A stretch of 64,000 nucleotides of DNA, from positions 21,685-85,684 of the forward strand of contig JABDDU010000003.1 in the NCBI GenBank assembly GCA_013287435.1. Reading direction: 5' to 3'. Positions 1 through 64,000 of this stretch are shown here, piece after piece. The notes beneath the pieces are model-generated. The model saw only the letters and a list, made by a program, of their open reading frames with translations, did not search any database and had not been told where the DNA came from. Position numbers and translations under genes: made by a program. Positions within the stretch are counted from its first letter, which is position 1. The number at the start of each line of letters is the position of its first letter. This DNA is from Verrucomicrobiota bacterium. GTDB lineage: Bacteria > Pseudomonadota > Gammaproteobacteria > Coxiellales > Coxiellaceae.

Positions 1-931
1 AACCATACCGTTTAAAAAAATAATGGATTGTCGCTACGGTGAAAATCCGCATCAATCAGCCGCCGCTTATCGAAATTTATTGGAAAACACACCGAGCATT
101 TTAGATGCGACCTTATTGCAAGGAAAACCATTGTCGTATAACAATTTAAATGATGCATCGGCTGCTTTAAATACCCTGATTGTCTATCAAAAACCGACGT
201 GCGTGATTGTTAAACATGCAAATCCGTGTGGCGTTGCTCTTGCAGAAAATATTGATCATGCATTTGAAAAAGCCTGGAATGCCGATTCACAATCCGCTTT
301 TGGTGGCATTGTTGCATTAAATAAACCCTGTACAAAAAAAATTGCTGAATTTTTAATAAGTGTTTTTATTGAAGTGATTATTGCGCCAGCATTTTCAGAA
401 GCGGCACTCACCCTATTTTCAAAAAAGCCTAATATTCGCGTATTATTACAACAACCGTGGCCGACAGAATGTCCAACCCATGCACCCAAATGGATTTCAG
501 GTGGTTTGTTGTGGCAGACAGTCGATGACAGTGTTTGTGATCAGAGAAATTTTCACACGGTGACTCAGGCAAAACCATCAGAATCGCATATTGCAGCAAT
601 GCAATTTGCATGGCCTGTGTTAAAACAATTAAAATCCAATGCGATTTTAATTTCAGCATCCGATGTCACGCTGGGTATGGGCATGGGACAAGTATCACGA
701 GTTGATGCTGTTGAATGTGCGATTAAAAAAGCGGGAAAGCAGCTTGAAAACGCGATATTGGCTTCTGATGCTTTTTTTCCATTTACCGATAATATCGAAT
801 TAATCGCAAAAACATCGATAAAAGCGATTGTGCAGCCGGGCGGATCTATTAAAGATGAGGCAGTGATTGCGGCTTGCGACAAGTATGGGATTGCAATGGT
901 ATTCACCGGGCAGCGTTGTTTTAATCATTAA
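1..931 (+). CDS. purH: PurH (AICAR transformylase/IMP cyclohydrolase), C-terminal part; the 5' end lies outside the window
   Basis: The frame is open from the window edge through ORF 23..931. PurH motifs [23 protein letters not shown] and QPGGS are present, and purE-purK follow. Confidence 0.9.
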
Positions 932-969
932 AGAAGTGCTTGCGCATTTTAGATTTTGAGAGAATAAAC

Positions 970-1449
970 ATGATCGGAATAGTAATGGGTTCTCGTTCAG
1001 ATTGGTCCACCATGCAAAACGCTGCAGCGATGTTAGATGCATTAAAAATTCCCTATAAAGTACAAATCGTTTCAGCACATCGCACCCCCGATCTTTTATT
1101 TCAATACGCTGAAAATGCTGAAAAAATAGGCTTAAAAGCCATTATTGCCGGTGCCGGCGGTGCTGCGCATTTACCCGGCATGCTGGCTGCTAAAACAGCT
1201 ATTCCTATTTTAGGCGTGCCGATTTTATCAAAAACATTAAAAGGCATTGATTCATTATTATCGATTGCGCAAATGCCCAAAGGTATTCCTGTGGCAACCT
1301 TTGCGATTGGTGAAGCGGGTGCCATGAACGCCGCGTTATTTGCAGCGGCGATTTTGAGCTTGGAAAATAAAAAAATAGCCGAGCGTTTAAAAAAATTTCG
1401 TTTAAAGCAAACCCAATCGGTATTAAAAAAGTGGGATCCACGCAAATGA
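970..1449 (+). CDS. purE: N5-carboxyaminoimidazole ribonucleotide mutase PurE
   Basis: [19 protein letters not shown] and [12 protein letters not shown] motifs are present. I prefer the ATG at 970 to the upstream ORF start at 940. Confidence 0.9.
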
Positions 1450-2468
1450 AAACAGTTGGCATTATCGGCGGTGGCCAATTAGCACAATTGCTATCGGTAA
1501 GCGCTTATCAATTAGGCCTTAAAACGGTGTGTTTTGTTGAAGAAGAAGATTGTCCCGCAAAACGATGTAGCCCGCTTTTTCTTGGAAAATTATCTGACAA
1601 TGATGCGTTAGAAAAATTTTCCACTCAAGTGGATGTCATTACGGTTGAAAATGAAAATGTGGATATTGACACTTTAAAAAAATGTGAAAAAATAAAACCT
1701 GTTTTTCCTCATCCTGACATCATTCAAATCGCACAAGATCGTTTATTTGAAAAAAATTATTTTCAGAAATTGCTCATTCCAACGACACCTTTCTTTCCGG
1801 TTCATTGCGCCGCTGATTTAAAAAAAGAAAATGGTTTTTTAAAAACACGTCGATTGGGTTATGATGGTAAAGGACAAATTCATATAACACCGGACTCCAA
1901 TTTAACAGACGCGTGGAATTTACTGAATAAACCCGCTATTTTTGAGCATTTTATTGATTTTGAAACCGAAGTCTCACAATTGGTTGCGCGCAATAGTGAT
2001 GGCGATATCCAATTTTTTCCATTGATTGAAAATAAACATCAAGAAGGTATTTTGCGTACATCACATTTTGCCCATTTTCCTGCGCTAGAAAAAAAAGCGC
2101 AAGACTATGCGCGAACTTTGGTTGAGTCATTAAATTATATCGGCGTTTTAGCCATCGAATTTTTTGTGCAGAAAAATGAATTAATCATGAATGAAATAGC
2201 GCCACGTGTGCACAATTCAGGGCATTTAACGATTGAAGGGTGCAATGTGAGTCAGTTCGATCAGCATTTACGCGCTATTTTAAATCTTTCTCTCATAAAA
2301 CCCGCGATCATTCAATCAGTCGAAATGATCAATATCATCGGAGAATGGCCTGAAAATCTCGATCAATTTCACCATATTTATGATTATGGAAAAGCCGCTA
2401 GAAAAAATAGAAAACTGGGTCACGCTATTTGTTGCTACAAGGTAAAATCTGAATGGAACGGCGCTTAG
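1446..2468 (+). CDS. purK: N5-carboxyaminoimidazole ribonucleotide synthase PurK (ATP-grasp)
   Basis: N-terminus is [14 protein letters not shown], with ATP-grasp-type sequence and APRVHNSGH. The ATG at 1446 overlaps the purE stop (ATGA). Confidence 0.85.
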
Positions 2469-2503
2469 GAAAAATTGCGTATCTCAAATTCTTTGTACGA
2501 CAA

Positions 2504-4325
2504 TTTTCTCGACTTCGGATCGAAAATTTTCACAAAATCAAAAAAATGGCTCAACCACAGTACTTCCCGAGTTTTTTTATATTTTTTTTGTCGTGCCTCG
2601 ACGTGTTGTAATTTGATTTGTTGTGTGATAAGATTTGTCCCTTAAATGAAGAGACTCATATGTTTATCAGAAAAAAGAAAAATGCCGGCGGAACAACATC
2701 GGTTATGTTGTTAACAAGCGATCGCAGACCTGGAAAAAAATATTCCAACTTGCGCATGATTAAAAATTTTGGCGCATCGAGTAATGCGAATGAGCTTACA
2801 CTGCTTATTCAAAAAGCAGAGGAATACAAATCACACTTAATAGCAGTCTCTCCAAAGGCAGTTACATTAAAAATTACGTCTGCCCGTGATATTAAATCCT
2901 GCGCTTCATTTAACGTTGGATTTTTAGATGCTTATGGAAAATTATTTGATGATGTTTTTTCAGATATAAATTTAAAATCACACGAATTAAAAAAATTACA
3001 TGATTTAATTGTGATGCGGATTGCAGCGCCAGCAAGTAAAAGAAAAACGGCGATGATATCCGCTGAATATGGCATAGAATGCAGTGTTGATTCTATTTAC
3101 AAATTAATGGATCGGTTAACCGATAATACAATCATTCAAGTTAAAAAAATCATTCATAGTCATACAACAGAATTATTAAAAGCGCGGAAAGAAACAGTTG
3201 ATGTGATGTTTTATGATTTAACTACGGTCTATTTTGAAACAAACTCACAAGATACACTTCGCGATTTTGGATTTTCTAAAGATGGAAAATGTCAGCATGT
3301 GCAAATAATGCTGGCGGTGATAGTAACAAAACACGGATTACCAATCGATTATGAAGAATTTCCAGGTAATTGCTATGAGGGCCACACCTTAATTCCAGTG
3401 ATTGATAAAATTAAAGCGCGCTATCAAATTGATCAAGTTGTGCTCGTTGCTGATGCAGCGCTCATGAACAAAATTAATTTATCAACGCTCACAGAAAAAA
3501 AGATTAATTATGTAATTGCGGCACGTATTAAAAACACTAAAAAAGAAATTCAAGGGAATATTTTAGATCAAAGTGATTATAAAAAAATATCGAGCGATAA
3601 GGATGATTTAATTCAGGCAAAAACAATTAATCTTCCAATGGGTGGCACACTGGTTGCATTTCACAGCAGTAAACGTGCTAGAAAAGATGAGCGCGATAGA
3701 CAAAAAGATATTGAACGAATCGAAAAATATATTAATAGCACCGCTAAAAGTCAGCTCACGAGTCGTCTTAAAAAATCGTATGTCACCGTTAGTAAATCAA
3801 GCAAAATTGAAATTGATTTAGATAAATTAAATAATGAAAAAAGATTCGATGGATTTTTTGGCATACAAACTAATTTAGAGAAAGTAAATCCAAAAGAGTT
3901 GCTATCAACGTATCGCGGATTGTGGCAAGTGGAACAAACATTCCGCATTGCTAAATCAAATCTCGAAATTAGACCTGTGTTTCATTACAGCACCAGCAGA
4001 ATCAGAGCGCATTTTTTAATTTGTTATATGAGTCTTGCATTAATCCGTTATGTTGAATTTGCATTACTCATAAATAATTTGCATTACCCGATTGATCAAT
4101 TGCATTTATTACTCGATCAGATGCGCGTCACTAAAGTGCGCCACGCCGACAATAACATATACACATTGCTTGAGGATCCGCCGCCAGAGTTAGCGCCCAT
4201 TTATCAGGCATTAAATATAAAATGGCATAAAAAATTTAGCCATCAAGCGGATTTGTAGTGCCTCAAAAATTACAACCACATGTAATTTAAAGAGTTTTTA
4301 AAATACCAATCCGAAGTCGAGAAAA
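2504..4325 (+). mobile_element. Insertion sequence of the IS4/IS1634-like group, ~1.8 kb, with a single transposase ORF
   Basis: Perfect 17-bp terminal inverted repeats TTTTCTCGACTTCGGAT lie at 2504-2520 and, as reverse complement, at 4309-4325. They bracket one DDE transposase ORF. Confidence 0.8.
2660..4258 (+). CDS. DDE transposase (IS4/IS1634-type)
   Basis: A 532-546 aa ORF lies inside the inverted repeats. The C-terminal signature YRGLWQVEQTFRIAKSNLEIRPVFH is typical of IS4-family transposases. I prefer the ATG at 2660 (MFIRKKKN). Confidence 0.85.
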   Translation: MFIRKKKNAGGTTSVMLLTSDRRPGKKYSNLRMIKNFGASSNANELTLLIQKAEEYKSHLIAVSPKAVTLKITSARDIKSCASFNVGFLDAYGKLFDDVFSDINLKSHELKKLHDLIVMRIAAPASKRKTAMISAEYGIECSVDSIYKLMDRLTDNTIIQVKKIIHSHTTELLKARKETVDVMFYDLTTVYFETNSQDTLRDFGFSKDGKCQHVQIMLAVIVTKHGLPIDYEEFPGNCYEGHTLIPVIDKIKARYQIDQVVLVADAALMNKINLSTLTEKKINYVIAARIKNTKKEIQGNILDQSDYKKISSDKDDLIQAKTINLPMGGTLVAFHSSKRARKDERDRQKDIERIEKYINSTAKSQLTSRLKKSYVTVSKSSKIEIDLDKLNNEKRFDGFFGIQTNLEKVNPKELLSTYRGLWQVEQTFRIAKSNLEIRPVFHYSTSRIRAHFLICYMSLALIRYVEFALLINNLHYPIDQLHLLLDQMRVTKVRHADNNIYTLLEDPPPELAPIYQALNIKWHKKFSHQADL

Positions 4326-4374
4326 ACCATCCATCGCCATTGCGCGATCAACTAGAGTATCAAATACAGCCTTA

Positions 4375-4917
4375 TCAATCATCATTGATTTCCTCAGACT
4401 GAATTAAATTGAGATTGCGGCCAACGCGTTTTAAATCACGCAATGCGATTTCTTTTGTTGCAACTCGCAGCGGTTTATTTTTTATAAGATAGGTGCTTTT
4501 TAAAATGTCTGTTGTTGATCTTTTGGTATGTGTCATTTCAATCACGCCATAACAAGTTTTGTAAACTCCTTCGCGACCCGTTGTCATTACTGTTAAGCGA
4601 TCAATAGGAATTTGCGAGATCACACCATATTCCGACAACATGGATTCTAAGCTAATATAATTGTATTCACCAAGACGCAACGCCTTGGCAATATACCTAA
4701 TCACATCAGAATCAAAACAAGTAGCTTGTGGATTAACATAAACACCGCGACAGGCCCGCTGCAACACATTCGTCTTAACTAAGCGGTGCAATCCTTCTGA
4801 GAACGTTTTTGCATTATCTTCTGGAAAAAATTTTGCAAGTTCGTGTTTTGTAAAGACGAAACGACCTTCTTTATCCCATTTTCGTAAAACTTGCATAGCT
4901 TGATTTTGGTTCATCAC
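4375..4917 (-). CDS. AbiEi-like (type IV TA antitoxin / COG5340-type) transcriptional regulator, with no partner gene
   Basis: The N-terminus is wHTH-like. The central segment GEYNYISLESMLSEYGVISQIP resembles the AbiEi antitoxin family. No AbiEii-like ORF follows, because the IS end lies 49 nt downstream. Confidence 0.5.
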   Translation of the reverse strand: MMNQNQAMQVLRKWDKEGRFVFTKHELAKFFPEDNAKTFSEGLHRLVKTNVLQRACRGVYVNPQATCFDSDVIRYIAKALRLGEYNYISLESMLSEYGVISQIPIDRLTVMTTGREGVYKTCYGVIEMTHTKRSTTDILKSTYLIKNKPLRVATKEIALRDLKRVGRNLNLIQSEEINDD

Positions 4918-5020
4918 ACTCTTTTATGTATACAAAAATACTAATAATTAATAGTATATCTGTATATATAAATACTTTCAAGCGGGATTTAATGGGATAA
5001 AAAAGAAAATTGCGCGGTCG

Positions 5021-6826
5021 TTAGCGCTCGCGCTTCCTTTCATTTTCCTTCAAAAACTTTTTACGTAAGCGGATATTTTTGGGTGTCACTTCCACCAATT
5101 CATCATCCGCAATAAAATCCAGCGCTTTTTCAAGCGACATCACCATCGGCGGTGTTAAAATAATATTTTCATCGGAACCGGATGCGCGCATATTTGTTAA
5201 TTGTTTTTCTTTGGTCGCATTGACCACCAAATCATTTTCGCGTGTGTGTAATCCAACAATCATGCCTTCATACACGTCGGTTTGCGGACCCACAAATAAG
5301 GATCCCCGTTCTTGCAAACCATATAATCCAAACGCGCGCGTAATACCCGCACAATTACAAATTAATACACCCCGATGACGCGATTTGATCGCTTTTGCTT
5401 TCACAGGACCGTAATGATCAAAGATGTGATGCATCACGCCCGATCCTGAGGTCAATGTTAAAAATTTCGTTTGAAAACCAATTAATCCGCGCGTGGGCAT
5501 CACGTAATCCAATCGCACACGTCCTTTTCCATCGGGCATCATATGTTTTAAGTCACCTTGACGATCCGCTAAATATTGCATGATCGTGCCCTGATCTTTT
5601 TCTTCAACATCAATAATTAATTGCTCATACGGTTCAGATAAAACGCCATCAATTTCTTTTTGAATCACTTTCGGACGCGATACCGATAACTCATAACCTT
5701 CACGTCGCATATTTTCAATTAAAATCGATAAATGTAATTCTCCGCGACCCGATACAATAAATTCATCGGATGCTGAACTTGTTTCAACACGCAACGCGAC
5801 ATTCGCAATTAATTCACGTTCTAATCGCTCGCCAATTTGTCGGCTCGTGACATATTTGCCTTCTTTTCCGGCAAAAGGTGAATTGTTGACAGAGAATGTC
5901 ATGCTGACAGTTGGTTCATCAACCGTTAATGGCGGTAACGCTTCAACCTGTTCAGGAGCGCAAAACGTATCGGATATGCGAAGATTATCAACACCGGTGA
6001 CAGAAACAATATCACCGGCTGATGCGCTTTGAATTTCACGACGCTCAAAACCAATCGTTTGAAATATTTGTAAAATACGCGCATTACGTGTTTTGCCAGC
6101 AGCATCAATTGCCACAATCGGTGCATTGGTTTTAATCGTTCCCCGTTTAACACGTCCAATGCCAATGGCACCTACATAACTCGAATAATCAATCGCGGAA
6201 ACTTGCATTTGAAATCCGCCAACGAGATCCACTTTCGGAGGGGGTACTTTATCAATGATTGTTTGAAATAATAACGACATGTCAGCGGTTTTTTTATCAG
6301 GATCGTCAGTCGCGTAGCCAAGTAATGCCGATGTATAGACAATGGGAAAATCTAATTGTTCATCCGTTGCATCCAAACTCACAAACAAATCGAATACTTG
6401 ATCGACAACCCAATGGGGTCTTGCGCCATCACGATCAATTTTATTAATCACGACAATCGGTTTTAATCCCCAAGAGAAAGCTTTTTGTGTGACGAATCGC
6501 GTTTGCGGCATCGGGCCATCGACCGCATCCACTAATAACAAAACTGAATCTACCATCGATAAAATACGTTCAACTTCGCCACCGAAATCCGCGTGACCTG
6601 GTGTGTCGACAATATTCACATGATAATCATGCCAGCGAATCGCCGTATTTTTCGCTAAAATCGTAATACCGCGTTCACGCTCCAAATCATTCGAATCCAT
6701 CATGCGTTCAGAAATTTGTGCGCGTTCACCTAAGGTGCCTGATTGTTGTAATAATTTATCGACAAGCGTTGTTTTGCCGTGATCGACATGCGCGATAATT
6801 GCGACGTTTCTAATGTGACTAACCAT
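5021..6826 (-). CDS. typA: Translational GTPase TypA/BipA
   Basis: [19 protein letters not shown] and [15 protein letters not shown]-motifs are present. The 601-aa length is typical of BipA. Confidence 0.95.
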
Positions 6827-6828
6827 TT

Positions 6829-7485
6829 TTAATAACCATAAATTATGCCAACACGCAGCGAAAAGGCGATTGCGCTAGGCCCAAAAACCATTGCCAAAAT
6901 CAGTAACGCACCGAGCAAATCCAGTTGAAATAATACAGGAAATCCCTGTTCAGCGGCAGTAACGACTGTTGACCCAAAAATTAAAATGGAAATATACAGG
7001 GGAAGCAAGACAATTGCCAATAATAAACCGCCTCGACGCAAACCAACGCATAAACTTGCCACAATCGCACCCTGCATGACAATAATCGGTGTTCCTAATA
7101 ATAAACTCATCATTAATATCTCGACGGCAAAAAAGGACAAATGGTACATCAACGCTAAAACTGGCGCTAATAAAATCATCGGCAAGATATAAAAAACCCA
7201 GTATATCAGCATTTTTACAGAAATAAGCGTCGATAACGATGACGGCGCAATCAACCACTGATCCAATAAACCATCCTCATAATCATCTTGAAATAACTGC
7301 GGCAACGATAATAAATTTGCCAACACAATTGCAATCCAAATAATGCCGGCACCCATGGTTTGCAATAAATGATTATTCGGCGAAATAGATAATGGAAACA
7401 GTAGACACACTAAAATAAAAAATAATAGTGGAATGAGGTAGGTCAATGGATTTCGAATAAAAAATATAAATTCGCGTTTGAACAT
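6829..7485 (-). CDS. ccmB: Heme exporter membrane protein CcmB
   Basis: 218-aa polytopic membrane protein directly downstream of ccmA. The N-terminus FIRNPLTYL and overall pattern match CcmB. Confidence 0.85.
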   Translation of the reverse strand: MFKREFIFFIRNPLTYLIPLLFFILVCLLFPLSISPNNHLLQTMGAGIIWIAIVLANLLSLPQLFQDDYEDGLLDQWLIAPSSLSTLISVKMLIYWVFYILPMILLAPVLALMYHLSFFAVEILMMSLLLGTPIIVMQGAIVASLCVGLRRGGLLLAIVLLPLYISILIFGSTVVTAAEQGFPVLFQLDLLGALLILAMVFGPSAIAFSLRVGIIYGY

Positions 7486-7605
7486 GGTGAGTTATCCGGT
7501 ATCTGTTATCAGTTATCGGTGATCTGTTATCAGTGCTCTGTTATCTGTAAAATTTTAAATCGTGCCTCTGACACTGATAACTCACACTGATAACTGATAA
7601 CTGAT
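7486..7605. repeat. ~120-bp palindromic element built from GTTATCAG / CTGATAAC and CACACT units, lying between ccmA and ccmB
   Basis: The left arm GTGAGTTATCCGGTATCTGTTATCAGTTATCGGTGATCTGTTATCAGTG is inverted relative to the right arm CCTCTGACACTGATAACTCACACTGATAACTGATAACTGA. Related arms occur at 13491-13526 and 51249-51318. Confidence 0.7.
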
Positions 7606-8138
7606 TTATGCGAAGCTATCAAAACCATTCCATCATTTTTTAAATGTTCTTGTATCACTCTTTCCAATTGCGTCACACCTTCTGCATCCAAATTCGAAAA
7701 CGGCTCATCCAAAATCCATATTTTTTTATCAGATAATTGTAATCGCGCCAATGCAACACGTTGCTTTTGTCCTTGCGATAACAGACCGCATAAGGTATTC
7801 AGATAATTTTCTAATGACCACTGTTGTAAAATAGTTTTGATTTTTTCATCCGGAAAAGCGAGATTTTCTTTCACCGTTAATTCAGACTTAATTGCCAATT
7901 GATGGCCTAAATAAAACAAATAATGATAATAATCAGATTGCGCAATCAGTTGATCATTCCAAAAAATATGACCCGATTCAGGTTGTAATAAGCCCGCTGC
8001 AATACGCAATAAACTGGATTTTCCAGCGCCATTATTGCCAACGACTTGTAATACTTCGCCGGGCGCAACCGAAAAGTGGATATTATTAAATAATGCGCGT
8101 GAGTTTCGTACGCAAGAGATATTTTTGGCTGATAGCAT
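7530..8138 (-). CDS. ccmA: Heme ABC exporter ATP-binding protein CcmA; the C-terminal ~25 codons are encoded by the palindromic element
   Basis: Walker A GNNGAGKSSLLR, signature LSQGQKQRVALAR and Walker B IWILDEP are present. The tail KSVISYQCELSVSEARFKILQITEH is read from repeat DNA. Confidence 0.85.
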   Translation of the reverse strand: MLSAKNISCVRNSRALFNNIHFSVAPGEVLQVVGNNGAGKSSLLRIAAGLLQPESGHIFWNDQLIAQSDYYHYLFYLGHQLAIKSELTVKENLAFPDEKIKTILQQWSLENYLNTLCGLLSQGQKQRVALARLQLSDKKIWILDEPFSNLDAEGVTQLERVIQEHLKNDGMVLIASHKSVISYQCELSVSEARFKILQITEH

Positions 8139-8141
8139 GAC

Positions 8142-9212
8142 TCATTCCTTGAGTGACAACTTTTCCTGAAACTTAAACGTCGCAATAAAATATACCACAA
8201 GCAACATCACAAAAATCAACAATTGATACGGTTCAGAAATTTTTTGATGCGCTAACAATATTCCTATCAAACCCAATGATAATGAAAAAGTAAATAATAG
8301 CAAAGTAACTATCGAACGCTGAAAACCCATGATCAACAACAAATGATGCAAATGATCTCGCCCACCTTGCAGCGGAGATTTTCCTTGACGCACTCGAACA
8401 AAAACAACGGCAATCAAATCAAATAATGGATACGCCAACACCCACAACACCGTCAGCGGATTAAAGCCAACATTAATGGGGCCTTGCGAAAAGATGGTTT
8501 GAGATAAACTAATCGCAAACCAAGCAATTACAAATCCAATAAACGTACTCCCTGCATCACCCATAAAAATACTGGCGCGTTTTCTCCAGGGTAGCGGCAA
8601 ATTAAATGCTAAAAAAGGGCAAAGCACCGTGGCAAACAACAATATTAAATAAGCGTCAAAATTTTGTTGGATGTGAAAATTCAAATAGGCTAGAAATACC
8701 GCTTGACCTAACACAATTAATCCCGCCAACCCATCGTGTCCATCGATCATGTTAATCGCATTAATAAATCCCATGACAAAAAATAAAGTAAGTACCCAAG
8801 ACCAAATACCTAAATTTACATTGCCTAAAAAAAATAAATTTCCTAAGTGATCAAAAGAAAGATGACCCCAATGAATTAAAATCAGGCCCGCTAAAGCTTG
8901 ACCGATTAAACGAATGCGCGGCGTTAATTCTTTAAAATCATCCAATACGCCAAGTAAAACTAAAATAATACTGCCCGCTAACAAACCACGGTAATTATGC
9001 AGTGAAATATTAAAACACAATAATGAAAATAAAAAACCGATAAAAATAGCGATGCCACCAATCAACGGCACAGCATGCGCATGCATTTTTCTTCCACCAG
9101 GTGTATCGACTAAGCCAATATGCAAAGCCATTGGCTTTAATAAATAAATACAGGAGAGTGTGATAAAAACACCCGCGGATGCACTGTAGAAAAATGAAAG
9201 CAATAAGGTCAT
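8142..9212 (-). CDS. Glycosyltransferase family 4 (WecA/MraY-like polyprenyl-phosphate sugar-1-phosphate transferase)
   Basis: 356-aa polytopic membrane protein with the DDFKELTPR, NAINMIDGHDGLAG and MGDAGSTFIGF motifs of the MraY/WecA family. Confidence 0.8.
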   Translation of the reverse strand: MTLLLSFFYSASAGVFITLSCIYLLKPMALHIGLVDTPGGRKMHAHAVPLIGGIAIFIGFLFSLLCFNISLHNYRGLLAGSIILVLLGVLDDFKELTPRIRLIGQALAGLILIHWGHLSFDHLGNLFFLGNVNLGIWSWVLTLFFVMGFINAINMIDGHDGLAGLIVLGQAVFLAYLNFHIQQNFDAYLILLFATVLCPFLAFNLPLPWRKRASIFMGDAGSTFIGFVIAWFAISLSQTIFSQGPINVGFNPLTVLWVLAYPLFDLIAVVFVRVRQGKSPLQGGRDHLHHLLLIMGFQRSIVTLLLFTFSLSLGLIGILLAHQKISEPYQLLIFVMLLVVYFIATFKFQEKLSLKE

Positions 9213-9273
9213 ACGTATTTACGCAAAAGTGACAAAGAGGCAAATTTTGTCATACTTATTAAGATTTGTCTGT

Positions 9274-9311
9274 AATGCGAATTGACTTCGCTGAATTTTG
9301 CATTCGCTCGG
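9274..9311. repeat. Degenerate half-copy of the ATGCGAATTAAGAGC-type MITE
   Basis: AATGCGAATTGACTTCGCTGAATTTTGCATTCGCTCGG aligns with the left half of the elements at 39000 and 45631 (AATGCGAATTAAGAGCTGAATTTTTTGCATCCGCTCGG). Confidence 0.45.
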
Positions 9312-9443
9312 TAGAACTTTGATAGAAGTCTGGATGCAATAGCCACAACCGATAAGTTCGCTATCTATTGATTTAGAATGCCAGCAAAATCAAAATGTTA
9401 GGAGATTATTCTGCTGTAATACCATCACACCCAGAAGCCAATA

Positions 9444-9815
9444 TTAACTGATTTTTTTAGGATTGTTAACAACTAAACGCCCGGGGTTATTGGTTTGTAA
9501 GCGAACAACGGACTTCTTGCCAATCCCCCTTACTTTCGCCAACTCATCCACTGTTTTAAAAGATCCATGAGCGGCACGATAAGCCACAATCGCTTCTGCT
9601 TTTTTCGGACCAATGCCTTTCAATGTTGCGAGCTGAACGGCATCGGCTTGATTGATATTGACTGGCTGTGTGTCTTGCGATTTTGAATGCAAATGTGGTC
9701 GTGCATGATGATGTTTTACCATTGCATGGTCCACTACTTTATTTTCTGCATACGAAAAATGTGGCACTAACAAAACCGATAACAAACCCGCTAAAAATAA
9801 CTGTTTCATAAACAC
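9444..9815 (-). CDS. comEA: ComEA-like helix-hairpin-helix DNA-binding protein (secreted)
   Basis: Signal peptide followed by INQADAVQLATLKGIGPKKAEAIVAYRAAHGSFKTVDELAKVRGIGKK, a tandem HhH motif. Confidence 0.8.
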   Translation of the reverse strand: MFMKQLFLAGLLSVLLVPHFSYAENKVVDHAMVKHHHARPHLHSKSQDTQPVNINQADAVQLATLKGIGPKKAEAIVAYRAAHGSFKTVDELAKVRGIGKKSVVRLQTNNPGRLVVNNPKKIS

Positions 9816-9844
9816 TCCTTAAAATTAACAACAAAAAGTGTTAG

Positions 9845-10477
9845 TTATTCTAGCCTCATTTTTGGTTTCGGCAATACCGTGTTTTTTGGCGATAAACAAA
9901 TACTCTCAAACCGCCTAAAATGCCGGAAGTTTTGAGCAGTAAGATAACCGGTTAATTGCATGCTACTCAAAACACCAGGATCAGGTTGTATTGAAAACTG
10001 AATAGAGTGCGCATGCATTAACTGATTCACTTGTTGTAAAGTCAACGCTGTCGTAGCAGATGCAAAATACGGATCATTGGCTGATGACAACTCTATATAT
10101 TTTCCAAACGCAACGGTTCTGGAGAGGTCGAATTTTTCATAGGTTCCATTGTCTATGTCCAGCATCAGATATTTTCCAATCGCAAAATCAACAAAGCCTT
10201 TTGTTTTAACTTCTAAAAAGTAATCGGTGCCTTTATTTTCGAGCGTTGATTGTATCAAATTAAATGCTACATGAGGTCCCTGGCGCGTCTTCGTGAATGC
10301 CGGTTTAGGACCTTGATCTGATCTCACCCAATTATTTCTCATTTTGCATACTTTGATATCAGTATATTCGTTGTATGTAGCATCTTTTGTGATTTTAAAA
10401 CGCGCACAACCTGAAAAAAGAAGCGCAATTGACGTCAAAATAAGAAATCCGAAAAATAATTTGATTTTGTGAGACAT
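9845..10477 (-). CDS. Hypothetical lipoprotein
   Basis: Lipobox LLFSGC follows a hydrophobic N-terminus. I prefer the ATG at 10477 (MSHKIKLFF). No recognisable domain. Confidence 0.55.
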   Translation of the reverse strand: MSHKIKLFFGFLILTSIALLFSGCARFKITKDATYNEYTDIKVCKMRNNWVRSDQGPKPAFTKTRQGPHVAFNLIQSTLENKGTDYFLEVKTKGFVDFAIGKYLMLDIDNGTYEKFDLSRTVAFGKYIELSSANDPYFASATTALTLQQVNQLMHAHSIQFSIQPDPGVLSSMQLTGYLTAQNFRHFRRFESICLSPKNTVLPKPKMRLE

Positions 10478-10565
10478 GGTACTACTCCATTTATACCCAT
10501 ACAATGTATCAGCATAATGGAATTTTTAGGTTATTTCCATCAACGAGATCAGTGATTGTTCTTCG

Positions 10566-10967
10566 CTATTCTCCAATGCTTTTTGGTATGCAACGATATA
10601 CATTACCAACAGCGGTATCACCGGTCTGTTCTAAACCACCACCAAAACCTGAAGATGTTCCACCATAGCTGGAAGCTTGATTGGTAACGATTTGTACGTA
10701 GTTACCGCCTTTAGCAGCTGCTTTATTTCTCAGGTCATTTTGAGCGCCTTCATCTAAATTTTGATTCGATGTAAATTTACCGCTAATTAAATTACCTTGA
10801 TTACCGCTCACTTGTCCTAAAAATTTACATCCCATGGGTGCTTTAGACGGCGACGCAATAACACGTTCTGCGTTAGAATTTAATCTTACCGCTGCACAAC
10901 TACTCAAACCAAGAACGGCAGTTACTACCGCTACTATACGAAAAAATTTTTTTGTTTTAATTGTCAT
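10566..10967 (-). CDS. Small lipoprotein (DUF4156-like)
   Basis: Lipobox LGLSSC. The ATG at 10967 is preceded by GAGGAA. The mature part is rich in Gly, Asn and Ser. Confidence 0.5.
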   Translation of the reverse strand: MTIKTKKFFRIVAVVTAVLGLSSCAAVRLNSNAERVIASPSKAPMGCKFLGQVSGNQGNLISGKFTSNQNLDEGAQNDLRNKAAAKGGNYVQIVTNQASSYGGTSSGFGGGLEQTGDTAVGNVYRCIPKSIGE

Positions 10968-11032
10968 TTGAATTTCCTCTGTAAAAACCAAAAAAAATCA
11001 CGGTGCATTTCATTATTCTAAATTCATAAATT

Positions 11033-11716
11033 TCATATCAGTGATTCCAAAATACTCACCGGATCAACCGCGCCCGTAATCGATCTTCCGATCACTAAAT
11101 AATCTGCGCCGGCGGTGATTGCTGCTTCAGGCGTGACTACTCTTTTTTGATCACCCGCATCATCACTCGCCAAACGAATGCCTGGCGTTACCAATAAAAA
11201 ATCTCGTCCCAATTCTTTTCGCAATAAAACTGCTTCTTTTGCGGAGCAAACAACACCATCGAGTCCGCATTCTTTTGCTGTTTTTGCCATCGATAAAACT
11301 GTATTTTCAACAGAATGATGGATTCCTAAAAATGCTAAATCCTGCTCATCAAGACTCGTTAACACAGTAACGCCGATTAATAATGGCTTTTTTTTCGTAG
11401 ACATTGAGCTGATTGCACGACGTGCTGCACGCATCATTTCCACTCCACCAGAAATATGCACATTCACCATCCACACCCCTAATTCCGCAGCGGCCGTGCA
11501 CGCATCAAAAACGGTGTTAGGAATATCGTGAAATTTTAAATCCAAAAATACGCGAAAACCTTTTTGAATTAATTCGCGCACGTAATCAGGACCTAAGCGT
11601 GTAAACATTCCCTTGCCAATTTTAAGTGCGCATAATTCAGGAGTTATTTTTGAGACAAATGCATCAGAAGATTTTTTGTCAGCAAAATCGAGCGCTACGA
11701 TAATGTTGGAAATCAC
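11033..11716 (-). CDS. pyrF: Orotidine-5'-phosphate decarboxylase
   Basis: [18 protein letters not shown] and [10 protein letters not shown] motifs. Confidence 0.9.
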
Positions 11717-11722
11717 GGTTTC

Positions 11723-13402
11723 TTACTCTTTCGATTGCATTTTCTCTTTCAACAAATCACCCAGCGTCGTTTTCGTCGGTACATCCGTCGTCACCGTGCG
11801 AGTACCGGTATCACCTTTAGGTGGAGTTTCAAGCACTTTATGCGACACATAAATTTGATGACTCTTACGATCAACATTAACAACTTTCACATCAATTTCT
11901 TCACCGACGTTCAGCTCTTGCTGTAAATCTTTCACGCGATCGTAGCTATAATCAGCAATACGCAAGACGCCGGTTAATTCTGGTGTCAGTTGTAAAACGG
12001 CTTGTTTTGCCGATACTTCATTCACTTTTGCTTTAATGACTGCTTCTTTATCCAATCCTTGCAAATGTTCTTCCATAGGATCATTTGACAATTGTTTAAC
12101 GCCCAACGAAATACGTTCACGTTCAGGATCAATGGCTAAAATAACCGCTTCTACCATATCGCCTTTTTGATAAGAACGAACGGCTTGCTCGCCCGTTTCT
12201 GTCCACGAAATATCGGACAAATGCACCAATCCGTCGATGCCGCCACTCAAACCAACAAACAAACCAAAGTCTGTAATAGAACACACAGCACCTTTCACTT
12301 TTTCACCGACTTGATGTTTCGACGAAAATTCTGCCCATGGATTTGCTTTACATTGTTTAACACCCAAGGAAATACGACGACGATCTTCATCAATTTCTAG
12401 CACAATCACTTCAACTTCTTCATTCAAATTAACCACTTTGCTGGGATGCACATTTTTATTGGTCCAATCCATTTCTGACATGTGAACCAAACCTTCAACA
12501 CCTTCTTCTATTTCAACAAAGCAACCGTAATCCGTAATGTTAGTGACTTTGCCGGTAATGCGAGTGTTAGCGGGATAACGTTGCGCGACGTTATGCCATG
12601 GATCTTCACCCAACTGTTTTAAGCCCAATGAAACACGTTGTTTATCGCGATCAAATTTCAATACTTTTACTTTGATTTCTTCGCCGACTTTCAATATCTC
12701 GCTCGGATGTTTCACGCGCTTCCACGCCATATCAGTGATATGCAACAATCCATCAATGCCACCCAATTCGACAAATGCGCCGTAATCCGTGATATTTTTT
12801 ACTATACCAACCACTTCTTGACCTTCTTGCAATTCTCCCAAACGCGATATGCGTTCTTCTCGCGATTCCGCTTCCATCACAGCGCGTCTTGAAACAACAA
12901 CGTTATTGCGCTTTTTATCCATTTTGATCACTTTAAATTCTAATTCTTTGCCTTCTAAATAACCTGGATCACGCACCGGTTTTACGTCTACCAATGAACC
13001 CGGTAAAAATGCGCGAATCGTGCCAATTTCAACCGTGAAACCCCCTTTCACACGTTCAATAATCGTACCCATAATGATGACTTGAGATTCAAATGATTTT
13101 TCTAATTCAGTCCATGCGCGCGCACGCATTGCTTTTTCATGAGATAAACGCGTTTCGCCAAAACCATTTTCAGGAGATTCTAAAACGACTTCGACGATAT
13201 CGCCGACTTTGATTTCTTCTTCTTTAAATTCGGCAACAGGAATGGGACCTTCTGATTTTAAACCCACGTTGACAGTGATAAATTCAGAATCTATTGCAAC
13301 CACTAAACCTTGTAATAATGCGCCATGACGCATGTCAACATTTTTTAAGCTTGCTTCAAATAGTTGTGAAAAACTTTCGGTAGTTTGTGTATGTTCAGAC
13401 AT
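11723..13402 (-). CDS. rpsA: 30S ribosomal protein S1
   Basis: 559 aa with six S1 repeats (GxVxxITDFGAFVxL pattern). cmk lies upstream, as in many proteobacteria. Confidence 0.95.
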
Positions 13403-13490
13403 TGTATTTTTCCAAAAAATAAACCCAAGAATGGATTTATGGTTAATTTAATTTTGTTTTTAAATACATTGCGTACTTAAAAACCCCTGT

Positions 13491-13526
13491 AAGTGTGAGT
13501 TATCAGTGTGAGTATCAGAGGTGCGA
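13491..13526. repeat. Single arm of the CCTCTGA-ACTGATAACTCACAC repeat family
   Basis: GTGTGAGTTATCAGTGTGAGTATCAGAGGTGCGA is the reverse complement of the arm consensus seen at 7562-7595 and 51276-51311. Confidence 0.55.
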
Positions 13527-13536
13527 TTTTAAAGTT

Positions 13537-14226
13537 CTATATCTGCAAGCACCGTGATACATATTCCAACACCAATTGAAGCACCGCATTAATATCTAAA
13601 TGCGTGGTATCAATCATGATCACATCATCCGCAGGTTTTGCTGGCGAAATCGCTCGATTGGTATCTCGCAGATCACGCACATGCAATTCCCTATGAACGT
13701 CGGGCAGACTAACATCTTTGCCTTTTAGTTTCAACTGATTAAAACGTCGACGCGCTCTTTCATCTAAACTGGCAGTGACAAAAAATTTAAGTGTTGCATC
13801 AGGAAATACAACGGTTCCCATATCGCGACCATCCGTCACCAAACCCGGTGCCTTTCGAAATGAACGTTGCTGATCCAATAATGCAGCTCGAACCAATGGA
13901 ATGGCTGAAGTGATAGATGCCATCTGACTGCATGCTTCACTTCTAATATCATCGCTAACATCATGATTATTCAATAATATTCTTGGCTCATCGCCAATAT
14001 GAGATGGTTGCGTATTAATATTAATGTTTTTAATTAGATTTTGTAGCGCAACATGATCATTTGGATCAATTTTTTCATTTAAAACAGCCAAAGCAAACGC
14101 GCGATATAAAGCGCCACTATCCAAAAAATGCCATTTCAGCTTTTTTGCCAGTAAATGGGCTATTGTACCTTTGCCAGAACCGGATGGGCCATCGATGGTG
14201 ATAACGGGAATTGTTGGGTGTGGCAT
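13537..14226 (-). CDS. cmk: Cytidylate kinase
   Basis: P-loop ITIDGPSGSGKGT plus the GRDMGTVVFPDA motif. Confidence 0.9.
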   Translation of the reverse strand: MPHPTIPVITIDGPSGSGKGTIAHLLAKKLKWHFLDSGALYRAFALAVLNEKIDPNDHVALQNLIKNININTQPSHIGDEPRILLNNHDVSDDIRSEACSQMASITSAIPLVRAALLDQQRSFRKAPGLVTDGRDMGTVVFPDATLKFFVTASLDERARRRFNQLKLKGKDVSLPDVHRELHVRDLRDTNRAISPAKPADDVIMIDTTHLDINAVLQLVLEYVSRCLQI

Positions 14227-14579
14227 TAGGCTGCCTTTTCCTGAAGATCTCCAATCGCATATTGGTGCAATATGCTGGCAATAAAAGTTTGATAGGTCAA
14301 ACCTTTGCGGGCAGCTTTTTGTTTCAATACCATGAGATCATGCTTTGAAATACGAAACGTCACTCTTTCTTGTTTGCGAAAATGGTTTTGCGCAACTTCT
14401 TCGAGATGTGCTTTAACCTCTGGAAAATTATCAATTGCTTGCCAACCACCCTTTTCGACAGAATCCACCAACGCCTGCTCCTCTGCATCAAGTTTATCAT
14501 CAAATTCAATATATTTGCTCTGCAACTTCTTCGATCCTCGTTTTATTTTCTGCCTTGTTGTTTTCTTTTTCATAATCAA
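14226..14579 (-). CDS. Ribbon-helix-helix antitoxin (BrnA-like)
   Basis: 117 aa with a C-terminal RVTFRISKHDLMVLKQKAARKGLTYQTFIASILHQY, which looks like an RHH/CopG fold. It lies downstream of and overlaps a small toxin-like ORF. Confidence 0.5.
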   Translation of the reverse strand: MIMKKKTTRQKIKRGSKKLQSKYIEFDDKLDAEEQALVDSVEKGGWQAIDNFPEVKAHLEEVAQNHFRKQERVTFRISKHDLMVLKQKAARKGLTYQTFIASILHQYAIGDLQEKAA

Positions 14580-14922
14580 ACTCCTTGCGTAAGTATTTTC
14601 TTGTCAGCTTTCTATTTCTAAAAATTGTTTTTAGAAATAATGTAGCCACATCTTTGGTAACAAATGGGACTGTATAAACATAATTATTAATACTAACGAT
14701 AAGGAATTGCTGTCTCGGATATTTCTTTTGGTTATGATGATCAACCATTTCTAATAACTGGCCATTTTCAACAGCCCGGATAACATCATCAAAACCAATA
14801 TGACGCGTCCTTATTAATAGCTCATCTTTTTCTAACGAATATTCATACTGTTCAATTTGCTCAAAAAATCCAATAGTCTCACAACGTACCACTTTTGTCA
14901 AATTCATTTTCCACCCCAACAT
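14506..14922 (-). CDS. Putative BrnT-like (DUF497-type) toxin
   Basis: YEYSLEKDELLIRTRHIGFDDV ... YVYTVPFV ... LKTIFRNRKLTRKY resembles the BrnT pattern (FEWDxxK...HGxxFEEA ... IRIISARKATKxE). Toxin-first gene order matches brnTA. The start codon is uncertain. Confidence 0.4.
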   Translation of the reverse strand: MLGWKMNLTKVVRCETIGFFEQIEQYEYSLEKDELLIRTRHIGFDDVIRAVENGQLLEMVDHHNQKKYPRQQFLIVSINNYVYTVPFVTKDVATLFLKTIFRNRKLTRKYLRKEFDYEKENNKAENKTRIEEVAEQIY

Positions 14923-16234
14923 CCATTCCCACCTGCCTAATTAACCCTGCAAAATCAGGAAATGATGTATTCACACATGCACAATCATCAATAAATACCG
15001 TATCTTTTGCGCTGTTTCCTGCAATCGCAAAACTCATGGCGATACGATGATCACCAAAACTATTAACACGGCCGCCATGGAATTCCTGCTCACCATAAAT
15101 TAAAATACCGTCATCGTACTCGATAGTTTTAATATTAAGTGCGTTGAAATTTTTTATCATTGCTGTAATTCGATCGCTTTCTTTTATACGTAATTCACGC
15201 GCACCACGCAATACCGTGTTTCCTTTTGCGGTAACTGCCGCAATAAAAATAATCGGGAATTCATCGATAGATTTTGAAATTAACTCTGATGGAATCGTGA
15301 TACCGTGCAAGGGTGCGTATTTAATTCGAATATCTGCAACCGGTTCTTCTCCAAAAAATTGGCGGTGAAATAATTCAATATCTGCACCCATTAATTTTAA
15401 AATAGTGATTATTCCTGTGCGAAAAGGATTAACCCCCACTTCTCGAAGTGTTATATCAGAATCTTTGGTAATAGCAGCAAGTACGATAAAAAAAGCAGCG
15501 GAGGAAATATCGCCAGGAATGTGTAATGCGCTCGCCCTGCCGGGCGAACTACTGAAGTTCGCCTTACCTGGCGCAGTACCAAAGTTCGCTTTATCGGGCG
15601 AACTACTGAGAAGCATTTTTTCAGTATGATCTCTGGTCGGCATTATTTCGCGAATCGTCGTTTTACCGCTTGCATACAAGCTCGCCAACAAAATGCCCGA
15701 CTTCACTTGCGCGCTTGGAATGATTACTGCGTAATCAATGCCGACTAAATTTTGATGACCAGTCATTTCAATCGGCGCGGTATTGTTTTCAGATAAATTA
15801 ATTTTTGCTCCCATTAAGCGTAACGGTTCTGCAATACGTAACATGGGTCTTTTAGACAATGATTGATCGCCAATTAAAACAGAATTAAATTTTTGCGCGC
15901 TTAATAATCCACACAACAATCGCATGGTCGTTCCAGAATTGCCGCAATTTAAGGGTTTTTTAGGTGCTTTTAATCCATGCAAACCGACACCATAAACCCG
16001 CGCCGATTTTTTTTCTGAATCAATAATAATCTCAACACCCAATGCGCGCATAATATTAATAGTGGATAACACATCATCGGACAATAAAATATTATCAATA
16101 TCAGTAGCGTAATCATTAATCGACGACAAAATAATCGCGCGGTGGGAAATGGATTTATCACCAGGAATAATAATATCGCCAGTGATTTTTTTTTCGGGTG
16201 TAATTTGAAAACGGGTGTTGGGGATTAGGTCCAT
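14879..16234 (-). CDS. aroA: 3-phosphoshikimate 1-carboxyvinyltransferase (EPSP synthase)
   Basis: PGDKSISHRA, NCGNSGTTMRLL, TRDHTEKML, PGDISSAAFF and RIKESDR motifs. Confidence 0.9.
   Translation of the reverse strand: MDLIPNTRFQITPEKKITGDIIIPGDKSISHRAIILSSINDYATDIDNILLSDDVLSTINIMRALGVEIIIDSEKKSARVYGVGLHGLKAPKKPLNCGNSGTTMRLLCGLLSAQKFNSVLIGDQSLSKRPMLRIAEPLRLMGAKINLSENNTAPIEMTGHQNLVGIDYAVIIPSAQVKSGILLASLYASGKTTIREIMPTRDHTEKMLLSSSPDKANFGTAPGKANFSSSPGRASALHIPGDISSAAFFIVLAAITKDSDITLREVGVNPFRTGIITILKLMGADIELFHRQFFGEEPVADIRIKYAPLHGITIPSELISKSIDEFPIIFIAAVTAKGNTVLRGARELRIKESDRITAMIKNFNALNIKTIEYDDGILIYGEQEFHGGRVNSFGDHRIAMSFAIAGNSAKDTVFIDDCACVNTSFPDFAGLIRQVGMDVGVENEFDKSGTL
15528..15612. repeat. Hairpin-forming repeat segment inside aroA
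   Basis: GGCGAACT-ACTGA-AGTTCGCC forms a perfect 8-bp stem, and a second AGTTCGC...GCGAACT pair follows. GGGCGAACTACTGA occurs twice. The segment encodes the low-complexity peptide SSSPDKANFGTAPGKANFSSSPGRASAL. Confidence 0.6.
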
Positions 16235-16246
16235 CGGGTGATTTTT

Positions 16247-17209
16247 TTAGAGGGTTGAGGTTGGGGTTGGGAATTCTAAATCTTCAAGATGATTTTTTGC
16301 ATGCATTTTAGCAGCAAGTTCAGCTTCTTTATTAGAAACCTCTTGTTCCAAATCCAGATTAGGCGAAGAGTTGTGGCGTGAAAGAACGGGTTGTTTGAGC
16401 TGCGGTTGCACCAATATCGCGAGAATATTTTGTAAAATTTTAAAACCATTCAACTCAACCTGATTGTCATCAATAGCTACACAAAAATGGCTCCTGGGAT
16501 TTAACTTTTCAAACAATTGCATCAAATAAACATATTTCGGACATCTTTCTTCAATTTGTGCCGCTATCTCCTTATCAGGATACGCATCCTGAAGCTCCCG
16601 CATACGTATTCTTACGTCATTCTCAAAGGCAGTTCGAAAAAGAGACGGTTCTCTTGAAGCGGTATTTCCAGTCAAAATCTCTCTAGTTGGACGTATATCA
16701 ATATCCAAAAAAATATTTTTGTTGTTCACATCGAAAAACCACACGCAACCTTTCCCACCTAAACAATGAATATTTTCAGGAGGAATTTTTATCTCATTAC
16801 CAGGAGGAATTTTTATCTCATTACAAAGTATTAGCAACTGTTTATTGAGTTCATCCAAAAAAAGTTGCAGATTACTTTTGCCGTCTCGATAAATCAAGCT
16901 GATCGATAGATCAGGCCATTTAAGCTTATAGTCTTCATCAGGGGGTCGTGAAGATAATATATGAAATTCAAAATGTTGTGCGCCGTGTGCACTCAACAAT
17001 TCAGCAAGGAATTGCACCAGATAGTTATTTACTTCTAATTCCTCAACATGATTCGTTTTTGGATCTCGGGTATTAATGAACATGGTATCGTCAAAATCAA
17101 GGGTAATTATTATTCTACCCGCATTAATTCCTGCAGAAATTTTTTCATGTAGCGCTTCTTTTTGCGCATCATTTAAATGCACCATACCCGGCCGATATTC
17201 ACGACTCAT
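16247..17209 (-). CDS. Hypothetical protein with HAD-phosphatase-like motifs and an internal tandem repeat
   Basis: ITLDFDDTMF matches the DxDxT motif I. ILSSR and AIDDN may be motifs II and III. NEIKIPPG/NEIKIPPE is duplicated. Confidence 0.4.
   Translation of the reverse strand: MSREYRPGMVHLNDAQKEALHEKISAGINAGRIIITLDFDDTMFINTRDPKTNHVEELEVNNYLVQFLAELLSAHGAQHFEFHILSSRPPDEDYKLKWPDLSISLIYRDGKSNLQLFLDELNKQLLILCNEIKIPPGNEIKIPPENIHCLGGKGCVWFFDVNNKNIFLDIDIRPTREILTGNTASREPSLFRTAFENDVRIRMRELQDAYPDKEIAAQIEERCPKYVYLMQLFEKLNPRSHFCVAIDDNQVELNGFKILQNILAILVQPQLKQPVLSRHNSSPNLDLEQEVSNKEAELAAKMHAKNHLEDLEFPTPTSTL
16777..16824. repeat. Perfect 24-bp tandem duplication inside the 320-aa ORF
   Basis: CAGGAGGAATTTTTATCTCATTAC occurs twice, head to tail. 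Confidence 0.9.
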
Positions 17210-17285
17210 TTTATTTCCACCAAAAAAATTAAAATATATCTTCAGACAACAATATCACGATGAACTTAAGAAAAAATTAATAGGA

Positions 17286-18374
17286 TTATGTACGATACGT
17301 ACTTTTAAAATGCTTCATAAAATCAATCAACACATCAACCCCCTCAACCGGCATCGCATTATAAATACTCGCGCGAATACCGCCGAGAATTTTGTGACCT
17401 TTTAAACCGAGCAATCCTTCTGCACGTGCTGCTTTTACAAATTCCGCCTCTAATTCCTCTGAGGGCAGACGAAAAATAATATTCATACACGAGCGGCAAT
17501 TTTTATCGACATTATTTTTATAAAAATCTTGCGAATCGATATAATCATATAATTTTCGCGCTTTTTCAGCATTGATTGCAGCAATCGCATTCAATCCGCC
17601 CAACCGCTTTAACCACTGAAAATTTAATCCTGCTAAATACCACGGAAATGTCGGTGGCGTATTCAACATAGAATTATTTTTGACTTGCAACGCATAGTTT
17701 AATATCGACGGTGTCGTTGACATCGGTTTTCGTTGCAACAAATCATCGCGGATAATCACGATGGTAATGCCCGAAATACTCACATTCTTTTGAGCACACA
17801 CATAAATTAAACCAAATTTTGAAACATCGAAGGGTCGCGATAAAAAATTCGACGACATATCGCAGACGAGCGGAACATCACCCGCTTCTGGAATAAAATT
17901 AAATTCAACGCCATGAATCGTTTCATTATCCACATAATGCAAATACGCCGCATCAGAAAAATCGCGCCATGCATTTTGCGCAGGAATTCCTGTAAAATGA
18001 TTCGGTTCGTTGTCGGCAACGACATTGAGTGACGCATAACGCGCTGCCTCAACCGCTGCTTTTTTTCCCCAGTGTCCCGTTTGCACGTAACCAACTGAAG
18101 AATAATGATCTAGCAAATTCATGGGGATGGCAGAATATTGGGTATTTCCACCGCCAGACAGAAATAAAATATGGTAATTCTGAGGAAGATTGAGCAAATC
18201 ACGTAAATCTTGCGTGGCTTGTTGCGCGACACTGTCAAACTCGGGGCTGCGATGTGAAATTTCCATCACAGAAACGCCCATATTATTCCAATTTAAAAAT
18301 TCTTCTGATGCTTGTTGAATGACTTCACGCGGCAACATCGAAGGACCGGCGGAAAAATTAAAAATCTGACTCAC
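17286..18374 (-). CDS. serC: Phosphoserine aminotransferase
   Basis: N-terminus is IFNFSAGPSMLP. 362 aa with the class V aminotransferase pattern and serC-aroA synteny. Confidence 0.95.
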   Translation of the reverse strand: MSQIFNFSAGPSMLPREVIQQASEEFLNWNNMGVSVMEISHRSPEFDSVAQQATQDLRDLLNLPQNYHILFLSGGGNTQYSAIPMNLLDHYSSVGYVQTGHWGKKAAVEAARYASLNVVADNEPNHFTGIPAQNAWRDFSDAAYLHYVDNETIHGVEFNFIPEAGDVPLVCDMSSNFLSRPFDVSKFGLIYVCAQKNVSISGITIVIIRDDLLQRKPMSTTPSILNYALQVKNNSMLNTPPTFPWYLAGLNFQWLKRLGGLNAIAAINAEKARKLYDYIDSQDFYKNNVDKNCRSCMNIIFRLPSEELEAEFVKAARAEGLLGLKGHKILGGIRASIYNAMPVEGVDVLIDFMKHFKSTYRT

Positions 18375-18390
18375 GTAAAAAACCTCAACA

Positions 18391-20940
18391 TTATTCGCTG
18401 ATTGCAGTATTTAAATTGGCATCCACACTTTCAACGCTCACCACTTTTTCATCTTCCTGAACGTTAATTAATCGCACACCTTGCGTATTACGACCAATCA
18501 CATTAATTTCAGCAACCGGAATACGAACCAGTGTTCCACCATTTGTGACTAATAAAATTTCTGAATCGGATTGAACGGGAACAGAGCCAACCACTTTTCC
18601 ATTTCTATCGGTCGTTTGAATCGCAATCACGCCTTGTCCACCACGACCACATTCACGATAATCATTTACTTCAGTGCGTTGTCCATACCCATTTTCAGTC
18701 ACCGATAAAATCGTGCCGTCTTTTTTCGGAATAATTAATGCAATTAATTTTTGATCGGATTTTAATTTAATGCCGCGAATACCCGTTGCTGTGCGTCCCA
18801 TTGTGCGCACTTGATCTTCCGAAAAACGAATGGCTTTTCCAGCATCACTCACCAACATGATATCTTGTTTTCCATCGGTTAATGCAACGCCGATTAAACG
18901 ATCACCGTCATTTAAACTCAAGGCAATTTTTCCATTTGAACGTGCGTTGGCAAATTCAGACAGCGCCACTTTTTTTACCGTGCCATTTTGTGTTGCCATA
19001 AAAATAAAATGATTATCATCAAATTCGGCAACCGGCAAAATGGCTGTGATCAATTCATCTTTTTCTAACGGCAATAAATTGACAATCGGTTGTCCGCGCG
19101 CTGCACGTCCTGCTTGCGGAATTTGATAGGTCTTCAACCAATAGGCTTTGCCCATCGTTGAAAAACACAAAATCGTGTGATGTGAATTGGCAACCAAAAT
19201 ATTTTTCACATAATCTTCTTCTTTTACTGATGTTGCACGTTTACCGCGACCGCCGCGATGCTGTGATTCATAACTCTCTAACGATTGCGATTTAATATAT
19301 CCCTCATGCGATAACGTCACGACCAAATCTTCCACCGTAATTAAATCTTCGTTATTTAAATCTTCTTGATTTTCTAAAATCACGGTGCGACGTGCATCAC
19401 CAAATTGTGCTTTAATAGCCGTTAATTCTTCACGAATCACCGCATGCAAGCGATCAGGGTTTGATAAAATTTCCAAGAGTGCGGTAATATCATCGATTAA
19501 TTGTTTATATTCATCGTGAATTTTATCGGTTTCTAATCCCGTTAAACGATGCAAACGTAAATCTAAAATTGCTTGGGCTTGTTCTGGTGATAAAAAATAT
19601 TTTCCATCACGCAAACCAAATTGATCACTTAATTCATCCGGACGCGTTTGATTAGCGCCCGCTTTGGCAAGCAAACTTGCCACTACACCCGGCACCCATG
19701 ATTTTGCTAATAAATAACTTTTTGCATCGACGGGTGTTTTCGCTGATTTAATTAAGGCAACAATCTCATCAATATTTTCCAACGCAATTCCCAATCCCTC
19801 TAAAATATGCGCGCGTTCTTTTGCTTTTGCTAATAAAAAAATCGTACGACGTGTTACCACTTCACGACGATGCTGTAAAAATGCATTCAAAATAAATTTA
19901 AGATTCATCACTTGCGGGCGGCCGTTATACAACGCCACCATATTCATTCCAAACACGACTTGCAATTGCGTTTGCGCATATAAATTATTTAACACAACTT
20001 CGGGTTGATCACCGCGGCGAATTTCAATCACCATGCGCATGCCGCGTTTATCAGATTCATCGCGCAATCCGACAATGCCTTCAATTAATTTATCACGCAC
20101 CAATTCTCCGATGCGTTCTAATAATCGCGCTTTATTCACTTGATACGGTAATTCATGGACAATAATCGCAATACGACCCGTTTTTTCATGCGTTTCAAAA
20201 TCCACTTTGGCACGGACATATATTTTGCCGCGGCCGGTGCGATACGCTCGCACAATGCCTGCGCGACCATTAATAATTCCCGCGGTTGGAAAATCAGGGC
20301 CTGGCACATATTTCATTAAGTCATCAATCGTTAATTCAGCATTGTCGATCAATGCGAGTGTGGCATCGATCACTTCGTTTAAATTATGCGGTGGAATATT
20401 GGTTGCCATTCCGACGGCAATACCAGACGAACCATTCACCAACAGATTCGGCACTTGCGTTGGTAACACCGCTGGCATTTGCTCCGTTTCGTCATAATTA
20501 GGCTGAAAATCGACCGTTTGCTTATCAATATCTGCCAACAAATAATGGGCAAATTGAGACATCCTAATTTCGGTATAACGCATCGCAGCCGGTGCATCGC
20601 CATCGACTGAGCCAAAGTTACCCTGCCCGTCGACCAGCATATATCGAAGGCTAAAAGGCTGTGCCATACGTACAATCGTGTCATAAACGGCGGTATCGCC
20701 GTGCGGATGGTATTTACCGATCACGTCGCCGACGATGCGGGCTGATTTTTTGTAAGGCTTATTCCAATCGTTGCTTAATTCATGCATGGCAAACAACACG
20801 CGACGATGTACAGGTTTTAAACCGTCTCGCACGTCTGGCAAGGCACGTCCGACGATAACGCTCATCGCATAATCTAGGTAAGATTGTTTTAGTTCATCTT
20901 CAATGGTAATCGTGGTAATTTCTTTGGCTAAATTCGTCAT
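18391..20940 (-). CDS. gyrA: DNA gyrase subunit A
   Basis: The QRDR region [18 protein letters not shown] and the active-site AAMRYTE are present. 849 aa. Confidence 0.97.
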
Positions 20941-21034
20941 GATAGGTGCCTTTGTGAACGCATTTTCAGAGCAATAATCATATCATAAATAGGCTGTTTT
21001 TGTTAGGATTACAGCAGTTAAAAAGGAAATTTTT

Positions 21035-22342
21035 ATGCAAAAAATCGACACACTTATCCACGCACGCTGGATCGTCCCCATCATTCCTCGCCATCAAATT
21101 TTAGAAAATTATTCTATTGCCATTCATCATGAAAAAATCATTGATCTTTTATCAACAGATGAAGCGAAAAAAAAATATTCTGCCAAAAATACGGTTGATC
21201 GAAAAAATCATGTGGTGATGCCGGGATTAATTAATACGCATACACATACGCCGATGAATTTATTTCGTGGATTAGCGGATGATTTGCCATTAATGGATTG
21301 GCTGAATAATCATATTTGGCCAGCGGAACAAAAAATTATAAATGCCGAAAGTGTTTATGATGGATCACGATTGGCAATCATTGAGATGTTACGCGGCGGC
21401 ACAACCTGTTTTAACGATCATTATTTTTTCCCGAACGATATTGCCCGCGCGGCAACTGAAGCAGGAATACGCGCTTGCATTGGACACGTTATTATGAATA
21501 TCCCTAACGATTGGGCGAAAAATGAAGATGAGTATATTAGCAAAGCAAAATCGGCTTATGCGGATCGTTCTCGTGATCCACTGCTCAGTTGGACAATTGC
21601 ACCACAAGGTCCTTACACGAATTCTGATCGCAGTTTAACGCTTGCAAAAAATCTTGCTGACGAATTGAATTTACACATGCATATGCACGTGCACGAAACG
21701 CAAGCTGAACTCAATATTGATCTGAAAAATCATCACAAACGCCCGATGAAACGATTACATGATTTAGGCTTGCTAGATGAAAAATTTATTGCTGTGCATA
21801 TGGTGCATTTAACGGATGAAGAAATTGAACTGTGTGCTGAAAAAAAATTACACGTATCACACAATCCCGAATCCAATTTAAAATTAGCCAGTGGATTTGC
21901 GCCCATTGTAAAATTAATGAAAGCCGGTGTGAATGTTTGTTTGGGAACAGATGGCGCTGCCAGCAATAATGATTTGGATATGTTTGGAGAATTGCGCACA
22001 GCCTCTTTTATCGCAAAAGCACACAATCAAGATCCTACCGCATTAGATGCCATGACAACATTAGAAATGGCAACGATTAATGGTGCAAAAGCATTGGGAT
22101 TAGAAAAATACATTGGTTCAATTGAAATAGGAAAATATGCTGATGTGATTACCATTAATTTCGATCATATTTTCACACAACCGGTTTTTAATCCCATTTC
22201 ACATTTGGTTTATGCAGTGAACCGTTTGCAAGTGAGCGATGTGTTTGTTGCTGGAAAACAAGTGTTAAATGCGGGTGAGTTTGTTAAATTAGATGTTGAT
22301 GAGATTGTTGCGAAGGCAAAGATGTGGGCGGAGAAAGTGTGA
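21035..22342 (+). CDS. mtaD: Amidohydrolase of the TRZ/ATZ family (probably 5-methylthioadenosine/S-adenosylhomocysteine deaminase)
   Basis: NTHTHTPMNLFRGLADDLPLMDWL, HVHET and GTDGAASNN metal-binding motifs. 435 aa. Confidence 0.7.
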   Translation: MQKIDTLIHARWIVPIIPRHQILENYSIAIHHEKIIDLLSTDEAKKKYSAKNTVDRKNHVVMPGLINTHTHTPMNLFRGLADDLPLMDWLNNHIWPAEQKIINAESVYDGSRLAIIEMLRGGTTCFNDHYFFPNDIARAATEAGIRACIGHVIMNIPNDWAKNEDEYISKAKSAYADRSRDPLLSWTIAPQGPYTNSDRSLTLAKNLADELNLHMHMHVHETQAELNIDLKNHHKRPMKRLHDLGLLDEKFIAVHMVHLTDEEIELCAEKKLHVSHNPESNLKLASGFAPIVKLMKAGVNVCLGTDGAASNNDLDMFGELRTASFIAKAHNQDPTALDAMTTLEMATINGAKALGLEKYIGSIEIGKYADVITINFDHIFTQPVFNPISHLVYAVNRLQVSDVFVAGKQVLNAGEFVKLDVDEIVAKAKMWAEKV

Positions 22343-22390
22343 GTGCGAGTGTGAGTGTGAGTGTGAGTGTGAGTGTGAGTGTGAGTGTGA
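22337..22390. repeat. (GTGAGT)n hexanucleotide microsatellite, ~9 units, starting inside the mtaD stop codon
   Basis: GTGTGAGTGCGAGTGTGAGTGTGAGTGTGAGTGTGAGTGTGAGTGTGA, read directly from the sequence. Confidence 0.9.
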
Positions 22391-22529
22391 TCAAGTATGT
22401 TACCGATTAGCAGCGAATGGAAGCGCGAGCGCAAGCGACCGCGAAATCTACATGGAACGGTGATTGATATTAAACAAATGACAACACTGTACCTCTGATA
22501 ATATAAAAACCATCGAGGAATAACTTAAT

Positions 22530-23390
22530 ATGGATTTACCAACCAAAATCACCCTCACCGAAGTCAGTCCCCGCGACGGTCTTCAAAACGAAAAAGTAAT
22601 TATTCCGACTGACATCAAAATAAAATTTATCGAATTACTCACTGAAGCTGGTTTTCCAATCATTGAAGCAACCAGTTTTGTAAACCCCAAAAAAATTCCC
22701 GCACTCGCCGATCACGAAACAGTCATGAAAAAATTTCCGTCAACCCGTAAAACAAAATACATGGCATTAATTCCCAATGGTCAAGGCTTAGAAAAAGCGA
22801 TCGAATCCGGCTGCAGCTCTATTGCTGTTCTCACCGCCGTTTCTGAAACATTTACGCAAAAAAATATTAATTGCTCTATTGATGAAAGCTTAAATCGCAT
22901 CACAGAAATAATAAAAATAGCCAAACCCAATACTATTTTTATCCGCGGATATATTTCTTGTGTATTAGGTTGTCCGTATGAAGGTTTTATTGCGCCTGAA
23001 AATACGGCAAAAATAGCCAAAAAATTATTAGCGATGGGATGCGATGAAATTGCATTGGGTGATACGATTGGCACTGGTACACCACTAAAAGCACAAGCAT
23101 TAATTCATGCGGTAAACAAATATGTTCCCATCGATAAAATCGCCATTCATTTTCATGACACCTACGGTCAAGCAATTGCGAATATTTTTGCCTGCTTACA
23201 ATTAGGTATTTCAAAAATCGATGCTTCTGTCGGCAATTTAGGCGGATGTCCTTATGCAAAAGGTGCAACAGGAAACGTTGCCACTGAATCAGTTTTATAT
23301 TTACTAAATGAATTAAATATTGAGACTGGGGTTGATTTACATAAAGTACTCAAAGCGCGTGATTTTATTCGTGGATATTTTAAAGTGTGA
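22530..23390 (+). CDS. Hydroxymethylglutaryl-CoA lyase
   Basis: EVSPRDGLQNE, the DTIGTGTP-type motif and HFHDTYGQA. 286 aa. Confidence 0.85.
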   Translation: MDLPTKITLTEVSPRDGLQNEKVIIPTDIKIKFIELLTEAGFPIIEATSFVNPKKIPALADHETVMKKFPSTRKTKYMALIPNGQGLEKAIESGCSSIAVLTAVSETFTQKNINCSIDESLNRITEIIKIAKPNTIFIRGYISCVLGCPYEGFIAPENTAKIAKKLLAMGCDEIALGDTIGTGTPLKAQALIHAVNKYVPIDKIAIHFHDTYGQAIANIFACLQLGISKIDASVGNLGGCPYAKGATGNVATESVLYLLNELNIETGVDLHKVLKARDFIRGYFKV

Positions 23391-23400
23391 GCGCAGGTAT

Positions 23401-23550
23401 GAGTGTGAGAACGAACGTCGCGTATGATGCGTGTAATTGGGCGGAGCCGCGCGTGAAGTTTTCACGCCATACATCATGATGGATATTAATTAATTTCGAC
23501 GTTATTTGACGTGGAAATAGGTGTGAAAGTTGTGTCACGTGAAAACGGAA
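23401..23550. repeat. Left arm of a long inverted repeat flanking the 604-aa gene
   Basis: The reverse complement aligns block by block with 25597-25824, with about 1-2 mismatches per 20 nt. Confidence 0.85.
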
Positions 23551-23610
23551 CAAGCGATCCGGTATACAAACACAGTATTAAAATAATAATGCGTACTGGC
23601 CTCCAGAAAA

Positions 23611-25425
23611 TTAAGGTTTTCTCTGCGCTGAAGCCGTATGGGTCATAAGCTCCTTATTAATTTTTTTCATTTCCAAAAAAAGCTGGCCAAGCGTTCCGTT
23701 CTTTTCGGCAGGTCTGAATTTATTCTCATCGATAACACAGGGTGGATCAGATTTTAATGATTCCTCAATTGCAATAATCATTCTTTTTGTCCCATTCCAT
23801 TTTGCCTGAGCAGAAAAATACATCCCAAAAATCCCCGATGAAAAACCTCGATCATCTTTCTGATTGAATCGTCTTTCATAATTCGTCAATTTATACATCA
23901 ATTGAAATTTTAATGATTCTAATTTTTCGGCTGGCGTTGAATTCCCATTAATTTTTTTGAGATGTATTATTTCATCGTATTTTTCAGACAGCAACTTACG
24001 TTTGTCAGTTTTTTTGGAACATGCTTTTAAATCAACTTTACATTTCTCAAAAGCTTTCTGCAACTCTTGTATAACCATGGCTGCATAAGAATTTGTATTT
24101 TCTATGTTGTTATTTATGCTGGAAAATAATTTTCGTTCCAATACAAATTTTATTATATCTCGACTATCTTTTTCAAATTCAGAAAAAACATATTTTCCTA
24201 CATTAGAAAATTCCATGTTGTTATTTTTATTATAGGCGGTGATTTTTAATTCCTTGGAACCAGCATCAAGTTGACTGACAGAAAATAAAAATGTTGGAGC
24301 AAAATCAAACAATTTCGTTTTCTTAAAGTTTTTTACAAGGAAATCCGTTTCACGCCCGAACCAGACAGAGAATGCAGAGGTAATAGCAGCACCCACATCA
24401 GGATATTTTTTAGCAAGCGCTAATAATTTACCGCTATAGATATTTTCGCGTACAATTATTTCACCTACGCAACAATATATGTCGTTTTTAAAAATGATAC
24501 CCCGCATTGCTTTAATTAACGCATTGCGCATTTTTTCGTTTGTATTTGACTCTGTTAAAATCCTTTTAATTAACTCCGTTTTTTCCAATTGTACTAAAAG
24601 TACGATAAATCCGCGATCATCAATTAACTGAATCAGAGCATCTGAATTTTCGCACAATGCGCTATACGCATTTTCAAATGGTTTGCATTTTTCTTGTGCG
24701 TCTTGATTAAAGCTGGCTATTTGAATTGAAAACGAAGATCCATATTGCCCTGTTATCGCTTCATGGAGAGAATCAATATCTGAAAATTTTTTCTCACCCG
24801 CCCTAAAATTGGGATCATAGAGACACCATTGTGAACTTGTTTTATCAAAACGAATTGAACAGGTATGTCCTTCGTAGTGAATTGAAAATATTGTATTAGG
24901 TAATGAAAACACCTCTGGTTGTAACAATTGGAATAAATGATTTTTACTGAATACTCCGCCAACTGCTGCACGATAAGATATTTTTTCACCTTTTTCTGAC
25001 TCAAACCACTGAATATTATTATCGGTATCACTGAGTTGCAATAGAGTTTTTTGACTTAAGCCATCAATTTTAAAATCCGAAATTAGTTCAAGTGACACCT
25101 GATGAAAAAAAGCGTAATTTAGCGCACGTTTAAAATGAAATCCAAGAGTTTTTTCTGTCTCTGTTTTTTTAAGATTTTCATCAGGTAATTTAATCGCTTT
25201 TTTAAGTGATTCTTCACTTCCATCCCATTCAGCAATTTTTTCTAATAACGCATGCCACCAGTTCAATTTTTGGGTTGCTGCCATATACGAATGAACGATT
25301 GCTAATCCAAGGCATAACCCTCCTTTGAGATTTTTTTTCTCAGAATCGGAAAATGGTTCTCCACGATCAAATTCCATATATTTTACGAACTGATCCATCA
25401 GTTTAATCTGATCGACAAATGCCAT
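23611..25425 (-). CDS. Hypothetical 604-aa protein with an N-terminal YopT/AvrPphB-like (peptidase C58-type) cysteine protease motif set; putative secreted effector
   Basis: KGGLC(38)LGLAIVHSYM, then EGH(187)TCSIRF and WCLYD(204)PNFRAGE, resemble the Cys/His/Asp triad and the FDPNFGE-like Asp motif of the YopT family. The C-terminal ~370 aa has no recognisable domain. Confidence 0.5.
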   Translation of the reverse strand: MAFVDQIKLMDQFVKYMEFDRGEPFSDSEKKNLKGGLCLGLAIVHSYMAATQKLNWWHALLEKIAEWDGSEESLKKAIKLPDENLKKTETEKTLGFHFKRALNYAFFHQVSLELISDFKIDGLSQKTLLQLSDTDNNIQWFESEKGEKISYRAAVGGVFSKNHLFQLLQPEVFSLPNTIFSIHYEGHTCSIRFDKTSSQWCLYDPNFRAGEKKFSDIDSLHEAITGQYGSSFSIQIASFNQDAQEKCKPFENAYSALCENSDALIQLIDDRGFIVLLVQLEKTELIKRILTESNTNEKMRNALIKAMRGIIFKNDIYCCVGEIIVRENIYSGKLLALAKKYPDVGAAITSAFSVWFGRETDFLVKNFKKTKLFDFAPTFLFSVSQLDAGSKELKITAYNKNNNMEFSNVGKYVFSEFEKDSRDIIKFVLERKLFSSINNNIENTNSYAAMVIQELQKAFEKCKVDLKACSKKTDKRKLLSEKYDEIIHLKKINGNSTPAEKLESLKFQLMYKLTNYERRFNQKDDRGFSSGIFGMYFSAQAKWNGTKRMIIAIEESLKSDPPCVIDENKFRPAEKNGTLGQLFLEMKKINKELMTHTASAQRKP

Positions 25426-25492
25426 AACAACACCTCTACTCCAATATCGAGTTTTCTACATAAATTATAGTAGATAGATTACCGTTAGATTC

Positions 25493-25514
25493 TTAATAAA
25501 CTATTAATAAACTA
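25493..25514 (-). promoter_or_regulatory. Tandem 11-bp repeat TTAATAAACTA x2 (TTAA-N7-TTAA), a candidate PmrA-type response-regulator box upstream of the 604-aa gene
   Basis: Perfect direct repeat with an 11-bp period. A TATAAT hexamer on the minus strand (25464-25469) lies between the repeat and the ATG at 25425. Confidence 0.35.
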
Positions 25515-25596
25515 TTAGCAAATGCTATTTATACTTAGAATTATCAGTAGGTTAGGAAAATAATCTCGAAAAACTCTATTTTAGAAGTAAAACCCA

Positions 25597-25824
25597 GGAT
25601 CGCTTGTTTCGTTTTCACGTGACACAACTTTCACGCCTATTTTCACGTTAAATAACGTCGACATTAATTAATATCCATCGTGATGTATGGCGTGAAAACT
25701 TCACGCGCGGCTCCGTCCAGCGCAATGAATTAACATCAATCTTGATGGGCGGTGTGAAAACTCTGCGCGGTTCCATCCAATTACACGCATCGCTCCACAC
25801 ACGGTTGCGTCCGTTCTCACACTC
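25597..25824. repeat. Right arm of the long inverted repeat, containing a ~57-bp internal degenerate duplication
   Basis: GGATCGCTTGTTTCGTTTTCACGTGACACAACTTTCACGCC... is the reverse complement of 23401-23550. The arm ends in GTTCTCACACTC, abutting the metH stop. Confidence 0.85.
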
Positions 25825-28800
25825 AGCTCAACACCGGCGCTAACCATTTCTCCGCCATCTCCAACGAAATATTTTTCCGCTGTGCATAATCCGCCAATTG
25901 ATCACGATCAATTTTTCCAATCACAAAATAATCGCTTTCTGGATGCGAAAAATAAAAACCACAAACAGAAGACGCCGGCCACATTGCCAAATTATCCGTC
26001 AATGTAATGCCCGCATTTTTTTGCGGATTTAACAATTGAAATAACGCGTGTTTTTCCAGATGATCAGGACACGCAGGATATCCCGGTGCTGGACGAATGC
26101 CATAATATTTTTCTTTTATCAATGATTCATGACTTAAATTTTCTTCGGAAGAATAACCCCAATATAATTGCCTTACTTTACGATGCAAATGTTCCGCAAA
26201 GGCTTCCGCCAATCGATCACCCAATGCTTTAATCATAATACTGCTGTAATCATCCTGTTGCGCTTCAAATTTTTTTGCCAGCGCATCCACACCAATTCCC
26301 GCAGTAACAGCAAACACACCAATATAATCATTGATTCTCGTATATTTTGGCGCAATAAAATCCGCTAAACATTTATTCGCTCTGCCTGGCGGCTTTCGAT
26401 TTTGTTGTCGCAAATGATGCAGTGTTAACATTATTTCGTTACGATTATTATCATCGCAATACACTTCAATATCATCATCATTCACACTATTGGCCGGGAA
26501 AAATCCAAATACCGCATGCGCTTGCAATAATTTTTCATCGATCACATGTTGCAACATCGCTTTAGCATCATGATACAATTTCGTCGCTTCAACACCGACA
26601 ACACTGTCTTTTAAAATATCGGGAAAACGCCCCGCCAAATCCCACGCTTGAAAAAAAGGCGTCCAATCGATTTCCTGCGCAATCGGATTTAAATCATAAT
26701 TCTTTAAAATTTGAATGCCTAATTGACGAGGAATCGGCGGAACATAATGATCCCACTTTAACGGTGATTTATTCGCACGCGCATCACTCAATGAAATAAA
26801 ATCTGTTTGATGTTTTTTTCCCGCATGCAATTCACGCACTTCTTGATATTCATTTTTAATTGCTTTTGTATAATCCGGTTTTAAATTCGCATTTAATAAT
26901 TTAGAGGCAACACCAACCGCGCGACTCGCATCTTTCACATAAATAGCATCATGCTGATAGTTCGGCGCGATTTTAACGGCGGTATGTACACGCGACGTTG
27001 TGGCACCACCAATTAATAATGGCGTCGTAAAACCCAGGCGTTGCATTTCACTGGCAACAAAACACATTTCATCGAGTGACGGCGTAATTAATCCGCTTAA
27101 TCCAATCATATCGACATTTTCTTTTTTCGCCGTTTCTAAAATTTTTTCACACGGCACCATCACACCCAGATCAATCACATCATAGTTATTACATTGCAAA
27201 ACGACACCCACAATATTTTTTCCAATATCATGCACATCGCCTTTCACGGTCGCCATTAAAATTTTACCTTTCGCGCTCGCCTTCACATTATTATTTTTCT
27301 TTTCTGCTTCAATAAAAGGGATTAAATACGCAACCGCTTTTTTCATCACGCGTGCACTTTTAACGACTTGCGGTAAAAACATTTTTCCATCACCAAATAA
27401 TTCACCGACACGATTCATGCCATCCATTAACGGCCCTTCAATCACTGCTAAAGGATACGGCGCAATTTTTCGTGCTTCTTCCGCATCCTCATCAATATAT
27501 TCTGTAATACCTTGCACCAAAGCATAACTTAATCGTTCATTGACTATTTTTTCACGCCACGACAAATCTTTTTGTTGGGATTTACCATGGCTCATCACCG
27601 TTTGCGCGACTTCTAATAATTTTTCTGTTGCGTCAGGCTTTCGATTTAAAACCACATCTTCCACTTTTTCTAATAAATCTGCAGGAATATCTTGATAAAT
27701 AGGCAATTGCCCTGCATTGACAATTCCCATATCAAGACCAGCACGAATCGCGTAATATAAAAAAACCGCATGAATCGCTTCACGAACAGGATTATTGCCA
27801 CGAAATGAAAATGATACGTTACTCACGCCGCCACTGATTAATGCATAGGGACATTGTTTTTTAATGTCAGAAACTGCCTCAATAAAATCAACCGCATAAT
27901 TATTATGCGCGTCAATGCCCGTCGCGATCGCAAAAATATTCGGGTCAAAAATAATATCTTGTGGTTTGAATCCGACTTGTTTCGTTAAAATACGATATGC
28001 TCGTTTGCAAATGTCAATTTTACGATCACGTGAATCCGCTTGACCTTGTTCATCAAACGCCATCACAACGACCGCAGCACCATAAAATAATATTTTTTTA
28101 GCGCATTCAATAAATAATTTTTCACCTTCTTTTAAGCTGATTGAATTAACAATGCCTTTGCCTTGCAAACATTTTAATCCTGCTTCAATCACCGACCATT
28201 TCGATGAATCCACCATAATCGGCACACGCGAAATATCAGGCTCACTCGCCACCCTATTTAAAAATGTTGTCATTTCAACTTCAGAATCGAGCATCGCTTC
28301 ATCCATATTAATATCGATGATTTGTGCGCCCTGCTCGACTTGTTGACGCGCAACTTCTAACGCAGCTTCGTAATTTTTCTCCAAAATTAATTTTTTAAAT
28401 TTTGCAGATCCCGTCACATTAGTGCGTTCACCCACATTAATAAAATTACTGTCAGGATAAAGAGTCAGCGGCTCCAATCCACTTAATCGACAATAAGGCT
28501 TAATTTCAGGGATTTCACGCGGTTTACAATTTTTTATTTTTTCCGCAATCGCTTTAATATGTTGCGGCGTTGTACCACAACAACCACCGGCAAAATTAAT
28601 AAATCCATTTTGTGCAAATTCAAAAACCAGTTCACTCATTTTTTCGGGCGTTTGTTCATAGTCTCCCAATTCATTTGGTAAACCCGCATTCGGATAAACA
28701 CTGACATACGTATCTGCAATTTTTGATAAGGTTTGTAAATACGGGCGCATATCTTCAGCACCTAACGCACAATTAATCCCAACCGCAATGGGTTTCGCAT

Positions 28801-29494
28801 GCATCACGGAATGCCAAAACGCTTCAATCGTTTGTCCCGATAATGTTCGCCCGCTCGCATCTGTAATCGTGCCTGAAATCATGATCGGCAATTCGATGTG
28901 ATGATCATCAAAATATTTTTTAACCGCAAAAATAGCGGCTTTTGCATTTAATGTGTCAAAAATCGTTTCAATTAAAATAATATCAACGCCACCACGCACC
29001 AAACCATCAACCGCTTCTGTATAGGCAGCAACTAATTCATCAAAAGAAATATTGCGTGCACCGGGATTATTCACATCCGGTGAAATGGACGCGGTTCGAT
29101 TGGTGGGACCGATTGCACCCGCCACAAAACGCGGTTTTTCCGGCGTTTTTTGCATTATTTCATCGCAGGCGGCGCGCGCTAATTGGGCGGCTTGATAATT
29201 TAATTCGGTTGCGAGATGGCTTAATTGATAATCGGATAATGCAATGGACGTTGCACCAAACGTATTGGTTTCAATAATATCAGCGCCGGCTTGCAAATAA
29301 GCGTGATGAACCGCTTGAATAATTTTAGGTTGTGTTAAACATAATAAATCATTATTTCCCTTTAAAAAAACAGGATGATCTTTAAATTGTGCGCCACGAA
29401 AATCACTTTCCGTAAGACGGTACGTTTGGATCATTGTACCCATGCCGCCGTCAATAATAAGAATGTTGGAAGCAAGTTGTTTTAATATTTGCAT
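25823..29494 (-). CDS. metH: Cobalamin-dependent methionine synthase
   Basis: 1223 aa. It contains Hcy-binding, pterin-binding, B12-binding ([10 protein letters not shown]) and AdoMet-activation domains. Confidence 0.95.
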
Positions 29495-29549
29495 ATTGAT
29501 AAGCTCTTGTTATCATGAACTGCTGTGTATTCTACCAGGGTCGGCCTAT

Positions 29550-30410
29550 ATGTCATTACCTCAAATCAGTTTCGAATTTTTTCCACCAAAAACCGACGGT
29601 GGTATGGATAATTTGTTACAAGTCGCAAAAAGATTAGCGGAGCTAAAACCGCAATTTTTTTCCGTCACATTTGGCGCTGCAGGATCCGCACAAAATAACA
29701 CGGAAAATACTGTATTTAAAATTAATACGGTAACAAAAATTTCAACGGCACCGCATATGTCTTGTATTGCTGCAGAAAAAGAAACGATTAAACATTTATT
29801 AGAAAAGTATATTCAACAGGGTATTTCTCGATTGGTGGTTTTGCGTGGTGATCAACCTGCGAATACGACTGCACTCCCTAATCATTTTCGTTATGCATCG
29901 GAACTGGTGCAATTTATTCGCGAAGAAACAGGGGATCATTTTCATATTGAAGTGGCGTGTTATCCAGAATTTCATCCGGAAACGACTGATTTAAAACGCG
30001 CTTTATTCCACTTTAAAGAAAAAATCGATGCAGGCGCAAATTCTGCCATCACACAATATTTTTATAATGCAGACGCGTATTGTCGATTCAGAGAAAATTG
30101 CGAAAAAATGGATATTCGTATTCCCATCACGCCTGGCATTATGCCGATTACGAATTACGAAAAACTCGTTGCTTTTTCGAATGCTTGCGGCGCTGAAATT
30201 CCACGTTGGTTAAATTATCGCTTGCAAAGTTATCAGGATAATCTCGCTGCGTTACAAACTTATGGTGAAGAAATAGTTTCTGATTTATGTGAAAAATTAT
30301 TAGCAGCAGGCGCACCTGGATTGCATTTTTATACGCTGAATAAAGCAGAAGCGAGTACCACTATTTTGCGTCATATCGGATTAGTCATGAAAACGGCGCA
30401 TTCACGCTAA
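29550..30410 (+). CDS. metF: 5,10-methylenetetrahydrofolate reductase
   Basis: N-terminus [15 protein letters not shown] plus ITQYFYN. The upstream part of ORF 29442.. overlaps the metH start and I rejected it. The start is uncertain by about 1 nt. Confidence 0.9.
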
Positions 30411-32384
30411 GTAGTATTTCTTTTTTACACTCACCATTTGATCCCGCAAACTAGCCGCTTTTTCAAATTCTAGATTTTTTGCAGCGGCAAACATAGCGGC
30501 TTCCAACTCACTTAATTTTTTCTCTAACGCTTTAGGTGTCATCGATAAAATATCCAGCGCAAGCTCCTCTGCTTCATGCACTTTTTCTATGTTTTCTATC
30601 ATGCCGTGCACTGCTTTTTGAATGCCAACGGGAGTGATATGATGTTTTTTATTATAGTCTGCCTGTTTTGCGCGTCGTCGATCCGTTTCATCAATCGCGC
30701 GTCGCATTGAGTTCGTGATTTTATCGGCATACAAGATAGCCTCACCATGAAGATTACGCGCTGCACGACCTATCGTTTGAACAAGTGATCGTTCAGATCG
30801 CAAAAATCCTTCTTTATCTGCATCTAAAATAGCAACCAATGAAACTTCCGGTAAATCCAATCCTTCGCGCAACAAATTAATGCCAATCAGCACATCAAAC
30901 ACACCCAAACGCAAATCACGCAAAATTTCGACGCGTTCAACAGTTTCGATATCAGAATGTAGATATCGAACTTTTATCCCCTGCTCTGAAAAATATTCCG
31001 TCAGATCTTCCGACATGCGTTTCGTTAATGTGGTGACTAACACACGTTCATTTTTTGCCGCCCGAATTCGCACTTCAGATAACAAATCGTCAACTTGTGT
31101 TTTCACGGGACGAATCGAAACAATAGGATCTAATAAACCTGTGGGACGCACAACCAATTCAACCACATCAGTGCTGTGTGTTAATTCATAATCACTCGGC
31201 GTTGCCGATACAAAAATCAGTTGCGGCGCACAGTGTTCAAATTCATCAAATCGTAAGGGACGATTATCTAATGCGGACGGTAAACGAAATCCATAATTCA
31301 CTAAATTTTCTTTTCGCGCACGATCGCCTTTATACATGCCGCCGATTTGCGGAATAGTGACATGCGATTCATCTACCACTAATAAGGCATTATTCGGCAG
31401 ATAATCCATTAAGGTTGGCGGCGGCTCACCGGCTTTTCTACCCGATAAATACCGCGAATAATTTTCAATGCCTGAGCAATAACCCAACTCAATCATCATC
31501 TCAATATCAAATAACGTGCGCTGTTCTAAGCGTTGTTTTTCAACCAATTTATTTTCTTGTTGAAAATAATCTAAGCGTGATTTCAATTCTATTTTAACTT
31601 CGTCAATCATTTTTATAATCTGAGCGCGCGGCGTGACATAATGCGATTTAGGAAAAATGGTAATTCGTTGTAGCTTTTGTTTTACTGTGTTGGTGAGCGG
31701 GTCAAATAATTGTATCGCTTCAACCTCATCATCAAATAATTTTATTCGAACCGCATCCGTTTCTGAATCTGCCGGAAAAACATCGATCACATCACCTGAT
31801 ACACGATACGCCGCGCGGTGCAATTCCAGTTCATTGCGTGTGTATTGCATTTCAGCAAAACGCCGCAAAATTTCTCGCTGATCAATACGTTCACCGACAC
31901 TCAAGTGCAACACCATACTTAAATATGATTTTGGATCACCCAAACCATAAATTGCAGAAACGGTTGCAACAATAATCGCATCATCACGCTCTAATATTGC
32001 TTTGGTTGCCGATAAACGCATCTGCTCAATTTGCGCATTAATCGAGGCATCTTTTTCAATAAAAGTATCTGTCGAGGGGACATAGGCTTCGGGTTGATAG
32101 TAATCGTAATAAGAAACAAAATATTCGACGGCATTTTTAGGGAAGAATTCACGTAATTCTGCATACAATTGCGCAGCCAATGTTTTATTGGGCGCTAACA
32201 CCAATGTTGGACGCTGTACGCGATTAATCACATTGGCAATCGTAAATGTTTTTCCAGAACCAGTCACACCCAGCAAGGTTTGGTACGCTAATCCCGCGCT
32301 CAATCCATCAACTAATTTTTCGATAGCTTGAGGCTGATCGCCGTTGGGTTGAAAGGGTGCAGATAGTTGGAATGACTGGGACAT
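30402..32384 (-). CDS. uvrB: Excinuclease ABC subunit B
   Basis: [11 protein letters not shown]alker A, DESH box and a C-terminal UVR domain. 660 aa. Confidence 0.97.
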
Positions 32385-32435
32385 GAAATCATTATTTCCC
32401 GGGTCGAATTATTCAGAACTGCTCGCAAGTTTTTA

Positions 32436-32507
<72 letters not shown>

Positions 32508-32618
32508 AAGCTGAGCACACGTATGTTACTGATGTGGCTCTGTTTGGTCAATACCCACTTCAGCAAAATATTAAAGCGGTAATGCCAACAGCGCATCACT
32601 CGGTACCTCATATTGTTG

Positions 32619-33158
32619 TCATACAGAGCTTGCATTATAAAGCAACACATTCACACTACTACATTTCGGTAACTGTGTGTTTTTATTACTTCGTAAAGGC
32701 ATTACATGCTGTTCAAGCCCAATAATCAACCCAGATTTAATATTTTCCTGTGCAAAATAGGCAGATAGTACATGCTCTGCAGTTTCGATTGATAAATCAC
32801 CCTCCTCTATCACATCCAATAATTCAGCGTGTAAATGATATTTTTCAGCTAATGCGGGTCCAACATGGGAATAAAGAGAATCATACTCATAGCATGAATG
32901 GGTAAATATAATTAACTCAACTTGCAACAACGCAGATAATAACGATGGATGATCGCGAATAGCCATCTCGATTAATTCGAAAAATGAATAACCACTTTTT
33001 TGTGTAAGCATTTCTCGATCTAAATAAGCCTGCGAAAATCTCTGCATATCTTCAAAATAAGGAACATAATCCGCTTTAGGTTTTTGATAGTGTGGATCTG
33101 GATAATGGGAATAAATAAATTTTGACAGGACAATGTTTGTCATAGAGTATTCGCTCAC
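32619..33158 (-). CDS. Hypothetical protein, last gene of the biosynthetic operon; weakly resembles the N-terminal half of a thiolase/KASIII fold without a nucleophile
   Basis: 179 aa. ELIIFTHSCYEYD ... AELLDVIEEGDLSIE resembles the FabH region around the active site, but the Cys is absent. Speculative. Confidence 0.3.
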   Translation of the reverse strand: MSEYSMTNIVLSKFIYSHYPDPHYQKPKADYVPYFEDMQRFSQAYLDREMLTQKSGYSFFELIEMAIRDHPSLLSALLQVELIIFTHSCYEYDSLYSHVGPALAEKYHLHAELLDVIEEGDLSIETAEHVLSAYFAQENIKSGLIIGLEQHVMPLRSNKNTQLPKCSSVNVLLYNASSV

Positions 33159-33204
33159 ACCTTTAAGTCAGCTCAATAATGCGCATTTGAGGTCAGCGTT
33201 TGAT

Positions 33205-34143
33205 TTAATATTGAAACAGCGCCACTGATAGATAAAATCCCATTCCGCAACCCACCATCATATAATAATCTCCTTTTTGTAGACGATTATGTGACAAAGC
33301 TGCTTGTAAATTAATAATATGATCAGAGCAAAATGTGTGACCATAACGCCCGATATTATCTAAATATATTTTTTTTATCGGATATGATAGCTGTTCGGCA
33401 ATTTTTTTCCACGTTGGAATATTAACATTATGCGGTAAAATAAGTGAAATTTGATGGAGTTTTATGGTCGATTTTACCATGGTCTCTAAAATAAGATTCG
33501 ACAGTGACTCAACAAAAATCGCATCAAATTTTCGTATTTCAACATCCGATAAATAAATACCCTTTGAATAACCCGGTAAAAAACGATTACTCACTGATAA
33601 TAAATGATGACCATTACCTGACAGTGAAAACAATGATGCTGTTGCTGCATCACCAACGATAGATGAGCGCGGAACGACGCGTAATTGTGGAGAAAAAGCG
33701 ACTTCACCTGTCAGTACAATGGCAGAATAATGAGTATGATCTGCTAGCAGAACCTGTAAAATCTCCAGTGCTTTAAAATAAGAAACACATTTTTGCATTG
33801 TCATGCTCAACGTGATAACAGCAGGATTAAAAAAATTATCTTTTATTTGTTTCAGCAGCCTATCACCATACGGGCATAAAATAGCAGTGGTACGTACATA
33901 AATAAGATATTTAATACGTGAAATATCACCACAGTCTAACAATAATTTTTTCAGCGGAAATAATAACAATGATTCCAAACTAGCTTGATCATAAATTGGA
34001 ATATTTTTTAAACCGTAAATCTTTCTATAGACAGATAATGTTTCCTTGGGTAAGTGTGTTTCAGTAACGAGATCAGTTACCAAAACGTGTTTTTCAGGAA
34101 TAAATGTTTCAAAAGCATTCAGCGTTAGCATACAGTAACCCAT
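33205..34143 (-). CDS. KASIII (FabH)-like condensing enzyme or acyltransferase
   Basis: Cys in MQKCVSYFKAL, His in ILPHNVN, and GHTFCSD where FabH has GNTSAAS. 312 aa. Confidence 0.65.
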   Translation of the reverse strand: MGYCMLTLNAFETFIPEKHVLVTDLVTETHLPKETLSVYRKIYGLKNIPIYDQASLESLLLFPLKKLLLDCGDISRIKYLIYVRTTAILCPYGDRLLKQIKDNFFNPAVITLSMTMQKCVSYFKALEILQVLLADHTHYSAIVLTGEVAFSPQLRVVPRSSIVGDAATASLFSLSGNGHHLLSVSNRFLPGYSKGIYLSDVEIRKFDAIFVESLSNLILETMVKSTIKLHQISLILPHNVNIPTWKKIAEQLSYPIKKIYLDNIGRYGHTFCSDHIINLQAALSHNRLQKGDYYMMVGCGMGFYLSVALFQY

Positions 34144-35006
34144 TCTGGTTCTAAAAATGGATTGTCAACCAACAGCGTGTTTGGAATTTTTAAAATAGAA
34201 TGGGTTTCATAAAATCGGGTTACCTGATTGATATCATTGATGTGATATTTTAATATATCAGACAATTCATCCAGCAAAGAAAAATCAGATACCGAAGATG
34301 ACAACATAGGTCCCCACAAATCCCAAATCAATATTTCTTGCTTATTTAATAGCGCTAAATCCTGTATTAATCGGTTACGAATGGTAAATAATCCGCGATG
34401 TTGCCTCGAACCAAAACGAACCGGATCTGCATTTTCAAAACGACACATTCGCCACGCATCCGCAGCAGAAATAAATTTTGTGCTCGGCACATCCGTTAAA
34501 TCAAAATCAATTTTTAATTGATAATGATCAATATGAATTCTCATGGTACGCGTATCAACGGAACACCAGCGTTCTTCATTTACATGATAATATTCAACAC
34601 AAAATCCATCTAAAAAAAGCCCAGGAATAAAATAATTAACAAACCCTGAACGTAAACGTGCAGGAATTCCTCGTGAACGCAAAATTGAACACAATAATAA
34701 AGAGGTGTCACGACAAACACCCATCACACGATTTTCAGCTGAACGCTCGACACTGAGTGCACGGGAATCAAATGATATTATTTTTTCTAAAACAGAGCTC
34801 ATATATCTTAAATTTAATTCAGTATATCGGTTGTCTGAAACAGACACTTGAAATAAATTTAAATCAGCATAATGCAAGAACAAATTGTGCGTGTGGGCAC
34901 ATAGTGCCGAAATATTTTTCGGCAGTGTATCATATAAATCAATATAATTTTCAGGATCGGAGAATGGGCTTTGGGTTAAGTAGTATTCCTTAAAGAGAGC
35001 GTTCAT
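34125..35006 (-). CDS. Transglutaminase-like cysteine protease-fold protein
   Basis: MGVCRDTSLLLCSILRSRGIPARLRSGF carries the Cys core motif. It is followed by YYHVNEERWCSVDTR, which supplies His and Asp candidates. Confidence 0.6.
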   Translation of the reverse strand: MNALFKEYYLTQSPFSDPENYIDLYDTLPKNISALCAHTHNLFLHYADLNLFQVSVSDNRYTELNLRYMSSVLEKIISFDSRALSVERSAENRVMGVCRDTSLLLCSILRSRGIPARLRSGFVNYFIPGLFLDGFCVEYYHVNEERWCSVDTRTMRIHIDHYQLKIDFDLTDVPSTKFISAADAWRMCRFENADPVRFGSRQHRGLFTIRNRLIQDLALLNKQEILIWDLWGPMLSSSVSDFSLLDELSDILKYHINDINQVTRFYETHSILKIPNTLLVDNPFLEPEWVTVC

Positions 35007-36543
35007 ACAAAATCTCCAATAGTTTACGGTAATTTATTTTTTTATTGGGTAATCGTGGAATTTGCTCAAGTTGAATAATCATTTCTGGAATAACGGGTTC
35101 AGGCAGAAATGCTGATAAATTCTTTTTATGAGAAGCAATATCAATTCGCACAGTTGAAAATGCAATTAAAGAGTGGATTAATTGATGTGTATTATAATGA
35201 GGAACAATATAAATATCCGCGATATCTAAAACATGGCGTAAAACAGATTCTACCTCGTTTTTTTCAACACGATATCCGCTGACCTGCCATTGATCATCTC
35301 TGCGACCCTGAAATATAAAACCAAAATCAGTATGGTAGTGAACGATATCTCCCGTAAAGTAAGACATTTTCTGATTAATAGTATCGTATTTAAACTGTTT
35401 TAAGAGTTTTTTATCGGATAGCCAATATCCATCAGATACTTGATCACCTGTAATAATTAATTCGTGATCATTGGAAACTGAAAGCATCGTATTTGGAAAT
35501 GGATGGCCAATCGGGACGGTCAATAATGATCCATAATCATTTTCTTTTTGATAGTGATGATAAGCACAACAAACAGTCGCTTCCGTGGGACCGTATAAAT
35601 TGACAATAGCAGAAGTGGGCGCAATTAGTGTCCACGCTTTTGCAAATGATAATGGAAATGCTTCGCCACATATCAAGGTTTGTTTTAAAGTATCAAAATG
35701 ACACTGATAAAATTTGCATTGATCAATGATAACCGGCATTGATGAAGGAACTAAAATACATTGTGTAATTTTGTTATGATAGATAAAACGTGCAATGCTC
35801 AATTCATTTTTTTCGTCATAAATATACAGTGTTGCACCAGTGGTTAAACACACGATGATTTCATGAATAGAAATATCAAAAGCAATATCTGATAACTGAA
35901 TAAATCGATCATCGGCGTTAAAAGAAAAAATTGATAAAACAGATGAAATATAAGCATTCAAATTTTGATACGAAATGGGAACGCCTTTTGGTGCACCGGT
36001 CGATCCAGAAGTAAAAAATAAGTAGGCATAGTTTTTGCTAGCAAGGTATATTTTATCGACATTGAAATCACATTTTTTTCTGAAACAGTCACCCACATAA
36101 TATAACGTATTTTTCAGATTCATCTTTTGACATTTTCTATAAAATATTTTATCTGAAAATAAAATAATTGCTTGAGTCATATCTAAAATAAATTGATCTA
36201 AAATAAACCAATCTATATCACCGACAAAAATAATATCAGGATTAATTATTTTTATAATTTGCTTACTTTTTTCCATTCCTTGATGAATATTGAGCGGTGT
36301 ATAAATTTTATTAGAAAAAAAACAAGCGAGCATACCAACATAAAAATAGTTTGTTTTTTTCGATAGAATAACACAAATATTATTGCTACTTGGTTGCTCA
36401 GAAAATTTTAATGATAAATTAAGTGCGTATTGAATTATTTTCTTGTATGTATAAGACTTATCACAAATCACAATTGCTTTTTTTTCTTGATATATTCTGC
36501 TATTTTTATAAATTGTTTTGAGAAAATCAATCATAGCGCGCAC
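34990..36543 (-). CDS. Stand-alone adenylation enzyme (NRPS A-domain / DltA-like)
   Basis: A3 FFTSGSTGAPKGV, A5 LYGPTEATV, A7 YFTGDIV, A8 GRRDDQWQVSGYRVEKNEVE, A10 LPNKKINYRKL. 517 aa with no C or T domain. Confidence 0.8.
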   Translation of the reverse strand: MRAMIDFLKTIYKNSRIYQEKKAIVICDKSYTYKKIIQYALNLSLKFSEQPSSNNICVILSKKTNYFYVGMLACFFSNKIYTPLNIHQGMEKSKQIIKIINPDIIFVGDIDWFILDQFILDMTQAIILFSDKIFYRKCQKMNLKNTLYYVGDCFRKKCDFNVDKIYLASKNYAYLFFTSGSTGAPKGVPISYQNLNAYISSVLSIFSFNADDRFIQLSDIAFDISIHEIIVCLTTGATLYIYDEKNELSIARFIYHNKITQCILVPSSMPVIIDQCKFYQCHFDTLKQTLICGEAFPLSFAKAWTLIAPTSAIVNLYGPTEATVCCAYHHYQKENDYGSLLTVPIGHPFPNTMLSVSNDHELIITGDQVSDGYWLSDKKLLKQFKYDTINQKMSYFTGDIVHYHTDFGFIFQGRRDDQWQVSGYRVEKNEVESVLRHVLDIADIYIVPHYNTHQLIHSLIAFSTVRIDIASHKKNLSAFLPEPVIPEMIIQLEQIPRLPNKKINYRKLLEILYERSL

Positions 36544-36545
36544 CT

Positions 36546-37475
36546 TTAATATTTAGCCAGCATTGCCGCAAACGTTGCACCTAAGCCCATCGACACCAAT
36601 AAATAATAATTACCCGGTACAATTCTTTTTTGAATAATACCGTCTTGTAAATTAATAAAAGGATCTGAACCAAAGCAATGTGCTGTTTTTGAAACATTAT
36701 CGAGGTAAACCTGATTATCAGAAATGGACAACGCAGAAATAACTTGTTTCCAAGAAATCGTATTAACATTGTGAGGAAAAATACAGGTAATTTTTGAAAG
36801 TTCAAGATTATTTTTAGCAACCAAATTTTTAATTAATTTACACAAACAAGGAATATAAAAATCTTGGAATTCTAGCTGTTCTGAATGGTCAGCCCATAAT
36901 CCTTTTGAAAATTGACCATAAGTTTCAAGCTGAATATCTATTATTCGGTGCGAGTGACCTGTTTTTTTTAATAGTATCGCTGTCGCTGCATCACCTAAAA
37001 TAGTAGAGCCAGGAATATGCCGTAGCATTTTAGTAAAGGCGATATCGCCTATGAGTAATAATATACAATCCTCATCGGATAAATCATGAAAAAAAGTTTC
37101 GGCGAGTTTTATCAAATGAAAAGCACCGGCACATTTAGCGAGGGTGGTTCCAAAGTAAATCGCGTTAGTCAATTGAAATTCTGAAACAAGGGTATGCAAT
37201 ATATTAACAGACCATGGTGCTGGATAATCACAAGTATGCGAATACAGCACATATTTTATTTTGCTATGATCAATGGTACATTCGCCGATTAGTTTTTCTA
37301 CAATCAGTGTCAACTGCTGTAATTGTGTTATTTTTTCCTCACGCGGAACGCAACTTAACCCCATTATTTTTTCAAAAATTTTAGATTCAGCTGGTGAAAT
37401 CTCACCACTGTTTTCAAGATTTTTCATAGTCATGATGTCATCGGCAGTATGATTAGTAATATGATCTATATACAT
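36546..37475 (-). CDS. KASIII (FabH)-like condensing enzyme or acyltransferase, second paralog
   Basis: Cys in LAKCAGAFHL, His in IFPHNVN, and AHCFGSD in place of the FabH Asn motif. 309 aa. Confidence 0.65.
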   Translation of the reverse strand: MYIDHITNHTADDIMTMKNLENSGEISPAESKIFEKIMGLSCVPREEKITQLQQLTLIVEKLIGECTIDHSKIKYVLYSHTCDYPAPWSVNILHTLVSEFQLTNAIYFGTTLAKCAGAFHLIKLAETFFHDLSDEDCILLLIGDIAFTKMLRHIPGSTILGDAATAILLKKTGHSHRIIDIQLETYGQFSKGLWADHSEQLEFQDFYIPCLCKLIKNLVAKNNLELSKITCIFPHNVNTISWKQVISALSISDNQVYLDNVSKTAHCFGSDPFINLQDGIIQKRIVPGNYYLLVSMGLGATFAAMLAKY

Positions 37476-38980
37476 ACAATATTTTCAGATGCTTTTTTTT
37501 CTAATAGATGTTTATTCATTTTTCCGTTTGATAATGAAGGAAATTGATCGATGAAATAAACATAATCTGGTTTTTGAATACTTGGAAAATAAGAAAAAAT
37601 AAGTTTTCTTAAATTATCGATATGATCGCAAAACGAATCTACTTCAACACAGACAATCAACTTCTGATCTTCAAAATTTGATTTTGATAAAAAAATATAG
37701 GAACGATTGATAAAAGTGATTTTTGATAGAATTTTTGTATAATGCAGACAGTTTAATTTAGTTCCTTTGAATTTAACAATAAAATCATTCCTTCCTTTAA
37801 AATAAAAATATCCATCGTCATCGACTATGGCGCGATCACCTGTCATGAGTATACGTTTACCAGACTTGTTTATATTTATTTTTTTATTAGTCTCAGATAT
37901 ATTTTTCCAATATCCCAGCATGACAGTAGGACCCGAAATAACAAGCTCCCCTTCCTTATTGCTTTCCAAAATATTTCCATCGGAATCTTGAATCCACATT
38001 TCAATATTTAACATTGGAATTCCAATGGATTCTAATTTTTCATCAAGGTGATCTGGTGGAACATAACTGCATCGTTTACACTCAGTCAAGCCATACATTG
38101 AAAATATTCTTGCCGTTGGGAATAATTTTTTTAATTTTTTAATATGGTGAGCAGATAAGTTTTCGCCTGTATTCGTAACCATGCGAACAGTTGGAAAATT
38201 AAATAAATATCGTTCACAAGATATATATAACAATTGCACCATCAATGGAATACAAGGTAAAACAGTAACACAATATTGATTTATTTTTTTCGAAATAATA
38301 TTAGGAAATAAGAAATTTTTTTCTAAAACCAGTGTTGCACCTAGGCTAAAACACAGTAACATTTGATACAACCCATAATCAAAATGTAACGGTAAAACTG
38401 ACAGAATAATGTCTGATGACTCTAAGCTGAGATAGTGACTAATAGAGTCAACAGCAGCTAAAACATTTCTATGAGACAACATAACTCCTTTTGGTATTCC
38501 AGTACTTCCAGAGGTATGCATCAACATTGCAAGATCTTGTTCTGTATTTTTAAAAATAAAATCATTTTGAATTTCCTGAAAGTTTTTTACAGCGTCAATA
38601 TGATGAATGACGTTGATTTTTAAATCATCAAAATGATCTTGCTTTGTTCTGTCATTATCCGAAAGTACAGCCATTTTAGGATCAATGCTTTTAATTAATT
38701 CCGAAAGTGTTTCTAAATCTATTTCTGAATCGACGATACAGGGAACACACTCACACAATAATGATGACCAAAATGCAATCATGGTTAAATAAGAATTCCC
38801 AGCTTGAATTAATATACGGTCGTGACGTACCGCTCCTAAATATTTTAAATGATATGTTAATTGTAAACAGTCGACATACATTTCTTGATAAGAATATTCT
38901 CTTTGATCGATAATCAATGCAATTTTATTTTTATTATTCTTTACGGTGTTAATAAAAATATGTGGTAATAAATATCTCAT
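37466..38980 (-). CDS. Acyl-AMP/acyl-CoA ligase family adenylating enzyme
   Basis: MHTSGSTGIPKGVMLSHRN, MYGLTE, LMTGDRA and LSNGKMNK motifs. 504 aa. Confidence 0.8.
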   Translation of the reverse strand: MRYLLPHIFINTVKNNKNKIALIIDQREYSYQEMYVDCLQLTYHLKYLGAVRHDRILIQAGNSYLTMIAFWSSLLCECVPCIVDSEIDLETLSELIKSIDPKMAVLSDNDRTKQDHFDDLKINVIHHIDAVKNFQEIQNDFIFKNTEQDLAMLMHTSGSTGIPKGVMLSHRNVLAAVDSISHYLSLESSDIILSVLPLHFDYGLYQMLLCFSLGATLVLEKNFLFPNIISKKINQYCVTVLPCIPLMVQLLYISCERYLFNFPTVRMVTNTGENLSAHHIKKLKKLFPTARIFSMYGLTECKRCSYVPPDHLDEKLESIGIPMLNIEMWIQDSDGNILESNKEGELVISGPTVMLGYWKNISETNKKININKSGKRILMTGDRAIVDDDGYFYFKGRNDFIVKFKGTKLNCLHYTKILSKITFINRSYIFLSKSNFEDQKLIVCVEVDSFCDHIDNLRKLIFSYFPSIQKPDYVYFIDQFPSLSNGKMNKHLLEKKASENIVCI

Positions 38981-38996
38981 ATAAAATTTTTCCTAT

Positions 38997-40187
38997 TTAA
39001 TGCGAATTAAGAACTGAATTTTTTGCATCCGCTCGCCAACATTCACTCGCACCTGATAGTTCGGCTCTTAATTCGCATTTTAATTCAGAAATAAATGTTG
39101 GGATATTTCTGGCAATTTGTTTTTTTTGAAGATGAGTTGTTCCTTCCATAAATTCCCAACAAAATACATCGCGATACGCTTTCATCAACCAGGGATTTTC
39201 TATTAATTGATCCAAGGTACATAAATCTACGCATTGTTGAATGACCGTTTCCGCCGCATTGGTCGCATTCGCTTTTGCTAACGACACATCCGCCGACACC
39301 AGTGGATCTCTATCCACTTTTTTTGCGGCATTATGAAGAATATGTCTCGCAGTTTTTAATAATTGATTTAATGTATAAAATTGTGATTTAAAACACGTAA
39401 AATTTTCTTGATGTAATTGGTACGTTATATCGTAGACCGCTTGTGCCTGACCAATGGCTAATGCGCCCACACCTGTTCGTAATCGGTTAAATACTTTTAT
39501 AACTCCTAATAAACCATTTTCACAAGCGGATAAATGATGACCTAGAATTTGTTCGTGCGGTATAGAGGTTTGATTAAATTGCATCGCTGCTATTTGTGCA
39601 CCTCGCAACGCGTACATGGGTAATGGTATTTTCTCGATTGTAGTATCTTGCAAAATATCAGGCGTTAACCAAATCGCGCGAATTGCAATGGGACTTCTGG
39701 CAAAACGTGCTAATACAACCCCTGTTTCGGCAACCACTCCATTTCCAAAAAAACATTTTATGCCTTCAAGAAAATAATTTTTATTATTTTTAATTAATTG
39801 GGTTTCTATTTCGCTGGCATCCGATCCCTTTTTAGGTTCTGTTAAAGCAAAGAATGTACGCATTTTATTTTCTTTAATCATCCGATAGAATCGATCAATT
39901 TGTTCGGGTAAGCCTAATTCACGCAGCATTAACCCTGACAACGAAGGGCCAGGACTTGCCAATAAAACTCCCGGGTCGCCATACGACAATGCTTCCAAAT
40001 ATTCAGTACGTTTAATGGCCGTACTATCACAGTCTGATAGTAAATAATTAATAACGGGTAGATCACTGTATTTTAAAATGGATTGTGGATTCTGATCTAT
40101 TTCAAATGCAATACGTCGAAAATCATTTGAAAATGAAAAATATTGTTCACCATATCTATTTTCAGGACTTATATAATAAACGTTCAT
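38997..40187 (-). CDS. Acyl-CoA (or acyl-ACP) dehydrogenase family flavoprotein; the last ~27 codons are MITE-encoded
   Basis: ACAD signature FALTEPKKGSDASE. I prefer the ATG at 40187 (MNVYYISPEN) because it removes the 41-nt overlap. The tail CELRAELSGASECWRADAKNSVLNSH is read from the repeat at 39000-39078. Confidence 0.75.
   Translation of the reverse strand: MNVYYISPENRYGEQYFSFSNDFRRIAFEIDQNPQSILKYSDLPVINYLLSDCDSTAIKRTEYLEALSYGDPGVLLASPGPSLSGLMLRELGLPEQIDRFYRMIKENKMRTFFALTEPKKGSDASEIETQLIKNNKNYFLEGIKCFFGNGVVAETGVVLARFARSPIAIRAIWLTPDILQDTTIEKIPLPMYALRGAQIAAMQFNQTSIPHEQILGHHLSACENGLLGVIKVFNRLRTGVGALAIGQAQAVYDITYQLHQENFTCFKSQFYTLNQLLKTARHILHNAAKKVDRDPLVSADVSLAKANATNAAETVIQQCVDLCTLDQLIENPWLMKAYRDVFCWEFMEGTTHLQKKQIARNIPTFISELKCELRAELSGASECWRADAKNSVLNSH
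39000..39078. repeat. 79-bp MITE-like palindromic element with ATGCGAATTAAGAGC terminal inverted repeats
   Basis: ATGCGAATTAAGAACTGAA ... TTCGGCTCTTAATTCGCAT. A second copy lies at 45631-45818 and a degenerate half copy at 9274-9311. Confidence 0.8.
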
Positions 40188-40194
40188 AAAAACC

Positions 40195-40854
40195 CTATAT
40201 ATCTGCTTTAAGATATTTTTTAAAAAACTGAACATGAAAAATTAAATCAATCACGTTATTTTTAAGAACAGCTCTTGCACCTGACAGTTTTGATAAATGA
40301 ATTAATACTTCGAGTAAAATATTAATTAAATAAATAATATCGTCTACAGTAACTATCGTATTTATCGAAGATTCTATTTTTTTAAAGGCAATAATAATGT
40401 CTGTAAAATCACATTGAACAATTTCAATTTGACTGATGGGTATGTTTCCATATTTTCTTTTAGATAAATGTTCATGGGTATATAAAAATATCGTTTGAGT
40501 ATATTGATATAGATTTTTAATAGTATGCGTTAAAAAATAAATATATTTTTTTGAAACAGCACTGTGATCACTTTTTTCAATGACTAATTTAAATAAATAT
40601 AGGTCTGAATTTTCTAACAAAGGCATAGAAATTAACTGTAAAGTATTGACGTCAACCTCACTTGAATCATTTTCAAAACATAATTCAGTGCGTTCAAATA
40701 GAAAAAGTGAATCAGTCAGGATAACCACCCCATGAGAATTCACTAAACCAGTCGGTTGTTTATTTTTTGTTATAGCAGCACCCGCTGTTTCAAATATTTT
40801 TTTCCATGAAACTGCTTGGTAATGTATCGAATCAAATAAATAACATGTTTCCAT
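40195..40854 (-). CDS. Hypothetical protein in the operon
   Basis: 219-aa ORF tightly packed between neighbouring genes. No motif recognised. Confidence 0.4.
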   Translation of the reverse strand: METCYLFDSIHYQAVSWKKIFETAGAAITKNKQPTGLVNSHGVVILTDSLFLFERTELCFENDSSEVDVNTLQLISMPLLENSDLYLFKLVIEKSDHSAVSKKYIYFLTHTIKNLYQYTQTIFLYTHEHLSKRKYGNIPISQIEIVQCDFTDIIIAFKKIESSINTIVTVDDIIYLINILLEVLIHLSKLSGARAVLKNNVIDLIFHVQFFKKYLKADI

Positions 40855-40865
40855 ATAAAACCTAA

Positions 40866-41690
40866 TTACAATTTTAAGAATAAAATACCAGCTGCGTGAT
40901 GCACCGTATCATGATCTATAATCAGCGCGTATTGAAAACAGGATGCGCCAATGGATTGCGTCATGAGTGACAGACAGTAATAAATAAATCCAGAACTCAT
41001 CACATAGTCAACTTCAATAATCTGATAACTATCAAAAAGTTTTTTTAATGCACTATGACGTTTTAGATAAATTGACACTAAATTTTTTGATACATTAAAA
41101 TTTAATAATAATGTCATAATCAGAGATACATCAAATGGATGATTCACTATATCGCAACTTAATATATTGATTGATTTTTCACTTTTCATCTCTTGTGATG
41201 CAATAATAGCACCAACATAATTAATATCAGGAACAGGGATTTCGTTGGTGTACTTTAAAAATAACCATGCATTTTCAATGGAACAACAAGCAACCGTGTT
41301 AACATTTTGATGAGTTACAATTTTTAATAGGATATGAAAAGCATAAAAAACACATAAAATTCCACAATCACGTACATCCAACAGCGACGCAGTGAGTGAA
41401 TATTTATTTTTAATATACAATTCAGGAACCGCATAATCCATATTCCAATTCATTGACCATGAGGGAAATGCAATCGTTTGAATTTTTTTAAGATCTTCAA
41501 TCGTGTTTATTTTGTCAAATAATACTTCAATTAATTTGTCATAAGGATAAATAGTTTGAGACATATCCATATCCCATTTAATCTGATAACGAAGATATAA
41601 ATCGTTAAAATAATTTTTGACTCTTTGGCTCACGGGAAGCATTGCATGTCTCTCAAAGTCAGTTTTATAAATAACGCTATTAATGAACAC
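40866..41690 (-). CDS. Hypothetical protein, possibly a degenerate thiolase-fold (KASIII-like) subunit
   Basis: LLDVRDCGILCVFYAFHILL resembles the FabH active-site Cys region. The downstream His and Asn motifs are not evident. The ORF overlaps the ACP gene by 11 nt. Confidence 0.3.
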   Translation of the reverse strand: MFINSVIYKTDFERHAMLPVSQRVKNYFNDLYLRYQIKWDMDMSQTIYPYDKLIEVLFDKINTIEDLKKIQTIAFPSWSMNWNMDYAVPELYIKNKYSLTASLLDVRDCGILCVFYAFHILLKIVTHQNVNTVACCSIENAWLFLKYTNEIPVPDINYVGAIIASQEMKSEKSINILSCDIVNHPFDVSLIMTLLLNFNVSKNLVSIYLKRHSALKKLFDSYQIIEVDYVMSSGFIYYCLSLMTQSIGASCFQYALIIDHDTVHHAAGILFLKL

Positions 41691-41949
41691 TGGAATCCCT
41701 TGACATCATTTGTAGATTGACATATCGAACAACGGAGGAAACTGTTTCTAAATCTTGCATCTGCAATGTTTCAGGATCAACATAAAAACCATCAATACTT
41801 TCTTCTAATTTCATCAAAAACATTAATGAGCTCATAGAATCCAATTGAAGATCATTTTTAAGATGATGTGTTGAATGTATGGATGTAATATTTGAAAAAT
41901 TAAGCGTGCTTGCTAATGCACTTTTTACCAGTATTTCTGTATTTTGCAT
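41680..41949 (-). CDS. Acyl/peptidyl carrier protein
   Basis: 89 aa with the phosphopantetheine attachment motif DLQLDSMSSLMFLMKLEE. Confidence 0.75.
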   Translation of the reverse strand: MQNTEILVKSALASTLNFSNITSIHSTHHLKNDLQLDSMSSLMFLMKLEESIDGFYVDPETLQMQDLETVSSVVRYVNLQMMSRDSSVH

Positions 41950-41971
41950 TGTACTCTCCCGATAAAGTTGT

Positions 41972-50220: not shown

Positions 50221-51222
50221 TCAAATCAATTCAATCGACCACCGTGCTTTTACATCACTATTTAAAGGGTCAAATTCACCTTGTGATAATCGAACAAAAC
50301 CATTGTATGCGACCATCGCGGCATTATCCGTGCAAAATTCGCGTCGAGGGAAAAATATTTTTTTGCCTAATTTTGTCAATCGATGGGTCTGTTCGCGTAA
50401 TTTTTCATTGGCAGAAACGCCACCCGCAATCACCAATTGATCGCAATGCATTTCATCTAACGCGCGTTCGGATTTTTTTATTAACGTTTCAATCACGGCG
50501 TCTTCGAAGGCGCAAGCGATATCTGCTTTGATTTGCGCATCATGATTATTTTGCTGGAAGGTATTCATTGCGGCGGTTTTTAAACCGCTAAAACTAAATG
50601 CTAAACCGGGGCGATTTAACATCGGACGCGGAAAATGAAAACGTTTTCCATTCCCACTTTTCGCTAATTTGGCTAATTCGGGACCGCCGGGATAATTTAA
50701 TCCTAATAATTTCGCGGTTTTATCGAAGGCTTCACCGGCGGCATCGTCTACCGTTTCACCTAAAATGCGATAAACACCGTATTTTTCGGCATATAACAAC
50801 ATTGTGTGCCCACCAGAAACCAACAAAGTAACAAAGGGAAATTCAGGTTTTTCTTTTTCTAACATCACCGCCATTAAATGCGATTCTAAATGATGCACGC
50901 CGATACTGGGAATAGCCCATGCAAATGCCAAACTGCGCGCAAGGGATGCACCCACCATCAATGCGCCAATTAATCCAGGTCCGCGCGTATAAGCAATTCC
51001 CGAAATATCTTTTGAAGATAATTTTAATTCAGATAATAATTGCTGAATTAAGGGTAATAATTTTTGAATATGATCGCGTGAGGCTAATTCGGGAACCACT
51101 CCGCCGTATTGTTGATGTAAATCAATTTGACTATGGATACATTGCCCGAGCAAACCTTTATCGCGATCATAGATCGCAACGGCGGTTTCGTCACAGGAAG
51201 TTTCGATTCCTAGTATAATCAT
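50221..51222 (-). CDS. tsaD: tRNA N6-adenosine threonylcarbamoyltransferase TsaD
   Basis: [20 protein letters not shown] and LLVSGGHT motifs. Confidence 0.95.
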
Positions 51223-51248
51223 GAAAATTACCTGGATTAAAAGTTACG

Positions 51249-51318
51249 AGTAATCAGTTATCAGTAAAATGCTACTCGCGCCTCTGACACTGACACTGAT
51301 AACTCACACTGATCACTG
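51249..51318. repeat. Copy of the GTTATCAG / CCTCTGACACTGATAACTCACAC palindromic repeat family
   Basis: TAATCAGTTATCAGT ... CGCGCCTCTGACACTGACACTGATAACTCACACTGATCACTG lies between the tsaD start and the mdh stop. Confidence 0.6.
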
Positions 51319-52302
51319 TTATATTAACCCCAACTCTTTTACCGCTTTACATTCACCGCGCAACTCATCCAGTGTCGCTTTTAATTTCGCTTCACCAAAA
51401 GCATTGTGTTTGATATTTTCTACGACACATACTTTTCCGTTTTCAGTACGACAGGGAAATGAAAAAATTAATCCTTCATCAACACCATATTCACCTTGCG
51501 ATGCGCGACACATCGAAAATGCCTTATTTTTAGGTGTTTCGTGATGCAATGATTTTAATCCATCAATAATGGCGTTCGCAGCTGATGCCGCTGACGATGA
51601 ACCACGCGCTGCGATGACAGCTGCTCCGCGTTGCTGAATGGTTGGAATAAAATAGTCCGTAAACCATTTTTCATCCTTGATCACTTCCACGGCAGATTGA
51701 CCATTAATTTTTGCATGATAAAAATCAGGAAATTGCGTTGACGAATGGTTGCCCCAAATAATCATCTGATCAATATCAGAAACAGCGACACCCGCTTTGT
51801 GCGCTAACTGTGAAACCGCGCGATTTTGATCGAGCATCGTCATTGCAAAAAAACGATCCTGTGGAATATCTTTGGCATGATTCATAGCAATTAAACAATT
51901 GGTGTTACAGGGATTTCCCACCACAAATATTTTCACATCCGATGCTGCATTGTTATTAATCGCCTGCCCTTGTGTTTTAAAAATTCCACCATTTATTTTT
52001 AATAGTTCCGAGCGTTCCATGCCTTGTTTACGCGGCACTGAACCGATTAATGCGGCATAGTTAATATCTTTCATGGCAACAGTGGGATCGTCTGTCATCA
52101 CAATATTATTTAATAACGGAAATGCACAATCTTCTAGTTCCATGGCAACGCCTTTTAATGAAGGCAATGCGGGTGTGATTTCTAATAAATGCAAATCCAC
52201 TTTAACATCAGGGCCGAAAACTTGACCGGATGCTAGACGAAATAATAAGGCGTAACCGATTTGGCCAGCGCCGCCGGTGATAGCGATTTTAATTGTTTTC
52301 AT
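51319..52302 (-). CDS. mdh: Malate dehydrogenase
   Basis: [17 protein letters not shown]ossmann N-terminus and IWGNHSSTQ motif. The ATG at 52302 overlaps the cysQ stop (ATGA). Confidence 0.9.
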
Positions 52303-53105
52303 GGTAAATTCCTTAGAAATTGTTGGCATTGTGATACATCGGCAATCGCGATAAATGACGGATTGATCAGCGATGACTTTGCGTTATAGTGCAGTGGGTT
52401 TCCCTTAAAATCAACTACTGATCCACCCGCTTCAACCACAATACACTGTCCCGCAGCAGTATCCCACTCACTGGTTGAGCCGAAACGCACATACATATCC
52501 GCTAATCCACGCGCAATCATCGTAAATTTTAACGCACTATTCATTTGCGTGATTTTAATTTCTTTAAAAGATCTTTCTAATGATTTTTTAAAATGGGATT
52601 GATGATCGAAATGTCCGGTCAATAAATGCAGTAAGGATGAATTATATTTTGAGGTGTGAATTTTTTGTGTCACCTTATTTTTCACGTCTAAAAAAAATGC
52701 GCCATTATTTTTGGTTGCATAAAAACAATGATGATTCACCGGCGAATAAATCACGCCTAAAATAGGCTCATGATTTTCAATCAATGCGATATTAATACAA
52801 AATTCGGAACTGCGTGCAATAAATCCACGAGTGCCATCGAGCGGATCAATCAACCAATAACGCGACCAATTTTGTCGAATTGAAAAATCAGGAATAGTAT
52901 TTTCTTCTGATAAAACAGGAATGGAGGAATCTATTTTTAATAATTGTTCGGTAATAATTTTATTCGCGGCGATATCAGCTTGTGTGACGGGTGATTGATC
53001 GGATTTCAGTGTGATGGAATGTGAAAATCCGCTGTGAAAATGGGATAGTAAAGCTTCTCCGGCTTTTTGTGCAGCATTCATTGCAGCGGGTAAATAATCC
53101 ATCAC
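52299..53105 (-). CDS. cysQ: 3'(2'),5'-bisphosphate nucleotidase CysQ (inositol monophosphatase family)
   Basis: [13 protein letters not shown] and EWDTAAG motifs. Confidence 0.8.
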
Positions 53106-53647
53106 TACAACATCCGTTCCAATAATAAAACCGCTGCCACGCTTCGAGATTCATGAAATTCTGGATGCGCCAATAATGCATTAATATCGCTTATTTTCCA
53201 GGGAATGACTTCGATGGGTTCGGGTTCATCGCCTTGCATTTTTTTCGGAAATAATTCTGTCGCCAAGACAATATCCATATAGGCATTAAAATAGGCGGGA
53301 GATAAACTCCATTTGGCCAAATGAAGTAATTTTTTGGCGCCATAACCCACTTCTTCCATCAATTCACGATCCGCAGTAACGAGTGCATCCTCACCTTGAT
53401 CCATAGCACCTTTGGGAAATCCCAATGTATATTTTCCTGCGGCGGCTGCGTATTCGCGAATTAACAAAAATGTGTCGTCATCTAACATGGGAATAATCAT
53501 CACCGCACCGGGATGATGCCCTACAATTCTTTCAAAGTGACCTTCATGACCATTTGAAAAACGCAGATGTATTTCTTCGATTTGAAATATACGCGTTTTA
53601 GCCAGTGTTTTGGTGGAAAGTATTTTTGGATATTGAGACATCGTCAC
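53105..53647 (-). CDS. NUDIX hydrolase (ADP-sugar pyrophosphatase / NudE-like)
   Basis: Nudix box GFPKGAMDQGEDALVTADRELMEEVGY. Confidence 0.8.
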   Translation of the reverse strand: MTMSQYPKILSTKTLAKTRIFQIEEIHLRFSNGHEGHFERIVGHHPGAVMIIPMLDDDTFLLIREYAAAAGKYTLGFPKGAMDQGEDALVTADRELMEEVGYGAKKLLHLAKWSLSPAYFNAYMDIVLATELFPKKMQGDEPEPIEVIPWKISDINALLAHPEFHESRSVAAVLLLERML

Positions 53648-54387
53648 CTCGTCACAACCACTAATGTGCCTAATTTTACAAATTGTTTATTCAGCCATTC
53701 TGCATCGGCTTTAAACATACGCACACAACCAGCACTTCGATTAATAAAACCCGATAACGTAGAATAATGCATCGCAGTACCACCGTGAAAATACATGCAA
53801 TAAGGCATGGGATCACCGCCATGCGTTTCTAACGGAAATTCATGCGATATACAATTTTTTCCTTCAACACGAAATACTCTAAATTTACCGGTTATCGTAG
53901 AACACGTTTTATGTGAAGCCCCATAACATTTTTTACGGCCACTACTAACAGGGCCCCAATATAATAATTTTCCGGTTTTGTCGTAGGCACCAAAAGCAAA
54001 CAGGTTTAAATTAATATCAACTTCTTTTTGTCCGTGGGTGTTTATCTGTTTAGGCAATGGTGACATATCCATGTACGTTGTTTTGGAAAAATTTTTGGGG
54101 ATAACAACCCAATTACGATACATGAGCGCCACATTGGTTCGGTTCAAACGCATCGCTTCTTCACGTTGTTGAAAATGGGGAAACAAGGTGTACCAATGAT
54201 CTTTTGTCGTAACGGCGCGACAATAATAGCCAGGTGTGTTACATAACGTTTGGCCGTAATTGACAGCGCTCGCAGCGGCTTCTTCCGCAGCATAGACATG
54301 AGGTGGAATTTCAGCGCCGGAATCATCGGCAAACACTGAAAAACAGGGTGAAAACAATAAAAATAAAATGCATAAACGTTTGATCAA
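53644..54387 (-). CDS. L,D-transpeptidase (YkuD domain), secreted
   Basis: Signal peptide followed by the catalytic motif HGG...SAGCVRM. Confidence 0.8.
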   Translation of the reverse strand: MIKRLCILFLLFSPCFSVFADDSGAEIPPHVYAAEEAAASAVNYGQTLCNTPGYYCRAVTTKDHWYTLFPHFQQREEAMRLNRTNVALMYRNWVVIPKNFSKTTYMDMSPLPKQINTHGQKEVDINLNLFAFGAYDKTGKLLYWGPVSSGRKKCYGASHKTCSTITGKFRVFRVEGKNCISHEFPLETHGGDPMPYCMYFHGGTAMHYSTLSGFINRSAGCVRMFKADAEWLNKQFVKLGTLVVVTR

Positions 54388-54467
54388 GATTGTAACCTTT
54401 TATTTAGCTTCTCATCGAAACATGATACCTTTTGCGCACAGTATAATGAATAAAAACGTGATGTCCT

Positions 54468-55604
54468 ATGAATTTTCAAGCTATCCCACTGAGTTTATAC
54501 ATTCACATCCCCTGGTGCATCAAAAAATGCCCTTATTGTGATTTTAATTCGCATGCTGCAACGGGCGAGTTGCCTGAAAAAGCGTATATTGATCAATTGC
54601 TCATAGATTTACAATCACAATTTCACTTAGTACACGATCGTCCGATTCACAGTATTTTTATCGGTGGTGGTACGCCGAGTTTATTTTCGCCAGAAGCGTA
54701 TGAATTATTATTGTCACAGTTGCGAAATGAATTGGATATTCCATCTGATATTGAAATCACTTTAGAAGCGAATCCAGGGACAACAGAAGCCAGTCGATTT
54801 AAAGGCTATTTTGATGTCGGCATTAATCGTATTTCATTGGGTGTACAAAGTTTTCAAAATTCGAAATTAAAAGTATTAGGACGAATTCACGATAATGATC
54901 AAGCGAAAAAGGCTTTTTTAGAAGCGCGACGTGCGGGTTTTCAAACTATCAATATTGATTTAATGTTTGGATTGCCGAATCAAACGATGGATGATGCGTT
55001 ATTTGATTTGCAATCGGCGATTGATTTAGCACCGAATCATCTATCGTGGTATCAATTAACGCTAGAACCCAATACTTTTTTTCATCGATTTCCGCCGGTT
55101 TTACCGAGTGATGATGAGCGATTTGAAATTCAGCAAGCAGGTCAAAAATTATTGGTCAACAATGGATTTCCGCAATATGAAATTTCGGCCTATGGTTTTC
55201 AAAAAGCAAAACATAATTTAAATTATTGGCTGTTTGGCGATTATTTGGGAATTGGTGCGGGTGCGCATGCGAAATTAACCGATTTTTCTAAAGGAAACAT
55301 TATTCGCCGCTGGAACACCAAACATCCGAAGCAGTATTTATCAGCTCACAGAGAAAATTTATTTGAATCGAAAATCATTGAACAAGAAGAATTGCCGCTG
55401 GAATTTATGATGAATGCGCTGCGATTGCGACAACCTATTTCTATCGAACTATTCGAAGGTCGAACGGGTTTGAAGTTTAATGTGATTGAAAAGGAAATTC
55501 AAAAGGCGGTTGACTTAAATTTATTAATGGTAGACAAAAGTGATTTTCAGGTGACAGAAAAAGGATATTTATTTTTGAATGATTTGCTTGAAATATTTCT
55601 GTGA
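54468..55604 (+). CDS. hemW: Radical SAM heme chaperone HemW (HemN-like)
   Basis: YIHIPWCIKKCPYCDFNS radical-SAM cluster motif and GGGTPS. 378 aa. Confidence 0.85.
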   Translation: MNFQAIPLSLYIHIPWCIKKCPYCDFNSHAATGELPEKAYIDQLLIDLQSQFHLVHDRPIHSIFIGGGTPSLFSPEAYELLLSQLRNELDIPSDIEITLEANPGTTEASRFKGYFDVGINRISLGVQSFQNSKLKVLGRIHDNDQAKKAFLEARRAGFQTINIDLMFGLPNQTMDDALFDLQSAIDLAPNHLSWYQLTLEPNTFFHRFPPVLPSDDERFEIQQAGQKLLVNNGFPQYEISAYGFQKAKHNLNYWLFGDYLGIGAGAHAKLTDFSKGNIIRRWNTKHPKQYLSAHRENLFESKIIEQEELPLEFMMNALRLRQPISIELFEGRTGLKFNVIEKEIQKAVDLNLLMVDKSDFQVTEKGYLFLNDLLEIFL

Positions 55605-55610
55605 TACTTT

Positions 55611-55728
55611 CTTTCGCACTCGCTAACGCGAGCGCTTCTAAAATATGTCACTAGAACAAACGTTCTGCGATGACAAAGATATTTTCTAGTGCCGTATGTT
55701 AGAAGCCGAGCGTTAGCGAAGGCGAAAA
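55611..55728. repeat. ~118-bp palindromic element (CTTTCGCACTCGCTAACGCGAGCGCTTCTAA arms)
   Basis: The left arm at 55611-55641 is inverted relative to TTAGAAGCCGAGCGTTAGCGAAGGCGAAA at 55699-55728. An inner pair CACTAGAA / TTCTAGTG is also present. The element overlaps the 3' end of the 277-aa ORF. Confidence 0.7.
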
Positions 55729-56532
55729 CCTAACGTGATACCCGCCAAACTTTCTCACATTCAAAACGCCAGTATTTAACATCAAATACTGGCCTTTGAT
55801 TCCCAACAAAACGCCTTCGATTTTAGGTGTTTTATCGAATGATAATGCATTTATTTTTGCGGGATATTCTAAAACGGGATATTGGAAGGTTAAAACATTT
55901 TTTTCATCTAATAAAGTAATTTCATCAGAATATTTTTTTAAAATCAGAGCAAGATTTTTTTCGGCTTGTGATAATAATAATTTTTTTTCAGCAAGCAAAT
56001 CAACGGGTGCTACAGATTCACGCAACATCACACGCCAATTGGTTTTATCAGCGACGTATTGTTTTAATGCCACTTCGATTAATCCCGCTTGATAACGATT
56101 ATGTGTTTTAAAAATCGGTAATGCTTGTGCCGCTCCTTGATCAATCCACCGCGACGGCATATTTTTCGTGCGTGTAATACCGACTTTTAATCCCGATGAA
56201 TTTGCTAAATAGACCACATGTTCTTGATGGCATTGTTGATGCGCCCAATGGGCGGGATCGCAATTGCCGGTTTCAACCAGACATTTTTCTGGGTGAATGA
56301 GGCAATTATTGCAGTCATTGATTTTTTGCATACACGGAAAACAATAGCCTTGTTGAAAACTTTGTTTGGTTTTTCGATCGCATTGAATGCAGTGGATTTC
56401 GTTGAGAAATTCGAGGGAGATTTTTTTGTTGAGGAAGTTGTTTAAAATGATTTTATGATTATCTAGCGTTAATTCGTATTGAATGGGGGTTTCGTGCGAT
56501 ACAAGCATTTTATGGAGATAACCTTGAATCAT
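55699..56532 (-). CDS. Conserved hypothetical protein (DUF2797-like, Cys-rich)
   Basis: CIQCDRKT...CFPC...CNNCLIHPEKC cysteine clusters. The last ~10 codons (FSPSLTLGF) are repeat-encoded. Confidence 0.5.
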   Translation of the reverse strand: MIQGYLHKMLVSHETPIQYELTLDNHKIILNNFLNKKISLEFLNEIHCIQCDRKTKQSFQQGYCFPCMQKINDCNNCLIHPEKCLVETGNCDPAHWAHQQCHQEHVVYLANSSGLKVGITRTKNMPSRWIDQGAAQALPIFKTHNRYQAGLIEVALKQYVADKTNWRVMLRESVAPVDLLAEKKLLLSQAEKNLALILKKYSDEITLLDEKNVLTFQYPVLEYPAKINALSFDKTPKIEGVLLGIKGQYLMLNTGVLNVRKFGGYHVRFSPSLTLGF

Positions 56533-56548
56533 TGATTAAACCTTCTAA

Positions 56549-56592
56549 CTTTCGCACTCGCTAACGCGAGCGCTTCTAAACTATATCACTAG
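56549..56592. repeat. Solo arm of the same element, 17 nt upstream of the 277-aa ORF start
   Basis: CTTTCGCACTCGCTAACGCGAGCGCTTCTAAACTATATCACTAG is nearly identical to 55611-55654 and lies in direct orientation. Confidence 0.7.
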
Positions 56593-56596
56593 CGCA

Positions 56597-56956
56597 TCAT
56601 TGCTCAGAATTCACGGCGATTAGATATTCTTTTACTGGTTTTCCACCAATCAAATGCTCTTGAATAATACGCTCTAAGACGTCGGGCGTGCAGTGTTTAT
56701 ACCAGACGCCTTCAGGGTACACGACAGCGATTGGGCCTTCGCAACAAATACGTAAACAATTGGCTTTGGTGCGAAGTATTCCAGTTTCAGCCGTTAAATT
56801 TAATTCGTTTAAACGTCGTTTTAGAAATGCCCACGAAATCAAACCCTCTTCTTTCAAGCAACATTTGGGTTTAGTTTGATCGCAACATAAAAAAATATGA
56901 TGTTTGATTTTGTCAATGTGGAGTGTGGAAAATTTTTCTGTTAATTGATCGGTCAT
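56597..56956 (-). CDS. Thioredoxin-like [2Fe-2S] ferredoxin family protein
   Basis: 119 aa with Cys pairs [11 protein letters not shown] and CLRICCEGP. Confidence 0.45.
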
Positions 56957-57015
56957 CGAAATCTCTATTAATTTTCATGTTCACTGCAAAGCGCCTCAGT
57001 CGATCACTTTCACAC

Positions 57016-58218
57016 TCATCCCTCTATCGATTCAATTTTCACATCCACTTCCACATTTTTTGTGTAATCCACCCCATCCACTTCAAATCCAAATAATTTA
57101 TAAAAATCGTGACGATAACCTTTAAGATCACTCAGCGAATGAATATTATCAGTGGATATTATTTTCCATGTATCTGCAATCGCTTTTTGCACATCAGGCT
57201 GCATTTCCCAATCATCCATGCGAACGCGTTGTTCCTCATCCACTTTTATTTCACCATTGACATAAACAAAATCATGCAATAATCGATAAATTTGTTCAAT
57301 ACATCCTTCGTGAGTTTTTTTATCTTTCATGATTTTAAATAAAATGGACATATATAATGGGACTACTGGAATAGCTGAGCTTGCTTGCGTCACCAATGCT
57401 TTATTCACTGATATAAATGCGTGACCACCGGTTTTTTTTAATTGTTCATCTAGTCGATGTGCTGTTGTTAATAAATCATCTTTGGCTTTTCCAATCGTGC
57501 CATTTTTATAAATTGCATGCGTTACTTCGGGACCCACATAGGTGTACGCAAAAGTAATGGCGTTATCTGCCAGTAATTTTTCGCGATGCAATAAATCCAT
57601 CCACATAGCCCAATCTTCACCACCCATAACGGCAATGGTATCTGCAATTTCTGCTTCATCCGCAGGATTAATCGCAATGTCAGTCACGGTACCCGTTAAC
57701 GGATCAACCGTTTTGTTTCGATAAATTTCACCAATCGGCTTTAATACAGAACTAAACGTTTCGCCAGAAACAGGATGCGTGCGACGCGGAGATGCCAAAC
57801 TATAAACCACTAAATCAATTTGCCCTAAATCACGTCGAATTAAGTCGACAACCTGTTTTTTAATCTCATCTGAAAAAGCATCACCATTAATACTTTTGGC
57901 ATAATGACCATCTTGATGCGCGATTTTTTCAAATGCGGCTGAATTGTACCAACCAGCAGTTGCTGTGCGTTTATCAGTAGCTGGTTTTTCAAAAAATACA
58001 CCTATCGTTTTTGCACCCGCGGCATACGTTGCCGCAATGCGAGATGCCAAACCATAACCGGTCGACGCACCAATAACTAAAACATTTTTGGGTGGATGCA
58101 CTAATCGTGGTTTCGATTTTACATAATTTATTTGTTTTGCAACGTTCTGATAACAACCGACAGGATGCGCGGTTGTACAAATAAATCCACGTACTTTAGG
58201 TTCGACAATCATAGGCAA
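57016..58218 (-). CDS. fabV: Enoyl-[ACP] reductase FabV (trans-2-enoyl-CoA reductase family)
   Basis: MIVEPKVRGFICTTAHPVGC N-terminus, VLVIGASTGYGLASRI, ~400 aa. Confidence 0.9.
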   Translation of the reverse strand: MPMIVEPKVRGFICTTAHPVGCYQNVAKQINYVKSKPRLVHPPKNVLVIGASTGYGLASRIAATYAAGAKTIGVFFEKPATDKRTATAGWYNSAAFEKIAHQDGHYAKSINGDAFSDEIKKQVVDLIRRDLGQIDLVVYSLASPRRTHPVSGETFSSVLKPIGEIYRNKTVDPLTGTVTDIAINPADEAEIADTIAVMGGEDWAMWMDLLHREKLLADNAITFAYTYVGPEVTHAIYKNGTIGKAKDDLLTTAHRLDEQLKKTGGHAFISVNKALVTQASSAIPVVPLYMSILFKIMKDKKTHEGCIEQIYRLLHDFVYVNGEIKVDEEQRVRMDDWEMQPDVQKAIADTWKIISTDNIHSLSDLKGYRHDFYKLFGFEVDGVDYTKNVEVDVKIESIEG

Positions 58219-58370
58219 ACTCCCAATAAACTCTCAAAAAACGGGAGTTTAGCATTTTATTTGGTGTAAGTGTGAGCTCGAGTTTCGAGTATTTACTTTT
58301 CAGAAAGCGCTGTGTAAACTCGGTTCCAGTTCTTCTATCTGGTAGTTTTTTGGCACAGGAGTTTTAGTTC

Positions 58371-59978
58371 ATGACAAAATTTCACAAAAACATTTCAACT
58401 TTTTCATTGATGATGACAGGCATTACGTCAATCGTTGGATCAGGTTGGTTGTTGAGTACTCAAAAAATTGCCAATGTTGCTGGTCCTGCAGGAATAGTTT
58501 CATGGATATTTGGTGCGCTGATTGCACTTGTCGTCGGACTTTTGTTTGTTGAAATGGGAAGCAATTATCCATCTGCCGGTGGTATTGGTTATTATGCGAA
58601 TATCACGCACGGCCGCTTTTGTGGTTTTTTAACATCTTGGATTAACTGGTTATGTATCGTGGCAGTGCCGCCCGTTGAAGCGCAAGGTATTATTCAATAC
58701 CTTAGTCAATTATCTCCGCTGTGGAATCGTTTTTATGACATTCCAACGCATTCGCTAACGCATTTGGGTATTGCAGGTGCATTGGTTTTGATGTTTGCGT
58801 TTATGCTGATCAACTATTGGAGCGTTCAACTTTTTATTCGTTTCAATAATTTTTTCACTATTATTAAAATTGTGGTTCCCTTATTAACTGTCGGAGCATT
58901 AATTTATAGCGGTTTTCATCCCAGCAATTTTTCGAATACCGCGGATGGTGGATTTATGCCATTCGGTATGAAATCCATTTTTATCAGTATCGTTTCTTGT
59001 GGCGTCGTAATGTCTTTCAATGGTTTTCAGGCACCACTTACTTTTTCTGAAGAAATCAAATCACCAAAAACCATGTTACCCATTGCTATCATCGGCAGCA
59101 TTTTAATTTCATTGGTTTTATATTTGTTATTACAAGTTGCTTTTGTGGGAAGCTTAAGTCCAGTATTGTTAATGCATAGCGGATGGGCTGGCATTAATTT
59201 CCGTTCGCCTTACGTTCAATTATTGTTGGCGGCTAATTTGCAACTAATGGTGATGATGGTTTATGTTGGCTCTGTTGTTTCGCCAGGTGTATGCGGTGCT
59301 GCGTTTACAGCATCCGGCTCACGCATTATGTATTCGCTTGCGCGTGAGGGACATTTACCCCGCTTTTTAAGCGTCATTCATCCTGTTTTTAAAAATCCCA
59401 GAAATGCGATTCTGATGACCATCGTCGTTGGCTGTATCTTTTTATTTTTATTCCGTGGATGGTACCAATTAGTTGCAGTGATTTCAGTATTACATTTATT
59501 CTCGTATTTACCAGCGCCCATTGTTGCTATGGCAAATCGCGTAAAAAATCGCGCAACTCTTTTATCTAAAGATCAATTTATGTTGCCTTACGCACATGTG
59601 CTAGCACCATTATTATTAATTGTTTTATCAATATTATTGTTTTATGCTGGATGGCCACTGATTCCTGAGCTGTTAACGTTAATAATTCCTGGTCTTTGCT
59701 TGTATCTTTATTATGAAACTAAATATAAAGGCAGCAAAAATGTTCCTGCGGCAATCAAAGGTGTTTCCTGGTTTATTTTATACTTCATCGGACTGTGTCT
59801 GATTGTGTATTTCGGTCACAATGATTCTCCGGGAACGGTTATGTCAACGAAAGAAAGTATGATTTCGTTGGTTGTGTTATCTTTGGTGATTTATTTTTAT
59901 GGTGCTTTTTATTCATGGGACAAGCGTGTATTTGTTCCGCGTTATACAGAAACACCGCATGAAGAGATAAGTGTTTAA
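58371..59978 (+). CDS. APC-family amino acid/polyamine permease
   Basis: 535 aa, ~12-13 TM segments, with the SIVGSGWLL N-terminal motif. Confidence 0.8.
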   Translation: MTKFHKNISTFSLMMTGITSIVGSGWLLSTQKIANVAGPAGIVSWIFGALIALVVGLLFVEMGSNYPSAGGIGYYANITHGRFCGFLTSWINWLCIVAVPPVEAQGIIQYLSQLSPLWNRFYDIPTHSLTHLGIAGALVLMFAFMLINYWSVQLFIRFNNFFTIIKIVVPLLTVGALIYSGFHPSNFSNTADGGFMPFGMKSIFISIVSCGVVMSFNGFQAPLTFSEEIKSPKTMLPIAIIGSILISLVLYLLLQVAFVGSLSPVLLMHSGWAGINFRSPYVQLLLAANLQLMVMMVYVGSVVSPGVCGAAFTASGSRIMYSLAREGHLPRFLSVIHPVFKNPRNAILMTIVVGCIFLFLFRGWYQLVAVISVLHLFSYLPAPIVAMANRVKNRATLLSKDQFMLPYAHVLAPLLLIVLSILLFYAGWPLIPELLTLIIPGLCLYLYYETKYKGSKNVPAAIKGVSWFILYFIGLCLIVYFGHNDSPGTVMSTKESMISLVVLSLVIYFYGAFYSWDKRVFVPRYTETPHEEISV

Positions 59979-59995
59979 AAATCTATGTTTTTAAA

Positions 59996-60108
<113 letters not shown>

Positions 60109-60141
60109 TTTAAAAATAGTGTGAGTGTGAGTATTTAAAAC

Positions 60142-61626
60142 ATGACCTATCTGGCACTTGCTCGAAAATGGCGCCCAAAACGATTTGATCAAATCGTCGG
60201 TCAATCACATGTCATTCAATCACTCACTCATGCACTGACACATCATAAAATTCATCATGCGTATTTATTCACAGGCACACATGGCATTGGCAAAACGACG
60301 TTCGCGAGAATATTTGCAAAATGTTTAAATTGCGAAGCAGGCATCAGCGCAACACCCTGCGAAAAATGTTCAAATTGCCAAGAAATTGATAGCGGTCGAT
60401 TTCCCGATTTATATGAAATCGATGCGGCATCACGCACCAAAGTAGAAGACACGCGTGAATTATTAGATAACATTCCCTACTCACCCACCAAAGGTAAATT
60501 TAAAGTTTATCTCATTGATGAAGTGCATATGCTTTCTGGTCATAGTTTCAATGCGTTATTGAAAATATTGGAAGAACCACCTGAACATGTAAAATTTTTA
60601 TTGGCAACGACCGATCCTCAAAAATTACCGGTAACTGTTTTGTCGCGCTGCTTACAATTTCATTTATCAAAAATGCTAGCTGAACAAATTAATCATCAAT
60701 TAATTTTTATTTTGGAATCCGAAAAAATTAATTTTGAACCTGAAGCATTACCTTTAATCGCTGAATCTGCGAACGGCAGTATGCGTGATTCATTAAGCTT
60801 GCTTGATCAATGTATTTCCTATGGTAATGGAAAAATAAAAACAGCTGAGATACAGGCGCTCTTGGGATTATCCAATCAAGCAGAAATCATCTCATTATTA
60901 AAAGCCATTTGTGCGAATGATGCGAATACTGCACTTGCGCTCACAAAATCATGGGCGGAGAACGGCGTGAATTTTACACGTTGTTTATCCGAATTATTAA
61001 CGCAGTTGTATCGAATTTCTGTCAAGCAAGCAATAGATAAAAATTTTGTATCCGAATTTTCTCGCGAATCAGTTGAATTATATTATCGAATCGGATTAAT
61101 TGGGCAACGCGATTTGCCGCTCGCACCCACCGCGCAAATCGGTTTTGAAATGATTGTAATAAGGATGATGGGTTCAACACCTGCTTTGAAGGGTGTCGCA
61201 AAAACGCATCATACTACGAAGAGCGAGGTGGAACCGCGAGCAAGCGAAACAAGCCTCAATTGGAACATCTTACTTCTAAAACTCAACCTCACCGGCCCCA
61301 CTCTCGCACTCGCTCAACAATGCGCTCTAAAATCATACGCCAATGATTTATTGCATCTTACACTACATCCCAAATACGCAGCGCTTTTAAACCCAAAACA
61401 ACAACAACGTATTCAAGGGGCTCTTACTCAACACCACAATCAAAACACAAAAATAAAAATCACGATTGAGGAAAATAAAATGGAAACGCCGGCGGAATCG
61501 GCTGCGCGTTTACAGGATGCACAGAAACAATCGGCAAAAAAGGCGATTTCTGCTGATCCAACGGTTCAACGGATTGTAAAAACTTTTGATGCATCGGTCA
61601 TTGAAGACAGCATTGAATCTACTTAA
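60142..61626 (+). CDS. dnaX: DNA polymerase III subunit tau (gamma/tau)
   Basis: LARKWRPKRFDQIVGQ, GTHGIGKTT, YLIDEVHMLS and the zinc-module Cys pattern. Confidence 0.95.
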   Translation: MTYLALARKWRPKRFDQIVGQSHVIQSLTHALTHHKIHHAYLFTGTHGIGKTTFARIFAKCLNCEAGISATPCEKCSNCQEIDSGRFPDLYEIDAASRTKVEDTRELLDNIPYSPTKGKFKVYLIDEVHMLSGHSFNALLKILEEPPEHVKFLLATTDPQKLPVTVLSRCLQFHLSKMLAEQINHQLIFILESEKINFEPEALPLIAESANGSMRDSLSLLDQCISYGNGKIKTAEIQALLGLSNQAEIISLLKAICANDANTALALTKSWAENGVNFTRCLSELLTQLYRISVKQAIDKNFVSEFSRESVELYYRIGLIGQRDLPLAPTAQIGFEMIVIRMMGSTPALKGVAKTHHTTKSEVEPRASETSLNWNILLLKLNLTGPTLALAQQCALKSYANDLLHLTLHPKYAALLNPKQQQRIQGALTQHHNQNTKIKITIEENKMETPAESAARLQDAQKQSAKKAISADPTVQRIVKTFDASVIEDSIEST

Positions 61627-61649
61627 CTTAATTTTTTGGGGAGAAAACT

Positions 61650-62042
61650 ATGTCAGATAAACTATTGTCAGATATTAAAACGAGCATTTTGGATATGCAA
61701 AACCAAATGCAATCGACTTATCAAAATTTAGCGGATATTAAAGTCAGCGGTAAATCAATTGATGGAACGGTAGAAGTCATTATGACTGCAACGTATGGTT
61801 TTGTTGATATGCGTTTCACTAAAGAAGCATTGCAAGGTGGTGTGGAAGAATTTAAAAAACGCGTTCGCGAAGCGTGGGAAAATGTGGTTAAAAAAATTCA
61901 AGAAGCAACGCAAGCTAAGACAATGGAATTATTACAACAAATGCAAATTCCTGATGAAATTAAAAACTTGTCATTGCCAGCGGATCAGAAAGCGATCGAG
62001 AGTGATGATGATGATAAAGGTGGTTCTGGAACAGATAAATAA
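61650..62042 (+). CDS. Divergent YbaB/EbfC-like nucleoid-associated protein paralog with an acidic tail
   Basis: [30 protein letters not shown] fits the YbaB core pattern. It occupies the canonical ybaB slot between dnaX and recR. Confidence 0.5.
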
Positions 62043-62638
62043 TGTTTTCTCCTTTCGTCAAACAATTAATCGACACGCTACGCGCACTACCTGGCATTGG
62101 CCCTAAGTCCGCGCAACGTATGGCGTATCAATTATTGACGGACAGTGGAAAAGAAAAAGCGTTAGCATTATCAAATTCCTTAAAACAAGCAGTTTTATCG
62201 GTAGGACAATGTCAGCGGTGTCGTCAATTTACGGAACAAACCGTGTGCTCGCTCTGCAGTAATGCAAAACGAAATCATGCATTGTTGTGTGTTGTTGAAA
62301 GTCCGGCGGATGTAATTGCGATCGAACAAACACATGTGTTTCAGGGGTGTTACTTTGTTCTACATGGACATCTGTCACCGCTCGATGGCATTTCGCCGGA
62401 ACATATTGGTATTCCGTTTTTATTGAAACGGCTGCATGAAGAATCTATTCAGGAAGTCATTCTAGCAACGAATCCAACCATTGAAGGAAAGGCAACGGCA
62501 CAGTATTTGGCGAATCACATTGATTCAAAAAAAATGATATGCTCTCGCATCGCGCATGGTGTGCCGATTGGTGGTGAGTTGGAATATTTGGATGGAAGTA
62601 CGTTGTCGCATGCGTTTAGTTCACGACAAGTAGTGTGA
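62042..62638 (+). CDS. recR: Recombination protein RecR
   Basis: LPGIGPKSAQRMA HhH motif, C4 zinc finger CQRC...CSLC and a Toprim domain. Confidence 0.95.
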   Translation: MFSPFVKQLIDTLRALPGIGPKSAQRMAYQLLTDSGKEKALALSNSLKQAVLSVGQCQRCRQFTEQTVCSLCSNAKRNHALLCVVESPADVIAIEQTHVFQGCYFVLHGHLSPLDGISPEHIGIPFLLKRLHEESIQEVILATNPTIEGKATAQYLANHIDSKKMICSRIAHGVPIGGELEYLDGSTLSHAFSSRQVV

Positions 62639-62676
62639 GTAGAAGTGATCAGTTACCATAAAATACGAGGTGAAAG

Positions 62677-63024
62677 ATGTTCGGAGACAAACTAGGCGGT
62701 CTTGGCAATCTCGCAGGCTTACTCAAAAACGCCGGCAAAATTCAAGACATGATGAAAGAAGCGCAGGAAAAATTAGCGAAAATCGAAGTGATGGGTGAAT
62801 CTGGTGCGGGCGCCGTTCAAATTAAAATGAATGCGCAAGGTTATGCATTATCTGTCATGATCGACGATGACATTTTAAAAGAAAGCAAAATAATTCTTCA
62901 AGATTTAATCGCTGCAGCCATCAATGACGGCGCTAAAAAAATCGAAAAGGAAAAAGAAAGTATGGTGAGTGCTGCTGGATTGATGGGTGGAATGTTGTCG
63001 GGTTCGGAAGAGGAAGAAAAATAG
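62677..63024 (+). CDS. ybaB: YbaB/EbfC family nucleoid-associated protein (canonical)
   Basis: LGNLAGLLKNAGKIQDMMKEAQEKLAKIEVMGESGAGAVQIKMNAQ and LIAAAINDGAKKIEKE. Confidence 0.85.
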   Translation: MFGDKLGGLGNLAGLLKNAGKIQDMMKEAQEKLAKIEVMGESGAGAVQIKMNAQGYALSVMIDDDILKESKIILQDLIAAAINDGAKKIEKEKESMVSAAGLMGGMLSGSEEEEK

Positions 63025-63051
63025 GTGTGGGTGTGACGCTCACACTCACAC
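63025..63051. terminator. Hairpin between the convergent ybaB and AI-2E transporter genes, built from GTGTG / CACAC repeat units
   Basis: GTGTGGGTGTGA-CG-CTCACACTCACAC is an imperfect ~12-bp stem. There is no clear T-tract, so its function is uncertain. Confidence 0.4.
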
Positions 63052-64000
63052 TGACTTCGGCCACGCACGCAACACCGCATCCGCCACCGTGGCCAGCGGA
63101 ATGGCAAAAAACACACCCCAAAATCCCCACATACCGCCGAATACCAATACCGATAAAATAATTACAACAGGATGCAGATCCATCGTTTCAGAAAATAGCA
63201 TTGGGACCAATACATTTGCATCTAAAATAATAATCGCCGCATAGGCAATGATTAAATATAAAAAATGTGGCTCCATTCCCCATTGCATCAATGCAATAAT
63301 AAAAACGGGAATAGTCACAACGACTGCACCGACGTAAGGAATAATTACCGATAATCCAACCAAAACGCCCATCAAAATAGCGTATTTCATATCTAAAATA
63401 GAAAACGTGAGTGACGTGACAAAACTAATCACAAACACTTCAATCACACGTCCGCGAACATAACAACCAATTTTAGTATTGACATCTTGCCACACATTCG
63501 ACACCAAACTGCGATTTTTAGGCAAAAATTGAGAAAACCAATGCGCAATTTTGTCCGCGTCTTTCAAAAAGAAAAATAATAATAACGGCACTAAAATAAA
63601 ATATAAAACGGCCGTAATTAAATTAGGAATCAATGACCATACAAATCGCAATGTGACTTGTCCAACTCGGGAAAATTCGTTTTGGACGAATGCAATGGTT
63701 TGTTGAAAACGCGGGTCGGCAAACACAGCGGGATAGCGTTGCATCAATGTTGTCACCCAGTGATGGCCTTGTGTAAACGCATTGGGAAACTCGCTTACCA
63801 AATTTTGCAATTGACGAACAATGATAGGTAACAGCACCACTAATCCAAAAATCACGAGTCCAATAAACGCCAAAAATACAATCATCACCGCCAATAGATG
63901 CGGACACTTCCAACGTGTTAACTGCCGAACCACGGACAATAACAAATAGGCCAGCACAATACTGATCAAGACAGGCAAAAAGAAATGACCGAAAAACTCG
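63046..64000 (-). CDS. AI-2E family transporter (PerM/YhhT-like); the N-terminus lies outside the window
   Basis: Polytopic membrane protein with the IPYVGAVV motif. The frame stays open upstream of the listed TTG start to the window edge. Confidence 0.8.
   Translation of the reverse strand, partial: EFFGHFFLPVLISIVLAYLLLSVVRQLTRWKCPHLLAVMIVFLAFIGLVIFGLVVLLPIIVRQLQNLVSEFPNAFTQGHHWVTTLMQRYPAVFADPRFQQTIAFVQNEFSRVGQVTLRFVWSLIPNLITAVLYFILVPLLLFFFLKDADKIAHWFSQFLPKNRSLVSNVWQDVNTKIGCYVRGRVIEVFVISFVTSLTFSILDMKYAILMGVLVGLSVIIPYVGAVVVTIPVFIIALMQWGMEPHFLYLIIAYAAIIILDANVLVPMLFSETMDLHPVVIILSVLVFGGMWGFWGVFFAIPLATVADAVLRAWPKSV

Follow-up and report, generated by a model that had tools for sequence, protein, structure and literature searches.

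Organisation of the locus

The window, that is, the whole stretch of 64,000 nucleotides that was analysed, contains a row of neighbouring genes comprising gyrA, an amidohydrolase gene, an HMG-CoA lyase-like gene, metH, MTHFR and uvrB. The lyase gene (22530-23390, plus strand; Pfam HMGL-like, E 1.6e-49) and metH (25823-29494, minus strand), which codes for a B12-dependent methionine synthase with five Pfam MetH domains, are convergent. Between them lies a cassette in which two inverted arms, located by a repeat search of the window at 23400-23562 (left) and 25595-25825 (right), enclose a sole open reading frame (ORF) of 604 aa, the cargo (23611-25425, minus strand), which is read in the same direction as metH. 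The left arm begins 10 nt past the lyase stop codon (23390), and the right arm ends with the 3 nt of the metH stop codon. The GC content is 33% between the arms, 46-47% in the arms themselves and 38% in the window; this composition, together with the ORF list, confirms the first-pass annotation in its description of a single AT-rich gene accompanied by no transposase. Upstream of the cargo lies an AT-rich region (25426-25545, minus strand) with a weak promoter-like site.

The arms pair in three blocks: a core of 123 nt (23438-23560 with 25597-25719), 94% (94.3%) complementary; a further pair of 27 nt (23426-23452 with 25765-25791), 89% complementary; and an outermost pair of 18 nt (23400-23417 with 25808-25825), 94% complementary. 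When the left arm was compared with the whole 64-kb window by BLAST, its partner was recovered at E 1e-50, and neither a third copy nor anything else comparable to the partner was found there. Thus, the inverted repeats of about 150 bp previously claimed at this locus are significant by formal alignment. In a gapped alignment the left arm (plus strand) is the short form, its core being common to the right arm and to both arms of the sister copy described below, while the right arm (minus strand), the long form, consists of 1.5-2 arm units in tandem. Its extra length stems from a tandem duplication (25663-25769, plus strand) with a period of 62 nt, whose units, 25663-25707 and 25725-25769, are 76% identical. 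A duplication of about 57 bp had been noted here; the repeat is present, with a period of 62 and not 57 nt. In the alignments it is better read as an ancestral long form, from which the left arm would have lost 62 nt, than as a duplication of the right arm.

Each arm carries 3-4 copies of the motif G[CT]GTGAA or GCRTGAA, compared with 0.7 per kb elsewhere in the window, and the repeated TTTCACG/CGTGAA motifs pointed out in the first reading are therefore real. A hairpin scan located within the arms the structure GCGTGAA-GTT-TTCACGC, with a 7-bp stem, at 23451-23467 (plus strand), where it is preceded by CGGAGCCGC, and its right-arm counterpart GCGTGAA..TTCACGC at 25690-25706 (plus strand).

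Flanking genes and outer ends

The outermost pair consists of the 18-nt half TGAGTGTGAGAACGAACG at 23400-23417 (plus strand) and its partner at 25808-25825, where the minus strand reads TGA GTG TGA GAA CGG and includes the metH stop. The sequence GAGTGTGAGAACG is found at both outer ends and at one more site of the window, 47474-47486 (the motif there spanning 47473-47487), with 0 occurrences expected by chance. The 3' end of the lyase gene (...AAA GTG TGA) is itself the GTGTGA motif of the genome, and runs of this hexamer occur elsewhere in the window at 22347-22388, 47036-53, 60119-30 and 63040-51. Moreover, a hexamer hairpin with no element is found at positions 500-556 of the contig L095, which carries the sister copy. 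The shared outer ends reported earlier are thus present but are probably not an element terminus; judging from these sequences, the GAGTGTGAGAACG ends look like two halves of a (GTGTGA)n hairpin native to this genome, which occurs elsewhere in it without the element.

A direct lyase-to-metH joint, whether an empty site or the product of precise excision, would read TGAGTGTGAGAACG..CGTTCTCACACTCA. Clustering at 90% identity leaves the proteins of the lyase, metH and cargo genes as singletons, and in the 80 loci retrieved for relatives of the lyase (the best 58% identical) metH was adjacent in none and the cargo nearby in none. Many lyase relatives are about equally distant, MAGs of Legionellales and Coxiellaceae being among them.

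The cargo gene

Only 3 homologues of the cargo were found among 5.8e9 proteins. In an alignment of the four known members, C38 (in GLCxG), H187 and D204 (in YDPN) are invariant. Structure prediction for the N-terminal part (pLDDT 76, pTM 0.76) gave weak PDB fold matches to lymphostatin, the MCF effector, VTD deubiquitinases (DUBs), Josephin and USP (E 3e-3 to 0.05, TM 0.3-0.4), and from this model the N-terminal ~260 aa are predicted to form a papain-like cysteine-protease-like domain, the C-terminal part being predicted as helical. Sequence searches against NCBIfam, PADLOC and PDB profiles gave no match; in Pfam no significant match was obtained, the one SNARE match being far below threshold, and tblastn revealed no similarity of the cargo to Y1 transposases. 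The loci of the three homologues (L002-L004) have no arms and lie in unrelated contexts; therefore, the arms are not part of the cargo gene family.

A sister copy in the same sequencing run

The first-pass annotation had proposed a search for other copies of the arm, and a motif-based scan of metagenome contigs did find a second pair, on L095. The other 25 metagenome loci matching the motif pattern had no arm similarity and were discarded as chance matches. L095 is contig Ga0207113_1022 and shares its sequencing run (SRR8433713) with the window: its neighbouring 423-aa protein P0157 lies on a Logan contig of SRR8433713, as do the cargo and the lyase of the window, and its GC content is equal to that of the window (38%). 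In this run, then, the arms occur at more than one locus (the window contig and L095), and the version with cargo is single. The arms of L095 (3477-3664 and 3874-4061) are 188 nt long, 99% complementary to each other and 96% (95.9%) identical to the left arm of the window, and the GCGTGAA-GTT-TTCACGC hairpin is identical in all four arms. These two are the only arm pairs known: an exact arm 25-mer had no match in a genome contig collection, which lacks the source genome and its close relatives; the whole cassette had no blastn match among plasmids, and the arm hairpin pattern none among viral contigs.

The 209 nt between the arms of L095 are an internally deleted pseudogene of a Y1 (IS200-like) transposase. 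They encode MSNDTFPSAYFITFTTYGSWVHADE.. and then, out of frame, YIIEQQGEKMAWVL*, so that the first ~26 and the last ~14 codons are kept, with YIIEQQ retained. The N-terminal piece is 84% identical to the protein P0007 (E 2e-5). The word-indexed search with this piece gave one candidate and missed P0009 despite a shared 10-residue word, so that an intact paralogue may have escaped it.

Two stretches lying just inside the arms of the window also have counterparts in L095. The left inner leader (23563-23602, plus strand; ..ACAGTATTAAAATAATAATGCGTACTG) is homologous to sequence upstream of the Y1 gene in L095 and in three related loci (L112, L113 and L116), as seen in alignments; it matches L095 at 36 of 42 positions, and its box ..CGGTATTGAAA.. 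also occurs in L112, L113 and L116. The leader is probably a former tnpA promoter region. The right inner trailer (25546-25594, plus strand; CAGTA..GGAAAAT..AAAACCCAGG) is partly conserved downstream of the tnpA remnant of L095 in a pairwise alignment.

The Y1 transposase family associated with the arms

Using P0007 as query, phmmer retrieved 474 proteins (cluster representatives, E<1e-3). Nine of the 10 full-length members that were scanned (164-222 aa) pass the Pfam Y1_Tnp threshold, and members of the same family are below threshold in NCBIfam for both the IS200 TnpA and the REP-associated tyrosine transposase (scores of 22-38 bits, where the cut-off of NF033573 is 55). Among the 52 family matches of at least 150 aa, a HuH motif is present in 30, in the form NHVH in 26 of these 30, with WT or WA then in 23; the tyrosine motifs include YVIEEQ, YIIEEQ and YVIERQ (YV/I-x-x-x-Q). 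The combination NHVH, W[TA] and Y----Q is the class 3 signature given in Table 1 of PMC6006769. By sequence, the Y1 protein linked to the arms can be assigned this signature, and not that of class 1 or 2. A tblastn search of plasmids with the Y1 protein P0009 gave no match.

Within the HUH superfamily, the class 3 Y1 transposases form a branch that has received very little study, and to our knowledge none of these enzymes has been tested biochemically and nothing is known of what they move. [quoted passage not shown] In one lineage, the inverted arms enclosing the family members are unusually long. Such arms surround all three intact relatives with readable contigs (62-157 nt): in L113 they are 130 nt long and 92% complementary; in L114, 157 nt and 94%, with repeated TTTCACGC..GCGCGCG units; and in L116, 62-66 nt and 98-100%, the arm sequence being duplicated in tandem at one side. 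Inverted, structure-bearing and element-specific repeats therefore flank the gene position in the window, L095, L113, L114 and L116. Because the arms of different lineages have only short DNA boxes in common (z 3-5), their homology across lineages is mostly architectural. A 12-nt match between an arm of L116 and the left flank of the window (GTGTGAGCGCAG) is not significant (E 0.56).

Origin of the cassette

Taking the sister copy and its relatives together, the cassette is very likely what remains of a Y1/HUH (IS200-like) transposon of the rare class 3 TnpAY1 type, a shell whose transposase ORF has been replaced by the cargo; on this view it is a degraded relative, loaded with cargo, of an element type already known and not a new kind of system. 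The original layout would have been that of class 3, with a tyrosine transposase gene of ~170-200 aa between long hairpin-rich inverted arms (the REPtron/TIRtron architecture). From this layout the window has kept both arms, the left leader and the right trailer, and since the leader lies on the left and the trailer on the right, the locus derives from one complete element. The transposase ORF would have been swapped, almost exactly from start to stop, for a 1.9-kb segment (~23603-25545) made up of the cargo, which is read in the other direction, and its own upstream region, and the limits of this segment almost coincide with those of the tnpA ORF in L095. No Y1 sequence was detected in the window with tblastn of 150 family members or with Pfam, and the Y1 link therefore rests on the sister copy. 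Given that the window has no Y1 gene and L095 only fragments of one, the window locus has to be regarded as a derivative of the family and not as an autonomous member.

The presence of arms that belong to a mobile-element family, in a cassette whose own transposase is absent, makes the earlier description of a non-autonomous cassette with an accessory gene a fair one. The proposal of a foldback-type element has to be abandoned, because the sister copy and the relatives identify these arms as the termini of a Y1/HUH element.

It could be argued that there never was a complete element, and that two independent solo arm-type repeats (REP/MITE-like) came to lie inverted by chance around a resident gene. 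In some genomes, repeats associated with class 3 enzymes and RAYTs can indeed spread as solo units (PMC6006769), and the present genome is rich in short intergenic repeats. However, the leader and trailer are configured as in L095, neither the 64-kb window nor L095 (5.2 kb) contains solo arms, and chance placement would have to account for the agreement between the replaced segment and the tnpA ORF; this explanation is unlikely.

Even less probable is that the segment works as an invertible DNA switch, in which recombination between the 94%-identical arms would flip the cargo and so change its expression or create heterogeneity in the population. Near-identical inverted repeats of ~120 nt are generally known to suffice for occasional RecA-dependent inversion, and the short-read assembly does break within the arms; but such breaks are expected at any repeat longer than the k-mer and do not point to two orientations. 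Furthermore, no invertase or recombinase gene is present among the neighbours from gyrA to uvrB, and L095 encloses a dead transposase gene and not a switchable promoter. Inversion is not expected to alter expression of the cargo, because its 5' upstream region is inside the segment, and the recombinationally invertible segment suggested in the first-pass annotation is accordingly not borne out.

There is similarly little chance that the arms are host regulatory palindromes of no mobile origin, either arrays of factor-binding sites (TCACGTGA/TTTCACG) or bidirectional terminators. Such a role would suit their position at the 3' ends of two convergent genes and their motif array with ~11-nt spacing, which includes a perfect TCACGTGA palindrome. 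However, the same arms flank a transposase pseudogene in L095, the region 23300-25900 has no Rfam match even at permissive thresholds, its one weak terminator-like site lies on the unused strand, and the folding of the single arms is unexceptional (z -0.9 and -2.0).

The most improbable reading, a composite or foldback transposon or MITE pair of the classical DDE type, mobilised by a DDE transposase such as the DDE_Tnp_1 ORF found in the window at 2618-4258, could call on the long terminal inverted repeats with TG...CA outer ends, but these ends form part of the native hexamer motif; whichever plausible definition of the ends is taken, neither the window (flanks AGGTA / GCTCA) nor L095 (CTCAAG / GTGCGC) shows a target-site duplication; the sequence around the DDE gene has no similarity to the arms; and the sister and related copies enclose Y1 genes. 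Tn7/Mu-like ends, with TG..CA termini and a binding-site array, were also considered and dropped, there being no 5-bp duplication and a Y1 gene in the sister copy.

Returning to the Y1 shell, its mechanism can be drawn only by analogy. With the IS200/IS605 and RAYT/REP systems as models, a cognate Y1 enzyme would bind the arm hairpins and the G[CT]GTGAA boxes on single-stranded DNA, the GCGTGAA-GTT-TTCACGC hairpin being its candidate recognition structure, and would cut and rejoin the DNA leaving no target duplications, so that the cassette would be movable only in trans. The hairpin and the box array offer defined DNA substrates for a first biochemical test of class 3. The element, or its transposase-bearing ancestor, would lie within the native (GTGTGA)n hairpin that is located between the lyase gene and metH. 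The cargo may have been swapped in at the present site, which is the guess somewhat favoured here, or it may have arrived already within the shell, a guess held with less confidence.

Today the cassette is most likely an immobile fossil, because its arms are 4-6% diverged and the only other copy found is dead. Its lasting effect would be that a gene for a probable secreted protease or deubiquitinase-like protein now lies downstream of metH, and even as a fossil it illustrates how a rare gene came between two housekeeping genes. Here, one class 3 shell lacking its transposase carries a conserved protease-like gene instead. A bolder, and rather doubtful, proposal is that class 3 Y1 shells act as gene carriers, with a portable frame of arms, leader and trailer in which the transposase ORF is exchangeable and which is moved in trans; the cassette would then be a mobilisable vehicle for a protease/DUB-like effector gene, inserted into the native hairpin. 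If this were true, the near-exact exchange of ORF for ORF would hint at a specific mechanism and not at random illegitimate recombination, and if shells could be mobilised in trans, REPtron-like elements, which currently count as gene-free or domesticated, would offer accessory or effector genes a way to move.

Relation to known systems

The closest counterparts are the class 3 TnpAY1 elements (PMC6006769), with which the arm-linked family shares NHVH, W[TA], Y----Q, an extended conserved N-terminus and a size of ~170-200 aa. Unlike them, the window copy has a 604-aa passenger in place of a transposase gene, and its long arms (160-230 nt) are known at two loci in the available sequence and not at hundreds. 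The CnGA foot of class 3 is matched loosely: in the arms of the window and L095 the sequence CGGA is found 5 nt before the GCGTGAA hairpin, CTGA precedes CGCGCGCG in L114, and L112 and L113 have GGAGAC instead.

As in the TIRtrons, or TIRYTs (Di Nocera et al. 2013, PMC3733652), some of whose repeats are self-complementary and occur in dimers or clusters, the Y1 gene of this family lies between long terminal inverted repeats that are not canonical GTAG REPs. However, the described TIRYTs belong to class 2, with 20 of 26 in subclass 2.1, which has an HTH tail, and most of their flanking repeats carry a GGGGWSAS box (PMC6006769), whereas here the enzyme family is of class 3, the boxes are GCGTGAA and GGAGNCGCGC, and the window copy holds cargo.

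The REPIN/RAYT system (Bertels & Rainey 2011, PMC3116915) likewise involves non-autonomous DNA with inverted repeats, believed to rely on a Y1 transposase acting in trans, and the L095 copy, with two arms and 209 nt, resembles an oversized REPIN. Nevertheless, REPINs are ~100 nt long, gene-free, present in tens to hundreds of copies and provided with GTAG feet (PMC3116915), and RAYTs have Y---NP where the present family has Y----Q.

In common with IS200/IS605, the proposed element has an HUH/Y1 enzyme, hairpins near its ends and no target-site duplication. Derivatives of IS200/IS605 that lack tnpA exist. The ends of IS200/IS605 are, however, short, non-identical subterminal hairpins and not inverted arms of 120-190 nt, its tyrosine motif is Y---Q and not Y----Q, and the present family falls below the NCBIfam IS200 cut-off. 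IS200/IS605 corresponds to class 1.1 (PMC6006769).

Finally, a physical association of Y1 transposase loci with accessory genes has been described for TnpAREP and prochlorosins in picocyanobacteria (bioRxiv 10.1101/2020.03.09.984088), a report whose causal claim was withdrawn by its own authors. There the transposase gene is kept beside the cargo, whereas in the present cassette the cargo stands in the place of the transposase, between the arms.

Architecture of the Cassette

Two convergent housekeeping genes, an HMG-CoA lyase-like gene (22530-23390, + strand) on the left and metH (25823-29494, - strand) on the right, are separated by an insert of 2.4 kb. The repeat search resolved its ends into three collinear inverted-repeat blocks: 23438-23560/25597-25719 (123 nt, 94% complementary), 23426-23452/25765-25791 (27 nt, 89%), and 23400-23417/25808-25825 (18 nt, 94%). 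When the left arm was compared by BLAST with the whole window, its right-arm partner was recovered at E 1e-50, and neither this comparison nor the repeat search returned a third copy, or any other meaningful match, in these 64 kb. The right arm (231 nt) is longer than the left (163 nt), and contains a unit of ~62 nt in two tandem copies (25663-25707 and 25725-25769, 76% identical); in a gapped alignment, the left arm is a fusion of the outer and the inner unit, i.e., it carries a 62-nt deletion. The arms have a GC content of 46-47%, against 33% in the inner segment and 38% in the window, and each holds 3-4 G[CT]GTGAA boxes, versus a background of 0.7 per kb. The only substantial ORF inside them is the cargo gene (23611-25425, - strand, 604 aa). 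Repeat, BLAST, ORF and profile searches thus bear out, small details aside, the inverted repeats and the single 604-aa gene described in the first-pass annotation.

A Second Arm Pair and Its Y1 Transposase

The search for other arm copies proposed in that annotation was carried out as a motif scan of metagenome contigs, and a second pair was found. Arm similarity was absent in 25 of the 26 loci returned and present only in L095 (contig Ga0207113_1022), where arms of 188 nt (3477-3664 and 3874-4061, 99% complementary) enclose a spacer of only 209 nt. Over the 123-nt arm core, the left window arm is 94.3% identical to the right one and 95.9% to L095, the right window arm is 93.5% identical to L095, and the two L095 arms are identical (100%). 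The 423-aa protein encoded beside the L095 arms is also found on a Logan contig of run SRR8433713, which contains the window cargo and lyase genes as well; furthermore, L095 and the window agree in GC content (38%), and the unusual (GTGTGA)n repeats occur in both. Taking this into account, the arms most likely occupy two or more unrelated loci of one genome. The gene of the 423-aa protein (2047-3318, - strand) is an orphan, matching only itself among 5.8e9 clusters, and on the other side of the sister arms lies a MazE/AbrB-type antitoxin and PIN toxin pair (4172-4864, + strand).

The L095 spacer reads ATG-SNDTFPSAYFITFTTYGSWVHADE, followed by a frame shift and then by YIIEQQGEKMAWVL-stop. Its N-terminal piece is 84% identical (E 2e-5) to P0007, the product of a truncated gene on L112, a contig of 500 nt. 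With P0007 as the query, an exhaustive phmmer search gave 474 cluster representatives at E<1e-3; nine of the ten full-length members scanned (164-222 aa) passed the Pfam Y1_Tnp (IS200-like) threshold, and those scanned were below threshold for the NCBIfam IS200 TnpA and REP-associated tyrosine transposase models. The family has a long conserved N-terminus and the motifs RTNHVH, W[TA] and Y[VI]xxxQ, equal to the signature of class 3 TnpAY1 (NHVH, W[TA], YV[VI][AENY]EQ, ~178 aa; Quentin et al. 2018, PMC6006769). The C-terminal YIIEQQGEKMA of L095, too short for statistics of its own, can be lined up by eye with P0009 (YIIEEQGKKMA) and P0010 (YVIEEQGEEMA) at their Y motif and tail. By the N-terminal match, the class 3 motifs and this C-terminal line-up, the L095 arms enclose a class 3 transposase pseudogene with an internal deletion. 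In L112, which comes from a different sample, the P0007 gene call (159-389) translates an in-frame TGA as W; the Y1 gene itself breaks off after ~60 codons and is thus a further pseudogenised copy.

All three intact relatives with readable contigs carry long inverted arms. In L113 (gene 139-732), they lie at 17-146 and 742-871 (130 nt, 92%); in L114 (gene end 3669), at 2907-3063 and 3701-3857 (157 nt, 94%), as repeated units in which TTTCACGC..CTGACGCGCGCG runs in both directions. The L116 gene (1840-2361), which has a PIN toxin gene on one side and ruvC on the other, is preceded by two tandem arm units and followed by a single inverted one (62-66 nt, 98-100%); this element, like that of L095, adjoins an antitoxin-PIN pair. 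Units of 55-90 nt are repeated in tandem two to three times on one side (L114:2860-3063, L114:3689-3858, L116:1610-1790), so duplication of the kind present in the right window arm is common, which suggests that arm units are regularly amplified in this element family.

Between lineages, the arms have only short boxes in common: GGAG[AC]CGCGC[AG]TGAAG, and ..AAAAC[AC]CGGTATT[GA]AA.. just inside the left arm, upstream of the gene. Local alignments reach z 3-5 from one lineage to another and z 11 for L112 versus L113, as would be expected if the arms co-evolve with their own enzyme. Such co-evolution has been described for REPtrons (PMC6006769) and likewise for "TIRtrons" (Di Nocera et al. 2013, PMC3733652). 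A AAAACACGGTATTG box precedes the Y1 gene in L112, and slight variants of it occur in the window cassette, L095, L113 and L116. The window also matches AAAACACGGTATTG(A) exactly over 13-15 nt at 9872-9885, 15209-15221 and 48821-48835, always on the minus strand; a promoter-like -35/-10 pair closely follows the first match, and the last is followed by TTGAAATATTATTTGAAAATAATCTC, similar to the cassette inner sequences. These matches may be remnants of elements, or a promoter or regulator site in shared use.

Derivation of the Cassette

Inside the left arm, the window reads ..ACAGTATTAAAATAATAATGCGTACTG and L095 reads ..CCGGTATTGAAATAATAGTGCGTACTG, matching at 36 of 42 aligned positions; inside the right arm, CAGTA..GGAAAAT..AAAACCCAGG is present in both, in L095 after the tnpA stop. 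Homology to L095 is lost ~12 nt short of where tnpA would start, and regained a few nt beyond where it would stop. The ~1.94 kb between (about 23603-25545) consist of the cargo ORF, orientated opposite to the lost tnpA, and ~120 nt of AT-rich upstream sequence, and a Y1-family search of the whole window detected no remnant of the transposase. Two independent solo-repeat insertions are unlikely, being contradicted by these side-specific inner sequences, which lie on their correct sides and point to descent from one complete element. On the account with the best support, the cassette is probably a class 3 Y1 REPtron/TIRtron shell, in which a passenger gene has replaced the transposase. Y1 genes between inverted arms, whether REP-like or TIR, have been described before, and the definition of class 3 dates from 2018; no such shell with a passenger gene in the transposase position was found in a limited literature search. 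The cargo-bearing shell is present in one copy.

The invertible segment and the foldback type put forward in the first-pass annotation are both unlikely, as is a DDE composite. An invertible DNA switch would lack a recombinase and would enclose the 5' upstream region of the cargo, and the assembly breaks in the arms correspond to ordinary repeat collapse. A foldback element or DDE composite is at odds with the lack of a target duplication in both the window and L095, and with the Y1 genes enclosed by the sister copies. Purely regulatory palindromes, also unlikely, gain no support from Rfam, terminator prediction or folding.

Enzymes of the IS200/IS605 and RAYT/REP systems recognise hairpins on single-stranded DNA, and cut and rejoin it without target duplication. 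By analogy, single-stranded GCGTGAA-GTT-TTCACGC hairpins and the repeated G[CT]GTGAA boxes would be the targets of the cognate enzyme of the class 3 shell. This enzyme would likewise cut and rejoin without duplicating the target; the cassette could then be mobilised only in trans. An arm divergence of 4-6%, and the dead state of the single other copy found, make it most likely that the cassette no longer moves. The cargo may have been swapped in at the present location, or may already have been inside the shell on arrival.

Outer Ends and GTGTGA Hexamers

The sequence GAGTGTGAGAACG is indeed present at both outer ends, as first annotated; nevertheless, hexamer runs elsewhere and L095 arms devoid of the motif at their ends argue against its being the termini of the element. 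GTGTGA runs abut stop or start codons at many places of the genome: seven units at 22340-22388 begin within the amidohydrolase stop codon, two runs (47036-47053 and 47479-47496) flank a tsaE-like ORF on either side, and others lie at 60119-60130 and 63040-63051. The run at 47479-47496 continues as ..GTGTGAGAACGA, a third match of the annotated 13-mer. Runs reach up to seven units, and the TGA of a unit is often the stop codon itself. Hexamer hairpins free of any element are found between convergent ORFs (63025-63051) and between nuoM and nuoN (L095:500-556, (GAGTGT)3-loop-(TCACAC)3); the upstream context of the latter, GTGAGCG..ATGAGTGTGAG, is the same as the left flank in the window. Thus, the outermost 14-18 nt are probably the two halves of a native hairpin ending both convergent genes, to which the metH stop codon would belong, with the Y1-derived element nested in its loop. 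On this hairpin reading, the TG..CA ends are no evidence for a DDE transposon. The GTGTGA runs look like a genome-specific REP-like family, of which we know no described equivalent.

The Cargo Protein

The cargo protein gave nothing significant in Pfam (one SNARE match was far below threshold) and no match in NCBIfam or PADLOC. Three full-length homologues (52%, 37% and 38% identity) were found among 5.8 billion clusters, in unrelated contexts and without arms, one of them (L002) between an M3 peptidase gene and rpiA. C38 in GLCxG, H187, and D204 in YDPN are conserved in all four proteins. AlphaFold gave a pLDDT of 68 for the full protein, and a pLDDT of 76 and pTM of 0.76 for residues 1-270. 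The best PDB matches of the models, all weak (E 3e-3 to 0.05, probability 0.7-0.99, TM 0.3-0.4), are without exception papain-like cysteine protease or deubiquitinase (DUB) domains of toxins or effectors, namely lymphostatin, an MCF-like effector, viral-tegument-like DUBs, M48, Josephin and USP. It is reasonable to propose a secreted cysteine protease/DUB-like effector.

Other Repeats and Elements in the Window

At 45667-45775, a repeat of ~80 nt, present intact at 38999-39078, is interrupted by a near-perfect palindromic insert of 109 nt. The folding energy of the insert is -34.4 kcal/mol (z -7.3; none of 200 shuffles folded as well). It resembles a MITE or REPIN-like insertion with no relation to the arms. 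Intergenic repeats at 7480-7610, 13492-13526 and 51276-51321 combine GTTATCAG/CTGATAAC-type octamers with GTGTGAG pieces, and include a 35-nt inverted pair (91% identical). An ORF of 546 aa (2618-4258, + strand) with a DDE_Tnp_1 transposase domain (E 7e-17) represents an IS element unrelated to the cassette. GC-rich REP-like palindromes (..AGCGCTCGCGCT.. / ..CGCTAACGCGAGCGC..) occupy intergenic positions 5009-5041, 22415-22447, 55611-55654 and 56549-56592, one of them adjoining the longest hexamer run.
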